A stretch of 64,000 nt of DNA, from the sequence record OR836606.1. The stretch is one strand, 5' to 3'. This document shows positions 1-64,000 of this stretch, in pieces (within the stretch, counting starts at the first letter, position 1; the number at the start of each line of letters is the position of its first letter). The notes beneath the pieces are model-generated. The model ran no database searches. It was not told where the DNA came from and saw nothing but the letters and a program-made list of their open reading frames with translations. Position numbers and translations under genes: made by a program. The DNA is from Staphylococcus phage LY01.

Positions 1-84
1 CCATTTACACTTAATAATGATGGTTTAAGAACTCTACCACATCTATTTTACAAAAAAGGTTTTTCACGTAAATTTCAAGGTAAA

Positions 85-1596
85 ATGTATTTTAAACCGG
101 GGGAAAGGTATTTATTTGCGCCTTTACAAAATGGTATGTCTAAATTAAAAATAACAGACCGAAAAGGTTTTAATATAATTAATGCTACAGAGAACTATCA
201 ATTTAAAGCACCTACAGCTATATTTGATTTAAGAAAAGCTAATGATGAAGATGTAAGTCATTCTAATCTTGAATCAACAAGATTATCTTCAGTAAGTTTT
301 AATCAAGAAACCGGTTTATATGAAGTTAAAGGAGATATTTTAAGTAAATCTGATAAAGAAGATGAAAATTCTGCATCATTTGTTAAAATAACTTTAGATG
401 ATGAAAATGAAAATCCTAGAATGAATATTAAACGTTTATTAAATTATGATTTCTTTGCATTTAATATGGGGTATTCTACGAACTTTAAAGATAATAATCA
501 CCCTACGGCTAAATTAGTTTATGATATCACATTAACATCAAATACTGGTAAAGTTAAAAAAGTAAAGAATATATTCCCTTCAAATAATAAAAATTATAAC
601 ACACAAGGTCAAAAATCATATCTTAAACATATGATGTACAATATAAAGAATATTAAGAAAATGGAAATAGAAGTTAAATTAACAGATTTCATTGATAATG
701 TTGATCCAAATGAAATAATTCAAGTTAGTTTAGATGAATTTGAAATTGCAGGAGTTAGTCATAAAGAATTCGATAATACATTTATTGTAACTAAGGAAGA
801 TTGGTATAATATCGAGCTAGAATATAATTATTCACTTAAAAATCCAGATGGGTCGGATTATTTCTATGATGAAAGTAGATCAGGAATATATTTTAATCCT
901 ATGATAGTTGCATTGAGATCATATGGTACATTTCCTGTAAAAACTCAAACTTATACTGGATTTTATAATAAAACTTTATCTAAACAATCGTTAGGTAATT
1001 ATGGGTATATTAGTTTCATGGAAGGAACAACTAAATTTGATGATGACGCATTGAACTATGTGTATAGTCAAAACTTTAAATTCCCTAAAAATTACATTAT
1101 GACATTTAAATTAATTAATAAGAATAAAACTGGCGGAGCAGGAATTGTATTCGATTATAATACTCAACTTAATTCAGGTTATATGTTTTGGATATCTTCT
1201 CAACAAGAAAATTGGGATGTTCCTTACTTTGATTTGAATGATGAAGATGTTATGACAGATCCTGACCGTATCATGAAAACTGGTTTCTATGAAATTGATA
1301 AAGTATTTGGAAAACCTAAAGAATTATTCCAAGATGAATCAGAAAAACAATTATTTGTTACTAATCACGTTCCATTGGATATTAATAATAAATATATTAA
1401 AATAATTAAAAATGAAAATAGAATTAGAGTATTCATAGATAAGAATAAAAATTTTAATTACCGTAAACCAGATATCGATATTAAAGATATTGAAAATATC
1501 AATATGGAAGGTAAAATGGGTTTCATTTCTGCATTTTCAGGTTTAGAAGTCCAATTCGATAGTTATTATGAATATAAAGATAAATATGATGACTAA
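85..1596 (+). CDS. hypothetical protein (503 aa), possibly virion/structural
   Basis: Long ORF with no stops, followed by a hairpin and T-run terminator. No recognisable catalytic motifs. Confidence 0.5.
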   Translation: MYFKPGERYLFAPLQNGMSKLKITDRKGFNIINATENYQFKAPTAIFDLRKANDEDVSHSNLESTRLSSVSFNQETGLYEVKGDILSKSDKEDENSASFVKITLDDENENPRMNIKRLLNYDFFAFNMGYSTNFKDNNHPTAKLVYDITLTSNTGKVKKVKNIFPSNNKNYNTQGQKSYLKHMMYNIKNIKKMEIEVKLTDFIDNVDPNEIIQVSLDEFEIAGVSHKEFDNTFIVTKEDWYNIELEYNYSLKNPDGSDYFYDESRSGIYFNPMIVALRSYGTFPVKTQTYTGFYNKTLSKQSLGNYGYISFMEGTTKFDDDALNYVYSQNFKFPKNYIMTFKLINKNKTGGAGIVFDYNTQLNSGYMFWISSQQENWDVPYFDLNDEDVMTDPDRIMKTGFYEIDKVFGKPKELFQDESEKQLFVTNHVPLDINNKYIKIIKNENRIRVFIDKNKNFNYRKPDIDIKDIENINMEGKMGFISAFSGLEVQFDSYYEYKDKYDD

Positions 1597-1609
1597 AAGC
1601 AGTATAATT

Positions 1610-1650
1610 GAGGTAATGACATATAATTTGTCATTACCTCTTATTTTTTG
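1610..1650 (+). terminator. rho-independent terminator
   Basis: Perfect inverted repeat GAGGTAATGACA / TGTCATTACCTC followed by TTATTTTTTG. Confidence 0.6.
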
Positions 1651-1662
1651 CTAAATCAACTT

Positions 1663-1887
1663 TTATTTCATATTTTTTCTAACTAAATAATCTTTTATTT
1701 CTTTAATGTCATATTTTTTAGATACTTCAAACATAAGTTCTCTAAGTTCTTTTAATTCTTTTTCTAGAGAATATTCTTCTTTATCTTTTAATATATCTTT
1801 TTCTACTTGCTTAGCGAATCTAAGTTGCATTCTTGAATAAAGTTCATCCATAGAAGAACCATTATCATTAAAAATATCTGGATTCAT
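1663..1887 (-). CDS. small coiled-coil protein (74 aa), member of a tandem paralog set
   Basis: ORF on the minus strand. K/E-rich heptad-like composition. C-terminal ...NMK resembles the ...ENLK ends of neighbouring small ORFs. Confidence 0.4.
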   Translation of the reverse strand: MNPDIFNDNGSSMDELYSRMQLRFAKQVEKDILKDKEEYSLEKELKELRELMFEVSKKYDIKEIKDYLVRKNMK

Positions 1888-1892
1888 AACTG

Positions 1893-2174
1893 TTATTTCC
1901 CTCCATTTTTATATAATAATCTATTATATCGGGATTTTATGCTTCTGTTATTAATTTTTTCTTTAGATAAAGCTTCTTTTAGCTCTTTAATTTTTCTTTC
2001 TTTTTCTTTATTATCTTCAACAACTTTACTAGCCAAAGATAAAGCTTTATCAACTCTATTATTTAAATTATAAAATTTCTCTTCTGCTTTCTTAGTTCTA
2101 GCTATAGTTTTCTTTACCGTATTGATAAATTCTTCTGAACTAATTATTCTTTTAATAGCATTCATATACTTCAT
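1893..2174 (-). CDS. small coiled-coil protein (93 aa)
   Basis: ORF tightly packed with neighbours on the same strand. K/E-rich. Confidence 0.4.
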   Translation of the reverse strand: MKYMNAIKRIISSEEFINTVKKTIARTKKAEEKFYNLNNRVDKALSLASKVVEDNKEKERKIKELKEALSKEKINNRSIKSRYNRLLYKNGGK

Positions 2175-2178
2175 TCCT

Positions 2179-2454
2179 TTATTTAAGATTATCTCTGATA
2201 AAATTCTTTAAATACTTTTTAGTTACTTCAGAATGTGAATTTAATTCGTTAGAAAGACGAACTAATTCTAGTTTCACTTCATTCAATTTCTTTTCATTAG
2301 TTTGATTAGAACTTTCTATTCTATTAATTAATGTACATATGATATCATTTAAATAATGATAATTATCTTTCATAGTATTTAATTTAATTTCATTCATTCT
2401 AGTACGTTCTTCTAATTCGTCCATACGCTTAATTAAACTTTTTTCATTATTCAA
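2179..2454 (-). CDS. small coiled-coil protein (91 aa), paralog family
   Basis: Ends ...NFIRDNLK, similar to the C-terminal IVKENLK motif of ORFs 2475-2723 and 3191-3379. Confidence 0.4.
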   Translation of the reverse strand: MNNEKSLIKRMDELEERTRMNEIKLNTMKDNYHYLNDIICTLINRIESSNQTNEKKLNEVKLELVRLSNELNSHSEVTKKYLKNFIRDNLK

Positions 2455-2474
2455 AATAAAATCACATCTCTTTA

Positions 2475-2723
2475 TTATTTAAAGTTTTCTTTAACAATTT
2501 CGTTAGACAATTTATTTATATAATCATTCTTAAATTCTGTATGCTTAGAAATTGACACTATTGCTTCTTTAAGAAGTTTATTTTCTTTTTTAAGATTTTC
2601 ATTATATGCATAAAGATTATTTACAGCTTTATTTAATTTTTCAATTTCAAAATTAAGACGATCTAAATTAGCTATGCTCCTAAATTCAATAGTTTTCAAT
2701 TTTTCTTTAATTTCTTTATCCAT
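2475..2723 (-). CDS. small coiled-coil protein (82 aa), paralog family
   Basis: Ends ...NEIVKENFK, shared with 3191-3379 (NEIVKENLK). Confidence 0.4.
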   Translation of the reverse strand: MDKEIKEKLKTIEFRSIANLDRLNFEIEKLNKAVNNLYAYNENLKKENKLLKEAIVSISKHTEFKNDYINKLSNEIVKENFK

Positions 2724-2735
2724 TTTTAATCACCC

Positions 2736-3191
2736 TTATTTAATTAATTTAAATAAATTACGTCCAAATTCCTTATACTTTTTATTTTCTAATATACTGA
2801 AATCAACTAAGCTGCTATCAACTCTAAGTAAATATATTGAATCATCTTTTTTATTTTTATTATTTAATATAAAACTTCCAAAATAGATATTACCTTCATT
2901 AGGTTTTTCTTTTTTAACGTTTACTGCATTTTCATTAAATTCAAATTTATAAATGAAACCTAGTAATTGTATTGGACCGTTTTTAAATATATGATAATCG
3001 AAATTATTTTCAAATTTATGGTCTTCATTATTAATTTTCTCAATTAATTCATCTTTAATAACTTCATTATAAAAAGATTCATCCACTTGACTTAATGGCC
3101 TTAAATATGATTCTTCATCTACCTTTGGTTCTAACATTTTAATTTTTTGATCTAAAGTTAATTCTTTGGCAATAACTTTTTCATTTGACAT
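2736..3191 (-). CDS. hypothetical protein (151 aa)
   Basis: ORF in the same operon-like block on the minus strand. Confidence 0.45.
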   Translation of the reverse strand: MSNEKVIAKELTLDQKIKMLEPKVDEESYLRPLSQVDESFYNEVIKDELIEKINNEDHKFENNFDYHIFKNGPIQLLGFIYKFEFNENAVNVKKEKPNEGNIYFGSFILNNKNKKDDSIYLLRVDSSLVDFSILENKKYKEFGRNLFKLIK

Positions 3192-3379
3192 TATTTTAAA
3201 TTCTCCTTAACAATTTCATTTACTATTTTATTTAATTCCTTTTCATCATAACCACTATTCTTTTTAATATTAATTATAAATTTTTTTAATTCTTTATTTT
3301 CTTCTTTTATCTTATTTGTATAGAAATTATCTATGCTCATGGAAATACCTTTTGAATTTACGTTTATAATTGAAGACAT
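3191..3379 (-). CDS. small coiled-coil protein (62 aa), paralog family
   Basis: C-terminal NEIVKENLK motif shared with 2475-2723. Confidence 0.4.
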   Translation of the reverse strand: MSSIINVNSKGISMSIDNFYTNKIKEENKELKKFIINIKKNSGYDEKELNKIVNEIVKENLK

Positions 3380-3391
3380 CTTAAATTCCCC

Positions 3392-3655
3392 TTACATGAA
3401 TTTTTTATTTAAATCTTTATAAATTAATTTTTTTAATTCTTTTCTATCATATTTATTTTCTTGATATAGTTTAAAAAGGAAACGATTGAGTTCCCTATTC
3501 TCTTCTTTAAGTTTATTAATCTCATCAATTTTATCTCGCCCTGATAAATTTCTACCTATACTATTTATATTTTTAGAAATATTATTCATTGCTGCTTGTA
3601 AATGATTTTTATTAATTTTACTACTCGCATTATTATTATTATTATTATTATCCAC
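3392..3655 (-). CDS. small N-rich/coiled-coil protein (87 aa)
   Basis: ORF with poly-N tract. Similar E/K-rich architecture. Confidence 0.35.
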   Translation of the reverse strand: MDNNNNNNNASSKINKNHLQAAMNNISKNINSIGRNLSGRDKIDEINKLKEENRELNRFLFKLYQENKYDRKELKKLIYKDLNKKFM

Positions 3656-3675
3656 TTATATCATCCTTATACATA

Positions 3676-4902
3676 TTATTGAACTACAATCAAATTCTTT
3701 TTAGCACGAGTGATAGCTGTGTATAATGACTTAAATCTATCTTTACTCATATTTTCACTAAATACTATTACATTATCAAATTCAGAACCTTGAGATTTAT
3801 GAATAGTGATTCCGTATGCAAAATTAAATGGATTTACTTTCATACCAAAATCAGACATCTCAGTTACATATCGTTTCTTAAATATTTTATTAATTTCATT
3901 ATCTCTGTGTCTTAGATCAAATAATTCTTGTTGATCTCCAATAGTGCCTTCAAAAATTAAATCATCATAATATATTCTACTAAATCTTTCCTTTTCAAAA
4001 CCTTTAGGTTTAAAATCCATTTGAGTTGATTTAGTCATAGGTTTTTTCTTACCAGATCTAGTTATATTTCCAATTAGACCGTTAGTTAAATATTGAGTTA
4101 TATCACCTTCATTAACTACTTTAGACCAATTATTTTTTAAACACATAATTTTTTCATCCTCTTTAGGGAATGGATTATTTTCAACATCGATATTTAATAT
4201 TTGACTTCTATAGAATCTATTAAATTGATCTACCGTTCTATTATAGCTCATTAAAACTTGATCTGCATTCTTATACATGTCTAAAGTTAATTCATCTGAA
4301 GTAATTACATGTACATTATCTCCATAAGAACCGTATTCTAAATCTTTACCATTACGAACTAAATTAGCTGCAACAAGTATAGGATTATCTAATGACTGTC
4401 TTACTGGTTCATCTAAGAATATGTCAGGTTTATCTAATAATTCATTTCTTCCTGATAAGCTTTTAAGCTGTGCGGGGTCTCCTAAACAAAGTATAGGTAT
4501 ACCAAAACTTTGAATTTCTTCTATCATCTTCATAGGAACCATTGAAACTTCGTCTATGATTATTAACTTAATATCACTTGGTAACTCATCTTTTAATGTA
4601 AAATTTACTTTACCAGTTTTCTCATCCATAAAATGATTATAAATAGTTCTATGGATTGTAGTTGCATTTAATCCTCTTTTGACTAACACACCTGCAGCCA
4701 TTCCTGTATATGCTATAAAAGAAACATTAGCTTCATGTAAACCTAAAGAATCGATTATTTTAGTCATTGTATAGGACTTCCCACTTCCAGCGATGCCTGA
4801 TAATACAAAAGGTCTATGACTATCATTATTATACCATTCTTTAGCTAATCTTAACCCTTCTTCTTGTTTTTTATTTAACCCCATTATCTTAATACACCTC
4901 AA
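3676..4902 (-). CDS. SF1 DNA helicase, Dda/RecD-like (408 aa)
   Basis: Walker A GIAGSGKSYT and Walker B IIDEVSM. C-terminal GITIHKSQGSEFDNVIVF motif typical of the RecD/Dda/Pif1 family. Confidence 0.75.
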   Translation of the reverse strand: MRCIKIMGLNKKQEEGLRLAKEWYNNDSHRPFVLSGIAGSGKSYTMTKIIDSLGLHEANVSFIAYTGMAAGVLVKRGLNATTIHRTIYNHFMDEKTGKVNFTLKDELPSDIKLIIIDEVSMVPMKMIEEIQSFGIPILCLGDPAQLKSLSGRNELLDKPDIFLDEPVRQSLDNPILVAANLVRNGKDLEYGSYGDNVHVITSDELTLDMYKNADQVLMSYNRTVDQFNRFYRSQILNIDVENNPFPKEDEKIMCLKNNWSKVVNEGDITQYLTNGLIGNITRSGKKKPMTKSTQMDFKPKGFEKERFSRIYYDDLIFEGTIGDQQELFDLRHRDNEINKIFKKRYVTEMSDFGMKVNPFNFAYGITIHKSQGSEFDNVIVFSENMSKDRFKSLYTAITRAKKNLIVVQ

Positions 4903-5228
4903 TCAAATTTATTATATTTTTAAACGTCATTGATCTTTAATTAATATAAATTGGTTATTCAGATTTTATAAAATTTTTACTTATAAATTTTTAAAATTCT
5001 GTACTAATATATTACTTATATTAGTAAGTAATTATAAATTTAATAATTAGTATTAATATAAATATTATTAATAAATATATTTTTAATTAATAAAATATAT
5101 TAATACTTTGGATCATAGAAAACTCTAATAATAAAAATTTATAAACTTCAATTAATAATATAAATATATATTATTTTAATGGAGTTAGTAAGAATATTAA
5201 CTTCAAATAATTTTATATAAGGAGAGAT
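4903..5228. promoter_or_regulatory. AT-rich divergent intergenic region (likely promoters) with palindrome TACTAATATATTACTTATATTAGTA
   Basis: 326-bp non-coding gap between divergently oriented genes. Perfect palindrome around 5003-5027. Motif AATAAATATATTTTTAATTAATAAA also occurs in the tandem repeats near 53190. Confidence 0.3.
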
Positions 5229-6119
5229 TTGGATATGGCAATTACAAGAAAGAAAATTACAAAAGAAAAAGAGGATTTAACTGTATTAGAATCGGCTAAG
5301 ATCAAATTATCAGAGGAACAAGGATATGAGGGAGATACAATTACATTTGATATCGAAACTATTCCAGAGAAATATGACAGAAAGAATTTAGTTTTAATCC
5401 CTGAAGATGATAATGTTATTAAGATTAATTATGATAAAAAAGAAATTTTCATCAATTCAGATGAACTTAAAGATGTTGAAATTAATCTTAAAGATATTCC
5501 AACAGAAAGTTCTTATGATAAAGTAACTGTAACAGCTTCAGGTATAAATCCAGAAAAAGCAAAAGAAATTAAGCAAAAAGAAACTAAGCAAGAAGAAGTT
5601 AAAGAAGAAGTTAAGAATCCAGTATTAAAAGAGAAAAAACAAAGTACAAAAGCTAAATCAAATCAGAAGGTTGGTAAAAAGAAAATGACTAATAAAAAGA
5701 AGAATGTTAAAAAATTCAGTGAGAAATCTTATACTAAAGAAGAACTTATTAACGACTTATTATTAAATCTAGAAGAGAATGAATATTCTAAAAAAGAATT
5801 AAGTGATATTATTAATAAAATTGATGAACTTAGAGAAAATGCATTAGTTAAAGGTAAAACAGTAACTATGAAAAATGTACATTTCTCTCGTAAATTAGTT
5901 AAAGGTCGTATTCATAACGCTAAAATGGAAACAATTAAACAAGCATCATTTGTACCACCTCATATTGCTATGGTAGCTAAAGTGGAAAATGAAGATAAAA
6001 AAGTAATTAAAGGTGAAGAAATTAATAAAGATAACTTTAAAACAGATGATGGTAAAGATATTAAAGTTTCAGATGTCAATGCCAAATATGAAGAAGAATA
6101 CAAAAAACGTTTTAGATAA
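5229..6119 (+). CDS. hypothetical K/E-rich protein (296 aa)
   Basis: ORF with GGAG-like RBS (aaggagagatttggATATG). Confidence 0.5.
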   Translation: MDMAITRKKITKEKEDLTVLESAKIKLSEEQGYEGDTITFDIETIPEKYDRKNLVLIPEDDNVIKINYDKKEIFINSDELKDVEINLKDIPTESSYDKVTVTASGINPEKAKEIKQKETKQEEVKEEVKNPVLKEKKQSTKAKSNQKVGKKKMTNKKKNVKKFSEKSYTKEELINDLLLNLEENEYSKKELSDIINKIDELRENALVKGKTVTMKNVHFSRKLVKGRIHNAKMETIKQASFVPPHIAMVAKVENEDKKVIKGEEINKDNFKTDDGKDIKVSDVNAKYEEEYKKRFR

Positions 6120-6133
6120 GACCAATTAAAAAT

Positions 6134-6802
6134 ATGGGGGAATTGTCAATGAAACATTTTTATAAGAAAAGAGAATCTATTGAATTAGATTTAAAAGCTA
6201 TGTATACAAATCATGTAGATGTAATTTCTCGTTACGATTTTGGTGATGAGGAGTTACATCAAATGGTAGATAGATTCATACCTCAAATAGTTGAAGAAAT
6301 TCATGAATTCAATTATGAAATAAATCAAATTACTAATAATCCTGAATGCAATCAATCTCGAAAGTTTGAATATATTAATAATGCATCAAAAGAATTATTA
6401 GATATTGTCCTTTACTTAATATCTATCAATTCAACATTATTAAGTAAGTATATGGACAATAAATTTCTTCAAAAAGATATTATCAATTATAATGAGACTC
6501 TCCTTTTAGCTAACGATAAAAGTATTAATGATTATAATAGACTTAATGGTATTAAAATGAAATTGAATGAATATTTAGTTGAATATATGGGATTGATTAG
6601 ACGTTCATTACCTAATAGAAAATATCATCAAGATAAAGAAGAAATTAGTCAAGAAGAACAAAATAAAATAGTGAATAATTCATTTTATATCACTCACAAA
6701 ATGATCGTATCTTTATTAGATACATTATTTACTAATTTAGTTTATACTAAAAATCTAGATGATGTATTGAATAAAATACAAGATGTAGTTAAAAATAAAT
6801 AA
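6134..6802 (+). CDS. hypothetical protein (222 aa)
   Basis: ORF immediately downstream of 5229-6119. Terminator follows. Confidence 0.5.
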   Translation: MGELSMKHFYKKRESIELDLKAMYTNHVDVISRYDFGDEELHQMVDRFIPQIVEEIHEFNYEINQITNNPECNQSRKFEYINNASKELLDIVLYLISINSTLLSKYMDNKFLQKDIINYNETLLLANDKSINDYNRLNGIKMKLNEYLVEYMGLIRRSLPNRKYHQDKEEISQEEQNKIVNNSFYITHKMIVSLLDTLFTNLVYTKNLDDVLNKIQDVVKNK

Positions 6803-6807
6803 TATTA

Positions 6808-6875
6808 ATTCATCCTAACACATTTAGTCCTTAACTGGATTATTTGTGTTAGGATGAATATTTTATTTTTTTTTT
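6808..6875 (+). terminator. rho-independent terminator
   Basis: TTCATCCTAACACA ... TGTGTTAGGATGAA stem followed by a long T-run. Confidence 0.6.
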
Positions 6876-6954
6876 ATCTTTTAATTTAATCTATATGATT
6901 CTGATAGAAACATATATGTATTAAGAAAATCATGTTAGGGGGGAATTATGAAAC

Positions 6955-9900
6955 TTGGCTAAAAATAATAAAAATAAAAAGAATATTAGACAATTAGAAA
7001 ATAACAATAAATCAACTGTTATTAAAAATTCTTCTAAAAATACCGGCCGTATTCTTTTTAATGCGTTTATAAAATCTAACCCGTCATTAGATGCTATAGT
7101 GGGAGATTCAGGTTTAAAATTATTTAACAATGATGAAAGAAGATTAAAAAATTTTTCTGAAGTTAAAGGTTCTACTAATGATCTAATAAAAACTTTAAAA
7201 AATAAATCTAATGAAAACGATCTTTTTTCAAGTAGTAATGAAAAATTATCTAATGAAAAACCTGAATATGAATCAGTAACAGAATATATTGATAATCCTG
7301 ATGGAACTAAATCTGAAATTGTTAGTCTGTCAGATAAAAAGAAATCTAAAATAACAAATTCACCTCTAATAGCGATGAATAATTTGGCTGAGATAAATCA
7401 AAGAGGATTTGTTGGAACGAATATTGCAATGAACAATTATTCTCTATCAATACAAGCAACTAATAGCCTTATATATTCAGCCTTATCAAATTTAAGTACA
7501 ATACAAAATGGTATATATCAAAATACTCTAATGGAAGAAAATACTAAAAGAGATAAACAATCTAAATTACAATCCATAATAAATGGAAATATTAGTTTAT
7601 TAAAATATTTAGATGAGAAAACTAATCCTGAAAATTTATTAATGGGTATGATGACCGGAGAACAACTTAAATCAATGTTAATGGGAGTAGCTAAAAACCC
7701 TATTGAATTTGCTGCAACTCAAGGAGCTAAAATTGCATTTAATAAACTTCTATATGGTGATATTGGCGGGTATGATCCTGAAGGTAGTAATAAAAACATA
7801 TTTAACAGATTGAATAAAAGATTTGATCCTCAAAATATAGGATCTATGCTTATTAATAGAAATCTTGTTGAAGATAATAAACTTACTAAAGGTTTAGAAA
7901 GATTAACCGGTAATGATAATAAGTATATATCTAATTTAGGAAATGCTCTTTCAGATAGACTAAATCAATTAAAAGAAGAAGTATTGGGTGACGGTAAGGG
8001 CAGTATTTCTCTAAAAAATAAACGTAAAAAAGATACTCCGGTTCAATTTGATATGGAATCTCATACGTCTATTAATAAAGTTATACCGGACTTCTTATCT
8101 AGAATTCAAGGTAATTTGATAGCTAAAAAAGAAGGTCGTTCAGGCGGATTAGCAGATAATGCTGAATTAGGTAGTATTTATAATTATCGAAAAGGTATTT
8201 GGGAAAATCGAAGATCTGCTAAGAAAAATGCATTAGATGAAATTAAATCAGAATCTTTATTCAATTTTAAAGATACTTATTTAGGTAAAGAATTATTATC
8301 TAAATTAGATAATGATGAAGAAAGAACTAAAGAAGTTTTAACTGAATTAACTAAAATAGACAAACCTATTAAAGAAATTTCTAAACTTAAAGAGATAATT
8401 AATCAAAAAAATATAAATGTTAGCACTGAATCATTATCGGAAGTGTTTGAAAAGAATTCAGCTAAATTCAATACTGATTTATTCAATATTAAGAAATCTA
8501 TTTCAAATACTCTTGATAAAAAAGATAATTCAAGAATAATGTCATTTACTGAAATAGAAGGTTTAAATAAATCTAATTCAACATATTCTAGATCTAACAA
8601 TGATGATGATATTAATCAGATTAAAGATTTTGGCAATATTAACTGGGAAAATAGTGATTTAGAAGAAATTAAAAATATTTTCTTAGAAATAGAAAGAAAA
8701 TTAAATAATGACTTCAGTAGCGGTAATATTAATAATAATAAAGAATTTATTAATAATAAAGTCGATACAATCAATAATATTATAGACAAAGGCAAAATTT
8801 TCTCTGTTTTAAGTGGGAATAATGAATCTCATGCTTCTGTAATGGATAAGTTAAATAGTCTTTCTAATGCAGTTAATAAAGCTAAAGAATATAAAGAAAA
8901 TCCTACAAGTGCTATTAAAGATATAGCCTCTTCCTTAACTAACAGTGTCAGTCTTCCTCAAGAAAACAACCAATTAATGCGAAATAATGAATATCAATAT
9001 CAAAATGTAAATCATCAATCTAGCATTATAGATAATAATCCAGTAATGGATTTAATGAATAATATTCCCGTCTTAAATAGTTTAACGATTAATAACAATG
9101 AAGCTAATAAAGATGCTTACATTAAAGAACCAAGTAAAACTATAGATGATTTAACCAAAGAAGAAAAAGAAAAGAAAGCTAAAAGCACGATAATTGATTT
9201 AGTTAACACTGCTTTTGGTAATGACCCAACTATTAAAAAAGATATGGAAGATTCCCAAGATACTGGAGCTTTAGAAAGAATGAAACAAGGTCTTTCAACT
9301 GCTGATGCTGGAAAACTTGGAGAAAATGTTATGTCTACAATGACTGGGTCTAGTAAGAAAGAAATTGCTGAATCTATTAGAGGTAATATAAACTTTGGAA
9401 AAGGCGGAGAAGCTGAGAAATCTATTGGCACTAAAAAGATGATGAACGGAATGCTTGATTTTAGTAAAATGGGACCAGTTTTATTTGCTGGAACTTCTGC
9501 AGCTGTATTAGGTTCATTAATGAAAGGTAGAAATAGTAAGAAAGATTTAGAAGTCAGTGAAAAAGGATTTTTATCATCTGCTGGAGGATTTTTAGGTAAC
9601 GCCGCTATGCTAGGTGCTGGAGGATTCTTGGCTGCTAAATTTGGTCCTAAACTATTATCTAAATTATTACCGGGTGGAGTAGGTAAATTCTTCACTAGTA
9701 TGCCTGGTATGTTAGGTAAAATAGGCGGCGGAATTAAAAATATAGCTGGGAAATTTGGATTAGGAAAATTATTTAGAGGTATTAAAGGTGCTCCTAAAAA
9801 AATAGGTAACGTATTTAAAGGTATTGGAAAATTTGCTAAAGATAAACTACCTACTGTTAAGTCTTTAGGTAAAATGGTTATAGGTAAAGGTGCAGGATTG

Positions 9901-12900
9901 GTTAAAAAGGGATTAAGTACCGGTAAAACTATAGGTAAAGTAGCTAAAAGTGGTATATCTAAGATATTTAATAAAAAGAATGCTTCAGCTGCTACTAAAG
10001 GATTAAGCAAATTTGCTTCTAAAGGTTTTAACAGAGCTAAATCTATCGGTAAAGGTTTATTTGGTGGTTCTAAGAAACTTGGAGGGAAAGCTTTTGGTGC
10101 TATAGGTAAAGCTAAAAATAAATTATTTGGTAAAGGTGCAGCGAAAGCTGGAGGAAAATTTGCATTAAAGGCAGGATTGAAAACAGCATTACCATTCATA
10201 CCATTTGTTGGACCAGTGATTGGTGCAGCGATGTGGGCTCCTGATATCATTAAGACTATTAAACACCCTATAGAATCATTAAAACATCCAATTAAAACAT
10301 TGGGCAGCTTTTTCGGAATTGGAGAACATCCAGGTGATAAAATAGAAGATGAAGCTAAAAGTAAAGAAGAAAAACATACTGAAGATGAAACAGGTTTAGG
10401 ACGACTAATATTAAGCACGACTAAGCTAATGTTTAGAGCTTCCCCTATGTTCCCACTAGCTAAAGTTGGAGGGAATATGTTTAAAACAGTTACTGATAAT
10501 AAAATGCAATCCGGTCCAAAAGCTGAAGAAAATATTCAAAAAGATATATTCATGAGCACTCCTTTAGGTAGTTTATATCAAATTGCTAAAGGCGGAATCG
10601 ATTTCTCTAAATATGGTAAAGGTGAAATTGGAGATTGGTTCAGTCGTTTCTTAGTTAAAATGGAAGAAATGGTTGTTGCAATGTCTAAAATGAGAAATTC
10701 TAGTGGTTCTGGAAGTTCAAGTGGTAGTAGCTCAGGTGGAGATCAGCTTAAAGGAGATGAAATAGAAATAGATAAAAATGCTCCTTCTATTACTTCACAA
10801 GGTATTTTAAATAAAATACCTGATGACGCTGCCGGCGCTTGGTTGAAGAAACATGAGTTCTGGCAACCATTTGGTAATTATCAAGGATTAGCATTTAATG
10901 GAAGCTCAAAACACTGGGGTATAGATATTGGTATGCCTACAGGAACTGATGTATTGGCAATTGTACCGGGTACTGTTTCTAATGTCTTCGTTGATCATGG
11001 CGGAGGTAATATAATAGAGATTAAAAATGGCGGAATATACACTTGGTATATGCATAATAGTAAAATAATTGCCAAAAAAGGTGACAAAGTCCAAGTAGGT
11101 CAAAAAATCTCAGTTTCAGGTAATACAGGAGCTCAAACAACCGCACCTCACCTTCACTTCCAAGTCATGAAAGGTAGACCTTCAAATGAAACTGCTATAG
11201 ATCCAGCACCATATGTTTTCGCAAAAGTTAAAGGAAAAGGCGGAGACAAAGATGATGATAAAAAATCTGATAGTAGTGCTAAAAAAAGTAAGAAGAAAAA
11301 AGGTGATGATGGCGGTGGACACTCTGTTATCGGTGATTTAAATTCACATTCCATTCAGAGGGATATTAAAAGAAAAAGAGCTCAAGATATTAAAAATAGA
11401 AAAATCCAAGATCGCGTTATTAGACGAGAAGAACAAAGCTTAGCTAAGGCTGAAAGAGAAGACGCATTAAATGTTAAAAAAGTAGCCAAAAAAGTTAATA
11501 ATATATTCAAGAAATTAAAAGATTTAAAAGGAACTAAAGGTACACTTAAATCTTCAAATCAATTTAATAAAGTATTAATTGTTGGTGATGATACAATTAA
11601 TGATGCATCCGTAGATCTTAAAAAGAAAATTAAAGGTGCTAAAGTCGAATCTTCTAATGGTAAAGCATATAGTTTTGGACCATCATCAGGTAGAAAAATA
11701 CTTCAAGAAAATGTTTCTGAATATAATAAGAAAGGTATAGCTATTGTTATACAGCTAGGTATGAATGGTGGATTATCGACAGGAGAAGTTACAGAAATAC
11801 AACATATGTATGATAAAGCACATGTATACTTTGTGACTAATGCAATTAGTAAAAAATTAGAGAATGATACAGAACTATCTAATGCAATAGATGATCTGAA
11901 TGATTCATTAAAGATGTCTGCTGAAAATATAATCGAATGGGATAAAAAAGCATCTGAATCATTGTTTAATGAAGACGGAATCACTCTTAATAATAGAGGT
12001 AGAATGATCTTTGTTGATCTTATTAAATTGTATATAAACCCATATATTGGCGGAGGCGGTAGCTCTGATGAAGAAAAAATAGATAAGGATATAGATAAAG
12101 AAGAATCTAAAGCTGAGAAGAAAAAATCTAAAGAAAAAGATGAAGAGGAAAATAATGAAGAAACTTCAGATGATGAAGATAAAGGCTCTTCTGCCGAAGG
12201 ATCTTCTGAGTATAGTTTTAAAAATGGTACTTGGTACGGATCTATAACTGGAAGAGATGATAGAAGAATGGATGAAGAAGAACAAGAGGAATTAAATGAT
12301 CGTTTAATGAAACGATACGCTAAAATTTATGGCATTGATTACGAAGAAGCTAAAAGAATTGATCAAGAACAACAAGAAAAGAAAAAATCTGAAGCAGGAA
12401 ACAAAAAGTCTGAATCAAGTGCATCAAGTTCTAATAGCGATAGTTCTTCTGAAAATTCATCAAATAATTCTAGTTCCTCAGCATCAACTTCTAAACCAAA
12501 TAGCAATGTAAATATCGGAAACCCTCCTATATTCCAATTACCTACATTAGCTAACAGCGGATTTTCCAATATTAATAGAGGTAATAATACTTTTAATAAT
12601 CAAGGTAGTAAAAATACTCAAACAATTAATAATAATTATCAAACCGGACAAAGTGGTATTATTAATAATGAAAAAGTAAATAAAGAATTTATAAAAGGTA
12701 AGAATAGAGTAACTAACCATTATAATAAAATTGTAAATAATCATAAAAATTCTAAAATTGAAAATGGCAATTCTGGTTATACTTATGATTATGAAAAATT
12801 ATGGTATTCAGATGATTTAGTAAGAATGTTAGCTAATATTGATAGAAACACATTAGAGTCTACTAAAGAATTAGATCGTTTATTAGAAGAATTGAAATAG
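6955..12900 (+). CDS. giant tail-associated protein (1981 aa) with M23 peptidase domain; TTG start
   Basis: M23/LytM motifs HWGIDIG...D...HLHFQV around nt 10900-11170. Long G/K-rich low-complexity core. Modules paralogous to the next ORF: NPIESLKHPIKTLGS and the SEYSFKNGTWYGSITGRDD...IDQEQQEK block. GGGGGG RBS before TTG. Confidence 0.7.
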   Translation: MAKNNKNKKNIRQLENNNKSTVIKNSSKNTGRILFNAFIKSNPSLDAIVGDSGLKLFNNDERRLKNFSEVKGSTNDLIKTLKNKSNENDLFSSSNEKLSNEKPEYESVTEYIDNPDGTKSEIVSLSDKKKSKITNSPLIAMNNLAEINQRGFVGTNIAMNNYSLSIQATNSLIYSALSNLSTIQNGIYQNTLMEENTKRDKQSKLQSIINGNISLLKYLDEKTNPENLLMGMMTGEQLKSMLMGVAKNPIEFAATQGAKIAFNKLLYGDIGGYDPEGSNKNIFNRLNKRFDPQNIGSMLINRNLVEDNKLTKGLERLTGNDNKYISNLGNALSDRLNQLKEEVLGDGKGSISLKNKRKKDTPVQFDMESHTSINKVIPDFLSRIQGNLIAKKEGRSGGLADNAELGSIYNYRKGIWENRRSAKKNALDEIKSESLFNFKDTYLGKELLSKLDNDEERTKEVLTELTKIDKPIKEISKLKEIINQKNINVSTESLSEVFEKNSAKFNTDLFNIKKSISNTLDKKDNSRIMSFTEIEGLNKSNSTYSRSNNDDDINQIKDFGNINWENSDLEEIKNIFLEIERKLNNDFSSGNINNNKEFINNKVDTINNIIDKGKIFSVLSGNNESHASVMDKLNSLSNAVNKAKEYKENPTSAIKDIASSLTNSVSLPQENNQLMRNNEYQYQNVNHQSSIIDNNPVMDLMNNIPVLNSLTINNNEANKDAYIKEPSKTIDDLTKEEKEKKAKSTIIDLVNTAFGNDPTIKKDMEDSQDTGALERMKQGLSTADAGKLGENVMSTMTGSSKKEIAESIRGNINFGKGGEAEKSIGTKKMMNGMLDFSKMGPVLFAGTSAAVLGSLMKGRNSKKDLEVSEKGFLSSAGGFLGNAAMLGAGGFLAAKFGPKLLSKLLPGGVGKFFTSMPGMLGKIGGGIKNIAGKFGLGKLFRGIKGAPKKIGNVFKGIGKFAKDKLPTVKSLGKMVIGKGAGLVKKGLSTGKTIGKVAKSGISKIFNKKNASAATKGLSKFASKGFNRAKSIGKGLFGGSKKLGGKAFGAIGKAKNKLFGKGAAKAGGKFALKAGLKTALPFIPFVGPVIGAAMWAPDIIKTIKHPIESLKHPIKTLGSFFGIGEHPGDKIEDEAKSKEEKHTEDETGLGRLILSTTKLMFRASPMFPLAKVGGNMFKTVTDNKMQSGPKAEENIQKDIFMSTPLGSLYQIAKGGIDFSKYGKGEIGDWFSRFLVKMEEMVVAMSKMRNSSGSGSSSGSSSGGDQLKGDEIEIDKNAPSITSQGILNKIPDDAAGAWLKKHEFWQPFGNYQGLAFNGSSKHWGIDIGMPTGTDVLAIVPGTVSNVFVDHGGGNIIEIKNGGIYTWYMHNSKIIAKKGDKVQVGQKISVSGNTGAQTTAPHLHFQVMKGRPSNETAIDPAPYVFAKVKGKGGDKDDDKKSDSSAKKSKKKKGDDGGGHSVIGDLNSHSIQRDIKRKRAQDIKNRKIQDRVIRREEQSLAKAEREDALNVKKVAKKVNNIFKKLKDLKGTKGTLKSSNQFNKVLIVGDDTINDASVDLKKKIKGAKVESSNGKAYSFGPSSGRKILQENVSEYNKKGIAIVIQLGMNGGLSTGEVTEIQHMYDKAHVYFVTNAISKKLENDTELSNAIDDLNDSLKMSAENIIEWDKKASESLFNEDGITLNNRGRMIFVDLIKLYINPYIGGGGSSDEEKIDKDIDKEESKAEKKKSKEKDEEENNEETSDDEDKGSSAEGSSEYSFKNGTWYGSITGRDDRRMDEEEQEELNDRLMKRYAKIYGIDYEEAKRIDQEQQEKKKSEAGNKKSESSASSSNSDSSSENSSNNSSSSASTSKPNSNVNIGNPPIFQLPTLANSGFSNINRGNNTFNNQGSKNTQTINNNYQTGQSGIINNEKVNKEFIKGKNRVTNHYNKIVNNHKNSKIENGNSGYTYDYEKLWYSDDLVRMLANIDRNTLESTKELDRLLEELK

Positions 12901-12923
12901 ATAACAGGAGGTGGAACTAATAA

Positions 12924-15900
12924 TTGGCTAGAAATAAAAAATTTAACACTAGTAAGATAGAGAAGGAGTTTAGAAATAACTCCTCCTCTAAATCTTCTAG
13001 AAAATATATAGATACTGAATTTAATAAAAATTTAAATAATATAAATTCTAACGATATGAAACGTATGATGGATCAAAACAATCCATTAAAAGCAGTTAAA
13101 GAATTAAAGAATAAAAAGAAAAAGCAACTACAAAAGATAAGTGAATCAACTAGAGATTTATCTAAAGAAGCTTTAGAATCTACTAAAAATACCTTTAAAA
13201 CTGGAGAAACAATTCAAGATAAAGGATCATTAAAAAACTTCAATAGTATGGGTATGGATTTCAGTGGAGATTTTGAAGATTTTAGTTTTGATGATAGTTT
13301 TTCAGATATAGATTCCGACATAGATAATTCTTTAGATGATGGAGATTTCAAATTTGATGACTTTGATAAGGAAGATGATAATAAATCTAAAATAGTGTCT
13401 TCCACAACAATTATCAATAATGACGGTTCTTCTGCTAAATCTACAGCACTATTAACTTCTTCTGTTTCTAATCTTTCTCAAATAAACACTACTGGATTTA
13501 CTTCTATGATTAATAACCTTAATTTAATGAGGGAAGCTAATGATAATATTAGAGAAAGTATGTTCCAGAACTTAAACGGATTAATTCAAACTAGTAATGC
13601 TATTAGACAAAATACTAAAATTAAAAATATATCCGAAATAAAGAATAGTAATTCATTAGAAGACTTATTTTTATCAAATATAACTTTATCAAATATATTA
13701 GAAGGATCTCAAGAAGAAGGATTTAAAGATAAAGCTAAAGACTTCATCAAAAAACAAGGAACAGAATTACTTAAAGAAGTTATTGGTTCTAAAAAACAAG
13801 GAATTAAAAGTTCAGGTTTAGTTGATTTAGCTAAAGGTAAAGCTTTTGATTTCCTTAATAATGAAGATACTTTTATAGAGAAAGCGGTTGGCAAATTTGC
13901 TAATAAAAAACTTAGTCCTTTTAGAGATAATGATAATGGTACTAAACAAAGGAAAAGAGATAAAAGAAGAGATGATTTACTTGAAGACGTTAAATTAGGT
14001 AAAAGCAAGTTAATTGATAAAATATTTGATAATGTAACTGGCGGTATATCAACTGCTAATAAAAAAGATAGAAATCAAAAAGTTGCTTTTGATGTGGAAA
14101 CTCATAATACAATTAATACAGTTATCCCTGGCTATTTATCTAAAATAGTTGGTTTAACTTCAGAAGATGGTCAAGAAATCCACTATGATTATGATTCAGG
14201 TTCTTTTAAAACTTCCAAATCTATTAAAAATGATATAGAAAAAAGAGTTAATAAAACTATCAAAGAATCTAGTTTTACTAAAGAATTTGAAAATATGGCT
14301 TCTGAAATGGGTATTGATCTGTTTAATAATGAAAGTAATAAAAATAAAGCCACATCTAAAATTAAAGAAATTATTTCTAGAAATATTAACAAAAGTGATG
14401 AACTTGATCAAATTAAATCTAATGACCCAAATGACCCATTTAATATTCTTCTAGATAAAATATTTAATGATAAAGAAGCTAAAACTAGTTTAACTAAAAC
14501 TAGAATGCAATTAAATAAAGAATCTAAAGATATTAAGAGAAAATTATCGGGTAGTTCTATAAATGCTCTTAATGACAAGAGTAAAAGAAAAGGTACTTCT
14601 AAAAATATTACATCCAAATTAAGTAATGGAAATAAAAGTGGTATTCTTAGTACTAACAAAGATACTTTATACGATAATATTAACTTTAATATCGTTAATA
14701 GAGATATAAGTGAGATCAAAAAGATTGTTTCTAGAATAAATAATAAAATACCTGAGAAAAGATATAATAATTCTAACGATAGTAAGTCAAGTGACTTTAT
14801 TAATAATACAAATCAATCTAATGATAATATTTCCAGAGAAATAGATCCTAGAGAGCAAACTTTAAACCAAAATACTTCTTCTAGATCAAATCAGAATAGA
14901 GAATATGATAATACTAAAAATGGAGATAATGGATCTACTATTATTCCTAATGAACAAATTTTAGAAGATGGACAAACAAAATCGTCTGAAAGTTCAGATA
15001 ATAAAGATTTTATAGATAGAATAGAAGAAGCTCAAGATCTTATCGATAGCAATAAATATGTTAAAGAGAAATTTGACAAATATAAAAATAAAGGTAAAAA
15101 CTTTGCTAAAGAAAAAATAGGTAAATTGTCCAATACTAAATTAGGTAGTAAAATAACTAGTATGGGCGGTGCTTTAACTGGTAAATTTGCTGCTGGCGGT
15201 GCTTTAATGGCAGGTGCAGGTAGTAGACTTAAAGGAAAACTTAAGGCTAGAGCTACTAGAATGGCTGCTGGAAAAGGTACTAAAAAAGCTATAGGTAAAG
15301 GATTACTTAAAGCAGGTTCTAAAGTAGGTGCTCGTGTTGGGTTAAATGCTATTCCCGTAGTTGGACAAATTGCATCATTAGCATTAGCCGGTCCAGATAT
15401 TATTAGAACAATAGCCAATCCAATAGAATCGTTAAAACATCCAATTAAAACATTAGGTAGTATTATTGGTTTCAATGACCACCCTTCTAAAACTAAAAAA
15501 GAACAAGAAAAGTTAGATTCAACTCAACCTGGCGGAGAAAATTTTGCAATTGATCCTTTAGTTGATACTAAAATGAATGGATCTATAGATAAATCTTCAA
15601 TTATTGGAGATTTTATTAAAGATAATCCATTATTAGCTTCCACTCCTTTATTAGGATTAGCAGGAATGGGTTTATATAAATCAATTGTAAAACCGGCATT
15701 CGGTTTAGGTATGAATATGGTTCAAAAAACTACCGGTATGGCTAAGAGTTTTGGAGATCAAACTGATATGGCTATGGAAGAGAAAACAAGTGGCTTTGGC
15801 GGTTTGATTAAAAAAGTTGTCGGCGGTGCTTCTATGTTAATGATGGCACCTTTGGCATTGGCTGGTAAAGGTTTAAGTAATTTAACTGGTATGACTTCAA

Positions 15901-18626
15901 CGCTTCTTCAAGGAGGAACTGGTCTAATTAAATCTGGTTGGAATTGGTTAAACGAAAAATTCTCTAGTTATGAAGAAGAAATGGGAAATATGAGTAAAGA
16001 AATGACTGAAGCTAGTAAAGAAGAATTAAGTTCATATCAAGAAGGAATTGAAAGTGAAGCATCTGATAGAGCTAAAAAAGAGATAGCGGAAATGCAAGGT
16101 ATGTCAGATAAAGCTAATAAAGATGCTGAAAAACAAGTAAAAGAATCCGCAGAAAAAACCAGAGACGATATTAAAAAAGATGTAGATGAAACTATGAAGA
16201 ATTCACCATTATCAATAATGGGTAGAATTGGTCATCAAATGAATAAATTGATGCCTAAAAATCTTATGAGTAAACTTAAGAAAACTCCTAAAAAATTAGC
16301 TGAAACTATGATGCGTATGTCTCCTTTTTATACTTTATTAAGTAAGAAGAAAAAGAAAAAATCTAAATTAGATATAAATGAGCCAGGCGGAGAAGTAGTT
16401 AATACTATTGGAGACTGGTTTGATAAGCTCGGCGGTATGATGAATGATATCATGGCTGGTTTTATGGCCGGCTCTGGATCAAGTTCAGCGGAAGCCTCTG
16501 AAATCTCAGATGGCGATGCAGCTTCAGTAGGCGGAGAAGGCGCTGAGAAAATATGGAATTTCCTAACTGGTAAGGGACTATCAGAAGAACAAGTTGCAGG
16601 TATATTAGGTAACTTTGAACATGAATCTGGAAATAGACCAGATAGAGTTCAAGGAGATGTAGCATTTGACGAAGCAAAAGCAAATAGTTCTATATCAGGT
16701 TATGGTATAGGTATTGCTCAATGGGATAATGTCCGTAGACAAGGTTTAATGAAGTATGCTAAAAAACAAGGTAAAAAATGGAGTGACTTGGATTTACAAT
16801 TAGATTATTTATGGTATGAATTACAAGGTCCCGAAAGTGCTGCGTTTTCACATCTTAAATCTACTAAAACAGTAGAACAAGCTGCTGCTTCATGGGTGAG
16901 TAAATATGAAAGAGCGGGTGTACCTGCATTAGGAAACCGTGTATCCTCAGGAAATGCTTTTCTTAAAAAATTTAGTGGTTCTTCTAAAAAATCAACTAAG
17001 AAAAAAGGCGGCGGTGGAGGAGGCTCTAATACAATAGATACTGCTTACTTAAAACAATTTTCTAATATGAGTTCTTCCACTAAAAATATTAATGTAAGAA
17101 AAGTTGCTTATAAAAATAAAGGACTAATTAAAGGAAATCCTCCTATTCAAAAAGGCGGCGGTGGAGGAGGCAGTAGTGGCAACGTTCAAGCTAAAATTAA
17201 GAAAGCTGTAGAATGGGCCAAGAAACAAGTTGGAGCTTCTTACTCACAACCTAACCGTGATGGTGCTAATTCATTTGACTGTTCAAGTTTAGTCTATCGT
17301 TCTTATAGAAAAGCAGGATTAACTGATGTTCCACAAGGTGCTACTACACATACTTTTTGGGATGGAGGTACTCCTTTCGAAAAAATAAACCCTAAAAAAG
17401 ATGGATTAAAAGTTGGAGATATTATTTTATGCGCTAATGTGGAACACGTAACAATCTATATCGGTAATGGAAAACAAGTAGAGTCAAATGGAGTTGAAGG
17501 CGTTGTTATCAACAGTGCGAATAAATATAAAAATCAATTTGGTATAGATGGATACATGCGTTATAAAGGCGGCGGACCAAGTGATGGAGGATCTGATAGT
17601 GAAGAGTCTGGAGGAGATTCTCCAGGCGCTTCAGAATACAGCTTTAAAAATGGCACTTGGTACGGATCAATTACTGGTCGTGATGATAACCGTATGGATG
17701 AAGAAGAACAAGAAGCTTTAAATGACCGTTTAATGAAACGTTATGCTCAGATATATGGAATTGATTATGAAGAAGCTAAGAAAATTGACCAAGAACAACA
17801 AGAAAAACTTAAATCTGAAGCTGGCAAGAAAAAATCTGAGTCAGGATCTTCATCTGGTTCGGAAGGATCAACGGGTTCATCTAGTTCAAGTGGATCTGAT
17901 GGAAGAGATGGGTCAAATGGACAAGATGGATCATCTTCATCAACTTCAGGTCAATCTCAACAACAAGGTTCAGGAAATTCTTCTGGAGGAAGTACTGTAA
18001 TTAACAATGGAGGAAATACTAATTCTACTATAGTTAATAATAATTATACTTCACCAGGTGCCGCTACTAGTAATTCAACTACCCAACAAATAATTCAAGG
18101 GAATAATAATACTGTAAGAAATATTTATAATATCACTAATAATTATAATAATTCCACGGTATCTTACAAAAATGGTCCTATGAAAGTTGATAATCAAAAA
18201 CGCATGGATTTAGATGAAATTACTAAGCATACAAGCAATATTGATAAGAATACGGCTAAAATGTTAGAACAGCTTAAGAAAATGTCATTTAAAGGTAATA
18301 ACTCTATTATTAATAATAAAGGTAATAATATCTTTAATAACACTACTATCAATGATAAAGGTGACTTAGTTGACCCTAAAGGTAATGTAATTATCAAAGA
18401 AATTAATAAAGAAATTGATAAAATCATTAAGGACAATTTACAAAATAACCCAGATATTATTAATAATGGTAATATTAATCCTAATGATTCATATAATCCT
18501 GGTACTGGTGGAAATAACGGTCCTTCACAAGGAGATCCAGATCTTCAAGAAGCTATTAATAGATCTTATGGAGATCAATTTAATATTGACGTGAGATCTG
18601 CTATACCAGTATTTTCAGGTAAATAA
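12924..18626 (+). CDS. giant tail-associated lysin (1900 aa): tail-tip lysozyme-like + CHAP/NlpC-P60 domains; TTG start
   Basis: Lysozyme-like block (GNFEHESGNRPDRVQGD...GIAQWD..R, nt ~16560-16930). CHAP-like Cys/His block (DCSSLVYRSY ... EHVTIYIGNG, nt ~17270-17480). AGGAGG RBS before TTG. Shares modules with the preceding ORF. Confidence 0.7.
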   Translation: MARNKKFNTSKIEKEFRNNSSSKSSRKYIDTEFNKNLNNINSNDMKRMMDQNNPLKAVKELKNKKKKQLQKISESTRDLSKEALESTKNTFKTGETIQDKGSLKNFNSMGMDFSGDFEDFSFDDSFSDIDSDIDNSLDDGDFKFDDFDKEDDNKSKIVSSTTIINNDGSSAKSTALLTSSVSNLSQINTTGFTSMINNLNLMREANDNIRESMFQNLNGLIQTSNAIRQNTKIKNISEIKNSNSLEDLFLSNITLSNILEGSQEEGFKDKAKDFIKKQGTELLKEVIGSKKQGIKSSGLVDLAKGKAFDFLNNEDTFIEKAVGKFANKKLSPFRDNDNGTKQRKRDKRRDDLLEDVKLGKSKLIDKIFDNVTGGISTANKKDRNQKVAFDVETHNTINTVIPGYLSKIVGLTSEDGQEIHYDYDSGSFKTSKSIKNDIEKRVNKTIKESSFTKEFENMASEMGIDLFNNESNKNKATSKIKEIISRNINKSDELDQIKSNDPNDPFNILLDKIFNDKEAKTSLTKTRMQLNKESKDIKRKLSGSSINALNDKSKRKGTSKNITSKLSNGNKSGILSTNKDTLYDNINFNIVNRDISEIKKIVSRINNKIPEKRYNNSNDSKSSDFINNTNQSNDNISREIDPREQTLNQNTSSRSNQNREYDNTKNGDNGSTIIPNEQILEDGQTKSSESSDNKDFIDRIEEAQDLIDSNKYVKEKFDKYKNKGKNFAKEKIGKLSNTKLGSKITSMGGALTGKFAAGGALMAGAGSRLKGKLKARATRMAAGKGTKKAIGKGLLKAGSKVGARVGLNAIPVVGQIASLALAGPDIIRTIANPIESLKHPIKTLGSIIGFNDHPSKTKKEQEKLDSTQPGGENFAIDPLVDTKMNGSIDKSSIIGDFIKDNPLLASTPLLGLAGMGLYKSIVKPAFGLGMNMVQKTTGMAKSFGDQTDMAMEEKTSGFGGLIKKVVGGASMLMMAPLALAGKGLSNLTGMTSTLLQGGTGLIKSGWNWLNEKFSSYEEEMGNMSKEMTEASKEELSSYQEGIESEASDRAKKEIAEMQGMSDKANKDAEKQVKESAEKTRDDIKKDVDETMKNSPLSIMGRIGHQMNKLMPKNLMSKLKKTPKKLAETMMRMSPFYTLLSKKKKKKSKLDINEPGGEVVNTIGDWFDKLGGMMNDIMAGFMAGSGSSSAEASEISDGDAASVGGEGAEKIWNFLTGKGLSEEQVAGILGNFEHESGNRPDRVQGDVAFDEAKANSSISGYGIGIAQWDNVRRQGLMKYAKKQGKKWSDLDLQLDYLWYELQGPESAAFSHLKSTKTVEQAAASWVSKYERAGVPALGNRVSSGNAFLKKFSGSSKKSTKKKGGGGGGSNTIDTAYLKQFSNMSSSTKNINVRKVAYKNKGLIKGNPPIQKGGGGGGSSGNVQAKIKKAVEWAKKQVGASYSQPNRDGANSFDCSSLVYRSYRKAGLTDVPQGATTHTFWDGGTPFEKINPKKDGLKVGDIILCANVEHVTIYIGNGKQVESNGVEGVVINSANKYKNQFGIDGYMRYKGGGPSDGGSDSEESGGDSPGASEYSFKNGTWYGSITGRDDNRMDEEEQEALNDRLMKRYAQIYGIDYEEAKKIDQEQQEKLKSEAGKKKSESGSSSGSEGSTGSSSSSGSDGRDGSNGQDGSSSSTSGQSQQQGSGNSSGGSTVINNGGNTNSTIVNNNYTSPGAATSNSTTQQIIQGNNNTVRNIYNITNNYNNSTVSYKNGPMKVDNQKRMDLDEITKHTSNIDKNTAKMLEQLKKMSFKGNNSIINNKGNNIFNNTTINDKGDLVDPKGNVIIKEINKEIDKIIKDNLQNNPDIINNGNINPNDSYNPGTGGNNGPSQGDPDLQEAINRSYGDQFNIDVRSAIPVFSGK

Positions 18627-18677
18627 AGTTAATGATTTAAATAAATAGAAGAACAACTTTTTTATATAGTAAAAATT

Positions 18678-18715
18678 ATGCGGATATGACAATTTATTAT
18701 ATGTCATATCCGCAT
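18678..18715 (+). promoter_or_regulatory. perfect hairpin (ATGCGGATATGACA / TGTCATATCCGCAT) overlapping candidate start codons of the next gene
   Basis: Inverted repeat seen directly. Both ATGs at 18686 and 18701 lie inside the stem. Confidence 0.3.
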
Positions 18716-20245
18716 ATATTATTTCAGAAATTAAAAAAGGATGTGAAATCTAAATTGCCTAATGAAAAAGATATAAAAGAACAAATTGAAAAAGCTGAGA
18801 AAAAAGCCAAAGAAAAAGAAATGGAAAAGCTTAATATTAGAGATGAAGATATAGCATTAATACCTCAGCCTGATGAAGGTAAAGGAGATTACGATTTCCA
18901 TGAATATGATCCTAGTCAAAATGATTTAGGTGTATTTAAAGACGCTACAGGTAATACTCGTGACATTTCTGAGTATGGAGCTTCTGATAAAACTAAATTG
19001 AGAAATGTTAAAGGGGAGTTAGATGTATTTGGAATGCCTATGTACTATTCTAGCTTAGATGATCCTAATAGAAGAATATATAAAAGAACATTTGAGTTAG
19101 ATTTGCCTTTAGTATTTATAATGCCAGGTATGCCTAAATTAAATGGTAAACTATTTGGTAAACCGGGTGAAGGAAAATTATGGAGTTTTGGAGAAGGTTT
19201 AGACAGATTAGCAAATACTACTGCTGGTTTAGTCGGTATAGGTAATACTAAAGATGGGCGTATGGTTAGTTTTGAACCTAAAATGAGTGAGTACTATAAA
19301 TACGTGCAAACTATGGGAAGTCAATTACATGCTTCTATGGGTTTAAAAGGTTCATTTGATTTGGGTGGCTCTCTAGATGATAAAAACTATGGATTAGCTT
19401 ATTATGCTGATAAAGCTACTAGTGTATCTGAATCTGGAATGCATGAATATAATCAATCTGATATAGCTTCTCAAATTAATAATAAAAACCAAGAAATTCG
19501 TGAAGAAAAAGAAATGGCTCGTATTGGAGGAGCTTCTATTTTAGGTAAAATTACAAGATCTATTAAAGATAGTATCAATGATATGGTTGCAAGTATGCCA
19601 GTATTGGGTGGTATAGTTGGTAACTTTATGGAAAACCTAGATGGTGCGTCTATGTATTATCCTGATATTTGGATGAATTCAACTTTTGACCGTACTTATA
19701 ATTTAGAATTTAAATTCTATAGTGCGTATGGAGATCCTCAATCTATTTTTGAAAATGTATACTTGCCATTTATGTCATTATTAGTATTAGCTTTACCTTT
19801 ACAAGATTCTATTTTCTCATATAAACAACCATTCATTGTTAGAGCAAATTGTCCTGGTAGATTTGAATGCCATACAGGTATTATAACATCAATGAATATA
19901 GTTCGTGGAGAAGAAGGTACATGGACAGCAGATGGTTTCCCTAGAGAAATAACAGTTTCACTAAATGTAAGAGATATGTACCCTAACTTAATGGCATCAA
20001 AATCATTCCAACGTATGAAATTTAATACAGGTTTAATTTCTTATATTGATTGTTTAGCAGGTATTAGAAGAGATCAACTATCAATTATAGATAAAGCTCA
20101 AATTAATATGCAAAATCAATATTCAAGAAGTATGCAAGTGTTAAAAGGAAGAGTATTTAAACAGCAAATAGATGATACAATTTATGGTTATAAATCTCAA
20201 ACAAACCCTCATCCTAACAGTGCTATTGGAAGTACATTATCATAA
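18686..20245 (+). CDS. hypothetical structural protein (519 aa), possibly baseplate/tail
   Basis: Long ORF directly after the two giant tail proteins. The start may be at the internal ATG 18701. Confidence 0.5.
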   Translation: MTIYYMSYPHILFQKLKKDVKSKLPNEKDIKEQIEKAEKKAKEKEMEKLNIRDEDIALIPQPDEGKGDYDFHEYDPSQNDLGVFKDATGNTRDISEYGASDKTKLRNVKGELDVFGMPMYYSSLDDPNRRIYKRTFELDLPLVFIMPGMPKLNGKLFGKPGEGKLWSFGEGLDRLANTTAGLVGIGNTKDGRMVSFEPKMSEYYKYVQTMGSQLHASMGLKGSFDLGGSLDDKNYGLAYYADKATSVSESGMHEYNQSDIASQINNKNQEIREEKEMARIGGASILGKITRSIKDSINDMVASMPVLGGIVGNFMENLDGASMYYPDIWMNSTFDRTYNLEFKFYSAYGDPQSIFENVYLPFMSLLVLALPLQDSIFSYKQPFIVRANCPGRFECHTGIITSMNIVRGEEGTWTADGFPREITVSLNVRDMYPNLMASKSFQRMKFNTGLISYIDCLAGIRRDQLSIIDKAQINMQNQYSRSMQVLKGRVFKQQIDDTIYGYKSQTNPHPNSAIGSTLS

Positions 20246-20275
20246 AATATTATAGAAAAGAGTTGAGTTATTATA

Positions 20276-22441
20276 ATGAAGCTTTATAGAATAGAAGAAT
20301 TAATTGACAGAAATAATAATGGTGAAATTGTTATTACTAAAATTAAAGATAATGAAAATAGACCATTGATTACAACCAAAACTAAAAAGAAAGAAAAATT
20401 ATTATTAAAAATAGAATTTGATTCTGAAGAATATAAAAAATTATCTTTTAATGAATATGAAGAGGTTAATCTATTTGAATCAACTTCATATATTAAAAAA
20501 GAATATGGTATTGAAAATCCCATATTAAAACAAAACGAATTAACTAAAGATGTTTTAGTATATGAAGAAAGACCTTATGAATTAATTGGTGAATTAAAAT
20601 ATGATTTATTCACTATTTATTATAATTACTTAGGTAAAATGGAAAGAATATACGATACCAACTATATAGGTAATATCGAGTATGAAGATTTAAATTTTAA
20701 TAATTTGGTAGAAAGAGAGGTGAAAATTGAGCCGTATCCGCCAATTTATAGAGATAATAATAAATACCCTAAAGATTATGCGTTTAATCAAAAAATATTA
20801 AAAGAATCTGAATTAGTAGATGGAATTATATATAATGGTTTAATAGAAGATGGAAGAATATTCTATGATGCATATTTAGGAGATACTTATAGAACTAGAG
20901 AAAGTGATTTCGATGGAGCATATAAGCGTAATTCAGGATATGACAGGTTCTTAGGAAAAGGATATGTGACTATAGAAGATGGAATATTAGAAATGAAAAT
21001 TAATATCCCTAAATCTTCTTATTATGAAGTAAGATTTGGTGCTGGAAACCATTATAATAATGGTACAGTAAATAAAGTGTTTATAGATAATGTAGGAAGT
21101 TATTTTAGAACTCCTACGAATAGAAGTTTAGTTTGGTTTAGATCTATATTAGAAAAATATAATGACACAACAGATGAATATTTTGAAGAGGAACCAATAT
21201 ATTTAGAAAAAGGAACTCATACATTTAAATTTGAATATGATAAAAACTTCTCTACTAAAGAAAATGATATAGATGTTATATTACTAAAAGAAGTTGAATT
21301 TCCTGAAGCTAAAAATCCTTTCTATTCTAAAAAAGAAAATTATTTCAAAGTAGGAACTAGAACTATAATACCTATCAAAGATTTCTATATAGATAACGAT
21401 TCTTATAATCAAGGAACTGGTAAAACTTTAGAGACTTTTAAAATAGATAATAATGCCACGAATATAGAAGAAGTTAGTAGTTTATCTGATAAATTTTCTT
21501 TAACTACAGGAACTGTCAAGAATATTGTAACTTTAACTGAATCTGGAATGTATGATTTTAAAATATTGTTTAGAAGAAAATTTAATAATGATGAAATAAA
21601 GAATTCTAAACAAGAGGAAGCTGTAGTAAATATTAATGGTAAAAACTATATTGCTAAGGTTCATGAAGATCATAACAATTTGTGTACTTTAGGTCTTTAT
21701 AAAAGATTTCCCGAAATGAATATAGATGAATATATCAATGAAATTTATCTTAGAAAAGAAAATAATATACAAATAACTACAGCTGATGAAAATAATTTCT
21801 TATTTGATTCTCTTATTATAAATTCAAATACTGTTAAGAAACATTCAGATGTTAATAAAAAGGCATTAGTATATCCTAATATTAAAAATTATTATTTTAT
21901 ATATGAAGATTATGTAATGACCAATGGAAATAATGAATTAAATAATATTGATTCAGATACTGACCCTAGATCATTTGATAGTATTCAATCATACAGTAAT
22001 GAAGGAATTGAGTATTATATTAAAGAAGAACCAATACATTATGCGCTTAATAATTTTGACTGGAAAGATAAAAAATTAAAATATGAAGTTCATTATAAGA
22101 ATAATATTCAAGGATTAGAAATTAAAGTTCCTATTGAATCTTATTACTTGCCTAAATTATTAATGATTCATGATGATATGGATTTTGATAGATATATGAT
22201 ATTTAAGCCTTATATATTTGAATCTATCAAATATACATCTAATGATTTAAGTTATGAAAATTATATACAAAAATTTAGTAAATATGATTCTAAATTAGTT
22301 CCTTTACAAAATTATACAGATGAATTATTATCAGAAATGATATATGACCTTGGAGAAGATTGGAAAGATAGACTATTGAACGAGGTAGTAAATCTGGATG
22401 ACATAACATTTTGTCATATTTACAGCAGAATTAATAAATAA
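20276..22441 (+). CDS. hypothetical structural protein (721 aa)
   Basis: Long ORF with RBS. Bidirectional terminator downstream. Confidence 0.5.
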   Translation: MKLYRIEELIDRNNNGEIVITKIKDNENRPLITTKTKKKEKLLLKIEFDSEEYKKLSFNEYEEVNLFESTSYIKKEYGIENPILKQNELTKDVLVYEERPYELIGELKYDLFTIYYNYLGKMERIYDTNYIGNIEYEDLNFNNLVEREVKIEPYPPIYRDNNKYPKDYAFNQKILKESELVDGIIYNGLIEDGRIFYDAYLGDTYRTRESDFDGAYKRNSGYDRFLGKGYVTIEDGILEMKINIPKSSYYEVRFGAGNHYNNGTVNKVFIDNVGSYFRTPTNRSLVWFRSILEKYNDTTDEYFEEEPIYLEKGTHTFKFEYDKNFSTKENDIDVILLKEVEFPEAKNPFYSKKENYFKVGTRTIIPIKDFYIDNDSYNQGTGKTLETFKIDNNATNIEEVSSLSDKFSLTTGTVKNIVTLTESGMYDFKILFRRKFNNDEIKNSKQEEAVVNINGKNYIAKVHEDHNNLCTLGLYKRFPEMNIDEYINEIYLRKENNIQITTADENNFLFDSLIINSNTVKKHSDVNKKALVYPNIKNYYFIYEDYVMTNGNNELNNIDSDTDPRSFDSIQSYSNEGIEYYIKEEPIHYALNNFDWKDKKLKYEVHYKNNIQGLEIKVPIESYYLPKLLMIHDDMDFDRYMIFKPYIFESIKYTSNDLSYENYIQKFSKYDSKLVPLQNYTDELLSEMIYDLGEDWKDRLLNEVVNLDDITFCHIYSRINK

Positions 22442-22453
22442 TTCAAAAATATT

Positions 22454-22484
22454 CCCCTAATACTAAATTAATAGTATTAGGGGA
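22454..22484. terminator. bidirectional rho-independent terminator
   Basis: CCCCTAATACT ... AGTATTAGGGG stem with U-rich flanks on both strands, between convergent genes. Confidence 0.6.
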
Positions 22485-22503
22485 TTTTATTTGAGAAAAT
22501 CTA

Positions 22504-23310
22504 TTATTTAAGATCTCCGTTACCAGAGCCGGTGATTCCGCCTTTATTATAGTCGAAATCAGATAAGTTGTCACCAGCAGTTTTAGGTGCAGCTGGATCG
22601 AACATACCTTGTTCAGTGAAGCTGTAAATTTCATTAAGTTTAGATTTAGCAAAATCATTTACACGTGAAGAGATTTCCATATTACCTGCAAAGTCTTGCT
22701 CAATTTGTGCTTCTTCATGAGTTTCCATAGTGTAGTTATGGTGATCAAGAGAAATACGAGTAGGCATTACTGCAGTGTAATAAGCAGCGAATTCAATATT
22801 ATTTTTAGATGTATTATTAGCATCCGGACGAGTTTGGATATATAATAATTCACCTGTATGGTTTTTAGCAGCATATTCTAAATTATGAATTTTAGGATAA
22901 GTTGCAATACCAGTACGAGGATCACGGATACCAGATACCCAATATTGATACATATTTTTAATTGGACTACCAGAAAATTCTTGGTGAGTCATTTGGAAAC
23001 CAGTGTTTCCTTTTGTAATACTAGCGGCTGTACGATAGTTATTACCATTAAACGTATGCATATATTCATTTGTAGTCATTTCAATATTTTCTAAACCTTG
23101 GAATGATTTAAAGTTCTTTTGTGTCATAGCTTTAAATCCAGGGAATTGTTTTTCAACCCAAGAAGGAATTTTAGTCCATACTATGAACGAATAACCAGTT
23201 ACGAATGGATCAAACTCAAGAGTTTGAAGGTTCATATGTCCATTATAGAACCATTTGTTCTTAGCGATGTTATTGTCAAACACACGCTGATTTTTACTTG
23301 GTAAAATCAT
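22504..23310 (-). CDS. putative tail tube protein (268 aa)
   Basis: Size and position immediately downstream of the sheath-like gene on the same strand. No direct motif evidence. Confidence 0.4.
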   Translation of the reverse strand: MILPSKNQRVFDNNIAKNKWFYNGHMNLQTLEFDPFVTGYSFIVWTKIPSWVEKQFPGFKAMTQKNFKSFQGLENIEMTTNEYMHTFNGNNYRTAASITKGNTGFQMTHQEFSGSPIKNMYQYWVSGIRDPRTGIATYPKIHNLEYAAKNHTGELLYIQTRPDANNTSKNNIEFAAYYTAVMPTRISLDHHNYTMETHEEAQIEQDFAGNMEISSRVNDFAKSKLNEIYSFTEQGMFDPAAPKTAGDNLSDFDYNKGGITGSGNGDLK

Positions 23311-23423
23311 ATATTATTTTCTCCTTTTCATTAATCTTATTTACATAAATGTATATTATAGAAGTTTATATATCATCTTCATACTTATAATTTAATATAA
23401 GATCTTTATTTATATAATAAAAT

Positions 23424-23453
23424 AGGATACGACTGTATATTAAGTCGTATCCT
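23424..23453 (-). terminator. rho-independent terminator (minus strand)
   Basis: GGATACGACT ... AGTCGTATCC stem followed by a U-rich tract on the minus strand. Confidence 0.5.
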
Positions 23454-23463
23454 ATAAATTTAA

Positions 23464-26400
23464 TTATTTTTCAACATTAATGTCAATGAAGATACGTTCA
23501 ATAACATTATTGAATTTAACAGAAATTTTAATACGTACAATACGTTGAGATTTATCATATTCATCTGCGCTAACTTCAGCTTGAATAGTTTCACAGCTAC
23601 GGTTAGATACATAACGAGTAAGATAAGCATTCAACTCTGTACTCATAATTGAACGAGTTTCATCATCATTTAATTCAAATTGGTAATCAGAAACAAGAGT
23701 TTCTGCATCACGTTTAATTTGGTTTAATGTAAAGATATTATTCAAGTTAGATAATGGACCATCAGATTTAATAGAAGTCATCTGTGCACCAAATTTAGTT
23801 TTATCAATATCTTTTTCAATGTAGTTGATTTTAGAAGTATAAAGTTTTTCTTTATAAGGTTCATTAGGAGCCCAAGATAAAGCTTTATGGCCTTCAACTA
23901 AACCACGTCTAGGACCCGCAATTGGGAAATGTAAACCAGAGTTAACAGCTTGATAAGGAATCATTGAAGCTAAACGATAAGTTGGAGTGAAACGAATGTC
24001 TCTACCAGTGTACTCATCATAATAAGTTAAATCTTGAGAGTAAATAGCTGTATACTCAGAAGAAACAGCAAATTCTTCTTTTCTCCATCTAATTGCATCT
24101 TCAGGACTAACTGGATAACGATCAGTAACTGTGTCGGCTAAGAATACAAAGTCTTTACGAACATTTTTAGCTAATTCAGAGATAGCGAACTTAACTTCAT
24201 TAGAATAACGAGCATCAAGTACAACATCAAATGGATAAGCTTTAGTGTTTGTAATTTCTTCGTCTACTAAACCTTTATAAGCTTTAATTAATTCACGATT
24301 AACTGCATTTTTACGATCCTTATATGAAATATCTTCAGCATATGAGAAGTCGCCATCAGAACCGAATAAGAATTTAACTGGACTAGAAATATCAATAAGG
24401 TTTGTATTGAAGTATTTAGAGTTAGCCTTATTCAAGTTAGCAACTGCTAATTCAATATTTTGATGAGCGTTTAATGTAATATCTCTTTCTGTATAGTTAG
24501 AACGAGTTTGAATCATTTCGTCAATATTTTTACGGAAGATAGAAATATCATAATAGATTGTATTAACCGCAATACGGACTGCACGAGCAACTTTGTATAC
24601 AGAAGCCACTGATACAGCTCTATTAATTAAATCTACTAATTGATTAGCAATTTCATTACAAGTTACGAATACTTCTTCACGGTTAACAGCGTTATCTTCC
24701 ATTAATCCTAATGTAATATCGTCAACTAACATTTGTTTGTCAGCCAATGAATTTAACATGGATTCTGGAGAAACTAAGTCACGTTCTGAATCTTCATCGT
24801 CACCATCAGGAGTAGTGTTAATAAAATTAATTGCTTCTTCAGGGAGTCCTTCACGTACTGCTGGCATTAAGTTATCTATTACATAACGTAATTCTGTTTC
24901 AGTATCATTTAATACTTTAGCCATTCCTTCTAAGTTAGTTACAGATTTCATACCAATACGTAATTCAGCGATATCATTTGTAATATCTAAGATATTAGAT
25001 TTATGTTGAATACCGAAGATACGGATTTGGTCTTTCTGAGCTAATACATCACGTAATTCTTTAACATCAGCTTGATATTTAGGATTTGAAGAAATACCTG
25101 AATTAGATTTATAAACTAATTCGTAAGCAGCATTAAGTTTATTACCATTATCTAAGAATTCATTTAATAATAAAGAACCAATTTCTTCTGTTCCAGAAAG
25201 AACTGCAGAAAGGTTTTCTTCATTTGAATCTTCAAAATAAGTGTTATAATCTTGAACTAAACGTTCAGCTGCTCCAGCAGGTTTACCACCGAAATTAATT
25301 TCAGAAGGTTTGAATTTTCCAGCTAATTCTTCTTCAACTGCTTCTGCATCATTAATATCTGCAGATACATCTTCTTGATTTAATTTTTCAGAAACTAAAT
25401 TATCTTTAATAATTTTAGGTAAGTTACCTGTATCATCATCAAATAAACCATTAGATGGCACAATAATTTTATTCAATAATGATTTAAATTCTGTAAAATT
25501 ATCAGAACGTAAAGTTTTGTATTGATCTCTCATATAAGAAAGACGGTCTGAATCTGTAACGAAAGTTTTTTCACGCATACCATTATCTAATGAAATTAAT
25601 GCGTTTTCAACTGGATCATTAAAATCAGGTTTATTCAATACGTGTTTACCACTAATAGTTACTGGTAGACCTTTGTTATTATAACGGTGTAAAGCAATAT
25701 GAACATCTTCCGTTTGTTTAGTTTCTTCTGAATAGAAAGTTTCAGGAGTTCCATCAATACTAATTTTAGATTTACCAGAAATAACATCAATACTTGCAGG
25801 ATGTACATTAGGGTTAATTTCTTTAGCTAGATTTTGGAAGTTTTCTAGATTAAATTTGATGTTAATGTATTTAGAATAACGATTAACAACTTCTTCAATA
25901 AACATTGATTCACCGGTATCTGAAATCGAATCTGGATCAAATGTAACTAAGAATGGACCATCAATTACGTTAACGTTACCAAAATCATCAAATTCAAGAA
26001 CTTCTAAGTTGTAAACACGTTCAGTACGACCACTAGTGTCATAAGAAGTATTTAGAGTTAAACGAATACCTAAATCATTATAAGATTCACCACGACCATT
26101 AGGATAAGCTAAAAGTAAGAAGTTATTGTTATAACCATCTACTGTTTGCTCATTACCACGGTCTAAAGTAATTTCATTAACTAATTCTTCAATATTTCTA
26201 TTATTTTTCTTAACAAATGCAATTGTTGGACGAATTTTGACATCGTCAATTTTAACCAATTCATTTGATTCTGTTAAAACTTTTTTACCATCTTTTTGTA
26301 CTCTACTTTGTACGTTTAATATAGCATGTGAATAAGTTGCATTTTGCGGTAGAATACGTAATACATAAGCTTGACCACCAGAACGTAACCAGTTCACGAT

Positions 26401-26616
26401 GTTATAAGCAGATTGACCGTATTTCGTATAGTTTGGTTCACCATATTTAAAAATAAATTCTTCTTCAGTACCTACAAAATCAATAACTCCATCTTTACCT
26501 TTTTCAAAAGTGTCTGCAGCAAATAATGTTACTGGACCTTCAGCTGTTTGATAACTATTTTGATAAGAGTTGATTTGTGTTTGTACAGAAGGATGGAGAT
26601 ACATAAAGTCTGCCAT
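23464..26616 (-). CDS. putative tail sheath protein (1050 aa, unusually large)
   Basis: N-terminal region (...YNIVNWLRSGGQAYVLRILP) and C-terminal beta-rich domain resemble the conserved ends of contractile sheath proteins (T4 gp18-like pattern ...NFLQYGNDLRVVR). Followed by a tube-sized gene. Confidence 0.55.
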   Translation of the reverse strand: MADFMYLHPSVQTQINSYQNSYQTAEGPVTLFAADTFEKGKDGVIDFVGTEEEFIFKYGEPNYTKYGQSAYNIVNWLRSGGQAYVLRILPQNATYSHAILNVQSRVQKDGKKVLTESNELVKIDDVKIRPTIAFVKKNNRNIEELVNEITLDRGNEQTVDGYNNNFLLLAYPNGRGESYNDLGIRLTLNTSYDTSGRTERVYNLEVLEFDDFGNVNVIDGPFLVTFDPDSISDTGESMFIEEVVNRYSKYINIKFNLENFQNLAKEINPNVHPASIDVISGKSKISIDGTPETFYSEETKQTEDVHIALHRYNNKGLPVTISGKHVLNKPDFNDPVENALISLDNGMREKTFVTDSDRLSYMRDQYKTLRSDNFTEFKSLLNKIIVPSNGLFDDDTGNLPKIIKDNLVSEKLNQEDVSADINDAEAVEEELAGKFKPSEINFGGKPAGAAERLVQDYNTYFEDSNEENLSAVLSGTEEIGSLLLNEFLDNGNKLNAAYELVYKSNSGISSNPKYQADVKELRDVLAQKDQIRIFGIQHKSNILDITNDIAELRIGMKSVTNLEGMAKVLNDTETELRYVIDNLMPAVREGLPEEAINFINTTPDGDDEDSERDLVSPESMLNSLADKQMLVDDITLGLMEDNAVNREEVFVTCNEIANQLVDLINRAVSVASVYKVARAVRIAVNTIYYDISIFRKNIDEMIQTRSNYTERDITLNAHQNIELAVANLNKANSKYFNTNLIDISSPVKFLFGSDGDFSYAEDISYKDRKNAVNRELIKAYKGLVDEEITNTKAYPFDVVLDARYSNEVKFAISELAKNVRKDFVFLADTVTDRYPVSPEDAIRWRKEEFAVSSEYTAIYSQDLTYYDEYTGRDIRFTPTYRLASMIPYQAVNSGLHFPIAGPRRGLVEGHKALSWAPNEPYKEKLYTSKINYIEKDIDKTKFGAQMTSIKSDGPLSNLNNIFTLNQIKRDAETLVSDYQFELNDDETRSIMSTELNAYLTRYVSNRSCETIQAEVSADEYDKSQRIVRIKISVKFNNVIERIFIDINVEK

Positions 26617-26743
26617 ATGTTTTGTAACCTTCCTTTCGAATATTTACATCTATGTGATTAATTTCAATAGATTTTATATTATAATCAAATTTTATAATAG
26701 TATGTTTAATTTAGAAAACTATATACAGCGATGTGTTTTATGT

Positions 26744-26962
26744 TTATTTTAAACTTTCTTCCATTATTCTTAAAACTTCATCCTTAAATTCATCAGGTAT
26801 TTGGTTCCAATTAATTATCTCATGAAATAATAAGAATGACAAATAAGGAGGATATTTCTTTTTATTAAAGTTAAACTCAATAAATGTTAATACACTTCTA
26901 GATAATTTAAGTAATACTTTTGATACTTTCCAGAATATTTCCATAATATATTTCACTTCCAT
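26744..26962 (-). CDS. hypothetical protein (72 aa)
   Basis: Short ORF overlapping the stop of the upstream gene. Confidence 0.35.
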   Translation of the reverse strand: MEVKYIMEIFWKVSKVLLKLSRSVLTFIEFNFNKKKYPPYLSFLLFHEIINWNQIPDEFKDEVLRIMEESLK

Positions 26963-26965
26963 TAA

Positions 26966-27712
26966 TTAGTATTTCATAACATCTTCTAAAGGAGATCGTT
27001 TCTCTTTACCACCCTTAGCAGTTCTACCTATAGATGTTACAATTGTATCATCCATGCCTTCAAATGTAAATGAAGCAAATGTGGAGTTAAGGTTAGGTAA
27101 TTTCTTAAGGTTATAGTTAATATAATCTAAAGGTCCAACATTCTGATTTTTATTTAAAGCTATTCTGTAAGGTGTTTCTACATTTTCTTTATATCTACAT
27201 AATTCAGCAATAATCAATTCATAAGTTAATGAATTAGATTTAAGGTTTACTTTATTACTATCTAATACATCATAATGGAGTTTAATAATATCATTATAAT
27301 CTATGAAGGTAGGTAGTTTCCCTGCATGGAATAAGAATAAGAAATTTTTAACCGTTTCAGCAGATTGTTCAATGTTAACATTAGCTACAAATTGACAACC
27401 TGTTCTTAATCTAAAAACTTCATACTGTATTGAATCCATATTGTCTGATAATTTTCCATCAAACTTAAAATTCTCTACATAATTAAAATCAATAGGATTA
27501 GGATATTTCATCTTTCTTAGTACACCTTGTTTACCTTCTTCAGCCTGTTTTTCAGTTTTAATTTCAAATTGGAACATTCCATAAGTATTAATATATTCAC
27601 CACGGTGTTCAGATAAACCTTTTTTAAATTGCTCCCTTGGAATATAAATGTCTAATATTTCACCAGTGAATATAATAGAATTTCCATCTCTTTTAAGTTC
27701 TTTAAGTTTCAA
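26966..27712 (-). CDS. hypothetical protein (248 aa)
   Basis: ORF downstream of nrdF on the same strand. Confidence 0.5.
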   Translation of the reverse strand: MKLKELKRDGNSIIFTGEILDIYIPREQFKKGLSEHRGEYINTYGMFQFEIKTEKQAEEGKQGVLRKMKYPNPIDFNYVENFKFDGKLSDNMDSIQYEVFRLRTGCQFVANVNIEQSAETVKNFLFLFHAGKLPTFIDYNDIIKLHYDVLDSNKVNLKSNSLTYELIIAELCRYKENVETPYRIALNKNQNVGPLDYINYNLKKLPNLNSTFASFTFEGMDDTIVTSIGRTAKGGKEKRSPLEDVMKY

Positions 27713-27784
27713 TCCATTTTATCTCCTTTCTCATTAATTGAATTAATATATCTTTGTTACAGATCAAAATTTAGCGTAAAAAAT

Positions 27785-27814
27785 CCCCTAACAATCAATT
27801 AAGAATGTTAGGGG
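27785..27814 (-). terminator. rho-independent terminator (minus strand)
   Basis: CCCCTAACA ... TGTTAGGGG stem followed by AUUUUUUAC on the minus strand, after nrdF. Confidence 0.5.
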
Positions 27815-27826
27815 AATACATGTAAA

Positions 27827-28897
27827 TTAATCTATATAATAACTATGACTAAATCTATCATCCGCTTTATTTTTATATGAATCGATTATATTCTTATTAA
27901 GTTCATTAATATCAATTGAATCATAATCTTCTTCTTTAGTATTTTCAGCTTTACCTAATAAATAACCATTTCCTTCTTGAGAGAAGAAATCGTGATTTCC
28001 AGTTGATGTCTTTAATCCTGCCATTACAATAGGATTTACATCTTCGTCAGTAGTTTCGAAAATAGGATCTAATTTAAGGTTTAATAATGCTTTATTGGCA
28101 TTGTATTGAGCAAACAATTTAACATCTTCAGCCCAACCAATTTCAGTATAAACTTCTTCAATGAATTCACATTCAACTTGATAAAGTTCAAATAGTAAGT
28201 TAGTTACCCACATTTTAGTTTCATTTTTTTCTTCTTCACTTAATTTTTCAAATCTCTTACTGAATTTATATCCAATATATGAACCATGAACAGACTCATC
28301 TCTTAAAATTAATTTTATAATTTCAAGAACTGATTTAAGACTATCTTTCAATCTTAAAGGAGTATAGAAACCTGAATAGAATAAGAATGATTCTAAAAAT
28401 ACTGAAGCTGCTTGAACTTTAAGAATGTCTCCAGATTGATAAGCTTCATTTATTAATTTAATTTTCTTTTGTACATATTTATTATTTTCTGCCCATTCAA
28501 AGTTTTCATCTACTTCTTTTGAAGTACATAATGTAGTAAAAATAGTACTATAACTACGAGCATGAATTGATTCCATAAAACCAATATTTCTTAATACGTC
28601 TTCTTCTAATGTAGTTAATGCGCTATGCATTAAAGCATCAGAACCTTCACGAGACTGAAGTGTATCTAAAATAGTTAATTCAGCAAATACTTTATTAACT
28701 ACCCCTTTAGTAACATCATCAGTGTTAGACCAAGCTTTAATATCATTTGAGACTGGAATACGTGTTGATGTCCAAAATTGAGACACTAAAGTATCATATG
28801 TCATAATATCTACATAATCATCTACTCTATTCCAGTTTACAGGTGTATAATAACCTTTATCTTTTGTATAACTTGTTAAGAAATCTCCTCTATCCAT
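27827..28897 (-). CDS. nrdF: ribonucleotide reductase class Ib beta subunit NrdF (356 aa)
   Basis: Ferritin-like RNR small-subunit architecture and conserved E/H metal ligand regions. Located directly downstream of nrdE. Confidence 0.8.
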   Translation of the reverse strand: MDRGDFLTSYTKDKGYYTPVNWNRVDDYVDIMTYDTLVSQFWTSTRIPVSNDIKAWSNTDDVTKGVVNKVFAELTILDTLQSREGSDALMHSALTTLEEDVLRNIGFMESIHARSYSTIFTTLCTSKEVDENFEWAENNKYVQKKIKLINEAYQSGDILKVQAASVFLESFLFYSGFYTPLRLKDSLKSVLEIIKLILRDESVHGSYIGYKFSKRFEKLSEEEKNETKMWVTNLLFELYQVECEFIEEVYTEIGWAEDVKLFAQYNANKALLNLKLDPIFETTDEDVNPIVMAGLKTSTGNHDFFSQEGNGYLLGKAENTKEEDYDSIDINELNKNIIDSYKNKADDRFSHSYYID

Positions 28898-28975
28898 ATT
28901 ATCTTAAACTCCTTCTTTTAATTTTAAATATTATGAATTAGGATAGAATAAACATCTATCCTAATATTTCATTAA

Positions 28976-30430
28976 TTATATACTACAGCTTTCACATTCA
29001 ACAATACCTTGAGAACTTTCATCATGATCAGGTGAATAAATACGAGTATAATACATAGATTTAATACCTTTACTATAAGCATAGTTACGTAATCTACTAA
29101 TATCACGAGTAGTAGTTTCTTTATCTAAAGAATCTTTTTTCCATTCATAAAGTTCTGGATCAAGTTCATTCATTAAGTAAATATTCATAGAAATACCTTG
29201 ATCTACGTGATATTGAGCTTCTGAATATAAATCAATCATATCTCTCATATCTAATTGGTAAGCATTTTTCTTAAAGTATTCAAAGTTGTCTGGTGTAATA
29301 CCTGGCGCTGGATAGAAAGTAGTGCCTGTTTTACCTTCTACACGTTCTTCAATTAACTCAACAATAGGATGAATTGAAGGCGATACTTCTCTAACATAGC
29401 CAATAGACCCATTAGGAGCTACAGCTAATCTATTCTGATTGTATAAACCATCCATAACAATATTATTTCTTAATTGTTCCCAATCGCTATCAGATGGAAT
29501 AAAAATGTCTTTAAATAATTCTTTAACTTTTTCAGTACGTGGTTGAATATTTTTACCAATATAACGTTTATCAAAATAAGAACCATCAGCATATTCAGTT
29601 TTCTCAAATAAATAGAATGATTCATTTTTCTCTTTAGCAATTTTATTTGATTCAACTAATGTCCAATAATTTAATAACATGAAATAAATATTAGTGAAAT
29701 CTTTAGATTCTTCAGAACCATATTGAATGTGGTTTTCAGCTAAGAAAGTGTGTAATCCCATAGCACCTAAACCAACTGTATGAAATAAATCATTTCCTTT
29801 TTTAATTGTAGGTACAGCTTCGATATTAGATTTTTCAGATACTGAATTTAAACTTCTTAACATAGTTCCTACTGATTTACCAAAATCTTCCGATTTCATT
29901 AAACCGGATACAATAGTTGAAGCTAAGTTACATGAAATATCTGTTCCTGTTTTAACATATTGTTGATTATCATCAACTAATGAAGGATATTGTACCTGCA
30001 AAATTTCTGAACACAAATTACTCATTTTAATTTTACCATGACTGATTGGATTAGCTCTATTAGCTGTATCAATATTAATGATATAAGGATATCCAGATTC
30101 TTGTTGTAATTTACTAATTGTGGTTTCTAAATCACGAGCATACATTTTATCTTTACTAATACGTTTATCATCTACAAAGATATCATAATAAGTATTAAAG
30201 TCAATACTGTCGAAATCCAAATCGTAATATTTTTTAATGTCATATGGGCTAAATGTATATAATGATTTATTTTCTTTAACTAACTGATAATATTTGTCTG
30301 GAACGGTTAAACCTAATGAAATAGTTTTTAATCTCACTTTCTCATCAGCATTTTCTTTCTTAGTATCTAAGAATTTCACTACATCTTTATGGAAAATATT
30401 TAAATAGAGCGCACCTGCACCATTACGTTG
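28976..30430 (-). CDS. nrdE: ribonucleotide reductase class Ib alpha subunit NrdE, exon 2 (begins QRNGAGALYLNIF...)
   Basis: C-terminal two-thirds of the RNR large subunit. The annotated ATG at 30433-30431 is predicted to be the last 3 nt of the intron (omega-G = 30431). Confidence 0.8.
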   Translation of the reverse strand, partial: QRNGAGALYLNIFHKDVVKFLDTKKENADEKVRLKTISLGLTVPDKYYQLVKENKSLYTFSPYDIKKYYDLDFDSIDFNTYYDIFVDDKRISKDKMYARDLETTISKLQQESGYPYIINIDTANRANPISHGKIKMSNLCSEILQVQYPSLVDDNQQYVKTGTDISCNLASTIVSGLMKSEDFGKSVGTMLRSLNSVSEKSNIEAVPTIKKGNDLFHTVGLGAMGLHTFLAENHIQYGSEESKDFTNIYFMLLNYWTLVESNKIAKEKNESFYLFEKTEYADGSYFDKRYIGKNIQPRTEKVKELFKDIFIPSDSDWEQLRNNIVMDGLYNQNRLAVAPNGSIGYVREVSPSIHPIVELIEERVEGKTGTTFYPAPGITPDNFEYFKKNAYQLDMRDMIDLYSEAQYHVDQGISMNIYLMNELDPELYEWKKDSLDKETTTRDISRLRNYAYSKGIKSMYYTRIYSPDHDESSQGIVECESCSI

Positions 30431-30592
30431 CATTTATATTAACTATATGAATTTCATATAGATTAGACTATATCTTATACTTCTAATAAGTATTATTATA
30501 TTTAATCGTTGGACAATCATAAAGATTGATGCTGATTAAGTTTATAAACTTTTCCAGCAATTAATAATATTTATACTGAGCCATTAAAATTA
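30431..30592 (-). ncRNA. miniature group I self-splicing intron (162 nt) in nrdE
   Basis: On the minus strand, in order: IGS GGCUCAG pairing with exon end CUGGGU (terminal U.G), P AAUUGCUGG, Q AUCAGCAUC, R GUCCAACGAUUAAAUA, S GAUAUAGUCU, P9 hairpin CUAUAUG/CAUAUAG, 3' tail ending ...AUAAAUG. Splicing yields ...SYVNQLG|QRNGAGALYL, a canonical NrdE junction. Confidence 0.75.
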
Positions 30593-31339
30593 ACCCAGTT
30601 GATTTACATATGATAATGTATCTTCAAATACTTTCATAACCGGAACTACTCCTGAAGCGGCACCTTCTACACCTTTAATTGGATCATTATCTGCACGTAG
30701 ATTTGATAAACTGATTCCACAGCCTCCGCCTCTTTTACTTAATTGAGCTACGTTAGTAACAGTTCTATAAATTGAAGCTAGAGAATCTTCCATTGTAACT
30801 AAGAAACAACTTATTAACTCACCAGAACGTTTTCTACCTGAATTGAGAAATGTCGGTGTAGCGGGTTGGAAAGTTCCTGTAATGATTTCTTTAGCGATAT
30901 TCTTAGCTAATTCTTCATCTCCATCAGCTAAATATAAAGCTACAAATAAAATTCTATCTTCATATAGTTCTAATAAAATCTCCCCAGCATCATCTTTCAT
31001 TGCATACTGTTCATAGAATTTTTTAGCCCCCAATAAGCGAGTAAATCTATGCTTATAAGCCATTAATTCTTTCATTAATCCTTTAATGAACTCAAAATCA
31101 TAATTATTGATCATATCGCCATCAATATAATCATTATCAACTAGATAATTAATTTTTTCTTTATATGTTTTAAAGTATCTTACATTCTTATTAACTGAAT
31201 CTAAGAAATATTTTTTAACTGAAGCTAATTCAAATTCTAAATCTAAATTACCGTCTTTTAATTGTGACCCTCTTGAGTTTAATTCGTTATATGAATAATC
31301 TTTAAATTTTTCTGAAGTTAAATCAATTTCTTTTGGCAT
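30593..31339 (-). CDS. nrdE: NrdE exon 1 (248 aa; FQPATPTFLNSGRK...SCFL...KRGGGCG)
   Basis: N-terminal RNR large-subunit motifs. The stop codon TAA at 30590-30592 is the first 3 nt of the intron. Confidence 0.8.
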
Positions 31340-31368
31340 TTTATTAAAGTCTCCTTTTATATAGCTTA

Positions 31369-32082
31369 TTAATTTATTTCTTGTATTGCTTTTAAAATTT
31401 CTCTTTTATTATAATTTATCATTTCTTTATCATACTTCATGATAACTTTTTCCAAATTCTTTACAATATCTTCGAAAATTTTTTCTGACTTTGGATATTT
31501 TAAACCAAATCTTGTTGGTTCATAAACTAATATATGTTCGATACTACTTAAAGTGTTAGAAAAAGAGTACCAAAATGATATTTGATCTGAAGATTTCCTA
31601 AAAGATAAAGTTCTTAAATCTTTTATCTTAGATTTTTTAGATATTTTTGTAGGTTTACCATTTGGTTTAAAATAATATGATACGTCTGAAGAGTTTATTT
31701 TCTTATCCTTCAAAAAACCTCCATTTTTATTAATTTCAGAAATTCCTTCTTTTATATAATTCGGAGAATTTTCTATAAAATTAATCATAAGTTTTTTACC
31801 GGATTTCTGAAATTGTTCATGGTCCATTGTATTTAATTTATCTTCTTTTAATTCATTCCATTTATCAATAAATAATTTTAATATATTTTCTTCTATATGA
31901 GAATTGGAGGTTTTTATAGAAAATGAATTATTTTTTATATTTCCATTCTTTTTATAATCTTCATTTACTTTTTGATAATATTTTAATATACCCTTACTGA
32001 TATTATCATTTTCATTTTCTATTTTTTGACTATTGTTTTTAAATGATTTAACTGAGCTGTAATGAATTATATTTTCTTCCAT
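31369..32082 (-). CDS. hypothetical protein (237 aa)
   Basis: ORF between nrdI and nrdE. Confidence 0.45.
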   Translation of the reverse strand: MEENIIHYSSVKSFKNNSQKIENENDNISKGILKYYQKVNEDYKKNGNIKNNSFSIKTSNSHIEENILKLFIDKWNELKEDKLNTMDHEQFQKSGKKLMINFIENSPNYIKEGISEINKNGGFLKDKKINSSDVSYYFKPNGKPTKISKKSKIKDLRTLSFRKSSDQISFWYSFSNTLSSIEHILVYEPTRFGLKYPKSEKIFEDIVKNLEKVIMKYDKEMINYNKREILKAIQEIN

Positions 32083-32106
32083 ATTTTAAATTCTCCTTAC
32101 GGTATG

Positions 32107-32511
32107 TTAACTTATAATACTAGAGTTACTTAACATTTCTAATTTTTTATTTAATTCTAAATGCTCATTTTTTATTCCATGAAGCTCAATTCCCATTATT
32201 AATTTTTTATTGAAATCTTTACATAATTTTTTAGGTGTAGTCAAGAATTCATAATTGAGATTTCTATTACCTGAACCAACTATACCTACACAGTTCATTA
32301 AATTATTACCCTTATTAAAGAATTTTTCTATATGATTATATACTGCATGCGGAGTATTATAAGAACCGCAAATAAGAACATATTCTTCATTAATTTCTAT
32401 ATCTTCACAATTATTTTTATTAAGTTCAATAGGTTCGCCGATTATTGATTTATCTAATTTATGTGCAAATATTTTACTATTACCTGTTAATGTAAAATAA
32501 ACTAATCTCAT
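32107..32511 (-). CDS. nrdI: NrdI flavodoxin-like protein (134 aa)
   Basis: N-terminus MRLVYFTLTGNSKIF matches the NrdI LVYFSS.TGNT signature. Size and position in the RNR cluster fit. Confidence 0.6.
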   Translation of the reverse strand: MRLVYFTLTGNSKIFAHKLDKSIIGEPIELNKNNCEDIEINEEYVLICGSYNTPHAVYNHIEKFFNKGNNLMNCVGIVGSGNRNLNYEFLTTPKKLCKDFNKKLIMGIELHGIKNEHLELNKKLEMLSNSSIIS

Positions 32512-32592
32512 TTAAATCTCTCCAAAATATAAAATTTTTCGTTAAAAAGAGATCCATCATAGGTTATCCCTATGATAGATCAATTATATTTC

Positions 32593-32793
32593 TTAATATC
32601 CTACTTGACGATAATCCCATTTCCAATAAGTTCCATCTGATGAGAATGAATAATTCCAACCTTCAATACTAAAGTTATAGTTGTATTCTCCTTCATGAAC
32701 AGCTTTTGTATTTAATTCATTATCGTTATTTCTAGCTTTCTCAGCTAATTTTTTAAAATCCACTTCTTCTGGACTGTTAAAAATAGTTTGCAT
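32593..32793 (-). CDS. hypothetical small protein (66 aa)
   Basis: Short ORF with W/Y-rich C-terminus. Confidence 0.3.
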   Translation of the reverse strand: MQTIFNSPEEVDFKKLAEKARNNDNELNTKAVHEGEYNYNFSIEGWNYSFSSDGTYWKWDYRQVGY

Positions 32794-32819
32794 AACTAAA
32801 ATCTCCTTTATTATATTAA

Positions 32820-33059
32820 TTAAGCATTAACTGTAGATAAAATTTGATTTAATTTAGCAGGATCATTACCAACGATTACATCTGTTCCAAAATCAATTAC
32901 AGGCAATGATTGATAACCTTTAGATAAAAGTTCTTCTTTAGCACTTTCATCTTCATCAATATTAATTTCAGTATAATCAACACCTTTATTATTTAAAAAC
33001 ATTTTACTGAAACCACATTTAGCGCAGTTATTCTTAGTATAAAATTTAATTTGTTCCAT
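32820..33059 (-). CDS. nrdH: NrdH/glutaredoxin-like redoxin (79 aa)
   Basis: Thioredoxin-fold CxxC (NCAKCGF) near the N-terminus. Length typical of NrdH. Adjacent to nrdI/nrdE/nrdF. Confidence 0.6.
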   Translation of the reverse strand: MEQIKFYTKNNCAKCGFSKMFLNNKGVDYTEINIDEDESAKEELLSKGYQSLPVIDFGTDVIVGNDPAKLNQILSTVNA

Positions 33060-33101
33060 CTTTTAATCAAACCTCTTTCTTATAATTTTTAATAATATAT
33101 T

Positions 33102-33848
33102 TTAGTATTTCTTAAGAATACCATTTATTACTTTGATAAAGTCTTCGTTCTGATCTAATTTATTGCCGAATTTTCCAATATAGTCAACATTTTCAGAAAG
33201 AGATTTTATATAGTAAGGATATTTTTCATAATTTTGCGACATGTATGAACCTAATGAACACATAAATTTGTATAATATATTTGATTCTTTAAAACTATCA
33301 TTATCTAAAGCATTTTTTAAATTATCATAAATTCCTTCTAAATCAATGTAGTTATATTCATTATTTTCATTTCCATGTAACTTATTATATCTATAAATTT
33401 TCATATTTAATTTTTCATTTAATTTTTTAAGTTTATTTTCACTAACAGGCAATTTACTAATATTAATATTCTCTACAAGATGTTTAGCTTCTTTACTATC
33501 TTTAATTTGCTGAATAATATTTTCAATATATTTAGTGTCTTTTATCTTTATATTTTTAAGAGGTTTAAGTCTTTCAGGAATATCATCTTCACTATCAAAA
33601 CTTAAATCACCATTGATAAAGTCCAATTTTTCTTGGTATCTATTAACTTTAGCATCTACTGAAATAGTATCATTAAGACTAATACTGTCTTTACCATAAT
33701 ATGAAGCTATTTCTTTATTAATCTTTTCTTTAGTTTCTTCTAATTCTTTCTCAATTTTTTCATTTTCTTTTTCAAATTCCTCATTAGCCCGTTCTATATC
33801 TTGTTCTAATTTTTCTAAATTCAATTCTTTGTTCTTATCTTCAGTCAT
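33102..33848 (-). CDS. hypothetical coiled-coil protein (248 aa)
   Basis: ORF with E/K-rich N-terminus. Confidence 0.45.
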   Translation of the reverse strand: MTEDKNKELNLEKLEQDIERANEEFEKENEKIEKELEETKEKINKEIASYYGKDSISLNDTISVDAKVNRYQEKLDFINGDLSFDSEDDIPERLKPLKNIKIKDTKYIENIIQQIKDSKEAKHLVENINISKLPVSENKLKKLNEKLNMKIYRYNKLHGNENNEYNYIDLEGIYDNLKNALDNDSFKESNILYKFMCSLGSYMSQNYEKYPYYIKSLSENVDYIGKFGNKLDQNEDFIKVINGILKKY

Positions 33849-33872
33849 TTTAGTTTTTCTCCTTATATATTA

Positions 33873-34682
33873 TTATTTATACTTATTTATAAAATAATAT
33901 TGAACTTCTCGATGTAATACATTATTTTCTATAAAAGAATCTTTAAATACATTAATTAAATGGTTTTCAAATCTAACATCTGTTACAGACTGTTCTACTA
34001 ACATTCTATCAATTTGATAGTTGTTTAATTCAGATTCTTCATCATAGATAATGGTCTCTATTACATCTTCATTATCAGGAATATGAATACTGTCAATAAT
34101 CTCAGGAATGGAATATACTAAAGGAGTATAATCGTTATCAATAACTTTCTTTAAGTTATTATATGAAAGAGAATTAATGACATCATCGTCCATACTGTCT
34201 TTATAAGTTTTAGCTAATTGCATTATATTCTTTTCAATATAGTTAATAAATAAATTATTTAAAGTTTCTTTTTTATTTAATACAAAGAAATTATACAATG
34301 ATTTAATGTATTGAGCTTTATCTTCAATTAAAATATCTTCTGGAAATTCTAAAGAAAACTGGTAAGTAGTTTCAATAGATTCTTGAATTTCATTAAGAAT
34401 ATCATGATAAACTTGTTTAGTTTTAATTAAAATATCATTATCTTCTTTATATCTTTCTAAAATAAATTTAAATCTAATTTCAAAGTATTCAAAAAAATCT
34501 TTATGGTATTGATTAATATAAAATTGTCTTGTATTTGAATTTTCAATTTGTTCCTTAATATTATCAATCATAATATCTTCAGATATATTCATAATGACTT
34601 CATCATATTCTTCTTTTACCATTTCTAAATCATCTTTATCGTCAATTAAATATGTTTTTGTCAATTTATTTTCACCATCCAT
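33873..34682 (-). CDS. hypothetical acidic protein (269 aa)
   Basis: ORF downstream of the last terminase exon. Confidence 0.45.
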   Translation of the reverse strand: MDGENKLTKTYLIDDKDDLEMVKEEYDEVIMNISEDIMIDNIKEQIENSNTRQFYINQYHKDFFEYFEIRFKFILERYKEDNDILIKTKQVYHDILNEIQESIETTYQFSLEFPEDILIEDKAQYIKSLYNFFVLNKKETLNNLFINYIEKNIMQLAKTYKDSMDDDVINSLSYNNLKKVIDNDYTPLVYSIPEIIDSIHIPDNEDVIETIIYDEESELNNYQIDRMLVEQSVTDVRFENHLINVFKDSFIENNVLHREVQYYFINKYK

Positions 34683-34758
34683 TTTTTATATACTATTTTA
34701 CTAAAATATCTAATACAATCTAGTTAGATTTGTTTTATAAAAATTTGCGATAATAAAT

Positions 34759-34787
34759 AGGTAATGACAAATAATATGTCATTACCT
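34759..34787 (-). terminator. rho-independent terminator (minus strand) after terminase exon 6
   Basis: AGGTAATGACA ... TGTCATTACCT stem, the same family as the 1610-1650 hairpin. U-rich tract on the minus strand. Confidence 0.5.
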
Positions 34788-34796
34788 ATAATATAT

Positions 34797-35201
34797 TTAA
34801 TCTAATAGATTCATTATTCTTTTTGATTTCTGATCTGGAGAAGAATTGTTATTCTGTAATAAAGGATTACTAGGGAGATTACCATCAATAATTCCACTAA
34901 TACGTTTCATGGATGCAATATCTTTTCTTCTAGCTTGTCTTTCTTTTTCAATTTCTTCTGCATTATCTCCATCTGCAGATACCATTGAACCGTATTTAAC
35001 TTTAACAAATTTCTTAATGTCTTTCTCATAGTAATAAGCATATAAACAAAATAGATAACTCATAAGTAAATCGTCATGTCCGCCATCAGGGTGATCAATT
35101 CTACCTTTTTTCATTTGAAGGGATTTTATTTGTTGGAATAATGGTTTATTATTAACTAAATAAGGTTTTTCTTCAACAATCATTGATAAAATTTCATTGA
35201 G
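34797..35201 (-). CDS. terL: terminase large subunit, exon 6 of 6 (LNEILSMIVEEKPY...HPDGGHDDLLMSYLFCLYA...)
   Basis: Contains the terminal catalytic HDD motif followed by a hydrophobic helix, typical of the C-terminal end of the terminase nuclease domain. Reading frame is open upstream of the annotated ATG. The ATG at 35204-35202 is predicted to be the intron's last 3 nt. Confidence 0.7.
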   Translation of the reverse strand, partial: LNEILSMIVEEKPYLVNNKPLFQQIKSLQMKKGRIDHPDGGHDDLLMSYLFCLYAYYYEKDIKKFVKVKYGSMVSADGDNAEEIEKERQARRKDIASMKRISGIIDGNLPSNPLLQNNNSSPDQKSKRIMNLLD

Positions 35202-35389
35202 CATTAGATCTGCTATATAAATTCATGAGTTTAATTTAATTAAAATGAATTTATTCGACTTCGTCATCACTCTGACTTACTTTGCACTTTAAGTTTTTTC
35301 GTTATAAACTACTTCAACAGAAAGCTTTAATCAAAGCAGAGGTTAAAGCTCTTAAGTCATCGCATTTGGACATTTAGAGGAATAAGACC
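35202..35389 (-). ncRNA. predicted TnpB right-end / omega-RNA scaffold region (3' end of IStron)
   Basis: Non-coding, locally GC-richer, stem-rich segment immediately 3' of tnpB, as expected for the IS605-family RE and omega RNA. The guide would correspond to the first ~16-20 nt of terminase exon 6. Confidence 0.4.
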
Positions 35390-36559
35390 TCATTTAGCCT
35401 GCCCAACAAAACGCTTACCATACAGTTTTAAATTGACAGCAGCGTTATAATCTCTATCCATTTTATGTCCACAATCACAGGAATACCATCTATCTGATAG
35501 TTTCAACTTATCTTCTTTAGTTAGAATTTGGCCACAATTAGAACATAATTGAGTTGATGGAAACCATCTGTCAGCTACAATAATAGTATTACCATTGCTT
35601 TCAGCTTTTTGTTCAAGTAAAGTCCTAAACTGTCTCCAATTGGACTGTGCGATTGATTTGGATAGTTTTCTATTTTTAATCATATTTGAAACCTGTAAAT
35701 CTTCAATAGTTATATATTGATAATTGTTAATCAAGTTAGTAGTAATCTTATGAAGATAATCTTTTTTAATATTATTAATTCTATACCATACTTTTTGTAT
35801 TTTGGTTTTCAATACATTGTATTTATTAGAACCATAAACTTTTTTAGATAATCTTTTTTGGTAGTATTTGATTTTATTATAGAGTGAGATTAGTTTATTA
35901 TTTAATGAATGGTATTTTTTAAATTTACCGAAATCATCATTAATAATAGCTAAATCTTTTACACCTAAATCAATACCTACATGACTATTGTTATGAATTA
36001 ATTTTTTACTGTTATCAACTTTCATTACTATCGAAGCGAAATACCTACCAGCATATTTGGATATAGTTACTTCTTGTATAGAATTATAATCTTTGTTTAA
36101 AGGTTCTTTCATTTTAATTAATGAATTTACACCACGCAATTTAAGTTTATTATTTTTCTCACCTTTAATTTGAATAGCGTAAGGATCTTTCCTATAGAAC
36201 CTTGCTCTTAATTTAGATTTCTTTTTAGATTTAAATTTAGGATATTTACCATATCCTTTCCACATCATATTAAATGCTTTACCTAGATCTTCTGTAGAAG
36301 TTTCAATTATCATGATAATTTGATCTTTCTCCCAATCTTCTTTACATTTTTTAAGTTCATCACGAACTCTACGATGAGTTGGTTTTGGTAAAGATTTATC
36401 AATTTGATAATTATTCCACATATATTTCCATTTATTAAGTGCCTTGTTATAAATATAACGACTATATCCAAAAGCTTGATTAAATATCTCTCGTTGTTCT
36501 TTATTAGGTTTCAATTCGATTTTTATAGATTTGTACATGTGATTTTCACCTCGATTCAT
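35390..36559 (-). CDS. tnpB: TnpB (IS605/IS1341-family OrfB RNA-guided nuclease, 389 aa)
   Basis: N-terminal YKSIKIELKPNKEQ...FNQAFGYSRYIYN HTH-like start. RuvC-I GIDLGVKDLA, RuvC-II ITIEDL, zinc ribbon CSNCG...CDCGH, RuvC-III DRDYNAAVNL. Intact frame. Confidence 0.85.
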   Translation of the reverse strand: MNRGENHMYKSIKIELKPNKEQREIFNQAFGYSRYIYNKALNKWKYMWNNYQIDKSLPKPTHRRVRDELKKCKEDWEKDQIIMIIETSTEDLGKAFNMMWKGYGKYPKFKSKKKSKLRARFYRKDPYAIQIKGEKNNKLKLRGVNSLIKMKEPLNKDYNSIQEVTISKYAGRYFASIVMKVDNSKKLIHNNSHVGIDLGVKDLAIINDDFGKFKKYHSLNNKLISLYNKIKYYQKRLSKKVYGSNKYNVLKTKIQKVWYRINNIKKDYLHKITTNLINNYQYITIEDLQVSNMIKNRKLSKSIAQSNWRQFRTLLEQKAESNGNTIIVADRWFPSTQLCSNCGQILTKEDKLKLSDRWYSCDCGHKMDRDYNAAVNLKLYGKRFVGQAK

Positions 36560-36599
36560 ATTTCTAAATGATTTAGAATTTATAATTCATTGTTTAATA

Positions 36600-37140
36600 T
36601 ATCGAGGTAAAAATTATTTTAATTAAATTAAACTCACGAATTCCAGAAATCCCTTTCAGGTTCTGTTAAATAGCAAGACTATATCATGATCCATTAAATC
36701 AATGGACCCCTCGCACTTCGAAAAACTTCTGATGAAGTTAATCTACTCTACTCACTTCACATAGTATTTCAACTATGCTTATTCAGGTTAATCAAACCTG
36801 TGCTTTCGATAGTCGTTGAACGTTTATCCATCATGTGGACACTTCGCTGCTAGACTTCCCATTGTTTACAAACTTTAGCGATCTAGGGTTTTCACCTAGA
36901 CTTGTTTTCAGCATAGTTCATCTTAGAGATTTTTTCTGTCTTTCGACTGCATGTCACGCTATCCATTACTGGCATACGTTGTAGCTCTCTAAGCTTTAGG
37001 GTTTTACAAGCAATTCACGAGGTATTTTTACCACTAATTTCATGAATTAAAATTAGTTTAATTTACTTATATAGTAGCAGAGCGTGAAACATGAATTAAT
37101 AAGAATTTAAGTCTTAATTCACTTAAAATATCTTAAATTA
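36600..37140 (-). ncRNA. full-size group I ribozyme core of the IStron (5' part)
   Basis: P/Q/R/S elements in canonical order on the minus strand. Long peripheral insertions. P9-like hairpin CAGAA.../...UUCUG before the tnpB start. Begins immediately after the terminase exon 5 sense codon, so the in-frame UAA is the first 3 intron nt. Confidence 0.65.
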
Positions 37141-37977
37141 AAACTGTTTCGTTACTCTAGATTTTTTAGTTGTATCAATACCATATCTTCTTACTTGTTT
37201 GGTAACTTTATTAGTGCTATTTCTAGGAATTTCATTAAATACTTGCTTATTAACTTCAACTTGTTTTTCTGCTACTCTATTCTTTAATGAGTAGAAAATA
37301 TTGTCTCCAATACCATCAGTTTGAATCATATCTTCTATCATTACAGTACCTGCATAGTTACGTTCAGGTATTAATACTGCATTAGGTATATAAAGCGTAA
37401 TAAGTTCTTTAATTAATTTTCTAAAAGTAGGTCCATTAATTACATTATTTTGGAAAATCATTACAGGCTCTAATGTACCTGGATCAACTACAGTAAATGC
37501 AGTATTATCTCGACCAAGACCACCAGATATATCAATACCAACAAGCCAGTTCTTTTCATGCATATTATCCATCTTTTTAACCATATAAACATAATAAGTT
37601 TTACCATTTATTTTAAAATCAATAGTATTATATATCTCTTTATTTGCATATAATGATAATTCTGACATTTGTTGTTCATCAAATAAAGAATCATCGTTAC
37701 TAAACGCCCATTCAAGAAGTATCTCACGTTTAACTGCTTCTAAAGAACCAATTTGACGTTTTTGCTTTTCTAACCAAGCATCATCTTTACCTAATTCTTT
37801 ATATGAATATTCTATATAGATGAATGAATTGCCTGAATTACTTTCCATATACTCTTCTAATTTTTCATTACCCTCTTCTTCAGAATTAATGTAATAATCA
37901 TATATTTTTTCTGTCCATTGTGCTGCATCATTCATTTGCTCAAAGAAGAACTGTCCTTGAGGTACATCCAAAGTACT
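37141..37977 (-). CDS. terL: terminase large subunit, exon 5 of 6 (nuclease domain: STLDVPQGQ...WLVGIDISGGLGRDNTAF...)
   Basis: RNase H-like terminase nuclease motifs (first catalytic Asp in GIDISGG). The annotated ATG at 37980-37978 is predicted to be the intron 4 3' end. The stop at 37138-37140 is the IStron's first 3 nt. Confidence 0.75.
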
Positions 37978-38138
37978 CATATTTTTTATCCTATATTAAT
38001 TTAATATAGATAAGACTATATCTTAGTATATTATAATACCATTTATTATTTAGTCGTTAAACAAGTATTATCAACTTGATGCTGATTGTCTTAATAAAGA
38101 TTTTCCAGCAATTAAATAAATAAGCCCAGTTTAATTTT
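37978..38138 (-). ncRNA. miniature group I intron, terminase intron 4 (161 nt)
   Basis: IGS GGGCUU pairs with exon end GCCU (terminal U.G). P AAUUGCUGGAAAAUC, Q AAUCAGCAUC, R GUUUAACGACUAAAUA, S GAUAUAGUCU, P9 CUAUAUUAAAUUAAUAUAG, ends ...AUAUG. Confidence 0.7.
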
Positions 38139-38210
38139 AGGCGTTGTTGTAATTAGAAGACCATAAGGTGTGCCATTTTTCTTAGCTATTGCAGATGCTG
38201 TAGAAACTGC
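38139..38210 (-). CDS. terL: terminase large subunit, exon 4 of 6 (72 nt: AVSTASAIAKKNGTPYGLLITTTP)
   Basis: Encodes the ATPase coupling motif III (ITTT), as in T4 gp17. Exactly 24 codons between two predicted introns. Confidence 0.65.
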
Positions 38211-38370
38211 CTTTTAATATTAATCTACATGGATTCCATATAGAATAGACTATATCTTAGTATTATATTAATACTATTTATTATTTAGTCGTTGAACACT
38301 ATAAATAGCGATGCTGATCGTCTTAATAAAGATTTTCCAGCAATTAAATAAATAAGCCCGCATTAATTTC
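38211..38370 (-). ncRNA. miniature group I intron, terminase intron 3 (160 nt)
   Basis: IGS GCGGGCUU pairs with exon end GAGGCCU (terminal U.G). P/Q/R/S elements. P9 CUAUAUGG/CCAUGUAG. Tail UUAAUAUUAAAAG. Confidence 0.7.
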
Positions 38371-38440
38371 AGGCCTCATTGCTTCAAACATTGTTTGGTT
38401 GTGTGGAATGAATGCCCACTCATCCAACCAGACCATAGGT
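38371..38440 (-). CDS. terL: terminase large subunit, exon 3 of 6 (70 nt: ..PMVWLDEWAFIPHNQTMFEAMRP)
   Basis: Encodes the Walker B/catalytic carboxylate region (VWLDEWAFIP, compare T4 gp17 IYIDECAFIP). Frame is phase 1 and is completed by the 14-nt micro-exon. Confidence 0.65.
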
Positions 38441-38596
38441 CATTATGTTAACTATATTTAAAAAATATAGATCAGACTATATCATACTCATATAAATAAG
38501 TGAATATATTTAGTCGTTGAACACTATAATTAGTGATGCTGATTAAGATAATAATCTATTCCAGCAATTAATATTCTTTTACTACTGCAACTATCT
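38441..38596 (-). ncRNA. miniature group I intron, terminase intron 2 (156 nt)
   Basis: P1: micro-exon end CUACUGU pairs with IGS GCAGUAG (7 bp, terminal U.G). P AAUUGCUGGAAUAG, Q AAUCAGCAUC, R GUUCAACGACUAAAUA, S GAUAUAGUCU, P9 CUAUAUUUUUUAAAUAUAG, tail UUAACAUAAUG. Confidence 0.6.
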
Positions 38597-38610
38597 ACAG
38601 TAGAACCACG
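38597..38610 (-). CDS. terL: terminase large subunit, micro-exon 2 of 6 (14 nt: CGUGGUUCUACUGU)
   Basis: The only segment length that restores frame between exon 1 (ends with the complete codon GGU) and exon 3 (phase 1). Bounded by omega-G of intron 1 (AAAAUAG|) and the U.G pair of the intron 2 P1. Confidence 0.5.
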
Positions 38611-38737
38611 CTATTTTAGACTATATCTTCAATTTTATAATTGTCTTTTATTTAGTCGTTGAACACATATGTGATGCTGATCAAATTAAATAATTTGTCC
38701 CAGCAATTAAAAAGATTTATAGCAAGCCATGATATTA
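38611..38737 (-). ncRNA. miniature group I intron, terminase intron 1 (127 nt, no P9 hairpin)
   Basis: IGS AUGGCUUGCU pairs with exon end AGCAGGU (7 bp, terminal U.G). P AAUUGCUGGG, P5 CAAAUU/AAUUUG, Q AUCAGCAUC, P6 ACAU/AUGU, R GUUCAACGACUAAAUA, P8 CAAUU/AAUUG, S GAUAUAGUCU, then AAAAUAG|. Confidence 0.6.
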
Positions 38738-39379
38738 ACCTGCTTTATTTGCACTCTCACTGTTAGTCGGAGGTGAAACTGTTTTAATAGTATTGTTATT
38801 ACTAGCTAATTGAAATTCGTTGATCTTATCTCTATCATTTTTATCTCCAAAATTAGCTAATACATATTCAGGTAAACATTTCTCTTTAAATAAGTTTTTA
38901 AGACGTTTTAAGTTCTCAGTTGTATCTGAATAAGATTTGTGTGTAAATAACATTGTATAGTTACTACCTACTAATAACATTATCCATGAATAATAACATA
39001 CTGCTGAATATGTTTTATAGTGCTGACGTGGAAGCATTATAGCTGTATCTAAATTGTGTAACATACAAAATGTCATCGCCATATTACCTCTATGAAGTTC
39101 ATACATAACCTTACCGCCAGGAACAGGAACTCTTATAACTTCCCTTAAATAAAACCATATATTAATTTTAGCTTCCCTTAATACACGGGTTTTCATTTCA
39201 TCAGAAAGTTCAGGATCCCAAGGATCTACTCCTACAAGATTTTTATCATATAGAGTTAATGGAATCCCATAATTTCTGACGTTGTTCTTCTTAAGATCCC
39301 TAGCCACTCTTAAAAAACTAACATTATTAGTTTTATAATCGTAATAAACTTTTTTCTTTAATTTTGGTTTAATTGTCAT
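38738..39379 (-). CDS. terL: terminase large subunit, exon 1 of 6 (214 aa; ATPase N-terminal part with deviant Walker A LPRQHYKTYS)
   Basis: T4 gp17-like deviant Walker A (SRQLGKT-type). The stop TAA at 38735-38737 is the first 3 nt of intron 1. Confidence 0.75.
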
Positions 39380-39398
39380 ATTTATTTCAACTCACTTT

Positions 39399-40562
39399 CT
39401 ATACATTTAATCTATCTGATTTTTTAATTAATGTTTGAATATCAGAAAGTTGTTGTTTTAATTCATTTTTAACTTCTTTATCATTATTAGGGTTACTTAT
39501 TTCAAATTTTAATGTTTTAATAATAGCTTCAATTGAATCCGTTGGATAGTCTCTATAGTCTCTAATAAACAATCTACTTGGATATAATAATTTCCTAACA
39601 ATTTTACCTAATAAAGTTTTACCTTTTTTATTTTCAGATTTAGTTCTAAATGATTTGTATATGATATCATAAAAATTTATAATTTCAGTAGAATAACCGT
39701 ATAACGTAGGTAACTGATTAGCCGATCTTTCTGAAAGGTTGTAGTTCATTTTACCCACTCTTTCATTATCTAAAAGATTTAAAGTTACATTAGCTATAAA
39801 AGAACTGCCTAACACCAGTGGTAATACTCCTGTCAATGAAGTTAATCCAGCAACTAAAACTGTCATAGCTATAATCATAGGACCTGCGAATTTTAAATTT
39901 CTAGTTGTATCAGATTCAATGTCCTTAGTATACTGAAATTGAACTGGCTTGTTATCTTTATATTTTAATTCAAAAGCGGGTTCTTTTCCTTGGCTTAATA
40001 CTTTAATTTCGATAGGTAAAAATAGATTATGTCCCATTTCATGCAATAATAATGCAGTACACATTCTTTCATTAAAATTACTAAAAGTCACTTCTTTAGA
40101 AGATTTTTTCTTTTCTAAAAAGTATCTTATTGAAGATAACTCAATAAATACCTCAATTTCCCTAGGTTTAGCGTAATGTATACCATTTTTCTCTTCCATA
40201 ACTATTTTTGTTATGCCATCAATAGTATCTCTTATTTGTTCTGGCTTAATTAAAGTATAAGCCACTGATCTTACTCTAAATTTATCTTTACCTTTAGGAT
40301 CAGCTTCAACAAATTTTAATTGCATATTAGCATTAAATAATTTTTTAGTAATTTTAGAAATATTATTAGCTATTTTATTTATTTCATGTTTATCAATTAA
40401 ATCAAATTCAGATTTATCGAAATTATAGCTATCTAATAAAGTTTTAAATTCTTCATCTATTTCTCTAAGTAATGAAGTATTTTTACTGAAATTAAAAGCA
40501 TCTTCATTAATATTCATTATTTTATTAATTTTATTCAATTGGCATTCTTTTCGTAAATCCAT
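39399..40562 (-). CDS. putative membrane-associated Zn metallopeptidase (HExxH; 387 aa), paralog A
   Basis: LLHEMGHNLFLP motif. Predicted TM segment (FAGPMIIAMTVLVAGLTSLTGVLPLVLG). Strong similarity to the adjacent ORF. Confidence 0.5.
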   Translation of the reverse strand: MDLRKECQLNKINKIMNINEDAFNFSKNTSLLREIDEEFKTLLDSYNFDKSEFDLIDKHEINKIANNISKITKKLFNANMQLKFVEADPKGKDKFRVRSVAYTLIKPEQIRDTIDGITKIVMEEKNGIHYAKPREIEVFIELSSIRYFLEKKKSSKEVTFSNFNERMCTALLLHEMGHNLFLPIEIKVLSQGKEPAFELKYKDNKPVQFQYTKDIESDTTRNLKFAGPMIIAMTVLVAGLTSLTGVLPLVLGSSFIANVTLNLLDNERVGKMNYNLSERSANQLPTLYGYSTEIINFYDIIYKSFRTKSENKKGKTLLGKIVRKLLYPSRLFIRDYRDYPTDSIEAIIKTLKFEISNPNNDKEVKNELKQQLSDIQTLIKKSDRLNV

Positions 40563-40589
40563 AATTAAATAATAATCTCCCTTCTTTAT

Positions 40590-41696
40590 TTATATATCAG
40601 GTGTTAACCTATCAGACATTTTTATTAATTTCTGAATGTCACTAATAGTTTTCTTTATTTCTTCTTTAGTTTTAGCATCATTATTACTATTAGATAATTC
40701 TTTTTGTAATATTTTCACATTACTCTCTATTATATCTGTTTCCCAATCTTTATAATCTCTTATAAAAAGGTTGAAAGGATATAATAATTTATTTTTAATT
40801 TTATTAATTTTACTGTTGTTATATATTGGTGGTTTACTACCTTCTAATTTATCTATCTCTCTAACTATTATTGTAGTTTTAGTTAATTCTCTAGCATAAC
40901 CATATAAATTAGGAAGATAATCTGCAGTTCTTTCAGTTAAATTATAATCTTTATTATTTTTATTTTTCTTTATATTTCTGTTTAAAAAAACAGTTGTAAC
41001 CATTCCACTTCCGATACCTATAGGTGCATTAACAATACTTAAAAAGATAAAGAATAAAGTCATAGCAGATATCATAGGTATAGCAAATTTTTTATTTCTT
41101 TTTTCATCTTCTTCAATATCTTTTGAGTAAGAAAACATTTGAGGTGGATTATCTTTATATTTCAATTCAAATTTAGGAGTTTTTCCTTTATTAAGTACAT
41201 TTAATTCTAAAGGTAAAATTAAATTATGTCCTATTTCATGAAGTAAGACTGAAGTTAATAAACTTCCATCAAATAGATTGTCTATTATTTTATTTTTACC
41301 TTTTAATAAAATACAGTATCTTATAAAGTTTAACTCCATATCAACTATTATTTTAGTCGGTTTAGCATAATATATCCCATTTTTTTCTTCAGAGACTATT
41401 TTTAATAATCCCAATGCTATATCTTTTGCTTGTTTTTCATTCCATCTTGTTTGACCTATGAAATTACATGAATAATATTTAGAATCATTCAATTCTAAGA
41501 AATTAAATCTCAAATCAGTGTTAAATAATTCATTACATATTTTCTCTATTTCTTTTTCTTTATTTTTAAAATTAAAGTCAATAAATTCTTCTTTATTAAG
41601 ATCATATGAATTTATTAATTCATTAAATACATTATCAATTAATTTTAGCTTATTCTTATTTTTACTATTAATAAACATATCTTCGTTAAGAAGCAA
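40590..41696 (-). CDS. putative membrane-associated Zn metallopeptidase (HExxH; 368 aa), paralog B
   Basis: LLHEIGHNLILP motif and TM segment. Shares EKNGI(H/Y)YAKP, NFIRY, LTER(S/T)A..LP.LYGY and the C-terminal SDIQ.LIK.SDRL with 39399-40562. Confidence 0.5.
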   Translation of the reverse strand: MLLNEDMFINSKNKNKLKLIDNVFNELINSYDLNKEEFIDFNFKNKEKEIEKICNELFNTDLRFNFLELNDSKYYSCNFIGQTRWNEKQAKDIALGLLKIVSEEKNGIYYAKPTKIIVDMELNFIRYCILLKGKNKIIDNLFDGSLLTSVLLHEIGHNLILPLELNVLNKGKTPKFELKYKDNPPQMFSYSKDIEEDEKRNKKFAIPMISAMTLFFIFLSIVNAPIGIGSGMVTTVFLNRNIKKNKNNKDYNLTERTADYLPNLYGYARELTKTTIIVREIDKLEGSKPPIYNNSKINKIKNKLLYPFNLFIRDYKDWETDIIESNVKILQKELSNSNNDAKTKEEIKKTISDIQKLIKMSDRLTPDI

Positions 41697-41730
41697 GTTC
41701 TCTCACACCTTTTTCTTTTTATAAAATAAA

Positions 41731-41758
41731 CCCATACATTCACTAAGGAATGTATGGG
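41731..41758 (-). terminator. rho-independent terminator (minus strand)
   Basis: CCCATACATTC ... GAATGTATGGG stem followed by a U-rich tract on the minus strand. Confidence 0.5.
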
Positions 41759-41789
41759 TAATATAAATAACAAAAATAAAGTATTACTC

Positions 41790-43394
41790 TTATCGAGCGT
41801 ATACTGAACCGTTGTTGTTTTTGATTGTAATACGTCCAATGATCGGAACGAATGATTCAACTGTATATCTACGAGTCATCATCATGTTAGGAACATTAGG
41901 GTTACGAGTATTTAAGTAACCTCCACCATTTACAACATTGAATGTGTAAGGGTAGAACATAAATGTTTTATAGTTATCTTGTTGAGGGACAGCAATAATA
42001 GTCAATTCACCTTGACGAACTAAGTCAGAACCGATAATACGGTAGTTAGCAGTACCTGAAGCAGCACCTAATGAATAGTTAATTTTGATTCCGTTAGAAT
42101 ACGCATCAGCGTTACGGTCTCCACCATTGAAAGTCCAAGAAACGTTAGGAATTAAACGAACGTCTAATGGGTTACCAACGATAACGAATTGAACATCATA
42201 TAATTTATAATCATTTTTCATTGATTGAGTAGTGTGGTCGATTACTTCACGTAAACCTTCTAACCAATCTTTAGGATGTGCGCTGTAATCACTATGTGGG
42301 AATACATCGAAGCTGAAATGATATTTAGCATCAGTTTCTTTATATTCACGATCTAAGAATTCAATAATGTCTAAGTCAACTTTTTGACTAGATAATTGAG
42401 ACATAGTTTCTGATAAACGAGCAACGCCATCGATATCATAAGTAGCTTTCATATCTTGAATTACTTCAAGAGGTACTGTAGCTTCGATGTGTTGAGCTGT
42501 ATCAATAACAACATCTTTACGAGTTAATCCAAGTTCAACGTTTGTAGCTGAAGTATGTTGTTCTGAAGCTACATAACCTTTGACTTTAACATCAGTTAAT
42601 TTACCTGAAGCAGAAGTCAAAGTAAGTTCACCTGAAGAAACATCCACTTTACCTAAGATAGTGTCAGTTTCAACTTCACCATCACCATTTGTAGGATATT
42701 TAATTTGTCCTACTAATGTGTCATTGTCTTGTAATTTAACTACGTTAGAACCTAATTCAACGAATCCAGCTTCAGAAGTACGTTCATCATATGAATCGCT
42801 CCATTTAGCTTCAACGATTTTGAATTTACGATCTAAACGGTCAATACCTTTACGAACTTCTTTACCTTCTTTTAATCCAGTAAATAAATCGTAGTCAGTA
42901 ATTTTTCCACCGTCAACTTGGATATCTTCTTTAATTTGAACTAATCCAACTAGAGTTTCAGGAGTGTTGTTAATTGATTCTGGTAAAGCATGTCGGTTAC
43001 CATCTGCATCTACAACATATGGAGTTAAGATTGGAACTGTAAAGTTTGGTTTATTAGCAACTTGAGTTGGTAGAGCTTCAGTTAAAGCTAAACGAGCCCA
43101 TAGTTTAACTAAAATAGGCATAGAAAGTGAAGCGTAAGGTTGGATAGGACCCATTGAAGATTCCATTAAGATTTCTTCACGAGTATTGTCTAACATTCCA
43201 GCTAAAGCTTCTCCTTCAGCAGCGTCAAAACCTTCTAATAATTGATCTTTATAACTTTCAAATACTGCATCATCAGTAGCAATAGCAGCGAAATCTCCGC
43301 CGATAGTACTAAGATTATATGATTCATTAATAGAATTTTCAATATCTTCTAAACGAATCGAAAATTCATCTTTAATTCTGTTTGGGTTTAACAT
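41790..43394 (-). CDS. major virion protein, putative major capsid protein (534 aa)
   Basis: Large, highly expressed-looking ORF with strong terminator, adjacent to an acidic scaffold-like ORF and the head-region gene. No diagnostic motif, so the assignment is positional. Confidence 0.35.
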   Translation of the reverse strand: MLNPNRIKDEFSIRLEDIENSINESYNLSTIGGDFAAIATDDAVFESYKDQLLEGFDAAEGEALAGMLDNTREEILMESSMGPIQPYASLSMPILVKLWARLALTEALPTQVANKPNFTVPILTPYVVDADGNRHALPESINNTPETLVGLVQIKEDIQVDGGKITDYDLFTGLKEGKEVRKGIDRLDRKFKIVEAKWSDSYDERTSEAGFVELGSNVVKLQDNDTLVGQIKYPTNGDGEVETDTILGKVDVSSGELTLTSASGKLTDVKVKGYVASEQHTSATNVELGLTRKDVVIDTAQHIEATVPLEVIQDMKATYDIDGVARLSETMSQLSSQKVDLDIIEFLDREYKETDAKYHFSFDVFPHSDYSAHPKDWLEGLREVIDHTTQSMKNDYKLYDVQFVIVGNPLDVRLIPNVSWTFNGGDRNADAYSNGIKINYSLGAASGTANYRIIGSDLVRQGELTIIAVPQQDNYKTFMFYPYTFNVVNGGGYLNTRNPNVPNMMMTRRYTVESFVPIIGRITIKNNNGSVYAR

Positions 43395-43581
43395 AAATTT
43401 TTTCTGCTCCTTTTCTTAAATATATTAGCGTGTAGTTTATATTTATTAATTTTATTATATAAATTTGTTTATAAAAAATAATCATTATTTGTAATGAAAT
43501 ATTTCTTTTTATATGTTAATGTTATTAATGTTATTAATTTTATAAATATTAACAAAAAAGAATAAAATCTGAAATATAAAA

Positions 43582-44190
43582 CTATTTGCTTTTTTTGTCT
43601 TTATTCAATTTATTATATTCTTTTAAATAAATATTGAAGATTTCATTATAAGTATTTTCAAACTTCTTATAAAGTTTTTTACATTTATCAGCATCAATAT
43701 TATTTATAAATTTATTGTTAAATAAATTAATACTGTCAATTAAACTGTCTAAGTTATTTGAAGTTTGTATTGTAATTTCATTCATTTTTTCTTTTTCATT
43801 TTTATCAAATAATTTCATATTTTTTTCATTTATAATATCTTTAAATTTTAATGAAACAGATATCAAATCATTTAGTTTATTAAATATTTGTAATTTTAGA
43901 TATTTATCAGAATTAGTTTCTTTAGGTTCATTATTTTCTTCTTCAGATTGATCATCTTCATTATTGTTATCTTGACTATCTTCTTCGGTTTCTGTATTTT
44001 CTTCTGAAGATTCTTCATTATCACTATTGGCATCTTCAGAACTTGTATCATCTGTATTAGTATCTGGAGAATCATTATTAGTTTCATCATCTTCAGCTTC
44101 ATTAAGAATATTATTACCATTTAATAATTTTTTAATTGATTCAGATAAAAGATCTCTATTATTAATAGTCATATGATGACCCACTATCAT
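43582..44190 (-). CDS. highly acidic protein (202 aa), scaffold/internal-head-protein-like
   Basis: Long D/E/S/N-rich tract (DDETNNDSPDTNTDDTSSEDANSDNEESSEENTETEEDSQDNNNEDDQSEEENNE). Confidence 0.4.
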   Translation of the reverse strand: MIVGHHMTINNRDLLSESIKKLLNGNNILNEAEDDETNNDSPDTNTDDTSSEDANSDNEESSEENTETEEDSQDNNNEDDQSEEENNEPKETNSDKYLKLQIFNKLNDLISVSLKFKDIINEKNMKLFDKNEKEKMNEITIQTSNNLDSLIDSINLFNNKFINNIDADKCKKLYKKFENTYNEIFNIYLKEYNKLNKDKKSK

Positions 44191-45181
44191 TTACATCTCC
44201 ACGAGAAATCGCATTCTTAGTTTTTTCAATAGATTTCTTTTGGAAATTAGCTTTCTTAAGTTGAACTTCTAAATCTGATTTTAATATTCTTAATTCTTTT
44301 CTTTTTTCTTCATCATCAGTTGAATCAATTCTGTTTTCTAAAGTTTGAATTCTTTCTTCTAATACAATGATAAGTCTATTAAGTTCATTACCTTTAGTTG
44401 CATTATAAACAATTACAGTCAATAAACCTATTAAAGCCGTTTTAGCTTTACCAATACCTGCTGAACTAATTTTTAAACCAATACAGAATAAAATTCCAGT
44501 TAATAGAGCTCTTACGAATCTAATACGATTAGCTTTAGCTAATTGTTTATCATTCATATTTTTAGAAGAAGCTGTTGCTTTTTTAACAGAGCTAATTAAT
44601 TTATTTAAATTTTTTTCAGCAACTTTGGGGTCTTTAGAAGTTTCAAAACTACTATCAAGACCATCAAGATAATCTTCATCATCGTCATCATCATAAGCTT
44701 CATTAAGATAATTCATATTACCCTCCATTAAGAAGTTAATAACAGCTTTTCTTTCTAATTTAGAATCAGCAGGGCTTTCAGCTAGTGCTACAGTCAATTG
44801 TTTAAAATTAAATTCTGTATTAATATTAGAACTAAAATCTTCTTTATATAAACTATCTATGTATCCGTTATTTGGGACACGTTTATTAATATAAAGAGTG
44901 TTATATTTATCTTTTAAAAATTCTATTTTATGAAGAACCATATTAACTGCCATTTCAGACTGTTCATTTTCAATTTCAAATCTTTCTAACGAATCTTTTA
45001 AAGTAACAAGATATTTAACAGATTTTCTAACTTGATCGCTTGTAAAAGAATCCACATCTGCATACTTTTCAATGTCAATTAATTTATCATATAAATCAAC
45101 AGGAAAAGAATCATTATCTGTTTGTTCTATGAAATATTTTAAATCACTTTCTACTTCATTGAAATTCTTCAAGTATTTCAC
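44162..45181 (-). CDS. hypothetical protein with coiled coil and C-terminal hydrophobic segment (339 aa)
   Basis: ORF overlapping the start of 43582-44190 by 29 nt. Confidence 0.4.
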   Translation of the reverse strand: MKYLKNFNEVESDLKYFIEQTDNDSFPVDLYDKLIDIEKYADVDSFTSDQVRKSVKYLVTLKDSLERFEIENEQSEMAVNMVLHKIEFLKDKYNTLYINKRVPNNGYIDSLYKEDFSSNINTEFNFKQLTVALAESPADSKLERKAVINFLMEGNMNYLNEAYDDDDDEDYLDGLDSSFETSKDPKVAEKNLNKLISSVKKATASSKNMNDKQLAKANRIRFVRALLTGILFCIGLKISSAGIGKAKTALIGLLTVIVYNATKGNELNRLIIVLEERIQTLENRIDSTDDEEKRKELRILKSDLEVQLKKANFQKKSIEKTKNAISRGDVNDSGSSYDY

Positions 45182-45283
45182 ATCCTATTCATATTTTCAT
45201 TAAGGTTAATATTCTATTGTTAAAATTGCTTATCAAACATTTAAATATTCTAAATTTAATATATGAAAGGAAGTTAAATAAAT

Positions 45284-45506
45284 ATGTCTAAAGATATAAA
45301 AGCTTATCTTATTAATGAATCTAACACAACTTCTCAACCAGAAGTAGTTCAAGATAATAATAAATCGGTTAGATTCATTGCTGAGTTACAAGAAGCTGAT
45401 AGACAAAACCGTAATGGTCGTGTTTATCGTAAAGATGTTATTCAAAGTGGTTTAGATAGTCCAGTAATACAAGAAAAATTAGCAAGAAAAACTTTTTATG
45501 GTGAGT
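45284..45506 (+). CDS. head-region hypothetical protein, exon 1 of 4
   Basis: Ends ...KTFYGE. Exon end GUGAGU(U) pairs with intron IGS GGCUCAC (terminal U.G). Confidence 0.6.
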
Positions 45507-45660
45507 TTTAGGTTAAATGGCTCACATTAAATTATATTAATTGCTGGAAAAGATTATTATCTTAATCAGCATCAACTTAATACAAGTTGTTCAACGACTA
45601 AATATATAGCCTAGATGATATAGTCTAACCTTTATTAAAATGATAAAGAATAATAATTTG
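45507..45660 (+). ncRNA. miniature group I intron 1 (~154 nt, boundaries +/-3 nt)
   Basis: IGS GGCUCAC, P AAUUGCUGGAAAAG, P5 GAUUA/UAAUC, Q AAUCAGCAUC, P6 AACUU/AAGUU, R GUUCAACGACUAAAUA, S GAUAUAGUCU, P9 CUUUAU/AUAAAG, tail AAUAAUAAUUUG. Confidence 0.7.
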
Positions 45661-45920
45661 CAGGACATCCTTTAAGTGATGAACCTAAACGACAAATGTA
45701 TATTGATCAACGTAATATTTCTCATATCGTTACTAGAACATGGTGGAATGGTAATAAATTAATGGCAGAAGTAGAAACGGCACAAACAGCAGCTGGTAAA
45801 GATATGAAAGGTTTAATCGGACAAAAGTCTGACGTATCTTTCTCAATGCGTGGTTTCAGTAAAATTAATAGAACACCTTCTGGCGAAGTTGAAGTTACTA
45901 AACCTTTAAGATTAATCTGT
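45661..45920 (+). CDS. head-region hypothetical protein, exon 2 of 4 (..SGHPLSDEPKRQMYIDQ...PLRLIC)
   Basis: Frame open from 45657 upstream of the annotated ATG. Ends at the complete codon TGT. P1 of the next intron is CUGUU/AGCAG. Confidence 0.6.
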
Positions 45921-46101
45921 TAAATTGTAGCAGCTTTATATAGAAATATATATTGAAAAAGAATATTAATTGCTAAGAAGTTTAATTAAGCCAATTAGCA
46001 TCAACTTAATACAAGTTGTTCAACGACTAAATATATTTACTCTTAATAAGAGTATGATATAGTCTAATCTTAATAGTAAGATCTATTAAGTTAATATAAT
46101 G
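45921..46101 (+). ncRNA. miniature group I intron 2 (~181 nt)
   Basis: P AAUUGCUAAGAAG with compensatory Q AAUUAGCAUC (P4 covariation relative to the other copies). R GUUCAACGACUAAAUA, S GAUAUAGUCU, P9 CUUAAUAG/CUAUUAAG, tail UUAAUAUAAUG. Confidence 0.65.
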
Positions 46102-46121
46102 TACGATAAAATAAACCTTGT
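46102..46121 (+). CDS. head-region hypothetical protein, micro-exon 3 of 4 (~20 nt; only frame YDKINLV is open)
   Basis: Segment between omega-G of intron 2 (46101) and the predicted 5' splice site of intron 3 (UUGU|, IGS GCAA 10 nt downstream). Alternative lengths of 18 or 24 nt are possible. Confidence 0.4.
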
Positions 46122-46293
46122 CGCTTCTTAAAGCAATTTAAGAATGATAAAACTATTAATTGCTAAAATCTTTTATTAAAGTAATTAGCATCAACTTAAT
46201 AAAAGTTGTTCAAAGACTAAATATAGTTTATCCTTTTATAGGATAATGATATAGTCTGATCTATATTATACTAATATAGATAACATAAATGTG
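46122..46293 (+). ncRNA. miniature group I intron 3 (~172 nt, boundaries uncertain by a few nt)
   Basis: P AAUUGCUAAAAUC, Q AAUUAGCAUC, R GUUCAAAGACUAAAUA, S GAUAUAGUCU, P9 CUAUAUUA/UAAUAUAG, tail AUAACAUAAAUG(UG). Confidence 0.6.
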
Positions 46294-46645
46294 GGTAGTA
46301 ATTCCATCTCATCAAGATTCTTACATTCAAAATATTATTTCAGAAGGACACAATAATTATAATCCTAATGATTTACAAATGGTAAATGAATCAATTGATA
46401 TGTTCACTAATGGTAAAATTACTGAATTTTCTCCTAGAGAAGTTTTAACTTATATTAAAGAAAATTCAGATAATGTAAAATACATTGCTGAAGATATGGG
46501 GTTTGCTGGAGTTGATGAATCTAATATCAGTTATGATAAAGGATCTCAATTAGCTTCAATTAGAGAAAGTAATAAAACTATTAAAGTTTTCTTAGAAGAA
46601 TCTGTTCTTAATGGACTTGATGATTTCTATAGAAACTTTAAATAA
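46294..46645 (+). CDS. head-region hypothetical protein, exon 4 of 4
   Basis: Frame of annotated ORF 46289-46645. The annotated ATG at 46289 is predicted to lie within the intron 3' tail. Confidence 0.55.
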
Positions 46646-46669
46646 TATGTATGGATGTGATTAAAGGTT

Positions 46670-47383
46670 ATGTTAACCAATACAGAAATACTTAATTATA
46701 TTGAACGTGATGTAGGTTTCATGTTCACTGATTTAGAATTAAAACCTGATGATATTATTAAAACAGTGGAAAGATTCACTATTCCTACATTTAGTAAATT
46801 TCATCCTAAACAAGAAAGAGTAATTGTAAAACCAGAAGATAAAGTAGAAGGTACTACAAATATATATTATATTGATTCTGAAAATCCTATAGTTAATATT
46901 AATAGAGTAATTGGAGCTAATAATCCTATTACTAATTTAACAGGGTATGCAGGTAACATGAGCTCTTATGCAGGATTTGCTATGGGTAACCCAATTGATG
47001 GACAAATGATGTCTGATTTAATGGCGATCAATTTATCTCCATCTACTTTTAGATATCATCATCCTAATAAAATAGAAATATTGAATTCTGCTGTAATCGG
47101 TTCAGTTAATTTACTAATTGTTCTAAATACTTATCATGATAAACATTTTGGTTCTATACCAAATAATATGCATGATTATTTCTTAGAATTAGCTTCTTAT
47201 GATGTTCAAATATCATTATATGCTATGAGAAGTAGATTCCAGAACTTACAAACTACTTTTGGAGAGTTAAATCTTAATATGGATGATTTACGTGAAGCAA
47301 AAGATAAACGTAAAGAATTAGTAGAAAAGATGGAAAATTATTCTATATTTAATAGTAACAGAAAGAAATTATATTTCGGTTAA
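46670..47383 (+). CDS. hypothetical protein (237 aa)
   Basis: ORF with RBS. Strong terminator downstream. Confidence 0.5.
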   Translation: MLTNTEILNYIERDVGFMFTDLELKPDDIIKTVERFTIPTFSKFHPKQERVIVKPEDKVEGTTNIYYIDSENPIVNINRVIGANNPITNLTGYAGNMSSYAGFAMGNPIDGQMMSDLMAINLSPSTFRYHHPNKIEILNSAVIGSVNLLIVLNTYHDKHFGSIPNNMHDYFLELASYDVQISLYAMRSRFQNLQTTFGELNLNMDDLREAKDKRKELVEKMENYSIFNSNRKKLYFG

Positions 47384-47390
47384 TAAAATA

Positions 47391-47425
47391 CCCCAATACC
47401 ATTTTTCTATGGTATTGGGGATTTA
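47391..47425 (+). terminator. rho-independent terminator
   Basis: CCCCAATACCAT ... ATGGTATTGGGG stem followed by ATTTATTTTTTAT. Confidence 0.6.
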
Positions 47426-47752
47426 TTTTTTATTTATATAAGGAGTAAATCATAAATAAAGATTAAAATAGAAATTTAATCATTAAGCGAGCAATTTTTT
47501 ATTATAAAAACTTAATACGCTAATATATTGTAAGTTATTTATAAATTTGACATGGCAGTTTGTCCAATAAAGCTTATAAGCTTTATCAAATTAGCTAAAA
47601 AAATTATAAATAGCAAAGTTTTATACTATACGAAGTTAATAGCAAAATGACTTTGAAATCAGAGCACAAACATAAGACAAAACAAAAGGTAAAACAATAT
47701 AGAAATCTAAATTTCTATATTTATATTGTTAGTAACAAAATATAAATAAATT

Positions 47753-48376
47753 TTATTTCATTACATTATAAATATTAAATTGATTTTTTAATCGCTGTTT
47801 ATCAAATCTATTCATAGGTTTAGTTTCAAAACGATTTTCATCAAGATGATCGAGATAATCATCTCTATAAATTTCATCTAACAATTTTATCTCATGAAAA
47901 CTTAATCTATGTCTTTTACATAAAGGTACTAGTAATTTATCTGCTAAATGTTTAAACATACGCGTATCAGGGTTATATAAATTAAAATCATCAGCTATAG
48001 CTATTAAAAGACTATTCCTATACTTCTGAGGTATAATTCCTTTATCTGCTAATTCTTGAAGATAATAACTAGGTTTATAATCAGATAATCCTTCCATAAC
48101 AGCGTAATCTTTATCTATCAATTCTACATAATAGTGCATAGGTAATGCTCTAATATTAGCATGTCTAATTAGATAATTCTGAACTTTACCCCAAGAATAT
48201 TTATAAGATCCTTTAAGTAAATCTCTATCACTAAATTTATTTTCCTTAAGTATTAAATTATTCATATGAGTAATTATTACATGTGTTTGAAAAGTATTAC
48301 TTCTTCTTCGTCTATCTTGTTTAATTTCATAATACATTTTTTTAGTAACCTCGTTTCTAACAATAACTAATTGCAT
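47753..48376 (-). CDS. hypothetical protein (207 aa)
   Basis: ORF overlapping the upstream gene's end by 20 nt. Confidence 0.45.
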   Translation of the reverse strand: MQLVIVRNEVTKKMYYEIKQDRRRRSNTFQTHVIITHMNNLILKENKFSDRDLLKGSYKYSWGKVQNYLIRHANIRALPMHYYVELIDKDYAVMEGLSDYKPSYYLQELADKGIIPQKYRNSLLIAIADDFNLYNPDTRMFKHLADKLLVPLCKRHRLSFHEIKLLDEIYRDDYLDHLDENRFETKPMNRFDKQRLKNQFNIYNVMK

Positions 48377-49025
48377 TGTATTTTTCTATTAATTTGTTAA
48401 ATGTAATTGGGCCAACTTCTCCATCTTGTTTAAGGTTATTATCTTTTTGGAATTGTAATAATGATTCTAACATAGTTCTATCGAATATATAGTTTTTACT
48501 ATCATATTTATTGACAGAATATCCTAGACCATACAATGTTATTCCTACTACATTAACGTCATTTCCTGTCATGTTTTCTTCTCTATACATAAGCAATCTA
48601 TAATAATTCCCTTTTATTTGTCTTCTATTAGGAATATGAGGTTCTTCAGGTTTATATTTTCTTGGAAGATGCATGTCATAATAGTATGGAAATTTAGGAT
48701 TTCCATTATGGAATTTAAGTAAAACTCTGTCATATAATTCAGGTTTTCTTAAAGGTTTATCAAGATCATTATTCATCAAAGGTTGACAAACTAAATAATT
48801 TCCAATATCAATATTCTCAGATATATTTAAATCTTCTATATTGATAATATTCGATGCATATAGGTTTCTTTTGATATTTCTTGGGGAATCCTGCAAGTTA
48901 GTCATTATCAGCTCAAACACAAATAGCTTAACTTCATATTTTGTATCAAAATCTGAGTTATCTATAACTACGGCTTCAAAATCCCTTCCGAAGTCAAATT
49001 CTTTAAACGATTTTTTATAATTCAT
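48357..49025 (-). CDS. putative cell-wall binding protein with C-terminal peptidoglycan-binding-like domain (222 aa)
   Basis: C-terminal ITLYGLGY...LQFQKDNNLKQDGEVGPITFNKL resembles the PG_binding_1 repeat (GxxxxLQxxLxxxGxxxGxxT). Confidence 0.45.
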   Translation of the reverse strand: MNYKKSFKEFDFGRDFEAVVIDNSDFDTKYEVKLFVFELIMTNLQDSPRNIKRNLYASNIINIEDLNISENIDIGNYLVCQPLMNNDLDKPLRKPELYDRVLLKFHNGNPKFPYYYDMHLPRKYKPEEPHIPNRRQIKGNYYRLLMYREENMTGNDVNVVGITLYGLGYSVNKYDSKNYIFDRTMLESLLQFQKDNNLKQDGEVGPITFNKLIEKYNAISYC

Positions 49026-49094
49026 AGTATCTTCATCAATGCTCCTTTTTTCTATAAATTTTTTCTATAATGTAAGTACTGGAGGAAAACGCTA

Positions 49095-49313
49095 TTGATA
49101 CAGCTTATTATCCTTTGCCTCTTAATATATTTCTTATTGATAAGTCTACCATTAATTATAAGAACTAAATTAATTCTTAATTATTTAGAAGACATATCTA
49201 TAAGAATTAATATAATAGAAAAAGAAAATAGAAATCAAAGAAAAATAATAGATAAATTATCTACTTTTAATGAAATCTTGTTAGAAGAGATAAAAGAACA
49301 AGATAAAAAATAA
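49095..49313 (+). CDS. small membrane protein (72 aa)
   Basis: N-terminal hydrophobic segment IQLIILCLLIYFLLISLPLII. Terminator follows. Confidence 0.35.
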   Translation: MIQLIILCLLIYFLLISLPLIIRTKLILNYLEDISIRINIIEKENRNQRKIIDKLSTFNEILLEEIKEQDKK

Positions 49314-49318
49314 ATATA

Positions 49319-49356
49319 CCACAACGATATCAATTTATCGTTGTGGTTATTTTATT
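49319..49356. terminator. bidirectional rho-independent terminator
   Basis: CCACAACGATA ... TATCGTTGTGG stem with U-rich flanks on both strands. Confidence 0.55.
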
Positions 49357-50191
49357 AAATATAAATAATATATTCTATATCTAATCCATCTGATAAGTTC
49401 TTCAAAGAACGACTATCAAATGTAAGTCTTGTAGCCAATTCAGTACCATCAAATTTATTTTCATTTTCATTATATTTAGCTAACCATAAACCTAACTCAT
49501 TTACAATAGAACCTCTAGCTTCATCTGGTTCCACTGACATTTTTAATGAAAATGCAACTGATCCATCTTCATTATCAATAATCCATCCTTTTGAATCTCC
49601 AAGAGGATTTTCTTTAGTCGCATTAGTAAAACGTTTACCATAGAAACTAGTAGTTCCATCTTGTTTATCTTCAGGGAGATAATATTTTTTTCTCTGTTCT
49701 TCAGATAATTCTTCAATCATACTAGGATTATTTGCAGTTAAATCGGAATTTTCTTTATCCGGATTTTCTACTACAAATGGAATTGGTCTGTTTAATTTTT
49801 GATCTGAATACTTAACCGTATAAGGTGAAAAGGCGGCATTGTTAACATCCGCACCACCTGACCCAATTGAAAATAAACAAATTGTACGATCAGGGGTATC
49901 ATCTGCATTATAATTTGAAGGTACACCTTTACCAAATAATTTTTCTAATAACCAAACACGAGTTCTCATTAAAACTAAATTTTCTTCTTGATGTATTAAT
50001 TCACCCGTTTTAGGATTAGAAAATTTAACAATACCTTTAATATAATTCCCGATATTTTCTTTAAAATCTGATTTGTTATCAATAGCATTAGACACTCTTG
50101 ATTCTACTCTTGAGCTTATCTCATCTATTTTTTCTTGTTCCATAGCTTTACTTTCAACAAGTCTTCTTGAAAATCTATCAAAATTAAACAA
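49355..50191 (-). CDS. hypothetical protein (278 aa)
   Basis: ORF downstream of the 854-aa ORF on the same strand. Confidence 0.5.
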   Translation of the reverse strand: MFNFDRFSRRLVESKAMEQEKIDEISSRVESRVSNAIDNKSDFKENIGNYIKGIVKFSNPKTGELIHQEENLVLMRTRVWLLEKLFGKGVPSNYNADDTPDRTICLFSIGSGGADVNNAAFSPYTVKYSDQKLNRPIPFVVENPDKENSDLTANNPSMIEELSEEQRKKYYLPEDKQDGTTSFYGKRFTNATKENPLGDSKGWIIDNEDGSVAFSLKMSVEPDEARGSIVNELGLWLAKYNENENKFDGTELATRLTFDSRSLKNLSDGLDIEYIIYI

Positions 50192-50195
50192 GCTT

Positions 50196-52760
50196 TTAAT
50201 CTCCCTTCTTAACTATTGAGAATTTCAGTTCATCTCTAATCTCAATATTTTCTTTTCTATTAATTTTGTCAGTAATATTTTTATTATCAAGCGTATTTAT
50301 TTTATCTACTTTTTTAGAGTTTCCATTATATTTAATATTAGATTCATCTATCAAATTTATACTATTTTCAAATTTATCATCTAATTTAAATAATAGACTA
50401 GTATAAATTAAATCAGTTGAATAGGATTTAAATAATGTAATTAAAATAGTGATATAGTCTCTGATAAAATTAACTATACCTACAAAATTACTATTAGTAA
50501 AATACTGTTCTTTTAAATTTAAATGGTTATCAATACTGCTGACTAATTCAAAAATCCGTTCTCTAAAAATAGTTTCTCTATCAAATGTATCTTCATCGTA
50601 TATTTCCGATTCTACAATAGTATAATAATACAAATCAGGTTCTTTAAATTTAAGATAATCTGAATAAGTCTTAAAACCATTAAATACATCATTACTAGAA
50701 TTATTAATAAATAGTTGTTTATGCAGTGTAATAAATTTTTTTCTTAAATGTGGATCATCTGCATTATATATTAGTTCTTCTAGTTCTTTACGGAATTTCT
50801 CATTATGTTTATACATATCAATAATATCATAAATATTTATTAAGTCTTTATCAGAATCATCGTAAACTAATATATCTGAAATATATGATTTTAATGCAGG
50901 ATATCTAGATATTTGTTTTTTAGAAGTGTATTGATTATTTTTAATTGAATAATCTATAGATTTCCTAATTGCATTAACTATATTTTCGATAGTTTCTCCA
51001 TTTTTATTATCTTTATATCTTTTATATGATTCATTTAAAAATCTAACATTCATAACTTTAACAAAATCTTTTAATTCTTTATCAATTGAATCATCTTCAA
51101 TCATTATTTTATATACATCTTCTCTATTAATTCTTCCATCTCTTACCATTACATTTAAGAATTTCTTATATATTTTCATAAAGTTTTCATAATAAGAAAT
51201 ATTTTTAAATAAAAAGTTTCTTTCTGGTTTTGATATTTGAGTCCATAAATATCTCATGCCATCAATGATTAAATCATTTTCAATATAATATTCTAATTGT
51301 GTTGATCCATTTTCACCAGTTAGCATTTCAGAAATAAATTTAAATTGTCTTTGAGCTAAATCAGAAGATTCATATTCATTTATAATATCTTCATAACTTA
51401 ATGTATTTCTATTTTTAAATTTCTTAATATTAAGAAAATTTAGTTCTCTAGCAAAAACGATATAATCCGATTTATCAAATTGTCTAGAATAAATATAACT
51501 ACGAATATCATCTACAGTTTCTTTTATATCTGAATTAAAATTATACGCATATATATTCATATTTTTATCATTTTTAATTCTATCATTCCATTTAATATAA
51601 TTTATGACAAGAGTATTAAGCGTAACAATTCCGTCAAAAACATTAAACTTCCTAGAACTAATTCTTGTATTAGTCATATTAAAACTATCATCTTCAATAA
51701 TATTTTTATCTTCTTTCATTGAGTTAATTAAACTGTATAGAAATGATAAAGATTTACTATTATTAATTATATCTATGACAGCATCAGTAGAAAGATATTT
51801 AGTTTGTATTACGTTAAATGCTTTATCCATAATTTCTTCTTTAGTATTTCTCCAATATGGATCAAGATCAACAATTTCATTGTAACTATACTGATTATCT
51901 TTATATGGATTAAAATTGTCATTTACATTGGTTTTATAAAATTTTAAATCATTTGAATGTTTAGCTAAGTAATATTTATTAATATCAATAGAATTAATAG
52001 AGAATATTTCTTCAATTATAGGAAATATTTCATTAGTGCCTTTATTTCTAATTAATTCATTTAATCTCTTGTAAGTTCTTCTTTGATATTCAAGCGGGAA
52101 CTCGTCAAAATAATCCAAACCATTAGATATAAATGCATTTTTAAGATCCCTCTTTGTATATCTATCAACATCAAATATTCTATACATAGTTTTATTAATA
52201 TATCTATGTAAAGTTGCATTAATTAGATACATATAAAACATTTCTCTGTAATATATTTGATTATTAAATGCTCTAGTGTGAGTTACTTTTTTAAAATATT
52301 CAACTGATTCTGTATAGCTTTCCAATAATAAAGATTCTTCTTTACTATCTAGAGTCTTATTAAGTGCCTTTATTATTTGAAAATCACTAGTCGTTCTTGA
52401 ATCGTACGGATCAATATTATATAAATTTTTTAACTTACCATAATATGGATTTTTTTCTTTATATGTTCTTAATATACTATCTCTATCGAAAACTGAATAA
52501 TAATCGTCAAGAGTGTTATCTTTAGCTCTTATATATAAATCAGATTCCATCATTGAATCATTTGATTCTAATTTATCTGCCATTGATTGATCTTTAATAA
52601 TTAGACCTTGACAATACTTAATGACATCATCTAAATTTTCTATATCTTCTTCAGTAAATGCTTTATAAAAATAGAGAGGATTGTATTTTCTTAAATCATC
52701 TTTACTGAATCTATTAAAATCATTAAATTCTATAGCCATTATATCTCTTTTAATCCTCAC
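50196..52760 (-). CDS. large hypothetical virion-associated protein (854 aa)
   Basis: Long ORF with no recognisable motif. Its upstream region is the large AT-rich regulatory gap. Confidence 0.5.
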   Translation of the reverse strand: MRIKRDIMAIEFNDFNRFSKDDLRKYNPLYFYKAFTEEDIENLDDVIKYCQGLIIKDQSMADKLESNDSMMESDLYIRAKDNTLDDYYSVFDRDSILRTYKEKNPYYGKLKNLYNIDPYDSRTTSDFQIIKALNKTLDSKEESLLLESYTESVEYFKKVTHTRAFNNQIYYREMFYMYLINATLHRYINKTMYRIFDVDRYTKRDLKNAFISNGLDYFDEFPLEYQRRTYKRLNELIRNKGTNEIFPIIEEIFSINSIDINKYYLAKHSNDLKFYKTNVNDNFNPYKDNQYSYNEIVDLDPYWRNTKEEIMDKAFNVIQTKYLSTDAVIDIINNSKSLSFLYSLINSMKEDKNIIEDDSFNMTNTRISSRKFNVFDGIVTLNTLVINYIKWNDRIKNDKNMNIYAYNFNSDIKETVDDIRSYIYSRQFDKSDYIVFARELNFLNIKKFKNRNTLSYEDIINEYESSDLAQRQFKFISEMLTGENGSTQLEYYIENDLIIDGMRYLWTQISKPERNFLFKNISYYENFMKIYKKFLNVMVRDGRINREDVYKIMIEDDSIDKELKDFVKVMNVRFLNESYKRYKDNKNGETIENIVNAIRKSIDYSIKNNQYTSKKQISRYPALKSYISDILVYDDSDKDLINIYDIIDMYKHNEKFRKELEELIYNADDPHLRKKFITLHKQLFINNSSNDVFNGFKTYSDYLKFKEPDLYYYTIVESEIYDEDTFDRETIFRERIFELVSSIDNHLNLKEQYFTNSNFVGIVNFIRDYITILITLFKSYSTDLIYTSLLFKLDDKFENSINLIDESNIKYNGNSKKVDKINTLDNKNITDKINRKENIEIRDELKFSIVKKGD

Positions 52761-53279
52761 TTTCTTATTTTATATTTAATAAAAAGTTGTTAAGTAACAT
52801 TATATATTTTATATAATATTTTAATTTATTATAAAGGTATCAGGATAATACATATATAAGAAATCTTCTTACAATTATATTAACTTGATATAGATTTATT
52901 AAAACTTAATATTATAAAGAAGAATTAATATATTTATATTTAAATATAAATATATTAATTCACACTTTTAATTTTTTATAATTAAAGAATCTTTATTAAG
53001 TTAATATAAATTACTGTATTTATTAATTTTATCATAATTTTTTTAATAATTGAATTAATAATTAATTATAGTTGCTTTTGAATAACTATTTAAATATAAA
53101 TTTTTAATAAATTGATATAATAATTATATATAGATTAGTAAATAATAATTTTTAAAAATAAGGGGGATTAGGGGGTAGAAAATTTTTTAATAAATATATT
53201 TTTAATTAATAAATTTTTAATAAATATATTTTTAATTAATAAATTTTTAATAAATATATTTTTAATTAATAAAAAGGAT
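52761..53279. promoter_or_regulatory. 519-bp extremely AT-rich divergent intergenic region (probable promoters/replication-related)
   Basis: No ORFs, ~90% A+T. Isolated G-rich island AAGGGGGATTAGGGGGTAG at 53160-53178. Three tandem 32-bp repeats at its right end. Confidence 0.35.
53186..53275. repeat. three tandem copies of a ~32-bp direct repeat (AATTAATAAATTTTTAATAAATATATTTTT)
   Basis: Exact triplicate visible at 53186-53275, immediately upstream of the ATG at 53291. Related motif at 5075-5110. Confidence 0.7.
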
Positions 53280-53924
53280 TTGATAAATAAAATGAATAAT
53301 ATAGATATAAAATACAAAAGTGATAATATTAATAATAAAGTTAAATTAAATAGAAATAATAGAATCAATAATATATTAATTAAAAAAGATTCAAATAATA
53401 ATACAACATTAGTAAATAAAAAAAGTAAATTTCAAATATCAAGTTTATACTTTGAAATAGAATCAGAAAATAGTTTAAAGAAATTTATTAAGAATGTAGA
53501 AGGATTGGTAAGAAGATCAAATGAATATAAAAAGTATTTATCAATATTAAAAGAAGAATATAATTTAAAAAATGATATAACAATGTCAAATTTATCGGAT
53601 GATATGGTTACAATGGAATATCATCACTTTCCTTTTACATTATATGAAATTGTAGAAATAGTAGTTAATAGAGCTATTATGGAAGACGAACAATTCACAT
53701 CAATAGATATAGCAGAAAGAGTTATGAAATTACATTTCGATAATAAAGTAGGCTTAGTATTATTATCCAAAACAAATCATCAATTAGCTCATGCAGGTAA
53801 AATTATCATTCCACTATCTTCAATATTTGGTAAAGTAAATGAATTTGTTTCGTATTATAAAGACTATATGTTAGATCATCAAATAGAACAGTATAATGAA
53901 TTATTAGACGCTTCAAATATATAA
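53280..53924 (+). CDS. hypothetical protein (214 aa)
   Basis: ORF following the repeat array. Confidence 0.5.
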   Translation: MINKMNNIDIKYKSDNINNKVKLNRNNRINNILIKKDSNNNTTLVNKKSKFQISSLYFEIESENSLKKFIKNVEGLVRRSNEYKKYLSILKEEYNLKNDITMSNLSDDMVTMEYHHFPFTLYEIVEIVVNRAIMEDEQFTSIDIAERVMKLHFDNKVGLVLLSKTNHQLAHAGKIIIPLSSIFGKVNEFVSYYKDYMLDHQIEQYNELLDASNI

Positions 53925-54004
53925 TAAAATTATAAACATTATTTAAATATATATTATATAAATGAGATTAATAATAGTTAAATAATCTTAAATAATTTTT
54001 ATAA

Positions 54005-54808
54005 ATGGAGATGAAATGGATAATGGAAGAATTAAACCAAGCAATTGAATTATTTAATAATGACTTAGAAAGAATTAATGAAGATATTTCAAATGTATTA
54101 ATGAAAGAGATGAAAGAAGAATCTAATAGAAAAGAATTAGAAATCTTAGAAGAACGATTAGGTTCAACTGGAGATAGTAAAACATTTAGAGATTTTTATA
54201 GTATGAAAATGATTAGAAGAAAATCAGATAATATTACTGGTTTGTCATATTCTGATTTTATTAAATTCTTTACTGATGAAAATGAATTAAACAGTGAAGA
54301 AAATTTTGCAAGAAATATTATGGATTTCTTATCTATGTCTAGAAGTGTAAATATTAGTGAATTTCTTCCAGAAGGACAAAGTAATATTAGTGAAAGAGTA
54401 TTTGCATTAATGTTAAGTTATACCGATGAAAATATGGGAACTAATTTAAACTTTCAAGAAATATATAATATAATTTTAGTGACTTATATTGATTTATTTG
54501 TATACTATAATAAATCAGATTTAATTAAAGGTAATGATATCACTAAAAAAGATAATAAAATTATTAAGAATTTTTCAGATTCAATTATTAATGAATTTTT
54601 AAATGAATCTATTAAAGCCATGCAAGCTAGTGAAGCTATTAAAATTAATTCAAGAAAAATTCCTAAGAATATTAATCCGATAGAAATGATATCTTTAGAA
54701 CAAATAGGCAAAATTAAAGCTGAAGAAGCTGAAGGAACTTCTAAAGAATTAAATGCTAATATGCTTTTAGTAAAAACTATTCTTGAATATAGAGCTAATG
54801 TAAAATAA
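54005..54808 (+). CDS. hypothetical protein (267 aa)
   Basis: ORF with RBS-like AAATGGAG upstream. Bidirectional terminator downstream. Confidence 0.5.
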   Translation: MEMKWIMEELNQAIELFNNDLERINEDISNVLMKEMKEESNRKELEILEERLGSTGDSKTFRDFYSMKMIRRKSDNITGLSYSDFIKFFTDENELNSEENFARNIMDFLSMSRSVNISEFLPEGQSNISERVFALMLSYTDENMGTNLNFQEIYNIILVTYIDLFVYYNKSDLIKGNDITKKDNKIIKNFSDSIINEFLNESIKAMQASEAIKINSRKIPKNINPIEMISLEQIGKIKAEEAEGTSKELNANMLLVKTILEYRANVK

Positions 54809-54815
54809 TAAAATT

Positions 54816-54860
54816 GAGGTAACTATCATTAATTTGATAGTTACCTCTAATATTTTATTT
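54816..54860. terminator. bidirectional rho-independent terminator
   Basis: GAGGTAACTATCA ... TGATAGTTACCTC stem with T-runs on both sides, between convergent genes. Confidence 0.6.
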
Positions 54861-54863
54861 TTT

Positions 54864-56126
54864 TTAAAATATATCCATTTTGTATAAATCTTTTTTTCTT
54901 CCTTGATTTATTAATTCATTTATCATATTAATCTTACGTGTATCTGTATACATTACAAGTGTATGAACTTTATTATCTTCAGGTTCTTTTACAATTAATT
55001 CAAAAGTATCATAATCAACAAAATATTCATTTTTACTCATAGGTTTATTATTCTTAAATAGTTTAAATTCTACAATTTTTTGAATATCTCCATTAATTTT
55101 ATTAATCTCTTTAATTGAGTTTATAACATCTTTTTCCAATATTTCTTCAATCTGAGTTGAATCAAATTTAACATTCATTTCAGTATTAAAGTTTCTTTCT
55201 AATAGTAACTTCATTCCTCTTTCATTCTCTTTAGGAATCATATCTTGTAAAATAGCAATATCAAATTGTAAAACATCATCTGAAATTGAATCAATTTCTC
55301 TTTGAATATTAAAGTCATCTTCAATTTCTAATATATAGCTACCAGGTACCCACAATTCAGCAGATATCGCATATCTAACCGAAGCTGATTTATTTATTAA
55401 ATTAGTTATTTCTTTTTCATAATTAGTTAAATCAGGGTAATTTAATAATATATTAGTGGTATAATCATAAGTATATTTTTCTTTGCCTGTAGATAAATCT
55501 TTTTTATTAGTAATTGGACCTAATCCATTTGTCATTAAATAATCATTCAATTGCATTCTATCTTTATTGTTATTAATATCTAAACCTAATTTTCTACATA
55601 TATTAACAATAAATATCTCTGGTAATTTTGTTGGTATTCTTATTCCGTTAGCGTAATTATATCCACCATTTTCAAATGTTTGATTAATGTGATTAAGAAC
55701 ATTCCAAGCGCCCATTTCTGTTTGTAATAATATACCATAATTAAATACTATTTTATATCTTTGAGGTACTGTATATATTCTAATTCCTCTTGTATCATCT
55801 TCAAATATTAATCTATAATTTCTTTTAAGATTTTTCATTATAAATCTATCAGTTTTATGCCACATAGGTAAACCTGACATAAAACCATCTCCTAATTCAA
55901 ATTGAGTATTCATTGATAAATGAGGAAATCCTCTTTTACGTTCTTTCATATCTTTTAATGAATTTGAATTAAGGGAAGTATTTACATAAGTTGAAACAAA
56001 AAAATTGCTAGGGAACATTGATTTAAAATAGTTCCACATAAATGATTGCACTCCTGATATAACGCTAGATAATGAAGGCGATGCAGTACACATGGAATAA
56101 CCATTTTCTTTTCCTAAATGAGGCAT
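54864..56126 (-). CDS. hypothetical protein (420 aa)
   Basis: Long ORF. No diagnostic motif. Confidence 0.5.
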   Translation of the reverse strand: MPHLGKENGYSMCTASPSLSSVISGVQSFMWNYFKSMFPSNFFVSTYVNTSLNSNSLKDMKERKRGFPHLSMNTQFELGDGFMSGLPMWHKTDRFIMKNLKRNYRLIFEDDTRGIRIYTVPQRYKIVFNYGILLQTEMGAWNVLNHINQTFENGGYNYANGIRIPTKLPEIFIVNICRKLGLDINNNKDRMQLNDYLMTNGLGPITNKKDLSTGKEKYTYDYTTNILLNYPDLTNYEKEITNLINKSASVRYAISAELWVPGSYILEIEDDFNIQREIDSISDDVLQFDIAILQDMIPKENERGMKLLLERNFNTEMNVKFDSTQIEEILEKDVINSIKEINKINGDIQKIVEFKLFKNNKPMSKNEYFVDYDTFELIVKEPEDNKVHTLVMYTDTRKINMINELINQGRKKDLYKMDIF

Positions 56127-56243
56127 ATATCTCTACCTACTTTCTATTAGTTTCATAATAAATAAAATGTTGAGTAATTTTTTAAAATGCTATAATAACT
56201 TAATTTATATTATAAATATTAATTTAAAAGGAGTTTTCTAAAA

Positions 56244-56666
56244 ATGGTAGAAACAATTGAACAAGTTACAATTAAAAATAAAGATTTGCAAACTGTATAT
56301 GATGTGTTATTTAACATCCCACTTAATGGTAATAAATCTAGACATAGAACTAAATTTGTAAATAATATCAAAGAGGCGTATGAAGAATATGCTAAAGATA
56401 GACAAGATATGATTAATGAATTTTCTAAAAAAGATGAAAATGGTAATATTATTAAAGATCCTAAAGACTCAAGAAGTATCATCCTTAATATAGATGAATT
56501 TCCGAATGCTAAAGAAGATATATTGGCTATTGATGAAGAAAAAGCAGTAATTGTTGTTAGAGATAAATATATTTTATTAGATATTATTGATAATATGGAA
56601 ATTCAACTATCAGGGGAAAAAGCTATTATTATTGATACGTTAGCTGAACAATTAGAAGAATATTAA
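56244..56666 (+). CDS. hypothetical protein (140 aa)
   Basis: ORF with RBS AAAAGGAG upstream. Confidence 0.5.
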   Translation: MVETIEQVTIKNKDLQTVYDVLFNIPLNGNKSRHRTKFVNNIKEAYEEYAKDRQDMINEFSKKDENGNIIKDPKDSRSIILNIDEFPNAKEDILAIDEEKAVIVVRDKYILLDIIDNMEIQLSGEKAIIIDTLAEQLEEY

Positions 56667-56720
56667 TAATTGATATGAAACACATTAATATCAATTAAAT
56701 GAAAGGATGGTGAATTAAAT

Positions 56721-59700
56721 TTGATTAGTATTCTAGATAAAGAACGTAAAAGAATTGAAGGTAAATTAGTTTCAGGAACTTTTGAAAATGTAATTTCCTA
56801 CGAGAAATTAGTATATGATTTTAGTAAGAAAACTGAAATCATTAACATTGAATTCAAAAGTAAAAACTATATTTCAGAAAATACACATATAATTATTAAA
56901 GATGAAAGCAAGAATAATTCTGAATTTGTATGTATTAAAGAAGATGGTTTAAAATCTTCATTAATCCCTGCTTATGTAAAAGATTTAAATAATATTTTTA
57001 TGAATTCCAATAAAGAATTAAAGGGACAATTAAAATCAATATTGAGTACTTTATTACTAAATACAGGATATAATATCGAGTATAATGATTTGGTTGTTGA
57101 TGAAGAAATTACTTTATCTAAAAGTAATAAATCAGTATTCGAAAAATTATTGGATATTTTATTTGAAAAAGATTTATCTATTAGACATAAGTATGATATT
57201 AATACAAATGAAAGAGCTTTAATAATTAATAAAGGTAAAGATTTAAGAAAATCTAATCCTAAAGAAATTTCTGGTAGAATTCCTGGTTTTGAATTTAATG
57301 TAGATAAACCAAATATTAAAACTGGTTTAATTATGTATAATGAAAATAACGAATCTATTACCGTTAAAGATTCATTAAACCAAGCTAGATTTATTAAAGA
57401 TGAAAATTATATATTTGATACTATGGAAGTTAAAGGAAAAACCAGAGATGAAATGGAAGAAATCGCTTTTAAGTACCTCAATGACAGTTCTTTGAATGCT
57501 ATAGATTTAAAAATGACTGGTTTAGTATTAAGAAATTGGACTAACTGTCATTATAATAAATTTATATCAAGTCAAATATTCATCAATTATAAAAATATAA
57601 AACCTGAATTAATCGCAGGTTTTCAAATATATAAATTAGAGAGAAGTTTATTCGATTACAATATAGAGAAATTTAACTTCTTTGCTAAGTATAAAAATTC
57701 TAATGAAATTTATAAACCTGAAATGTTAGAGAATTATACTAAATATGCTAATGATGACATCTTTATTAAAGACAATACATCTTCTAAAAATAATAATGTT
57801 AAATTAGTTGAATCTTTAGTTAATAAACAATTAGAATCATTTAAAAATTATATTAATGATATTAGCGGTGATAAATATAATGGCGTAGATGGATTAAGTG
57901 TATTGCAATCAAATAAAGAACTTAATTTTGATGCCATTATTTCCGATTTTAATTTAATTAAATCTCAAAAAGATCAAGTTGTTAACCAATTAAAATCTAT
58001 ATTTGATTCAGCTTATCTTAAAGAAGATTCAATTAAGATTCAAGTTAGAGATAAAATTAATGAGATTGATAATGAATTTAATAAAATTAAATCTGAAGTT
58101 AATAAGCTTAATAGGGCCGACCAAAATGAATCATTAATGAAAGATATTAATAAATCTTTTGTAGAATTCTATTTTGTAGTTAATAGTACCAAACGTATTA
58201 TTGAGTTATCTAATGAAGCTATTAATTTGGAAATGAATAAACTTCAAAATGAATATTCTCATGGCATTAAAGATAGTGTGTTTTCTGAAATTGGAAGAGT
58301 TTTAGGATTATCTTATGATAGTAAAACTCAAAAATTAACAGGAGATATTAATGTAACTGAAGATATCAATGAAGTAAAAACTTCTTTAGAATTAATGAAA
58401 ATTAAAGTTGCTAGAATTGAAAATGAACTTAATGATTCTGATAGAGAACTAAAAGAAAGCTTAATTCAATTAAAAGAAAATATATCAAAAGTATTAGGTT
58501 TACCTCTTAACTCTGAATCTGGTTTAATAGATGGTACTATAGATAAACAGGATACGTTTGATCTTATCCAAGAACATATTCAAAAAACTAAAGATGAAAT
58601 TGCTGAAACTAAATCCAACTTAGAGAATGCTAAAACAGAATTAGAAAAACAAAAAGATGAATTAGATCAAAAATCTAAAGACATAGATAAAGCTATGGCT
58701 GAAGCTAATAGAGTTAGAGAAGATTTAGGTCAAGAATTAGAATTATCAAAGAAAGAATTTAATTATTACATGGATTCTCGTGGAGATAATTTAATTTTTA
58801 ACGGTAATGCAGATCAAGGAGATGAATCAAACTTTCCTGGAATGTATTATGATAATTCAGATGCCTTCCAATCAGCAGCTTCATTTAGAATGGAAGGATT
58901 TAACGCTACCGTTTCTTCTGAAAGATTAATACCAATTAATCCGGAGAAAACATACAAACTCTCTATGTTTATGAAAAATAATACTTCTCTTCCTTCTTCT
59001 ATAGGTCATTTAAGTTATGATAAAGACGGACAATTGATAGAATCTCAACATGTAATGGGTAGTGAGAAACCTGTAATTGAACTAGCTCAAGAATTAAGAC
59101 AAGGAGATAAAGTTATTTATTTCAAAAGTCTTGATGGTCTCGATGACACTTATAGATTTCAATCTGCACCTTTAGAAGATGAAGATGATACACCTGTTTA
59201 TGATTATGATAGAGGTGGATCGGTTATATTACCTAGTGATGCAGACGATATTCTTTCTATAGATGATCCTAACGCATTACCTGATGAAGAAGATAAAGTG
59301 ATATATGCAGATGATACTCCTGAAGAAGATAAAACTATAGAACCTGATGTCCCGATGCCTGATTCTGATCAACCAGTTGAAACTAATTCAACACCTTTAG
59401 ATGAAGAAGAAGCTATTAAAAATATGACTAATAACTACAACGTATCTAATGCTGGAATTATTAATAGAAATATTAATCCTAATTTAACAGATTATAATGA
59501 TAATCATTCATTAGTTATTTGGAATTTCAAGAGTAATGATGGTTATAATTATGGAGAATCAACATATTCTAGAAATGTATTCATGAACGGTTGGGATTTT
59601 GGAGCTATTGATAGAGAAAATAATTGTATCTATTTAAATAGACCTTTTGATTTAATTAACTATGATTCTGAAGATGGAAGTTTCCCTGCTGACACTAAAG

Positions 59701-62700
59701 TATCAGGAACATTTACTGACAGTAATGTAGAATGGTCTTTAATTAAGGATGAAGATATTCCTAATGCAGAAGAAGATGATGATCCTGAAGAATTTAATGG
59801 ATGGTATCATCGTCAAAGTTTAATAACTAAAGAGAATGTTAGAGGCACTAATGGTTTTCTATATGGCGCTTTTTACATGACTTTATACTTTAAAGTAAAC
59901 CAATCTGAAGATTCAGATATAATTGAATTTGAAGATGGATCGAATGAACCTAAATTCTGGGTTACTAATTTAGAAATGTATGACGTTACTGGATTAGAGT
60001 CAGTTAAGAAAACAGTCATAGATACCAATGAATTAGTTGCCACTATGATGACTAAAAAAGAAATGGATGATTATCGTAAACAAGTGGTTGATAGTTTCTC
60101 TAACGTTAGTCAAACAGTGGAAGCTATTAGACAAGAAGTAACTAAAAAAATAGAAGATCTAGATGATGAAATAATTAGAGATATAAGTTCTAGACTAGAA
60201 ACTGTTGCAGGAGAAATTTCTGCTATATCTGAAGAACAAAAAGTAACTAAAGAAAATATTACTAATTTAGAGGGTAGTCTAAAAGTAGCCACTGATAATA
60301 TCACAACATTAGTTTCTAGAATAGATAGAAGTGATGAAAATTATTCATCTCTATTTACTGAAGTAGAACAACTTGATAATAGATATACAGTTACTGCTGA
60401 AAAAGTTGAAAAACAAGGTGAGAATATTACGGACCTCTCAGGTAAATTAACAGTTGCTAATGATACCATAACTCAAGAAGTCATAGATAGAAAATCTGCG
60501 GTTAATGACGTTATGGAATCTTCTAAAGCTCTAATTAAAGTTGAATCCGATAGAATTACTAATTTGGTAACTAGACAAGAAGCTACAGATAATACTGTAT
60601 CTAATTTAGAAACTAATATTACTGCTGAAATTGGTAGAATTGATCAAAGAGTTACTTCTGAAACTAGTACTGAAGCTCTAGCAGGTAAAATTAAAATTGG
60701 TACTAAGAATATGCTATCTGGTACTGAAAAATTTGATTTACCTTTTTTAGCTAGCATTACTAAAAGAGATAATAATGGTATTACTTATGCTAATACTAAA
60801 ACAGGTTTAGCTGAAGTTTCTCAAATAGTTGCAGTTAAACCTAATACGAATTATGTGTTAAGTTATGATGCTTATTCAGCAGCCGCCTCTCCAGTAATTA
60901 AAACACCTATTACAAGAGCTTCAAGTCTAACTAATGAGATTTCACCTAAAGATTATCTTATTACTATGGCTGAATCTGCTAAGACATTGACAACAACTCC
61001 TACTCGTTATGAGCTGAGATTCAATTCTAGAACAAACAATTTCATTAAAATTCAGTTCACTGCAGATAATGCGACTAAAGATACTTATGTGGGTCATATT
61101 CAATTAGAAGAAGGAAATGTATCTTCCGCTTGGGATATTTCTCCGGGGGATTATAAGAGTAGATTTACTAAAAATGAAACTCGTATAACGCAAACTGAGA
61201 GAGATATAAATTTAAATACTTCTTCTATTACAGAATTAGATAATAAGACTACTAATCAATATAGTCAACTAAAATTAGAAACTGATAAAATTACTTCCAT
61301 AGTTAGTAAGCAGGAAGAAATGGACGGAAAAATTTCTGCCAACACTTCTAGTATTAAACAATTACCAAATAGTATTTTATTAGAATCTAGAAAGATTACT
61401 AACGAAGAAGTTGATAAGGTTATTCTTAAAAACCCTAACTTAGCTTTAAGAACGAGAAGTAGAACAGATAAGAATAACATTGAAGTAGTAAATGGTTTAG
61501 CATTTAATACTCCTATAACATCTTCTTCTAACTGGGAATTCTGGGGATATGATAAAACAGCTTATGATATAGCCAAATCAAGTTACCAAATGTATTTGGA
61601 TTCCTTAGCTGAGGGAGTGACTGACTATGCTGAAAACTTATTAATTGGTACTACTTTGTCTAAACCGCCTGAAGGTTTTGGTTCTCCAATGGTAAGAATA
61701 CTTACAGATGAATATGGTGATCGTTATGCCGATGTTACTAAACTAGCCTTTTCAAATTCAGGTATTGTTTTTTCTAGAACAGCACCTAATTCGACTTCAT
61801 TATCTGCTAATACTAAGTATAGATTGAGTTTTGAATATAGTACAAGAGATGTTATAGGATTTAATTATCTCTATATTATGACTGAAGGTTCAGCCCCTAA
61901 TATAAGTCTTACATCATTATTGTCAATAGAACAAGGTTCTCCAACTGTATTAAGCTCATCATTAGACGGTGACAAAAAGGAATGGAATACATGGACCGGT
62001 ACATTTACTCTTAATACAGATGTTGATTCGGGTTCTATTATGATTGCACATACCAACTCTAATGGCTCTAGATTCTTAATTAAGAACGTCATGTTAACTG
62101 AAGGTGAAGCTATATACCCTTGGAATCCTAACACATTAGACTTAAGTGAAGAAGTCGGTGGAGAACAAGAAGTTAATGCAGGGTTATACTTTGATCTAGA
62201 AGGCAATTTTAAACCAGTACCAAAGCAACCTGTAATAGATTACTACAATGACAATGGAGATTATGTATTAATAGATACAAATCAGATTCCTAGTGATATT
62301 AACAATATGTTACTTAATACTAGATTTCAATCTAATGATTCATCTGGTTGGAGAGATTGGACTCCTTCTTCAGGAATTAGGGAAGTAAGACCTATATCGG
62401 ATAAAACTATCGGTTTTAAATATGCTCTTTATTTTAAAACAACTGTTGAAAGGAAACAACATGGTTGGGCTCAAGATAATATCACGGTTATGCCTGGTGA
62501 AATGTATACAGCTAGTTGTTATGTTTTCTTTACGTCTGGTTCTAAGGGTAACTTTGTTATTCAAGAAGGATACTCTTCAGCTACTGGAGGATGGAAATCT
62601 AAAGATTTCAGAGTAACTAGTGATATGATAGGTAAATGGGTGAGACTTTCTTGGACCTTTATGGCTAGAAATGAAGTCACTAATATTTATTTCGGTCAGA

Positions 62701-64000
62701 ATAGTACTTCTGGACCTGGTGAATTAATTACAGCCATGATGACCGGTTTTCAATTAGAGCACGGTTCCGTATTAAGTGAATATACTTCTGGAGTATCTGA
62801 TGGATACTATGGAATAATATCAGAACCTAACTCATTTGCTATTAAAAAAGATGAAGAATTGCAAATTGACTTTGATTATAAAGGTGTTGGTGCAGTAGGT
62901 TTACAAGAAAGCTTTATTGTTAATGGAGACAATCTAAATGATACTGGTCCAGCATATAGAACTTATTTAAATGAATTAAGAACTGATCTAGATAAACTTA
63001 GATATGATAACGAATGGAGAACTTACTCATTTAAGGTAAATCCTACCTTTACAGCAACTAATGGGCGTGTTGTATTGGCTTCAGATCAACGAATGAATGA
63101 GAATGCTACTGGAATTTCTGGTGTACGTAATGTTAAAGTGTATAATAAAGAAATACCTAACCAAAATATAACCGGTACTAACTTCTTATTTGAGAAAAAG
63201 TTAGAAGTAGGTACTTCATACAAACTTAATGCAATACTTAATAAAATTAATGAAGCATCTCCTATAACGGAAGTCACTATTATATTCAATGATAGAAGTA
63301 CAAATAACTTTGAAGAGTTTAATTTAAGACCTTCATTTAGTTCTGGTAAAGCTACTTTAAATTATACATTTGTGCCTAAGAAGAATGGTTTAGATGAAGT
63401 TATTATACTTCATGGAAATAAATCTCAACAAGAAACATCCAATCTTATGGAAATATCTGAATTGTCTCTAATAGAAGGCACTTCATTACCTAATCCTTAT
63501 AAGTGGTATCCTAATACCAGAGACACTACAGAATCATTTAAAGAGATTGTATCCCAAATCAATTTAACCCCTGAAACTATTTCTATTAATGCCGATAAAA
63601 TTAATTTGGGTGATGGAGACTTAATTGTAGAGAATAATACAGTTAAAGTCAAGTCTCTTTCTCTTAACCATTTAAGAGGTGGTACGGCGACTTTCGGAGG
63701 AACTGATTATATAGAAGACCCTAACAGCTGGGAATCTATAACTAACCCTGATGGAACTGTTGTTCAAGTTAATAAAAAGATAGCATATAAATATCCTGAT
63801 GGTGTAATTAAAATGCTAGATTCAACTAACAAAGACCAAACTTCTGTAGAAATTAAATCTAGAGGTGCTAGTTGGTTTAAAGAGTTAACTGTGGATAAGC
63901 TTAATGTGTCTAATATCAATGGCGAAATCAATAACTATGTTAGAGAAAATCCTAATACTATTACGTATTATGTAATTGGCAGTTCAGGAAGTGATACCGA
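56721..64000 (+). CDS. giant fiber/receptor-binding-like protein, 5' partial in window (>2400 aa; probable TTG start)
   Basis: Uninterrupted plus-strand frame from ~56721 to the window end, consistent with the absence of any plus-strand ORF in the provided track. RBS AAAGGATGGTGA before TTG. Long coiled-coil middle. Repeated beta-rich modules reminiscent of carbohydrate-binding domains (e.g. ...IQFTADNATKDTYVGHIQLEEGNVSSAWD..., ...VRLSWTFMARNEVTNIYFGQNS...). Confidence 0.55.
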   Translation, partial: MISILDKERKRIEGKLVSGTFENVISYEKLVYDFSKKTEIINIEFKSKNYISENTHIIIKDESKNNSEFVCIKEDGLKSSLIPAYVKDLNNIFMNSNKELKGQLKSILSTLLLNTGYNIEYNDLVVDEEITLSKSNKSVFEKLLDILFEKDLSIRHKYDINTNERALIINKGKDLRKSNPKEISGRIPGFEFNVDKPNIKTGLIMYNENNESITVKDSLNQARFIKDENYIFDTMEVKGKTRDEMEEIAFKYLNDSSLNAIDLKMTGLVLRNWTNCHYNKFISSQIFINYKNIKPELIAGFQIYKLERSLFDYNIEKFNFFAKYKNSNEIYKPEMLENYTKYANDDIFIKDNTSSKNNNVKLVESLVNKQLESFKNYINDISGDKYNGVDGLSVLQSNKELNFDAIISDFNLIKSQKDQVVNQLKSIFDSAYLKEDSIKIQVRDKINEIDNEFNKIKSEVNKLNRADQNESLMKDINKSFVEFYFVVNSTKRIIELSNEAINLEMNKLQNEYSHGIKDSVFSEIGRVLGLSYDSKTQKLTGDINVTEDINEVKTSLELMKIKVARIENELNDSDRELKESLIQLKENISKVLGLPLNSESGLIDGTIDKQDTFDLIQEHIQKTKDEIAETKSNLENAKTELEKQKDELDQKSKDIDKAMAEANRVREDLGQELELSKKEFNYYMDSRGDNLIFNGNADQGDESNFPGMYYDNSDAFQSAASFRMEGFNATVSSERLIPINPEKTYKLSMFMKNNTSLPSSIGHLSYDKDGQLIESQHVMGSEKPVIELAQELRQGDKVIYFKSLDGLDDTYRFQSAPLEDEDDTPVYDYDRGGSVILPSDADDILSIDDPNALPDEEDKVIYADDTPEEDKTIEPDVPMPDSDQPVETNSTPLDEEEAIKNMTNNYNVSNAGIINRNINPNLTDYNDNHSLVIWNFKSNDGYNYGESTYSRNVFMNGWDFGAIDRENNCIYLNRPFDLINYDSEDGSFPADTKVSGTFTDSNVEWSLIKDEDIPNAEEDDDPEEFNGWYHRQSLITKENVRGTNGFLYGAFYMTLYFKVNQSEDSDIIEFEDGSNEPKFWVTNLEMYDVTGLESVKKTVIDTNELVATMMTKKEMDDYRKQVVDSFSNVSQTVEAIRQEVTKKIEDLDDEIIRDISSRLETVAGEISAISEEQKVTKENITNLEGSLKVATDNITTLVSRIDRSDENYSSLFTEVEQLDNRYTVTAEKVEKQGENITDLSGKLTVANDTITQEVIDRKSAVNDVMESSKALIKVESDRITNLVTRQEATDNTVSNLETNITAEIGRIDQRVTSETSTEALAGKIKIGTKNMLSGTEKFDLPFLASITKRDNNGITYANTKTGLAEVSQIVAVKPNTNYVLSYDAYSAAASPVIKTPITRASSLTNEISPKDYLITMAESAKTLTTTPTRYELRFNSRTNNFIKIQFTADNATKDTYVGHIQLEEGNVSSAWDISPGDYKSRFTKNETRITQTERDINLNTSSITELDNKTTNQYSQLKLETDKITSIVSKQEEMDGKISANTSSIKQLPNSILLESRKITNEEVDKVILKNPNLALRTRSRTDKNNIEVVNGLAFNTPITSSSNWEFWGYDKTAYDIAKSSYQMYLDSLAEGVTDYAENLLIGTTLSKPPEGFGSPMVRILTDEYGDRYADVTKLAFSNSGIVFSRTAPNSTSLSANTKYRLSFEYSTRDVIGFNYLYIMTEGSAPNISLTSLLSIEQGSPTVLSSSLDGDKKEWNTWTGTFTLNTDVDSGSIMIAHTNSNGSRFLIKNVMLTEGEAIYPWNPNTLDLSEEVGGEQEVNAGLYFDLEGNFKPVPKQPVIDYYNDNGDYVLIDTNQIPSDINNMLLNTRFQSNDSSGWRDWTPSSGIREVRPISDKTIGFKYALYFKTTVERKQHGWAQDNITVMPGEMYTASCYVFFTSGSKGNFVIQEGYSSATGGWKSKDFRVTSDMIGKWVRLSWTFMARNEVTNIYFGQNSTSGPGELITAMMTGFQLEHGSVLSEYTSGVSDGYYGIISEPNSFAIKKDEELQIDFDYKGVGAVGLQESFIVNGDNLNDTGPAYRTYLNELRTDLDKLRYDNEWRTYSFKVNPTFTATNGRVVLASDQRMNENATGISGVRNVKVYNKEIPNQNITGTNFLFEKKLEVGTSYKLNAILNKINEASPITEVTIIFNDRSTNNFEEFNLRPSFSSGKATLNYTFVPKKNGLDEVIILHGNKSQQETSNLMEISELSLIEGTSLPNPYKWYPNTRDTTESFKEIVSQINLTPETISINADKINLGDGDLIVENNTVKVKSLSLNHLRGGTATFGGTDYIEDPNSWESITNPDGTVVQVNKKIAYKYPDGVIKMLDSTNKDQTSVEIKSRGASWFKELTVDKLNVSNINGEINNYVRENPNTITYYVIGSSGSDT

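Follow-up and report, generated by a model that had tools for sequence, protein, structure and literature searches.

Probable tape-measure-like tail proteins encoded by a giant, anciently duplicated gene pair in Staphylococcus phage LY01

Tape measures and virion-associated lysins decide the breach of the thick Gram-positive wall by phages, and are mined as anti-staphylococcal enzymes. The closest described systems to the locus presented here belong to the Staphylococcus jumbo phages, for which the MarsHill authors remarked on "two potential tape measure proteins", reporting high helical content and transmembrane segments in these orthologues and tail lengths of ~233-237 nm in the relatives MarsHill and S6 (Korn et al., bioRxiv 10.1101/2020.12.14.422802). 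The pair is annotated as a tape measure plus a tail lysin or lysozyme in MarsHill and DC4, and as two tape measures in SA1. Beyond this clade, the syntenic locus upstream of a conserved virion protein holds only one giant gene in AR9, BpSp, LPJP1, phiR1-37 and PhiPA3. The phiKZ protein gp181 is a virion-associated peptidoglycan hydrolase, presented in a review as a 'needle-like cell-puncturing device' (PMC5380687), and the muramidase domain of the phiIPLA35 tape measure is experimentally active, according to a reference listed in PMC8570332.

We analysed a window of 64,000 nucleotides from Staphylococcus phage LY01 (OR836606.1), with ~88% nucleotide identity to MarsHill, which encodes two adjacent giant proteins:

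6955..12900, + strand: ORF1, 1981 aa, TTG start, A-type backbone, tape-measure-like giant protein, orthologue of MarsHill gp087 'tape measure protein'
12924..18626, + strand: ORF2, 1900 aa, TTG start, B-type backbone, tape-measure-like lysin carrier

Megablast and tblastn tied this pair to annotated genes of MarsHill, SA1, DC4 and PALS_2, ORF2 having as orthologues MarsHill gp086, annotated 'tail lysin', and one of the two genes labelled 'tail tape measure protein' in SA1. We consider it probable that both ORFs, ruler and lysin roles included, are giant tape-measure-like tail proteins, paired by an ancient duplication, of an AR9-related, uracil-DNA-type Staphylococcus jumbo myovirus.

The ORF coordinates and lengths were exact, and the TTG-GCT opening preceded by a strong ribosome binding site that a sequence-only reading had described was seen in each, with a G-rich site at 6937-6943 for ORF1 and AGGAGGTGG at 12906-12914 for ORF2. 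An ATG at 6948 was rejected as the start of ORF1, being in another frame and followed by a stop after four codons. The TTG start is supported by the 86-90% conservation of residues 1-140 across orthologues, and TTG or GTG starts are also found in orthologues and metagenomic relatives. The spacer of only 23 nt between the genes, together with the frameshifts that split the LPJP1 counterpart, could suggest an annotation or sequencing artefact, either one gene split by a frameshift, as the sequence-only reading had allowed for, or one copy decaying as a pseudogene. This explanation is already refuted and retains practically no chance of being correct: ORF1 and ORF2 lie in different frames, each behind its own strong ribosome binding site, and each has a conserved basic N-terminus and the full N-to-C block layout; six relatives inspected in full and four metagenomic contigs have both genes intact, and in every relative examined they are separate; and pN is far below pS in the 59-aa C-terminal module that they share.

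The surroundings of the pair place it in a tail morphogenesis context, with the tube and sheath genes within 5 kb and a virion protein directly downstream:

6808..6859, + strand: intrinsic terminator (strong hairpin, then a U-run) at the end of the upstream genes 5229..6802
6909..6920, + strand: AACA-N6-TA element, matching the AR9 late-promoter consensus, candidate late promoter of the ORF1-ORF2 unit
18686..20245, + strand: conserved virion protein, counterpart of AR9 gp204 and homologue of phiKZ gp182, matching phrog_20401 'virion structural protein' (E 2e-88)
22504..23310: tail tube gene
23464..26616: sheath gene

The hairpin (dG -31.8 kcal/mol, z -10.7, none of 200 shuffles as stable) is kept with compensatory changes in six phages, and the MarsHill record has a terminator there. 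No Pfam or PHROG match was obtained for the two genes upstream of it (5229..6119 and 6134..6802). The element at 6909..6920 conforms to the AR9 late-promoter consensus AACA-(6N)-TA/G (PMC5312081) and is kept in all six aligned phages amid diverging flanks. Across the window, the motif shows no enrichment (87 occurrences found, 116 expected), so that a function as late promoter of the ORF1-ORF2 unit is only suggestive. On the 3' side of ORF2, folding revealed no strong terminator in the window; the MarsHill record has one. The downstream virion protein, with tblastn matches in 191 phage records, is a synteny anchor downstream of the giant gene(s) in all relatives.

The proposed paralogy of ORF1 and ORF2 was borne out by BLASTP, which recovered three colinear blocks: an N block (ORF1 aa 140-609 and ORF2 aa 180-636, 25% identity, E 6e-10), a middle block (ORF1 aa 1049-1149 and ORF2 aa 781-870, 47% identity, E 2e-20) and a C block (ORF1 aa 1741-1981 and ORF2 aa 1560-1785, 45% identity, E 3e-38). 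The features of these blocks and of the regions next to them are the following:

8047..8112, + strand: ORF1 N-block core FDMESHTSINKVIPDFLSRIQG, family signature common to ORF2, AR9 gp203, BpSp gp263, LPJP1, phiR1-37 g083 and metagenomic giants
14088..14153, + strand: ORF2 N-block core FDVETHNTINTVIPGYLSKIVG, from BLASTP and motif alignment
9352..10254, + strand: ORF1 G/K-rich amphipathic tract, aa ~800-1100, from composition and hydropathy, ending in a hydrophobic segment at aa 1077-1095 (10183-10239)
10099..10401, + strand: ORF1 middle shared block, 94% conserved among orthologues, holding the invariant PIESLKHPIKTLGS at 10267-10308
15264..15533, + strand: ORF2 middle shared block, with a hydrophobic segment at aa 805-823 (15336-15392) and PIESLKHPIKTLGS at 15420-15461
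12205..12381, + strand: ORF1 copy of the 59-aa C module, SEYSFKNGTWYGS...IDQEQQEK, from BLASTP
17631..17807, + strand: ORF2 copy of the 59-aa C module, from BLASTP
12652..12897, + strand: ORF1 helical C-terminal end, with 85-94% conservation across orthologues and 39% identity to the metagenomic protein L013_g1 at its C-end

The motif FD.E.H..IN.VIP..LS.I.G, reported from the letters as common to both proteins, was found in each of them. An identical peptide also exists, and its extent had to be corrected to the 14 residues of PIESLKHPIKTLGS, the preceding residue being H in ORF1 and N in ORF2; its DNA matches at 37 of 42 bases and all five differences are synonymous. The near-identical C-terminal module of about 60 residues proved to be 59 aa long, with 55 identical residues. 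Its two copies share 83.6% nucleotide identity, with a saturated pS of 0.70 and a pN of 0.05, and the module is under strong purifying selection. These values uphold the claim of synonymous divergence under purifying selection and, with the tree presented below, that of an old duplication. AlphaFold2, run on the C-terminal 237 aa only, returned a helical model of low confidence, in which the ORF1 copy of the module forms a beta-hairpin and two helices (helix pLDDT 72-78, from a shallow alignment). The G/K-rich tracts noticed at first sight are real, ORF1 aa 901-1100 comprising 41 G, 41 K and only 2 D/E, and hydropathy indicated one hydrophobic segment per protein besides long G/K-rich amphipathic tracts.

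Peptidoglycan-hydrolase domains lie in each ORF between the conserved middle block and the conserved C-terminal module, and the backbone blocks are more conserved than these enzyme domains among orthologues:

10555..12354, + strand: exchangeable cassette of enzyme domains in ORF1, aa ~1201-1800, of Machias type within a backbone of MarsHill/S6 type
10909..11205, + strand: Peptidase_M23 (Pfam PF01551), ORF1 aa 1319-1417, E 7e-23, 81 bits against a cutoff of 28.7
11572..12027, + strand: OatA-C-like SGNH domain, catalytically degenerate, phmmer against the PDB (6WN9 E 1e-8, 6VJP E 1e-7, ~150 aa)
16542..16973, + strand: Phage_lysozyme2 (Pfam PF18013), ORF2 aa 1207-1350, E 1e-36, 126.6 bits for a cutoff of 28.2, covering 3-140 of the 140 profile positions
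17199..17525, + strand: NlpC/P60 (Amidase_5-like) cysteine peptidase, Pfam NLPC_P60 E 2e-9, 37.6 bits against a cutoff of 23, Amidase_5 E 1e-6

Pfam thus agreed with the M23 peptidase predicted for ORF1 and the lysozyme-like domain predicted for ORF2, but not with the 'CHAP' domain of the latter, for which Pfam CHAP (PF05257) gave no match in ORF2 and NLPC_P60, Amidase_5 and a weak Peptidase_C92 were found instead. NlpC/P60, Amidase_5 and CHAP are different families of one papain-like superfamily. The metal-binding motifs of the M23 domain (HxxxD and HxH) are intact in ORF1 (HWGID, aa 1320-1324; HLHF, aa 1399-1402), as are the Cys (FDCSS, aa 1451-1455) and His (EHVTIY, aa 1507-1512) of the NlpC/P60 domain in ORF2. 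Outside the clade, the best matches of the M23 domain are tape-measure proteins of Staphylococcus siphoviruses (45-54% identity), and the lysozyme-like domain is matched best in Twort/K-like Staphylococcus myoviruses, by tape-measure or tail-lysin proteins (41-50% identity).

The second domain of ORF1, an OatA-C-like SGNH, had been missed in the sequence-only reading, and Pfam reported nothing over this stretch. In LY01, the serine of the GDS motif is replaced by Asp (VGDD, aa 1543-1546) and the block-V His by Thr (DGITL, aa 1674-1678), which makes the domain a likely pseudo-enzyme; both catalytic residues are absent from SA1 and Machias too, and both are kept in MarsHill, PALS_2 and S6.

Sliding-window comparisons delimited the ORF1 cassette, over which identity amounts to 33-68% with MarsHill/S6 and 54-86% with Machias; outside it, identity to MarsHill/S6 is mostly ~90% or more. 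In the uncultured relatives, L013_g1 has an ORF1-type backbone (E 1.5e-44), yet its lysozyme domain is 51% identical to that of ORF2, while L013_g2 has an ORF2-type backbone (E 8e-69), yet carries an M23 domain. By these alignments, the lytic domains behave as swappable cassettes, both between phages and between the two backbones.

Large and basic proteins with G/K-rich, membrane-active-looking stretches and lytic domains might also be head-internal ejection proteins, like T7 gp16 or the phiKZ inner-body proteins, and jumbo phages of the AR9-related group do inject many proteins, virion RNA polymerase included. Such a role for one or both ORFs appears highly improbable, since their neighbours are tail genes and not head genes, their lytic domains match domains embedded in tape measures, and their relatives are uniformly annotated as tape measure or tail lysin. 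The initial tape-measure or ejection-protein proposal is supported by these annotations and matches and by synteny with AR9 gp203 and with the counterpart of phiKZ gp181, and we infer a location of both proteins in the tail of the virion. Pfam and NCBIfam tape-measure models gave no match in ORF1 or ORF2, PHROG 'tape measure' matches extended across the lytic domains only, and neither protein is listed in the virion mass spectrometry of DC4, a shallow dataset of 26 peptides and the only one of its kind in the clade.

Each of the nine sequenced Staphylococcus jumbo phages carries the giant pair. The ORF1-type proteins measure 1973-2020 aa and the ORF2-type proteins 1900-1960 aa. The family is rare, with only 24 cluster representatives among 1.84 billion proteins, nearly all of them giants of 1200-2600 aa with colinearly matched N-termini. 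Four contigs from uncultured relatives (L013-L016) display two or three tandem giants upstream of the same virion protein, with enzyme cassettes distributed differently: the A-type gene is enzyme-free in three of the four, where the enzymes are on the second gene only, and in L014-L016 the middle block was detected in the first gene only. By BLASTP and tblastn, the N blocks of ORF1 and ORF2 matched AR9 gp203, BpSp gp263 and LPJP1, and that of ORF2 also phiR1-37 g083 (E 1e-5 to 1e-15, in small databases). In the tree, 86 of 100 bootstraps unite the B-type genes, and the single gene of LPJP1 is placed with them; A-type monophyly is weak (13/100), and a Staphylococcus-specific duplication was recovered in 4 of 100 bootstraps only. 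In AR9 and BpSp, the N block resembles ORF2 more closely than ORF1. By these sequence comparisons, the duplication predates the Staphylococcus clade.

This placement bears on the division of labour within the pair. ORF1 alone could be the lumenal tape measure and ORF2 a 'needle' lysin of the baseplate or tail tip, as proposed for phiKZ gp181 in the review cited above (PMC5380687), which would fit the MarsHill and DC4 annotations of a tape measure plus a tail lysin or lysozyme and the restriction of enzymes to the second gene in three distant relatives. We regard this as rather unlikely: ORF2 repeats the backbone arrangement of ORF1 (N block, a centre that is G/K-rich and hydrophobic, C module), SA1 labels both genes tape measures, and the grouping of the LPJP1 single gene with the B-type, together with the AR9 and BpSp N blocks, implies that the sole presumed tape measure of these phages resembles ORF2 and not ORF1.

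A heteromeric tape measure, in which the paralogs would co-assemble in the tube lumen through contacts formed by the N block, the PIESLKHPIKTLGS block and the 59-aa C module, both being obligatory for one ruler, can be entertained as a possibility, albeit a doubtful one. It would account for the extreme conservation of the shared blocks in both copies despite saturated synonymous sites, for the maintenance of the pair across very divergent lineages whichever backbone has which enzyme, and for the similar total lengths of the two proteins; the adjacency of the genes and their short spacer further suggest coupled expression. By contrast, the shared blocks are offset by 181-272 residues, the middle block lying at aa 1105 and 833 and the C module at aa 1751 and 1570 of ORF1 and ORF2, respectively, which argues against a simple in-register mixed coiled coil. 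The detection of the middle block in the first gene only of L014-L016, and the ability of AR9, BpSp and LPJP1 to manage on one gene, also speak against this arrangement.

The lengths themselves can be compared with the tails of MarsHill and S6. At 0.15 nm per residue, the full 1981 and 1900 aa would give 297 and 285 nm, overshooting the 233-237 nm reported, so that the ruler arithmetic works only with the cassette subtracted; by arithmetic only, ORF1 without its cassette (~1481 aa) corresponds to ~222 nm, and the enzyme-free A-type backbones of relatives (1467-1565 aa) to 220-235 nm.

A bolder and rather doubtful reading would have the two giants make up a tape measure of two obligate components, heteromeric or else stacked within the tube lumen, in which the conserved blocks would serve as shared docking blocks and the stretch from the middle block to the C module as a plug-in slot for host-specific wall-degrading cassettes, swapped between phages, as with the Machias-type cassette of LY01, and between backbones, as in L013 relative to the Staphylococcus clade, the slot of the MarsHill/S6 subclade also holding a putatively active OatA-like SGNH. 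In the reading that we consider probable, both proteins would be made late and in low copy number, the latter suggested by their TTG starts, and would be loaded into the lumen of the tail tube via the shared blocks. ORF1 would act as length ruler and, through its G/K-rich and hydrophobic centre, as a membrane-inserting conduit, and ORF2 as the main lysin carrier. Upon sheath contraction, both proteins would be expelled; the M23 domain is predicted to cut staphylococcal cross-bridges, with a presumed Gly-Gly specificity, the lysozyme-like domain to cut glycan strands and the NlpC/P60 domain to cut stem peptides. The degenerate SGNH of LY01 would at most bind wall material, and that of the MarsHill/S6 subclade, with Ser and His kept, may act on peptidoglycan O-acetyl groups.

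Peptidoglycan O-acetylation is a known lysozyme-resistance trait, O-acetyl groups protecting staphylococcal peptidoglycan from lysozyme. An OatA-like domain intact in some relatives and degenerate in LY01 may hint at a link between phage entry and this modification. More broadly, the LY01-type pair represents a natural system for understanding how two tape-measure-like proteins share one tail, and two giant paralogs with exchangeable lytic cassettes offer a concrete starting point for host-range engineering in Staphylococcus jumbo phages.

Compared with known systems, the architecture is largely known, the same pair being already annotated in published relatives and its basic organization available in public records. 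Its initial description as unusual was overstated, given its presence in every sequenced Staphylococcus jumbo phage and in four uncultured relatives and the earlier remark of Korn et al.; the pair is unusual only with respect to phages of the AR9 and phiKZ types, where such a gene occurs once. Tape measures of Staphylococcus siphoviruses (phi12, 3A, 47, phiIPLA35 gp50) and of Twort/K-like myoviruses have embedded lytic domains as in ORF1 and ORF2, with 39-54% identity to the M23 domain of ORF1 and 41-50% to the lysozyme-like domain of ORF2, but are much shorter, occur as one tape-measure gene per phage, and have backbones considered unrelated since the lytic domains alone match. The counterpart of phiKZ gp181 in PhiPA3 (gene 213) is likewise a giant of ~2300 aa directly upstream of the phiKZ gp182 homologue, but it stands as one gene, in a phage that infects a Gram-negative host, and no sequence similarity was found between it and ORF1 or ORF2, N block included.

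The AR9-type proteins (AR9 gp203 'tail tape measure protein', BpSp gp263, LPJP1 and phiR1-37 g083) are closer, as giants of ~1530-2553 aa that share with the pair its location upstream of the AR9 gp204-like virion protein, with a lytic domain towards the C-terminus and the N-block motif ..FD.E.H..IN.VIP.YLSK.. at ~aa 350-400, as in ORF1 and ORF2. They differ in forming a one-gene locus, whereas LY01 and all Staphylococcus jumbo phages have two tandem copies, in their lytic domain, which is T6SS_VgrG3-like_C (plus NlpC/P60 in LPJP1) and not M23 or Phage_lysozyme2, and in the absence of the 59-aa C module except for a weak trace in LPJP1.

The SGNH domain at the C-terminus of S. aureus OatA (6VJP, the OatA C-terminal domain, PMC9487903; 6WN9) aligns over ~150 residues with ORF1 aa ~1540-1691 (E 1e-8), both having the block I glycine-aspartate, block III GxNG and block V DG; in ORF1, Asp and Thr stand in place of the catalytic Ser and His, respectively, and the domain lies inside a phage structural protein, without the fused AT3 acyltransferase membrane domain of OatA (PMC9487903).

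Finally, MarsHill gp087/gp086 and the pairs of S6, PALS_2, DC4, Madawaska, SA1, Machias, AH12 and PB50 are direct orthologues, with the same gene order, TTG starts, shared blocks, domain sets and flanks (a RecD-like helicase upstream, the conserved virion protein downstream). From these, LY01 is distinguished by an ORF1 with ~77-79% overall identity to its closest orthologues, mosaic in its combination of a Machias-like M23 and SGNH cassette with a MarsHill/S6-like backbone, and devoid of the SGNH Ser and His that MarsHill, PALS_2 and S6 retain.

Two adjacent long open reading frames on the plus strand, each with a TTG-GCT start, match exactly in coordinates and lengths the pair of giants proposed by the sequence-only reading, and are followed by a virion protein gene:

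6955..12900, plus strand: ORF1, 1981 aa, TTG-GCT start, here called the A-type backbone
12924..18626, plus strand: ORF2, 1900 aa, TTG-GCT start, the B-type backbone
18686..20245, downstream of ORF2: widely conserved virion protein gene, counterpart of AR9 gp204 and homologue of phiKZ gp182

A G-rich ribosome-binding site precedes ORF1, and AGGAGGTGG lies 5' of ORF2. The TTG starts are credible because the orthologues compared show 86-90% conservation over ORF1 residues 1-140; an ATG at 6948, upstream of the ORF1 TTG, lies in another frame and meets a stop after four codons. Such conserved TTG/GTG starts would fit low-copy structural proteins. The ORFs are spaced by 23 nt, and a single mis-split gene is ruled out by their different reading frames, their own ribosome-binding sites and the presence of separate genes in all relatives.

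Comparison of the two proteins by BLASTP revealed three colinear blocks:

N block, ORF1 aa 140-609 and ORF2 aa 180-636: 25% identity, E 6e-10
Middle block, ORF1 aa 1049-1149 and ORF2 aa 781-870: 47% identity, E 2e-20
C block, ORF1 aa 1741-1981 and ORF2 aa 1560-1785: 45% identity, E 3e-38

Both proteins also contain the identical 14-aa peptide PIESLKHPIKTLGS, whose coding DNA matches at 37 of 42 bases with every difference synonymous, and each has one strongly hydrophobic segment just ahead of it. Near the C-terminus, a common 59-aa block (the C module) is identical at 55 residues for a nucleotide identity of only 83.6%. Its synonymous divergence is saturated (pS 0.70, against pN 0.05), which upholds the earlier proposal of an ancient duplication kept under purifying selection and rules out, for the window, recent gene conversion as the source of this near-identity. 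In phage Machias, an identical stretch, LKAKAGKEATESGSSS, directly follows the module in both ORF A and ORF B, the region just 3' of it differing between paralogs in the other phages; this shared stretch may mean that the Machias lineage underwent gene conversion locally. No third paralog was found in the window by tblastn with the shared blocks. In residues 901-1100 of ORF1, Gly and Lys occur 41 times each, against just 2 acidic positions. A Pro/Leu/Ser-rich antisense ORF of 433 aa within ORF1 (9117-10418, minus strand), the stop-free shadow of this G/K-rich tract, is almost certainly not a gene.

The lytic domains occupy the stretch between the middle block and the C module, hereafter the cassette. 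As had been read, one giant carries an M23 peptidase: Pfam placed Peptidase_M23 at aa 1319-1417 of ORF1 (E 7e-23), with the metal-binding motifs HWGID and HLHF intact. For ORF2, the lysozyme-like half of the initial assignment stands (Phage_lysozyme2, aa 1207-1350, Pfam E 1e-36), whereas the CHAP half does not: Pfam reported no CHAP in this protein, and aa 1426-1534 matched NLPC_P60 and Amidase_5, both over cutoff, corresponding to an NlpC/P60-type papain-like peptidase with Cys and His both in place. A further domain, overlooked by that reading and by Pfam, was recognized in ORF1 at aa ~1540-1691 as OatA-like SGNH, from its similarity to PDB 6WN9 and 6VJP (E 1e-8). Its block I serine is replaced by Asp (VGDD) and its block V histidine by Thr (DGITL), so that the domain is degenerate in the window phage; both residues are also lost in SA1 and Machias, and GDS and His are retained in MarsHill, PALS_2 and S6. 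The three papers on this Staphylococcus jumbo phage clade do not mention an SGNH domain. AlphaFold2 models of the C-terminal 237 aa of ORF1 (mean pLDDT 48.5) and of the SGNH domain (pLDDT 37.7) were of low confidence and too poor for fold searches, and a word-indexed protein database was uninformative for both the C module (one fragment) and the SGNH domain (no match). Neither ORF matched tape-measure models of Pfam or NCBIfam.

The region is 88% nucleotide-identical to Staphylococcus phage MarsHill and further matches S6, PALS_2, DC4, Madawaska, SA1, Machias, PB50 and AH12, all 260-275 kb Staphylococcus jumbo myoviruses akin to Bacillus phage AR9/PBS1. Across the orthologues, conservation reaches 85-94% in the ORF1 backbone blocks and only 30-63% in aa 1251-1750, which harbour M23 and SGNH. 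Identity of ORF1 to MarsHill and S6 is mostly ~90% or more over aa 1-1200 and the C-terminal aa 1901-1981, and 33-68% over aa 1201-1800, where Machias is the best match (54-86%). ORF1 of the window phage is evidently a mosaic, the right-hand boundary of the foreign-type stretch coinciding with the conserved C module; ORF2 displays no mosaicism. Outside the clade, the domains closest to the ORF1 M23 belong to Staphylococcus siphovirus tape-measure proteins (45-54% identity), and those closest to the ORF2 lysozyme-like domain to tape-measure/tail-lysin proteins of Twort/K-like Staphylococcus myoviruses (41-50%). Both comparisons point to capture of the domains from the local phage pool.

Beyond the clade, a single giant gene lies immediately 5' of the virion protein gene in five phages:

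AR9: gp203, 1925 aa
BpSp: gp263, 1797 aa
LPJP1: three frameshifted pieces, ~1530 aa
phiR1-37: g083, 2553 aa
PhiPA3: gene 213, counterpart of phiKZ gp181, 2319 aa

The N-block motif of ORF1 and ORF2 occurs at the same position in the giants of AR9, BpSp, LPJP1 and phiR1-37. Unlike ORF1 and ORF2, the AR9 and BpSp giants carry a T6SS_VgrG3-like_C lytic domain, accompanied in LPJP1 by NlpC/P60. A neighbouring 1436-aa gene of LPJP1 was rejected as a second paralog, having no similarity. Queried with the protein encoded by that downstream virion gene, IMG/VR yielded nothing beyond AR9 and phiR1-37 themselves.

An exhaustive HMMER search of 1.84 billion proteins with ORF2 aa 1-700 matched only 24 cluster representatives, nearly all of them giants of 1200-2600 aa, colinear at their N-termini. 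Four contigs reached through these matches, from uncultured distant relatives (L013-L016), carry more than one giant:

L013: first giant 1393 aa, Phage_lysozyme2; second 1721 aa, M23, TTG-GCT start; downstream, virion protein homologue (55% identical)
L014: first giant 1565 aa, no Pfam domain; second 1817 aa, Phage_lysozyme2 and Amidase_5; downstream, third giant 1704 aa, Glucosaminidase and Amidase_5, then virion protein homologue (43%)
L015: first giant 1467 aa, no Pfam domain; second 1753 aa, Phage_lysozyme2 and M23; downstream, virion protein homologue (41%)
L016: first giant 1480 aa, no Pfam domain; second 1650 aa, PlyCA_N; downstream at 15038-16987, N-terminal CHAP domain fused to virion protein homologue (46%)

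L014 thus bears three tandem giant paralogs rather than two (5283-20659), and L016 is a 244-kb phage scaffold. The first gene of L013 is of ORF1 type in its backbone (25% identity over 1088 aa, E 1.5e-44) and ORF1-like at its C-end, yet its lysozyme domain is 51% identical to that of ORF2; the second is of ORF2 type in its backbone (27% over 1088 aa, E 8e-69), yet contains M23 along with a stretch resembling the C module. Enzyme domains have, on this pattern, moved between the two paralogous backbones. Neighbour-joining analysis of the N-terminal region (BpSp root, 100 bootstraps) placed all second-position genes and LPJP1 with the Staphylococcus B copies in 86/100 replicates, and made Staphylococcus A and B exclusive sisters in only 4/100, which indicates that the duplication predates the Staphylococcus clade. 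These 4/100 bootstraps and the A/B pairs on metagenomic contigs rule out a clade-specific duplication with ORF1 derived from ORF2.

Two elements lie upstream of ORF1:

6808-6859: very stable hairpin with U-run (dG -31.8 kcal/mol, z -10.7, by folding)
6909-6920: AACATATATGTA, fitting the AR9 late-promoter consensus AACA-(6N)-TA/G (PMC5312081)

The hairpin, whose long loop escaped a simple terminator scan and was detected by folding, closes the upstream genes. The 6909-6920 element is kept in six phages, even with the spacer diverged. Window-wide, AACA-N6-TR shows no enrichment (87 occurrences, 116 expected), and it was dropped as a statistically enriched promoter motif, leaving the conservation of this single instance; as the motif is too short for significance by count, late and coupled expression of ORF1 and ORF2 is only plausible. 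After ORF2 (18627-18685), folding gave no convincing terminator (dG -5.1 kcal/mol, z -0.5), in contrast to MarsHill, where one is annotated after the ORF2 counterpart; ORF2 may be co-transcribed with two downstream virion-protein genes. Scanning the window against Rfam and for tRNAs gave no match.

Beyond the giants, the opposite strand carries tail tube, tail sheath and ribonucleotide reductase genes, and a third giant ORF runs off the window end:

23464-26616, minus strand: tail sheath protein, unusually long (1050 aa), matching sheath families only in its C-terminal part (about aa 516-1049)
28976-31339, minus strand: ribonucleotide reductase alpha gene, split into ORFs of 249 and 485 aa in the same phase
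56703-64000, plus strand: third giant ORF, 2432 aa or longer, including a CBM_4_9 carbohydrate-binding domain

The reductase ORFs are parted by a stop-rich insert of ~156 nt (30434-30589) that interrupts the conserved NQxG / RxGAGAxYL active-site motif, whereas the DC4 orthologue is one 733-aa gene; the insert, without Rfam match, could represent a small intron or another kind of intervening sequence. The third giant ORF was excluded as a paralog of ORF1 and ORF2, being an unrelated putative tail fibre. Machias and PB50 annotate their counterparts as putative tail fibre, DC4 and PALS_2 as 'smc2' or 'viral capsid protein'. Its final ~2.6 kb match well only in SA1, which suggests a variable receptor-binding end.

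While the sequence-only reading was essentially right overall and its observation is confirmed, the architecture it deemed unusual is the norm in this phage group and had already been annotated. MarsHill labels the orthologous pair "tape measure protein" (gp087) and "tail lysin" (gp086), SA1 labels both "tail tape measure protein", and DC4 labels them tape measure (with M23) and tail lysozyme. The pair is in the public record, where its paralogy is not discussed. The analysis adds, as increments, how old and widespread the giant-gene duplication is, the exchange of cassettes between phages and between two paralogous backbones, the mosaic ORF1, and an OatA-like SGNH domain that some relatives keep intact and that is degenerate in the window phage. 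The sole virion mass spectrometry dataset in the clade, a shallow one, lists neither giant.

Most economically, ORF1 and ORF2 would be tape-measure-class proteins of the tail lumen, expelled upon sheath contraction. That all three blocks are so extremely conserved in both copies suggests common partners (such as hub, chaperone or terminator) or contacts between ORF1 and ORF2. The blocks lie 181-272 residues out of register, which speaks against a simple in-register mixed coiled coil. Within the tape-measure-class reading, ORF2 would act as lysin carrier, holding the lysozyme-like and NlpC/P60 domains, and ORF1 would be the better candidate for length ruler and membrane conduit. Three of the four distant relatives have an A-type backbone free of enzyme domains, 1467-1565 aa long, and ORF1 minus its cassette is ~1481 aa. 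MarsHill and S6 have tails of 233-237 nm, not far from the 220-235 nm that these enzyme-free lengths give, by arithmetic only, at 0.15 nm per residue, and ORF1 is favoured as ruler on these grounds.

Follow-up and report, generated by a model that had tools for sequence, protein, structure and literature searches.

We found that the 162 nt separating two nrdE reading frames in Staphylococcus phage LY01 very probably constitute a near-minimal, ORF-free group I intron (30592..30431) in the class Ib nrdE gene of an S6/MarsHill-like Staphylococcus jumbo phage. Our analysis covered a 64,000-nt stretch of this phage's DNA (OR836606.1), referred to here as the window. The analysis directly showed where the insert begins and ends, that its removal restores the reading frame, that the helices of the core covary and that both exons are under purifying selection. 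Both the kind of element, a group I intron in a phage RNR gene, and its insertion site, the Gly|Gln boundary, are already known, and the interest of this intron rests on its extreme compactness and its family context, not on nrdE having an intron. New here is the recognition of the nrdE insert as a P2-less group I intron of 162 nt and as a member of a mini-intron family that has proliferated.

The nrdE region of the window is 90–92% identical to that of nine Staphylococcus jumbo phages of 260–275 kb (S6, PALS_2, DC4, MarsHill, Madawaska, Machias, SA1, AH12 and PB50). The gene and its insert lie on the minus strand of the window, in the following arrangement:

32107..32511, minus strand: nrdI (Pfam Flavodoxin_NdrI)
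30590..31339, minus strand: fragment 1 ORF, 249 aa, ...SYVNQLG followed by TAA
30593..31339, minus strand: nrdE exon 1, 249 codons, ending ...SYVNQLG with U30593 as its last base (ORF list, Pfam, PALS_2 alignment)
30431..30592, minus strand: ORF-free insert of 162 nt, very probably a group I intron, absent from PALS_2 (intron position i = 30593 - coordinate)
28976..30433, minus strand: fragment 2 ORF, 485 aa, starting MQRNGAGALYLNIF (M-QRNGAGALYLNIF)
28976..30430, minus strand: nrdE exon 2, 484 codons and a stop, beginning QRNGAGALYLNIF (Pfam Ribonuc_red_lgC 75-523)
27827..28897, minus strand: nrdF (Pfam Ribonuc_red_sm)

That nrdE is flanked by nrdI, nrdF and an NrdH-like glutaredoxin identifies a class Ib RNR operon. 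Fragment 1 carries the Pfam domains RNR_N and Ribonuc_red_lgN together with profile positions 2-74 of Ribonuc_red_lgC. This last profile stops at position 74 on the final residue of fragment 1 and continues from position 75 with the second residue of fragment 2, and the Met of fragment 2 is therefore part of the insert rather than a real residue of the protein. The apparent ATG that encodes it is made up of AU and G, the last three bases of the intron.

The operon differs from that of its relatives in two further respects. Between nrdI and nrdE the window holds a 237-aa ORF (31369-32082, minus strand), where PALS_2, AH12, Machias and PB50 have a gap of only ~20 nt. Because this ORF has no match in Pfam, PHROG or phage tblastn searches, we regard it as an orphan that has inserted into the RNR operon. 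Conversely, a 72-aa hypothetical ORF found between nrdE and nrdF in four of four inspected relatives is absent from the window (28898-28990), in which the two genes are spaced by 78 nt and similarity to the relatives begins only at ~28991.

The nrdE gene of PALS_2 is uninterrupted (2,202 nt) and reads ...TTGGGT|CAACGT... at the site, that is, GGT|CAA. With T as the first base of the insert and G as the last, its boundaries are unique and cannot be slid by one base. Joining the exons at 30593|30430 yields 733 aa with no stop, of which 706 are identical to the intron-less PALS_2 NrdE with 0 gaps, including all 70 residues around the junction. The joined protein is likewise gapless across the junction when aligned to the solved NrdE structures 1PEM, 6CGL and 9L6O, the junction counterpart being SYANQLGARQGAGA in Salmonella NrdE (1PEM) and RYADQMGQRQGSGA in B. 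subtilis NrdE (6CGL). Excision thus restores the nrdE reading frame by both DNA and protein comparison, and so precise an insert in nrdE is far beyond chance. A sequence-only reading of the window had placed the insert at 30431-30592, which the intron-less PALS_2 allele fixes as exact, and had proposed that the join restores NQLG|QRNGAGA, as it does in the 733-aa product. Of the fragment sizes it gave, 485 aa stands and 248 aa is off by one (249 aa in the ORF list). It had also set, as the test against itself, an indel at the junction in homologue alignments; we looked for one against PALS_2, 1PEM, 6CGL and 9L6O and found none.

A local scan with the Rfam group I model (Intron_gpI, RF00028) matched the insert end to end, over model positions 1-253, with 32.8 bits and E = 9e-7. 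This score lies below the Rfam gathering score of 50, and scans of the whole window, run at the gathering threshold and at an E-value cut-off of 1, found no intron; sub-threshold group I matches surface only in local scans. The shortfall results from the deletion of P2 and the shortening of P6 and P8, and not from mismatches in the core. The structural elements, in intron order where paired strands allow, are:

30576..30598, minus strand: P1 hairpin, in which exon CUGGGU and intron UA pair with the internal guide UGGCUCAG
30590..30592, minus strand: in-frame UAA stop, the first three intron bases (from the sequence)
30564..30568, minus strand: P3 5' strand AUUAU, then J3/4 UAAU (i25-29 with 94-98; register set from paralogs)
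30530..30559, minus strand: P4-P5 hairpin with an A-rich internal loop, J4/5 AAA and J5/4 UAA (Rfam, covariation, fold)
30514..30528, minus strand: P6 hairpin CAAUC/GAUUG (i65-69 with 75-79; 5/5 pairs covary; independently folded)
30503..30509, minus strand: P7 5' strand, made up of A, bulged C30508 and GAUUA (i84 and i86-90 with 123-128; C85 bulged)
30495..30499, minus strand: P3 3' strand AUAAU (covariation alignment)
30478..30492, minus strand: P8 hairpin UACUU/AAGUA (i101-105 with 111-115), the loop of which houses an HNH ORF in PB50
30465..30470, minus strand: P7 3' strand UAGUCU, with J8/7 AAGAUA before it, equal to the Rfam consensus AAGAUAUAGUCU
30443..30461, minus strand: P9 hairpin CUAUAUG/CAUAUAG (i132-138 with 144-150; 7/7 pairs covary; independently folded)
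30431, minus strand: omega-G and 3' splice site (i162), the G of the apparent ATG (intron-less allele)

In P1, exon positions -6 to -1 and i1-2 pair with i10-17 to form 8–9 bp, and this helix was found in both the MFE and the centroid folds. It sets the 5' splice site at U30593 (U-1), in a wobble with G30581 (G12), which agrees with the U.G pair that the sequence-only reading had predicted after GGU. The core helices P3 to P9 are all present in group I order, with P4 at i34-39 with 58-63 and P5 at i43-46 with 51-54, and P3 and P7 together make the pseudoknot typical of group I introns. J3/4 (AAU), J4/5 with J5/4 (GAAA..UAA), J6/7-P7 (CAACGAUUAAA) and J8/7-P7' all agree with the Rfam consensus. 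A ViennaRNA centroid fold, which uses no family model, recovered P1, P4, P5, P6, P8 and P9 (z = -3.1). The identification of the insert as a group I intron therefore holds on a full-length Rfam match, the U.G in P1, P3-P9 with covariation and a terminal G; that G, G30431, is the omega-G expected at the apparent ATG, its boundary being set by the intron-less allele. The G30507-C30466 pair that follows bulged C30508, invariant in 29/29 introns, is the presumed guanosine-binding pair.

The nrdE intron has no P2, peripheral domains, GNRA loops or tetraloop receptors. The start of exon 2 (CAACG) has no complementarity to the P1 loop and we found no convincing P10, while a 2-bp P9.0 (AU/AU) is possible on thin evidence. 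With a G+C content of 23% and very AU-rich helices, the intron may fold only marginally at 37 °C. P7 is invariant in 29/29 introns apart from the nrdE copy, which alone (1/29 family members) has U at i88 (30505), giving a U.G where the others have C-G. This pair lies two pairs from the presumed guanosine-binding pair and could weaken catalysis. The nrdE copy also has C at i81 (30512, J6/7), where the family usually has U, and the two changes are possibly mildly deleterious in the catalytic core.

To describe the helices across relatives we used two covariance models, R1, built on four nrdE orthologues, and R2, from a 31-sequence alignment; nrdE orthologues stand at the centre of the family models. 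Across the 31 related introns, 95.3% of cells are paired versus 66% in shuffled and 28–44% in slid controls, a pairing inflated somewhat by the fitting of the alignment to the model, with a large margin. None of 500 shuffles matched the observed pairing. Both sides have changed in 36 of the 46 pairs, including 5/5 pairs of P3, and the covariation score is 0.60 versus at most 0.11 for slid controls. The same is seen between close orthologues: compared with the window, a C-to-U change in the PB50 exon is offset by a G-to-A change in the P1 guide, and there are compensatory changes in P3, P4, P6, P8 and P9. Between intron-bearing phages dN/dS is 0.05–0.11 for both exons, and it is equal in comparison with an intron-less phage; such purifying selection on both exons indicates that both are translated in frame. 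The intron itself is 94–95% identical to those of AH12 and Machias, a divergence of 5–6% against an exon dS of 0.3–0.55. That it diverges less than synonymous sites suggests constraint on the RNA or recent lateral spread.

These data bear on whether the intron still splices. If it had decayed, nrdE would be a pseudogene or would yield exon 1 only, and the phage would rely on host RNR. Phage RNR genes are often dispensable, the C-to-U change in the otherwise invariant P7 is unique to this copy and the Rfam score is sub-threshold, all of which would fit decay. However, the C-to-U change leaves a wobble pair in P7, the remaining core positions other than C at i81 in J6/7 equal the family consensus, and the nrdE intron has the highest R2 score of all (151.9 bits), though with the family models centred on nrdE orthologues. 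Together with a dN/dS this low in both exons and no frameshift or stop in 2.2 kb, this makes decay very improbable.

We give still less credence to an nrdE that is truly split into two polypeptides that assemble. Fragment 2 does start at an ATG, and the GenBank records of AH12 and PB50 give nrdE as two CDSs. However, no Shine-Dalgarno sequence was found before this ATG, while AAGGAG precedes the genuine start of nrdE; the break interrupts QLG|QRNGAGA, a conserved motif of the barrel; the extra Met is missing from all homologues; and the RNA between the fragments is conserved and structured and bears the hallmarks of a group I intron. We rejected the two-polypeptide gene on these grounds. The intron in the window splits one gene, and the two-CDS entries in AH12 and PB50 look like a mis-annotation: nrdE should be annotated as one 733-aa gene, which these public records divide in two. 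Translational hopping over the 162 nt in the style of T4 gene 60, superficially suggested by a stop right after a Gly take-off codon (GGU UAA), was rejected as well and is scarcely credible, with no GGU landing codon ahead of CAA, a gap far longer than the 50 nt of gene 60 and a group I fold whose core covaries.

For the group I intron, splicing and catalysis are predicted from sequence to follow the canonical two-step transesterification initiated by guanosine. The operon would be transcribed through the intron, and the RNA would adopt P1 together with the P3-P9 core. A guanosine supplied from outside and held in P7 would attack after U30593, the U of the P1 wobble, and the freed 3' OH of exon 1 would then attack after G30431, joining GGU|CAA. 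The expected spliced junction is ...CAACUGGGU|CAACGUAAU..., encoding ...SYVNQLG-QRNGAGA... in a 733-aa NrdE. On unspliced RNA, the UAA at the first intron codon would halt ribosomes. Given the lack of P2, tetraloop-receptor contacts and peripheral domains, and the low G+C content, a protein or RNA chaperone may plausibly assist, although we hold its involvement in splicing of this intron to be only a tentative suggestion.

The nrdE intron belongs to a family. R1 detected six further copies in the window, and R2, run with filters off, found eight members including the nrdE intron. The other seven copies, 127–161 nt in length, lie in the terminase and prohead protease genes, where those with resolved boundaries and the exon between the first two are:

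38737..38611, minus strand: terL intron A, 127 nt, no P9
38610..38597, minus strand: terL micro-exon between introns A and B, 14 nt
38596..38441, minus strand: terL intron B, 156 nt
38370..38211, minus strand: terL intron C, 160 nt
38138..37978, minus strand: terL intron D, 161 nt
45507..45660, plus strand: resolved intron of the prohead scaffold/protease gene, 154 nt, almost no P8

The four terL introns were fixed by alignment to the intron-less S6 gene and by the open joined ORF; without them terL has an open frame reading ...AGRGSTVPMVW... (ANKAGRGSTVPMVWLDEWAF), a motif identical to that of S6. In all six family members with resolved boundaries (6/6), a U paired to G precedes the first intron base, and the last intron base is G. 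P2 is found in none of the eight window copies, one of which lacks P9 and one nearly all of P8. The prohead gene holds two more mini introns, with a short exon between them, in a 365-nt insertion relative to PALS_2 (45927..46291, plus strand); in one of these, P1 is fully Watson-Crick and closed by a GCAA loop, and a U.G wobble is not obvious. Separately, a stretch at 36657-37059 on the minus strand (~400 nt, 39% G+C) gave a sub-threshold match to the full Rfam Intron_gpI model (26.1 bits, E = 1.6e-4), and R2 has a weak match at 36741-36903. The stretch may hold a larger group I intron of another type, downstream in or near terL.

By blastn, the mini-intron family occupies 29 places in Machias, 29 in AH12, 20 in PB50, 12 in Madawaska and 9 in MarsHill. 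All family members tested fall under the Rfam cut-off, and default Rfam thresholds thus overlook the whole family. The DC4 paper sought introns with Rfam and found none, which agrees with the sub-threshold scores obtained here; DC4 also appears to be without the nrdE intron. Korn et al. identified intron-disrupted genes in MarsHill-like phages from protein alignments and were unable to reconstruct terL. Beyond this group, more than 120 IMG/VR viral contigs among the matches listed contain the core pattern TCAACGACTAAAT-N15-45-GATATAGTCT, among them many phage contigs of 200–400 kb with several copies each, as well as giant-virus MAGs. At least 36 places among the IMG/VR matches listed have full-length matches of 160–190 nt to the mini-intron model, suggesting that compact introns of the nrdE type are widespread in uncultivated jumbo phages.

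We tentatively propose, as an idea that could well prove wrong, that the eight window copies (127–162 nt) are the smallest natural group I introns still splicing, and that either their shared core of ~125 nt is a minimal self-splicing unit or a phage-encoded splicing factor is common to the ~30 copies per genome. Either would be new if true. MarsHill-like phages are reported by Korn et al. not to grow at 37 °C, and it is pure speculation that a thermolabile AU-rich fold in essential genes, terL and the prohead protease gene, might contribute to this failure. The minimal catalytic core could be probed in these naturally occurring mini introns, which might also serve as compact components for intron-based RNA circularisation.

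The distribution of the nrdE intron is patchy among the close relatives. It is present in the window, AH12 (OR455461), Machias (MW349128) and PB50 (OR770614), at an identical site in each; it is absent from PALS_2 by direct alignment, and S6, DC4, Madawaska, MarsHill and SA1 appear intron-less at the site from BLAST coverage. The window represents a phage separate from Machias, AH12 and PB50, with ~92% DNA identity. The AH12 and Machias introns are 162 nt long, as in the window, whereas that of PB50 totals 714 nt and carries in its P8 loop an ORF for a 179-aa HNH endonuclease (Pfam HNH, E = 7e-7; PHROG 1271, E = 1e-24). The window's 162-nt intron contains no ORF and hence no homing endonuclease, so that it is not mobile by itself. 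The HNH-bearing form in PB50 and the patchy distribution together indicate that the intron spread by homing and that the ORF was later lost. In the Machias record (3110-4831 of the locus compared) nrdE is already assembled from three exons, by protein alignment, and has a second intron of 982 nt upstream (~620 nt into the gene) that is absent from the window; this larger intron encodes an HNH_3/NUMOD4 endonuclease ORF. The records and the available text of Korn et al. assign no intron class or structure to these orthologues.

The insertion sites of the Twort and SPbeta-type introns were re-derived here from sequence. Phage RNR genes are a classic location for group I introns. The group I intron in bnrdE of SPbeta-like Bacillus phages, examined here in BUCT083 (ON107264), occupies the identical codon boundary, ...Q-M/L-G | Q-R-x-G..., and shares with the window's intron the lack of an ORF and the P7 and J8/7 core motifs. 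At 252 nt and 47% G+C, it carries longer extensions of the P2/P6 type; its match to the mini-intron model is weak (25 bits, E = 0.003), and it is otherwise unalignable to the window's intron. The SPbeta intron reportedly self-splices. BUCT083 nrdE has another insertion of ~1.15 kb (2319-3472 of the locus compared) right after the active-site ...SNLC, presumably the known SPbeta bnrdE intein or intron; the window is empty there. Twort nrdE intron 1, also of group I and also from a Staphylococcus phage, interrupts this conserved motif too, but it sits one codon (3 nt) upstream (NQG|GKREG) and, at 429 nt as mapped here, is 2.6 times the length of the window's intron. R1 found no detectable similarity in Twort, whose introns are said to be spliced in vivo. 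In phages of Bacillus and of Staphylococcus, the NrdE Gly|Gln boundary holds group I introns that look unrelated, and the occupied site, with one HNH-bearing orthologue, illustrates a homing hot spot and the loss of an endonuclease gene.

Small introns in large numbers have parallels as well. Jug jumbo phages carry on average 18.5 small group I introns per genome, which interrupt terL, RNR and polymerase genes and of which metatranscriptome reads back 37/76 (Sci Adv 2026, PMC12880540). Those introns have a mean length of ~206 nt in phages of a Bacteroides host, and the paper describes no structure for them (PMC12880540), whereas the window family measures 127–162 nt in a Staphylococcus phage. 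The crAss-like Zeta phages have up to 14 small group I introns. In the literature on the smallest group I intron, we found no usable statement of size. To our knowledge, the 205-nt Azoarcus pre-tRNA-Ile intron (IC3) is the usual example given for the smallest natural group I intron that self-splices. Like the nrdE intron it is compact and without large peripheral domains, but its sequence is GC-rich and it possesses P2 along with two tetraloop-receptor clamps. The nrdE intron, with 23% G+C and neither P2 nor clamps, is 43 nt shorter than that of Azoarcus, and with its siblings, which range down to 127 nt, it lies well under the lower size limit usually quoted.

Follow-up and report, generated by a model that had tools for sequence, protein, structure and literature searches.

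The large terminase gene of Staphylococcus phage LY01 is predicted to be split into six exons by four mini group I introns and a tnpB-carrying IStron

The gene for the large terminase (terL, product TerL) of phage LY01 is located on the minus strand at 34797-39379 of the window, i.e. the whole 64,000-nt stretch of DNA that was analyzed, with its ATG at 39379 and its stop codon at 34797-34799. Plain ORF calling over terL returned fragments of 214, 30, 280 and 135 aa, and the LY01 record lists the TerL pieces as three hypothetical proteins. Pfam searches with the raw ORF fragments gave no terminase match, and thus TerL is recognizable only as the spliced protein. Exon junctions were set by homology to the uninterrupted TerL gene of phage S6 and not by splicing rules. 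When the six exons defined in this way were joined, the resulting coding sequence of 2034 nt (677 codons plus stop) aligned to the 2034-nt S6 CDS with 0 gaps and 91.9% nucleotide identity. From this comparison it is highly probable that LY01 terL consists of six exons and five group I-type introns, whose predicted removal would yield an ORF for a T4 gp17-like terminase.

Exon 1 (38738-39379, 642 nt) corresponds to nt 1-642 of the S6 CDS, encodes the part ending in ...SANKAG, has U as its last base and matches the PHROG TerL family phrog_32359 (E = 3.6e-54; a further PHROG TerL family was matched with E = 4.9e-42). Exon 2 is a micro-exon of 14 nt (38597-38610; CGTGGTTCTACTGT CGUGGUUCUACUGU) encoding RGST plus two bases of a Val codon (RGSTV), and it is required for the gap-free S6 match. 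The Walker B motif lies in exon 3 (38371-38440, 70 nt; PMVWLDEWAFIPHNQTMFEAMRP) and the TTT coupling motif in exon 4 (38139-38210, 72 nt; AVSTASAIAKKNGTPYGLLITTTP); both exons are placed by the S6 match and by alignment to T4 gp17, in which VWLDEWAFIP stands opposite MIYIDECAFIP and GLLITTTP opposite IIITTTP. Exon 5 (37155-37977, 823 nt), placed by S6 and other relatives, runs from STLD to TTKKSR plus the first base of an Asp codon and ends in G. Exon 6 (34797-35209, 413 nt including the stop codon), placed by the S6 match, encodes (D)LMLNEIL...GGHDDL...; for these last two exons a one-base shift (822 + 414 nt) fits the alignment equally well, which leaves the intron 5 junction ambiguous by one base. 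The nuclease-domain motif of exon 6 aligns to gp17 as well (GGHDDLLMS vs GYHDDLVMS). Altogether, the Walker B motif with the catalytic Glu, the TTT coupling motif and the RNase H-like nuclease Asp of a T4 gp17-like large terminase are found in one polypeptide, and the spliced protein matched 326 phage records, mostly uninterrupted TerL genes of jumbo phages.

A first-pass annotation of the same DNA had proposed six exons and five group I-type introns from group I splicing rules. The gap-free S6 match bears out this overall structure, and the lengths of 642, 14, 70 and 72 nt given for the first four exons agree exactly with the homology-defined coordinates above. Its assignment of the Walker B and TTT coupling motifs to the micro-exons is upheld by the gp17 alignment, and the check it had named, a homolog alignment of the 14-, 70- and 72-nt exons without gaps, came out as expected with S6.

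An intact 2034-nt TerL CDS is also present in UFV_DC4 and SA1, as in S6, and in MarsHill, Madawaska, Machias, PB50, AH12 and PALS_2 the sites interrupted in LY01 either hold an insertion or are empty. In MarsHill, introns 1 and 2 are identical to those of LY01 and flank the same 14-nt exon, and intron 3 is found at the same site. Madawaska has a synonymous version of the 14-nt exon, and in AH12 the exon 2 codons are contiguous with exon 3. TTTP and STLD, which are separated by intron 4 in LY01, are contiguous in S6, Madawaska and MarsHill and are rejoined once the site-D introns of AH12, PALS_2 and Machias are taken out. LY01 and S6 TerL differ by 21 amino acids; the ATPase and nuclease motif segments aligned to gp17 are unchanged, and the changes near the junctions are synonymous.

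Introns 1-4 measure 127, 156, 160 and 161 nt, contain no ORF and belong to one family of mini group I introns. Intron 1 (38611-38737) has neither P2 nor P9; its P1 is AGCAGGU/GCUUGCU and its P10 CGUGGU/AUCAUG. It scored 94.8 bits with covariance model R1 only when the filters were off, since default filters missed it, and in the R1 alignment a single nt stands in for the 20 model positions of P9. Intron 2 (38441-38596; 140.1 bits) has helices P3-P9 and the P1 CUACUGU/GCAGUAG, a pairing of -9.2 kcal/mol (z = -3.8) that covaries to GCACCGU/GCAGUGC in PB50 and Machias; its P10 has one mismatch. Intron 3 (38211-38370; 122.6 bits) shows the P1 AGGCCU/GGGCUU and the P10 GCA/UGC, and its close paralog intron 4 (37978-38138; 114.6 bits) the P1 GCCU/GGGC and the P10 AGU/ACU. 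At the homology-defined 5' junctions, the P1 helices of introns 1-4 (7, 7, 6 and only 4 bp) all end in U.G; the last upstream-exon base is U in the intron-bearing allele, and S6 has A or G there at three sites. At the 3' junctions set by homology, the last base of all five introns is G. The 3' splice site of intron 4 at 37978 is defined both by homology and by a P10 triplet distinct from that of its sister, intron 3.

The 14-nt exon is shared between two introns: its bases 1-6 belong to P10 of intron 1 and its bases 8-14 to P1 of intron 2. The first-pass annotation had read CUACUGU...GCAGUAG either as a P9-like hairpin of intron 1 or as P1 of intron 2. The 7-bp pairing is real, and folding and covariation favor the latter reading; as a P9 of intron 1 the hairpin would lie beyond the 3' splice site, and the covariance model deletes P9 rather than aligning the hairpin there.

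The group I nature of introns 1-4 is supported by their core helices P3-P8, including the P3/P7 pseudoknot. Across 24 mini-intron copies, 96.2% of the cells were paired, compared with 24-45% in slid controls; 18 of the 37 pairs showed compensatory change, and the covariation score (0.422 vs ≤0.07) was reached by none of 500 shuffles. Among 13 copies, P3 could be formed in every one and P5, P6, P8 and P9 in most, from different sequences. Unconstrained folds recovered P1, P4-P5, P7 and P8, and P/Q/R/S-like motifs were commoner than in shuffled sequence. Eight mini-intron copies of 127-184 nt, including one in nrdE, are present in the window, and each related phage genome gave 8-29 BLAST matches. 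P2 is missing in all copies and P8 in the first intron of the protease gene, where tandem copies are 6 nt apart and enclose a 6-nt exon, compared with the 14 nt in terL.

Searches against Rfam gave no group I match in the whole window at the gathering score and none in 34500-39700 at E ≤ 10, so that none of introns 1-5 is assigned to Intron_gpI. No Intron_gpI match was obtained in UFV_DC4 either, whose TerL gene is uninterrupted. Rfam is thus unusable for classifying the terL introns.

Because P9, P8 or P2 is missing and the elements are so small, autonomous catalysis of the mini-introns is uncertain. A serious, though somewhat improbable, alternative keeps the exon structure but makes folding and splicing of the mini-introns, or of those devoid of P9 or P8 at the least, dependent on a protein of the phage or host or on a neighboring intron. 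Their very small size in terL (127-161 nt), the absent helices, the extreme AT-richness (20-28% GC) and the failure of the Rfam model to recognize them would fit such a dependence, and many group I introns in nature depend on protein cofactors (PMC2813881). All four terL mini-introns are also shorter than the 184-894 bp covered by 333 bacterial tRNA group I introns (PMC13011429). On the other hand, the catalytic core is conserved and covarying (P3-P8, the joining regions and the bulged P7 that binds guanosine), and no candidate maturase gene lies inside the mini-introns. We infer self-splicing as the favored reading for the terL introns. Of the self-splicing group I introns studied in detail, none is known to be smaller than that of Azoarcus, with about 205 nt.

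Intron 5 (35210-37154, 1945 nt) is of a different kind. By its sequence organization it is a group B (IS607-type) IStron carrying only tnpB, in which the IS605/IS607-family ORF B lies downstream of a 5'-terminal group I ribozyme. The intron starts with UAACG and ends with AUAGCAG (junctions ...UCUAGAG/UAACG and AUAGCAG/AUCU); as in group B elements, the 5' exon ends in G at an AG site, the first U of the intron itself forms the wobble pair of P1 (UAGAG-U/GCUCUG), and the 3' end is CAG. The ribozyme part (36645-37154) contains the R motif GUUCAACGACUA, the S motif GAUAUAGUCU, the P3 helix CCUCGUG/UGCGAGG and, as in subgroup IA, extra hairpins between P7 and P3'. It is conserved upstream of tnpB in L012, L015 and L013, and P3 covaries in L013 (CCUUGUG/UGCAAGG). 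The mini-intron covariance model gave only 12.8 bits, i.e. no match, on this ribozyme, and intron 5 thus represents a different group I lineage. Next to the ribozyme, 33-nt AU-rich inverted repeat arms at 36610-36642 and 35220-35252, 91% complementary, form a stem around tnpB.

The tnpB gene (35390-36538) encodes 382 aa plus stop, a homolog of RNA-guided nucleases that is 100% identical to the LY01 protein WRM43561.1. It is apparently intact, with the RuvC Asp/Glu/Asp residues (GIDLG, IEDL, DRDYNAA) and the zinc-finger cysteines in place; the Pfam domains OrfB_IS605, Cas12f1-like_TNB and HTH were detected, and structure searches matched PDB 8iaz (E = 1.7e-49) and ISDra2 TnpB 8h1j (E = 5.7e-41). 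No second ORF that could be tnpA (serine recombinase, ORF A) was found within 35210-37154, and a search for a second TnpB paralog in LY01 or for further contigs with the same TnpB found none on record. The 3' non-coding part (35210-35389) contains the 3' stem arm and ends at the 3' splice site. Conserved blocks such as UGACGAAGUCGA and AUAGCAG extend in four independent elements up to the 3' junction, immediately beyond which the sequences diverge. This region is presumed to be the omega RNA scaffold with its guide in the 3' exon, a role taken over from the CboIStron study (10.1101/2023.11.20.567912). The first-pass annotation had missed the IStron and its tnpB.

A TAM is the motif that the TnpB nuclease needs beside its target. 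The presumed TAM, AGAG, was absent from all eight intron-less alleles examined, in which the intron 5 site, located via the protein frame, reads CGTG; the predicted homing target is thus not seen in the known relatives.

It is very improbable that the true mRNA consists of the exon set 642 + 14 + 70 + 72 + 837 + 405 nt given by the first-pass annotation, which puts the end of intron 4 at 37990 and intron 5 at 37152-35202. That set is in frame and free of stop codons, and the G at 37990 could also serve as terminal G; the only in-frame placement of the last two lengths is 37989-37153 plus 35201-34797. However, it adds IKNM after TTTP and turns DLM into V, which occurs in none of eight relatives, P10 of intron 4 fits 37978 and not 37990, and exon 5 would end in A, against the very rule on which the set was built. 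In addition, the conserved IStron end ...AUAGCAG reaches up to 35210, 9 nt upstream of the alternative site, and both ends of intron 5 are misplaced in that set. The total was given as 2037 nt (679 codons), the six lengths add up to 2040, and the homology-defined exons, with 823 + 413 nt at this position, to 2034. The claim that U.G and a terminal G suffice to find every junction fails at intron 5, because this intron would splice after G rather than U, with its own U in the wobble pair; splicing after G has been shown experimentally in BcISt1 (PMC4227781).

Still less credible is a decaying terL pseudogene with packaging by another terminase, for which the hypothetical-protein labels in the record and the fact that 64 kb of the 259-kb genome are in view could be cited. 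Against it, none of the six exons is damaged, the differences from S6 (21 amino acids) spare the motif segments, and introns 1-3 are shared by MarsHill, which is a propagated phage. The terL region of the window matched each related genome by BLAST only at its terL locus, and the spliced protein matched a single place in seven of nine relatives and a second place in the other two, PB50 and Machias. Both LY01 and MarsHill have been isolated and are viable, and TerL must therefore be made.

Among known systems, intron 5 resembles the IStrons BcISt1 of Bacillus cereus, CsISt1 of Clostridium sporogenes and CboIStron of C. botulinum and its phages (PMC4227781; 10.1101/2023.11.20.567912) in its 5' group I ribozyme, the tnpB (ORF B) that follows and the long AU-rich stem around the IS part. 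With group B IStrons it shares the 5' exon ending in G and the wobble-forming first U, and with CsISt1 the CAG end after an AG site and the presence of ORF B only; the guide RNA of CboIStron lies where the conserved 3' region of intron 5 abuts the 3' splice site. In contrast to these elements, intron 5 interrupts an essential late gene of a virulent Staphylococcus jumbo phage, has no tnpA and is flanked by AGAG rather than TGGG, its guide RNA and TAM being predictions. Its TnpB is only 41% identical to the closest one in the phage collection, and the same gene also holds four unrelated mini-introns.

Like the classical phage group I introns (T4 td/nrdB/sunY, Twort orf142 and nrdE, SPO1 DNA polymerase), the terL introns are located at catalytic motifs of a conserved gene, and both groups have the P1/P10 guide, U.G wobble, terminal G, R and S core motifs and a variable presence in close relatives; the mini-intron in nrdE even occupies a gene type known for phage introns. 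The mini-introns differ by their length of 127-184 nt, the lack of ORF, P2, peripheral elements and Rfam match, and by being amplified and arranged in tandem 14 or 6 nt apart. In the study of MarsHill, Madawaska and Machias (Korn et al., 10.1101/2020.12.14.422802), TerL stood alone among the genes disrupted by introns in that its mature protein 'could not be confidently reconstructed'. Gene, clade and sites A-D are the same as in LY01, which additionally has a fourth mini-intron and the IStron, and here TerL was resolved with the help of intact alleles. A literature search, covering neither the AR9 genome paper nor the journal version of the MarsHill study, returned nothing relevant on phage micro-exons or the smallest group I intron.

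According to the mechanism we propose, introns 1-4 would act as ORF-less mini ribozymes with P1 and P3-P8, and with P9 in all except intron 1. To form P1, a guide near the 5' end would pair with the 4-7 bases at the end of the upstream exon, placing the U.G wobble at the cleavage site. In introns 1, 3 and 4 the guide region would also form P10 with the 3-6 bases at the start of the downstream exon, a pairing that has one mismatch in intron 2. Free guanosine would start the reaction, and splicing would proceed by the usual two transesterifications. In intron 5, the larger subgroup IA-like ribozyme at the 5' end would cleave after G, one base upstream of the wobble-forming U, while the 33-nt stem would loop out tnpB and return the 3' splice site to the ribozyme core. 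By analogy with the studied IStrons, TnpB with a guide RNA ending in exon 6 may cut intron-less terL alleles, and TnpB binding may compete with splicing; TnpB activity and mobility are in this sense predictions.

A more far-reaching reading, which we regard as unlikely but worth stating, is that no natural group I ribozyme is smaller than the mini-introns (down to 127 nt, without P2 and P9) and that they form a MITE-like family amplified in one phage clade. Tandem copies would then be interdependent, the P1 hairpin of intron 2 taking the role of the P9 that intron 1 lacks and, in the protease gene, P10 of one intron and P1 of the following one competing for the same 6-nt exon; if the copies are not independent, splicing would be ordered or cooperative, and TnpB on the IStron might throttle the terminase.

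With the terL structure presented here, a gene that had defeated reconstruction in a published comparative study, and that appears in the LY01 record as three hypothetical proteins, is resolved; the structure also illustrates that ORF- and Rfam-based annotation misses such introns and micro-exons. If the elements of 127-161 nt self-splice, they would lower the size limit of the natural group I ribozyme and provide a compact model for the catalytic core. With exons of 14 and 6 nt between two ribozymes, splice-site choice and splicing order become directly testable. A TnpB IStron in an essential late gene of a virulent phage offers a natural test of RNA-guided nucleases as agents of intron homing or as competition weapons between co-infecting phages, and it could show whether the antagonism between TnpB and splicing affects virion production.

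Plain ORF calling broke the region 34797-39379 (minus strand) of the LY01 window into fragments of 214, 30, 280 and 135 amino acids, together with a 389-aa ORF containing OrfB_IS605, Cas12f1-like TNB and HTH domains. In the record of the LY01 genome (258,897 bp) the three large terL pieces are annotated as "hypothetical protein" (WRM43563, WRM43562 and WRM43560) and a 382-aa ORF as "mobile element protein" (WRM43561). When the region was compared with phage genomes by BLAST, matches were found only in the S6/MarsHill group of Staphylococcus jumbo phages, and three of the matched phages (S6, UFV_DC4 and SA1) carry an uninterrupted terL of 2034 nt.

Exon limits were set by aligning the S6 coding sequence to the window. 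The six joined blocks comprise 2034 nt and match S6 without gaps at 91.9% identity. On the minus strand, exon 1 (39379-38738, 642 nt) is followed by intron 1 (38737-38611, 127 nt), exon 2 (38610-38597, 14 nt), intron 2 (38596-38441, 156 nt), exon 3 (38440-38371, 70 nt), intron 3 (38370-38211, 160 nt), exon 4 (38210-38139, 72 nt), intron 4 (38138-37978, 161 nt), exon 5 (37977-37155, 823 nt), intron 5 (37154-35210, 1945 nt) and exon 6 (35209-34797, 413 nt). The first-pass annotation, which had proposed six exons with conserved ATPase motifs in the micro-exons, was largely right in what it observed, and the S6 alignment reproduced its exons 1-4 exactly. Its interpretation stood only in part: the lengths of 837 and 405 nt given for exons 5 and 6 are wrong, and its six numbers sum to 2040 nt, not to the 2037 nt it stated. 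The sole in-frame placement of 837 + 405 nt (37989-37153 plus 35201-34797) inserts IKNM and replaces DLM by V; neither change occurs in any of eight relatives, which counts against it.

Judged from its sequence, the product of the joined exons is TerL. The spliced protein matched PHROG terminase families at 3.6e-54 and 4.9e-42, and 326 phage records, mostly with uninterrupted jumbo-phage TerL genes. Alignment with T4 gp17 ran straight through the micro-exon region (RG, then Walker B, MIYIDECAFIP in T4 gp17 vs MVWLDEWAFIP in LY01, then ITTTP), and the nuclease motif HDDL in exon 6 was aligned as well. The earlier assignment of the Walker B and TTTP motifs to the micro-exons was therefore confirmed.

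Introns 1-4 contain no ORF and can be classified as mini group I introns. Their motifs resemble the classical P, Q, R and S elements (UUAAUUGCUGG, AUCAGCAUC, GUUCAACGACUAAAU, GAUAUAGUCU) and are far commoner than in shuffled sequence. In a segment-by-segment comparison of 13 copies, the P3 pairing, which spans about 65 nt, was realized in at least eight distinct sequence combinations, and P5, P6, P8 and P9 hairpins of varied sequence were present in most copies. A covariance model was built from these 13 copies, and 24 copies from the window and relatives were then aligned. In this alignment, which is biased towards structure by having been fitted to the model, 96.2% of cells were paired including the P3/P7 pseudoknot (24-45% with slid partners), 18 of 37 pairs showed two-sided changes, and the covariation score was 0.422 as compared with at most 0.07 in controls. 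Two things argue for a real covariation signal despite this bias: the controls with slid partners and the folds obtained independently for each segment. Unconstrained folds of the mini-introns returned P1, P4-P5, P7 and P8.

The guide pairings with the upstream (P1) and downstream (P10) exons agree with the homology-defined junctions. Splicing at these junctions, and at those of intron 5, would join GCAGGU to CGUGG, CUACUGU to ACCUAU, AGGCCU to GCAGUU, ACGCCU to AGUACU and UCUAGAG to AUCUAA. Written as exon/guide, P1 and P10 are AGCAGGU/GCUUGCU and CGUGGU/AUCAUG in intron 1, AGGCCU/GGGCUU and GCA/UGC in intron 3, and GCCU/GGGC and AGU/ACU in intron 4; in intron 2, P1 is CUACUGU/GCAGUAG and five of six P10 pairs form by eye. 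Introns 3 and 4 are near-identical and differ at exactly the P10 triplet, which fixes 37978 as the 3' splice site of intron 4. Rfam returned no group I intron, either for the window at the gathering score or for 34500-39700 at E <= 10. P2 is missing from every copy, and intron 1, lacking P9, scored 94.8 bits and that only with filters off. At 127-161 nt the terL mini-introns lie below the range of 184-894 bp found for 333 bacterial tRNA group I introns (PMC13011429). Since some copies lack P9 or P8, dependence of splicing on a cofactor is a live possibility.

The same terL positions are filled in some relatives and empty in others. Site A (after G214) is occupied in LY01, MarsHill, AH12 and, with a homing-endonuclease ORF, Madawaska; site B (14 nt downstream, inside the Val219 codon) in LY01, MarsHill, Madawaska, PB50 and Machias; site C (after P242) in LY01 and MarsHill; site D (after P266) in LY01, AH12, PALS_2 and Machias; and site E (after R540, one base into the Asp541 codon) in LY01 only. 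PB50 and Machias instead use site A', 15 nt upstream of A, which leaves a 29-nt micro-exon, and site C', 4 nt upstream of C. The 14-nt exon is identical in MarsHill, and in AH12 its codons are continuous with exon 3; this comparison is direct evidence for a coding role of the 14 nt. Korn et al. (10.1101/2020.12.14.422802) described TerL as intron-disrupted in MarsHill, Madawaska and Machias, and as the sole gene that could not be reconstructed there.

Exon positions no more than 12 nt from one of the five terL junctions diverged from intron-less S6 at 20.9%, about three times the 7.3% seen elsewhere (p = 1e-5). All these near-junction differences are synonymous, and at three sites the LY01 exon ends in U and the corresponding S6 base is A or G. 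Six of the 14 bases of exon 2 differ from S6, and the Arg540 codon is AGA in LY01 vs CGT in all eight intron-less alleles. The divergence is compatible with co-conversion in homing, or with selection that favours guide pairing and avoids nuclease cutting.

Intron 5 is best assigned to the group B (IS607-type) IStrons. Homology places its ends at UCUAGAG followed by UAACG and at AUAGCAG followed by AUCUAAUG; hence the 5' exon ends in G. P1 is UAGAG-U/GCUCUG, with the wobble pair made by the intron's own first U, and these two features are the group B signature. Splicing after G was demonstrated experimentally for BcISt1, and CsISt1, which has ORF B alone, is located after an AG site and has CAG as its last bases (PMC4227781). 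At site C', a mini-intron without an ORF (L005:5573-5743 in PB50, L006:2749-2902 in Machias) likewise appears to splice after G (AAUGAG followed by UAAAAAGG), its own first U forming the wobble pair (GAGU/GCUC); the shifted 5' splice site is thus not limited to IStrons.

The 5' 500 nt of intron 5 form a larger group I ribozyme. This ribozyme is also conserved in metagenomic contigs, where it precedes related tnpB genes and P3 has undergone a compensatory change. tnpB is bracketed by an AU-rich stem (33 nt, 91% complementary), and the right end AUAGCAG is common to four independent elements, which diverge directly after it. TnpB aligned over its full length to solved TnpB structures, with the RuvC Asp/Glu/Asp kept. 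Work on an IStron of C. botulinum has placed the end of its guide RNA at the 3' splice site and the guide within the 3' exon, and found splicing to be repressed by TnpB binding (10.1101/2023.11.20.567912); by analogy, the same may hold for intron 5. At site E the joined exons of LY01 read AGAG, the presumed TAM, followed by ATCTAATGCTCAATG; all eight natural intron-less alleles carry CGTG in place of AGAG, and none of these eight provides a target with that TAM. A 14-nt, 93% complementary hairpin (36542-36555/36601-36614, minus strand) buries the tnpB ribosome-binding site (AUCGAGGUGAAAAU); the related elements on L012 and L015 have a different yet complementary pair (UUACCUCC/GGAGGUAA), which suggests translational control of TnpB.

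Outside the window LY01 encodes a second TnpB (P0002), 81% identical to that in terL, so the genome probably holds a second IStron copy. More than 100 TnpB proteins (P0008-P0120) are about 60% identical and mostly lie on contigs of about 240 kb, and in the one contig examined (L013, ENA, 239 kb; 2250-4209) the same ribozyme stands directly upstream of TnpB, which makes this IStron lineage seem common among uncultured genomes of apparently jumbo-phage size. On a JGI contig (L016:1158-1400) a 76% identical IStron has the same AUAGCAG end and is followed by ATCTAA, the first six bases of LY01 exon 6, while the downstream protein looks unrelated. The shared ATCTAA may reflect target preference.

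Of the eight mini-intron copies in the window, terL has four, the prohead protease gene three and nrdE one. BLAST with intron 2 found the family only in Madawaska, MarsHill, AH12, Machias and PB50, at 8-29 places per genome. The protease/scaffold gene (45284-46645, plus strand) is interrupted at 45507-45660, 45921-46101 and 46108-46291. Together its four exons measure 843 nt, as long as the PALS_2 gene, which has no intron, and BLAST aligns the three larger ones to that gene; the Machias gene is annotated as three pieces only. Between the last two introns lies a 6-nt micro-exon, TACGAT (46102-46107, Tyr-Asp). P10 of the upstream intron (UACGAU/AUUGUA) takes up the whole micro-exon and P1 of the downstream intron (CGAU/GUCG) four of its bases, so that only one of the two pairings can form at a time. 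In the first protease intron P8 is almost absent, with 7 nt between P3' and J8/7. The copies of Madawaska and Machias (L010:529-679, L011:529-678) share this deletion, and the core helix thus appears dispensable or replaced. The copy at 30431-30590 (minus strand; 121.8 bits) lies within the ribonucleotide reductase alpha gene, with SYVNQLG encoded before it and QRNGAGALYLN after it, and has a G.U change in P7 (CGAUUA).

Altogether, as read from sequence, terL of LY01 combines group I introns and an IStron within a phage gene, which is a known kind of arrangement. Its form is unusual: a single gene holds five introns, the ribozymes are very small and amplified, a 14-nt micro-exon has a 6-nt counterpart in a neighbouring gene, and a TnpB-carrying IStron lies inside an essential gene of a virulent phage.

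Follow-up and report, generated by a model that had tools for sequence, protein, structure and literature searches.

The interrupted terL gene

The window analyzed here is the whole stretch of 64,000 nucleotides of Staphylococcus phage LY01 (OR836606.1), a PBS1/S6-like Staphylococcus jumbo phage. On its minus strand lies a terminase large subunit gene (terL) that should be annotated as one six-exon gene rather than as a set of fragments alongside a "mobile element protein". A tnpB gene, preceded by a putative group I ribozyme and followed by a structured right end, separates exon 5, which encodes the N-terminal part of the nuclease domain, from exon 6 (Table 1); terL carries four further group I introns. 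The terL site is empty in six relatives (S6, MarsHill, PALS_2, SA1, Machias, and AH12). Because the uninterrupted relatives read ...TTKKSR/DLMLNEI... across the insertion point (a slash marks a junction here and below), exon 5 ends at G37155 (...AAA TCT AGA G) and exon 6 resumes at A35209, its DNA starting ATCTAATGCTC... and encoding DLMLNEI...GGHDDLLMSYLF.... The predicted spliced gene is exactly 2,034 nt, the same as S6 terL, with no stop codon interrupting it, and the encoded protein is collinear with that of S6 (677 aa). A preliminary description of this DNA had recognized an intervening sequence of ∼1.94 kb splitting terL on the minus strand, which the S6 comparison bears out, but had set its limits at 37140..35202 and its 5′ junction at KQF, neither of which agrees with the KKSR/DLML of the uninterrupted relatives. 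We rejected VTKQF followed by a stop codon as an exon end, as it is read-through into the intron; the IYIA upstream of the exon 6 ATG is likewise intron sequence.

Relatives of this protein are annotated as terminase large subunit, and its comparison with T4 gp17 gave three weak collinear matches: the Walker B region (LDEWAF against IDECAF), a nuclease motif (GIDISGG against TLDCSEG), and the HDD motif of exon 6, which the preliminary description had noted in the last exon and which aligns with YHDDLVMS. The match to Pfam Terminase_6N was sub-threshold.

Table 1. Features of the interrupted terL region (positions in the window).
Feature	Position	Strand	Evidence or remark
terL exon 5	37155..37977	minus	spliced alignment to uninterrupted S6 terL
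Whole insert (IStron)	35210..37154 (T37154 to G35210), 1,945 nt	minus	uninterrupted terL of relatives
Internal guide sequence GCUCUG	37078..37083	minus	MFE fold of 37000-37166, z = -4.5
Putative group I ribozyme core	36644..37059	minus	RF00028 full-length alignment, 26.1 bits, E = 1.4e-4; covariation
P2	37031-37059	minus	
P3	37017-37021 / 36709-36713	minus	
P4 (P element) with Q	37003-37015 with 36842-36855	minus	motif positions
P5/P5a-c extension	36900-37000 (GAAA hairpin 36936-36950)	minus	
P6/P6a	36825-36847	minus	
P7 (R) with S	36807-36821 with 36673-36687	minus	motif positions
P7.1	36784-36800	minus	hairpin kept in place in 7 sequences
P7.2	36759-36778	minus	hairpin kept in place in 7 sequences
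P7.3	36724-36739	minus	hairpin kept in place in 7 sequences
P8	36688-36708	minus	
P9	36644-36665	minus	
5′ arm of AU-rich IR stem closing tnpB loop	36616..36642	minus	partner 35220-35252
Anti-Shine-Dalgarno segment	36600..36609	minus	pairs with tnpB ribosome-binding site 36546-36555
tnpB	35390..36559, 389 aa from first ATG	minus	Pfam; NCBIfam NF040570
Right end, candidate ωRNA scaffold	35210..35389, 180 nt	minus	RNAalifold on 8 right ends
terL exon 6	34797..35209	minus	alignment to S6 terL; HDD vs T4 gp17

Predicted splice junctions and ribozyme core

The insert begins UAACG... and ends ...UAUAGCAG, so that the two junctions read ...CTAGAG/UAACG......UAGCAG/AUCUA. In the predicted P1, the last five exon bases (UAGAG) and intron base U37154 pair with the internal guide sequence; the 5′ exon thus ends in G37155, not U, and the U·G pair, moved 1 nt into the intron, uses the first intron base; next come an internal loop and a P1 extension (37144-37151 / 37084-37093). 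This is the geometry published for group B IStrons, the documented exception to the U-ending 5′ exon (PMC4227781). A G-ending 5′ exon is unusual among group I introns, experimental proof existing only for BcISt1 and CboIStron. Splice sites of the U-ending 5′ and G-ending 3′ kind were rejected, as they either break the frame or add VIYIA, which is seen in no relative. At the other end, the terminal G35210 (the omega G at the 3′ splice site) is kept in 8 related copies. Both junctions have the dinucleotide AG, a counterpart of the GG core in CboIStron. The Arg codon at the junction is AGA only in the IStron-bearing terL allele and CGT in the others, a synonymous change that supplies two P1 base pairs as well as the AG core. 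No convincing P10 pairing was found for this intron.

Conserved structure supports reading the 5′ 510 nt as a group I intron core of IA2 type (P1-P9, with P7.1/P7.2), and the P, Q, R, and S motifs that the preliminary description had recognized could be located in it. Among relatives, P5b, P5c, P6a, P7.1-7.3, P8, and P9 keep their places while their sequences differ. Across nine sequences and 53 pairs in 12 helices, the P3-P7 pseudoknot included, 95.2% of cells were paired and 30 of the 53 core pairs showed compensatory changes; slid controls were 30–43% paired, and none of 500 shuffles reached as high a value. Covariance models gave a mixed result for the match to Intron_gpI (RF00028) that had been expected: there was none in the whole window at the gathering score, and a scan of 5 kb at E ≤ 10 returned only noise; a match appeared only when 616 nt were searched alone, at 26.1 bits (E = 1.4e-4), the threshold being 50. 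The model penalizes the large P5 and P7.1-7.3 insertions. For comparison, the homologous element of Listeria phage LPJP1 scored 24.7 bits and the accepted IStron of phage c-st 61.9 bits.

TnpB, the inverted-repeat stem, and the right end

The TnpB had been described as an intact protein of 389 aa with RuvC motifs and a zinc ribbon. It is intact, with RuvC residues D197/E286/D370 and zinc-ribbon cysteines C339/C342/C361/C363 invariant among 12 homologues, but the ATG at 36538 is the more likely start because the Shine-Dalgarno sequence GAGGTG precedes it and it yields the 382 aa annotated at NCBI. The protein is 100% identical to "mobile element protein [Staphylococcus phage LY01]", and LY01 encodes a second TnpB, 81% identical. 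It matches the solved TnpBs 8iaz, 8h1j, and 8exa over its full length, scores 236 bits against NCBIfam NF040570 (cut-off 100), and contains the Pfam domains HTH_OrfB_IS605, OrfB_IS605, and Cas12f1-like_TNB; TnpB protein models cannot tell IS605-type from IS607-type elements, the TnpB of the accepted c-st IStron ranking the same. The element has no tnpA, with only ∼40 nt between its 5′ IR and tnpB, and none of 17 ORFs of 140–270 aa in the window, which covers about a quarter of the phage genome, had a Resolvase domain.

The tnpB gene is enclosed by two AU-rich arms of 33 nt that are 91% complementary (duplex -33.4 kcal/mol). In six further copies a 5′IR/3′IR pairing of other sequence is equivalent, so that a duplex is present in seven of seven. 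Between the 5′ arm and tnpB, a segment complementary to the tnpB ribosome-binding site (inverted repeat I18, 14 nt, 93%) may regulate tnpB; similar pairings, judged by eye, occur in L014, L025, L015, and L023.

The structured right end proposed earlier is 180 nt long and conserved. The RNAalifold consensus of eight sequences contains 30 pairs, 15 with compensatory changes, among them a conserved long-range helix, UGACUU (35351-35356) with AAGUCG (35256-35261). A terminal hairpin (35220-35246) overlaps the 3′ IR, and the tail reads UAUAUAGCAG, with G35210 as its last base. A search of RNA families (Rfam) with the right end gave no match. By analogy with published ωRNAs (PMC10690162; 10.1101/2023.11.20.567912), it may act as the TnpB guide RNA.

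Related copies

The unit of intron, TnpB, and right end recurs in at least seven other loci, with TnpB identities of 41–76%, and the right-end terminus ...CAG is common to eight related copies. In Listeria phage LPJP1 a copy lies upstream of groL, in its 5′ region; another (L026) lies in an RNA polymerase β′-like gene, a third (L014) adjoins nrdD fragments, and others are intergenic or in 5′-UTRs. Copies are found on ∼240-kb phage contigs, and because the longest contigs of several pairs of TnpB clusters are equal in size, single contigs of this kind may carry more than one copy. No examined copy of the lineage has tnpA.

The ribozyme also has close stand-alone relatives, with putative endonuclease ORFs located either in P6 or past P9. 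Two IMG/VR contigs, L008 and L009, have ribozymes of the same lineage, 73–80% identical over P3-P7, including the unusual P5 extension. Searches of IMG/VR with the pattern AATTGCTTGTAAANNCCTAAAGCT and with the right-end motif gave no matches, nor did a scan there for TnpB relatives with one protein as query, and a profile scan returned only distant TnpBs (26–34% identical). In representative bacterial genomes the right-end motif had two chance matches, both without TnpB.

Assignment of the insert and alternative explanations

We consider it probable that the insert is a TnpB-only IStron of group B, the IS607-like kind, within the nuclease-domain coding region of terL. We place it in group B on four features: a target ending in G, a UAAC start, a CAG end, and an IR stem that is long and AU-rich. 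In group B the last target base is G (target GG, or AG for CsISt1), the element ends in CGG or CAG, the first intron base is a U whose shifted pair with G borders an internal loop, and the ORF region is enclosed by an IR stem of 15–34 bp, more than 80% AU, that competes with a local 3′ pairing (PMC4227781). The target and end bases, the shifted U·G pair, and the IR stem of the present element are all of this form; an IS607-type serine-recombinase ORF A, or a remnant of one, is absent; the accepted family includes members that have only ORF B, CsISt1 among them (PMC4227781). The insert is built as a single unit, with 5′ ribozyme, ORF, and 3′ right end of an insertion sequence, whose splice sites are the ends of the element, and its lineage shows signs of mobility in that it occupies variable sites in multiple copies (terL, the groL 5′ region, the RNA polymerase β′-like gene, the nrdD neighborhood, and intergenic positions). 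The central reading of the preliminary description, a phage terL that contains a fusion of group I intron and TnpB insertion sequence, with the catalytic HDD exon downstream, is supported, but not its assignment to an IS605/CdISt1-type element. Group A IStrons insert after TTGAT, ATTAT, or TTTAT, end in TCAG, and have subterminal palindromes and a short GC-balanced IR (PMC4227781), and a target of ...TCTAGAG, a GCAG end, and a long AU-rich IR do not fit membership in that group.

There is some chance, though we favor it less, that the insert is an ordinary phage group I intron in which tnpB has replaced a homing-endonuclease gene, that it was never a transposon moved by TnpA, and that it has spread only through cleavage of intron-less alleles by TnpB and its guide RNA during co-infection, the IS607-like ends being remnants. 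The consistent absence of tnpA, including that of any Resolvase ORF in the window, speaks for this explanation, although the search covered only a quarter of the phage genome; so do the putative endonuclease ORFs of the stand-alone ribozyme relatives and the failure to find the exact right-end motif together with TnpB in representative bacterial genomes, and spread of TnpA-less IStrons through intron homing has already been proposed in print (PMC13565253). However, copies lie in unrelated genes and at intergenic or 5′-UTR positions, for which transposition or another ectopic insertion route is needed, and the matching AG at both junctions fits a serine-recombinase crossover.

We think it very improbable that the insert stays in the RNA and that TerL is made as two polypeptides (residues 1-542 plus VTKQF, and M545-677 from the ATG at 35204) that together form an active nuclease. 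Split phage genes are known, and an ATG stands two codons past the junction at the head of an open frame (34797-35204); against this, no Shine-Dalgarno-like sequence precedes that ATG (...aatttatatagcagatctaATG), a missing ribosome-binding site on which we rejected expression as a split protein, and the break would separate catalytic motifs within the RNase H-like nuclease fold. Moreover, a split gene would need neither the covarying conservation of ribozyme core, IR stem, and P1 nor an exon codon adapted to the guide sequence. Finally, the four other terL introns show that landing sites exist for a plain TnpB insertion sequence to have dropped recently, by chance, into the P9 loop of an older intron, but such nesting is hardly credible when a tnpB-less intron at this terL position is seen in no relative, the unit recurs in at least seven other loci with a compensating 5′IR/3′IR stem, and the 3′ splice site coincides with the right end of the insertion sequence.

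Proposed mechanism

From the anatomy of the element, the conservation and covariation of its RNA structures, the intact TnpB, the restored frame, and the recurrence in other phage genes, we infer how this IStron might splice, cleave DNA, and move. The whole 1,945-nt element would be transcribed within the terL mRNA, and its 5′ 510 nt would fold into the IA2-type ribozyme. An AU-rich stem of 27–33 bp, joining the segment just after P9 to the right end, would loop out tnpB and so place G35210, the last base, at the catalytic core. Self-splicing after G37155 would join AGA G/AT CTA, giving a junction that would read AAATCTAGAG/ATCTAATGCTC, and would restore the 677-aa TerL. Unspliced RNA may double as tnpB mRNA, and its 3′ 180 nt, together with the first ∼16–20 nt of exon 6, could form the TnpB guide (ω) RNA, which would adopt the local terminal hairpin that is incompatible with the splicing stem.

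TnpB and its guide would cut IStron-free terL alleles, into which the element would then be copied; the candidate target site is NNNNNN (TAM positions) plus ATCTAATGCTCAATGAAATT. The presumed TAM is CGTG in the IStron-free relatives and AGAG here, and these relatives differ at one to five of the first 20 target nucleotides, so homing into them is not assured. Movement to new sites would require a serine-recombinase TnpA in trans, acting on the AG dinucleotide.

Significance

Since terL is an essential gene and LY01 a named phage, the terminase must be made if this phage has been isolated and propagated. If splicing occurs as proposed, terL would be a natural case of an essential virion-assembly gene that can be expressed only if a transposon-ribozyme chimera leaves its mRNA. 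Previously, IStrons were known from the chromosomes of Clostridia, Bacilli, and Fusobacteria and from two C. botulinum phages; the copies described here widen this range to jumbo phages of Staphylococcus and Listeria and to many ∼240-kb metagenomic phage genomes. The novelty suggested in the preliminary description must be narrowed, as phage IStrons (CbISt3 and CbISt4) were already on record, but our literature search turned up no IStron in a terminase gene, nor any in a Staphylococcus phage. The concept of TnpB as an intron's RNA-guided homing endonuclease is in the literature, and we know of no demonstration of it in phages; a lineage that lacks tnpA offers a tractable system for it, with LY01 set against S6 or MarsHill in co-infection.

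A tentative extension is that the TnpB-only, AG-core IStrons are a phage-adapted lineage in which an IA2 phage intron has exchanged its protein homing endonuclease for TnpB and a right-end guide RNA, and that this lineage is abundant in S6/PBS1-like and ∼240-kb uncultivated jumbo phages, both of which we put forward only as possibilities. If so, these elements would spread, and perhaps exclude competitors, by RNA-guided cutting of intron-less essential genes in co-infection, while the ribozyme would keep the IStron harmless to its carrier; the change of CGT to AGA at the junction and the target mismatches of the relatives would be traces of that conflict.

Comparison with known systems

By published description, the closest match is CsISt1 of Clostridium sporogenes, the deviant member of group B (Tourasse et al. 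2014; PMC4227781). CsISt1 resembles the present element in following an AG target site, in its terminal CAG, its 5′ IA2 intron and its IS607-like ends, and in encoding ORF B (TnpB) only; it differs in being located on a bacterial chromosome and in its length (2,369 nt as compared to 1,945 nt for the phage element).

CbISt3 and CbISt4, described in the C. botulinum phages c-st and D-1873 (PMC4227781), are likewise phage-borne group B elements with a TAAC 5′ terminus after a G-ending site, a long AU-rich IR enclosing their ORFs, and TnpB downstream of the ribozyme. For CboIStron, which is related to them, splicing, TnpB-ωRNA cleavage, and a competition between the two corresponding RNA folds have been demonstrated (Zedaveinyte et al.; 10.1101/2023.11.20.567912). 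These three elements have a GG core (TGGG/AGAGG target, CGG end), whereas the LY01 element has AG and CAG, and their tnpA is present or truncated rather than absent. In addition, TnpB is only 34% identical to that of C. botulinum-type IStrons, the ribozyme of that type exceeds the Rfam threshold (61.9 bits) that the LY01 ribozyme does not reach (26.1 bits), and the c-st copy (CbISt4) adjoins a gene annotated as hypothetical protein instead of lying in terL.

BcISt1 of the Bacillus cereus group, for which splicing has been verified in vivo, also splices after G and shares the U·G pair shifted by one, the internal loop, and the AU-rich IR stem, but it is chromosomal, uses a GG target, and retains tnpA remnants. 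CdISt1 and the other group A IStrons have in common with the LY01 element a group I IA2 intron and TnpB spliced as one unit; they differ in their T-rich pentanucleotide target ending in U, TCAG end, palindromes, and short balanced IR. Group I introns are common in the terL genes of jumbo phages (PMC12880540). The endonuclease-bearing phage introns (L008, L009, and Twort-type IA2) are similarly located in conserved essential phage genes, but they carry a protein-only endonuclease ORF, have no TnpB or guide-RNA right end, and follow a 5′ exon that ends in U, whereas the element of LY01 terL follows one that ends in G.

Results

The 4.7 kb surrounding the IStron is 85–92% identical to the terL region of the Staphylococcus jumbo phages S6, MarsHill, PALS_2, UFV_DC4, SA1, and Madawaska. 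The terL of S6 is uninterrupted (2,034 nt, 677 aa), and spliced alignment to it divides LY01 terL, a minus-strand gene, into six exons that sum to exactly 2,034 nt with translation open throughout. Exon boundaries were shifted by 1–2 bases such that the small introns follow U and end in G and the conserved terminal G closes the IStron, leaving a last intervening sequence of 1,945 nt. Six of six IStron-free relatives read K-K-S-R-D-L-M-L-N across the insertion site. The preliminary description had placed an insert of ~1.94 kb at 35202–37140; the size holds, but the S6 alignment and the relatives' reading show its ends to be off by 8 and 14 nt. The junction proposed there (...TKQF joined upstream of an ATG) was wrong, as VTKQF* is the exon frame continuing into the intron, whereas the remaining anatomy (a 5′ part bearing P, Q, R, and S, an intact TnpB ORF, and a structured 180-nt 3′ part) was borne out. 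In alignment with T4 gp17, the final exon covers the stretch with the metal-binding motif HDD; the Walker B and first nuclease motifs are encoded in earlier exons, and without splicing the phage would have no functional terminase.

Features located in the LY01 window
Feature	Position	Strand	Size	Remark
terL exon 5, end	G37155 (...AAA TCT AGA G)	minus		S6 alignment, adjusted
terL exon 6, start	A35209 (AT CTA ATG CTC...)	minus		S6 alignment, adjusted
terL intron	38737–38611	minus	127 nt	
terL intron	38596–38441	minus	156 nt	
terL intron	38370–38211	minus	160 nt	
terL intron	38138–37978	minus	161 nt	
tnpB ORF	35390–36559	minus	389 aa	intact
nrdE mini group I intron	30592–30431	minus	162 nt	QLG before, QRNGAGA after
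Mini group I intron, prohead protease/scaffold region	about 45500–45671	plus		boundaries approximate
Mini group I intron, prohead protease/scaffold region	45924–46102	plus		boundaries approximate
Mini group I intron, prohead protease/scaffold region	46103–46291	plus		boundaries approximate

The four small terL introns, all of group I, each following U, ending in G, and carrying P, Q, R, and S motifs, are grouped around the Walker B motif, and exon 2 among them is only 14 nt (38610–38597). RF00028 gave sub-threshold matches to them of 47.8, 42.1, and 26.5 bits. In the 127-nt intron, P1 and P3–P8 are apparent by eye and P2 and P9 seem to be missing; if this reading is correct, it would be an unusually compact core for a complete group I intron. 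S6 has none of the small terL introns and MarsHill and PALS_2 have some, in differing subsets. The mini introns in nrdE and in the prohead protease/scaffold region are of the same type as those in terL; the nrdE intron is missing from all three phages.

The full group I core claimed for the IStron gave no match at the gathering threshold in an Rfam covariance-model check of the whole window, nor was there a group I match at E ≤ 10 in an Rfam scan of 5 kb. Only a search restricted to the 616 nt brought out a full-length RF00028 alignment, at 26.1 bits (threshold 50; E = 1.4e-4). The homologue in Listeria phage LPJP1 scored 24.7 bits, and the IStron already published from Clostridium phage c-st scored 61.9 bits; the low score in LY01 is due to large insertions, which lie in P5 and in the interval from P7 to P3′. 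Because no match reached the gathering threshold, the structure was examined by comparison with relatives, namely stand-alone phage introns from an IMG/VR motif scan (L008–L013) and contigs with TnpB homologues (L004, from LPJP1, and L014, L015, L023, and L025). In a nine-sequence MAFFT alignment, with the P3/P7 pseudoknot included in the structure, 95.2% of cells held standard pairs and 30 of 53 pairs showed compensatory changes (4 of 5 in P3). None of 500 shuffles reached the observed values, and sliding the 3′ partners by 1–3 columns lowered pairing to 30–43%. P5b, P5c (with a GAAA tetraloop), P6a, P7.1, P7.2, P7.3, P8, and P9 keep their positions across relatives while differing in sequence. 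The presence of P7.1/P7.2 assigns the intron to subgroup IA2, like all described IStrons.

An unusual P5 extension (...GCAGUCGAAAGACAGAAAAAA...) is common to the IStron and the stand-alone introns (L008:824–1990, L009 on its reverse strand, L010, L011, and L012/L013). In these introns the place of TnpB is taken by ORFs of zinc-ribbon or PD-(D/E)xK-like type, located within P6 or downstream of P9, which suggests that mobility genes were exchanged on a shared ribozyme scaffold. A 100-nt stretch 77.7% identical to the P5 region also lies in an unannotated 1.4-kb gap of Klebsiella phage Miami (L005:4996–6388; Miami 235487–236879), after CDS 282 and ~3 kb upstream of Miami's own TnpB gene; it may be a group I intron that has gone unannotated in this jumbo phage of a Gram-negative host.

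The 5′ exon of the IStron ends in G rather than U, and the first intron base is U37154. In the minimum free energy fold of the 5′ 167 nt (z = −4.5), exon UAGAG and U37154 pair with GCUCUG (37078–37083) to form P1, directly followed by an internal loop and then a long P1 extension. This is exactly the geometry described for group B (IS607-type) IStrons, with a G at the exon's end, a U·G pair displaced into the intron by one base, and a loop beyond it, an arrangement verified in vivo for BcISt1 (Tourasse et al., PMC4227781). At the junction (37155–37158), the Arg codon is CGT (tctCGTg/a) in all six IStron-free relatives (L001, L002, L003, L029, L030, and L031) and the synonymous AGA (tctAGAg/a) only in the IStron-bearing allele, where it contributes two P1 pairs out of six as well as the AG dinucleotide. 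The difference could reflect selection for splicing or co-conversion from a donor allele; whichever the origin of AGA, the terL exon is matched to the ribozyme. Separate translation of the terL C-terminal fragment would be an alternative, but that fragment has no ribosome-binding site, and we infer that the IStron is likely spliced from terL mRNA.

The junctions identify the kind of IStron, having group B features. AG is found at both junctions, paralleling the GG crossover dinucleotide used by the CboIStron serine recombinase (10.1101/2023.11.20.567912). The LY01 element closes with ...UAUAGCAG; CGG is the terminus of group B elements, and CsISt1 follows AG and ends in CAG (PMC4227781). At the 5′ end, AGAGG/TAACTAACAG of the c-st IStron compares with CTAGAG/TAACGAAACAG in LY01. 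The traits of group A (IS605, CdISt1-like), a T-rich target, a TCAG end, and a short balanced inverted repeat, are missing here. Instead, a 33-nt, AU-rich, 91% complementary inverted repeat pairs 36610–36642, just after P9, with 35220–35252, an arm that stops 10 nt short of the element end, and loops out tnpB; equivalent pairing of different sequence occurs in six other copies. The element has no room for tnpA, and none of the window's ORFs of 140–270 aa contains a Resolvase domain; in being ORF-B-only, the LY01 IStron is like CsISt1.

Eight aligned right ends share a fold in which a terminal hairpin accompanies a long-range helix (UGACUU/AAGUCG) that itself shows compensatory changes; overall, such changes affect 15 of 30 predicted pairs. 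Because this hairpin occupies the bases of the 3′ arm of the inverted repeat stem, the RNA can take up the splicing fold or else the local one, corresponding to the antagonism between intron and omega RNA demonstrated for CboIStron (10.1101/2023.11.20.567912). No RNA-family match to the right end was found; by homology of architecture, it is a candidate TnpB guide RNA. The presumed target in relatives has 1–5 base differences and also differs at the presumed TAM, so present-day homing into these relatives is uncertain.

TnpB is 100% identical to the annotated "mobile element protein" of LY01, contains the Pfam domains HTH_OrfB_IS605, OrfB_IS605, and Cas12f1-like_TNB, and matches the solved TnpBs 8iaz, 8h1j, and 8exa over its full length. 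Across 12 aligned homologues there is no variation at D197, E286, D370, or four cysteines of the zinc ribbon, and the protein would be predicted to cleave DNA. Translation likely starts at the second ATG (36538), after GAGGTG, yielding the 382 aa annotated by NCBI. A 14-nt, 93%-complementary hairpin (36600–36614 with 36542–36555, minus strand) sequesters the Shine-Dalgarno GAGGUG, and comparable pairings of other sequence were seen by eye in L014, L025, L015, and L023, which suggests translational control of TnpB.

At several sites the unit runs in the order ribozyme, 5′ inverted repeat, tnpB, and conserved right end ending in CAG. The LPJP1 copy lies 13 nt upstream of the groL start (ATG), outside the coding region, and that of L014 adjoins nrdD fragments. 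TnpB of LPJP1 is annotated as two overlapping CDS (892–1521 and 1487–2455 in L004:892–2455) and in the alignment its zinc-ribbon region is broken by a stop; this copy is probably in decay. Among relatives whose right end is known, the closest (L026:1328–1965, TnpB 76% identical) lies in an RNA-polymerase β′-like gene (...SGSRGSFGNNFKLTAIIRG...), whose product is encoded in the 3′ flank of the element; this flank and exon 6 both start with ATCTAA, which could be chance (about 1 in 4,096) or target preference.

ENA metagenomes contain further copies, with TnpB about 60% identical, in many phage contigs of ~240 kb; there, >100 clusters (P0008–P0120, 90% identity) of 402-aa, ~60% identical TnpBs come from contigs of ~235–255 kb. 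Several pairs of clusters are listed with an equal longest-contig figure (e.g., 236,629, 239,504, and 245,548 bp), suggesting that single genomes carry multiple copies. The metagenome clusters seem to represent an uncultivated jumbo-phage clade in which the LY01-type lineage has spread extensively. LY01 itself has a second recorded TnpB (81% identical). A scan for the exact motif across bacterial genomes, one per species, turned up no copy, a hint that the lineage is phage-borne; its mode of mobility is one that we infer.

Discussion

No published report of a terminase-borne IStron, and nothing about phage LY01, emerged from full-text literature searches. Knowledge of IStrons dates back to 2000, and their two groups were defined in 2014, in a survey that included two in the Clostridium botulinum phages c-st and D-1873 (PMC4227781). 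For an IS607-type IStron, work in 2023–24 reconstituted transposition, cleavage by TnpB, splicing, and the mutual regulation among them (10.1101/2023.11.20.567912), and a 2026 review proposed that TnpA-less IStrons could spread via intron homing (PMC13565253). In jumbo phages, terL is frequently split by group I introns (PMC12880540). Set beside these systems, terL is a new IStron target; the Staphylococcus and Listeria jumbo phages, with a large uncultivated jumbo-phage clade, are a new host group; and the AG-core, tnpA-less elements are a new IStron sublineage.
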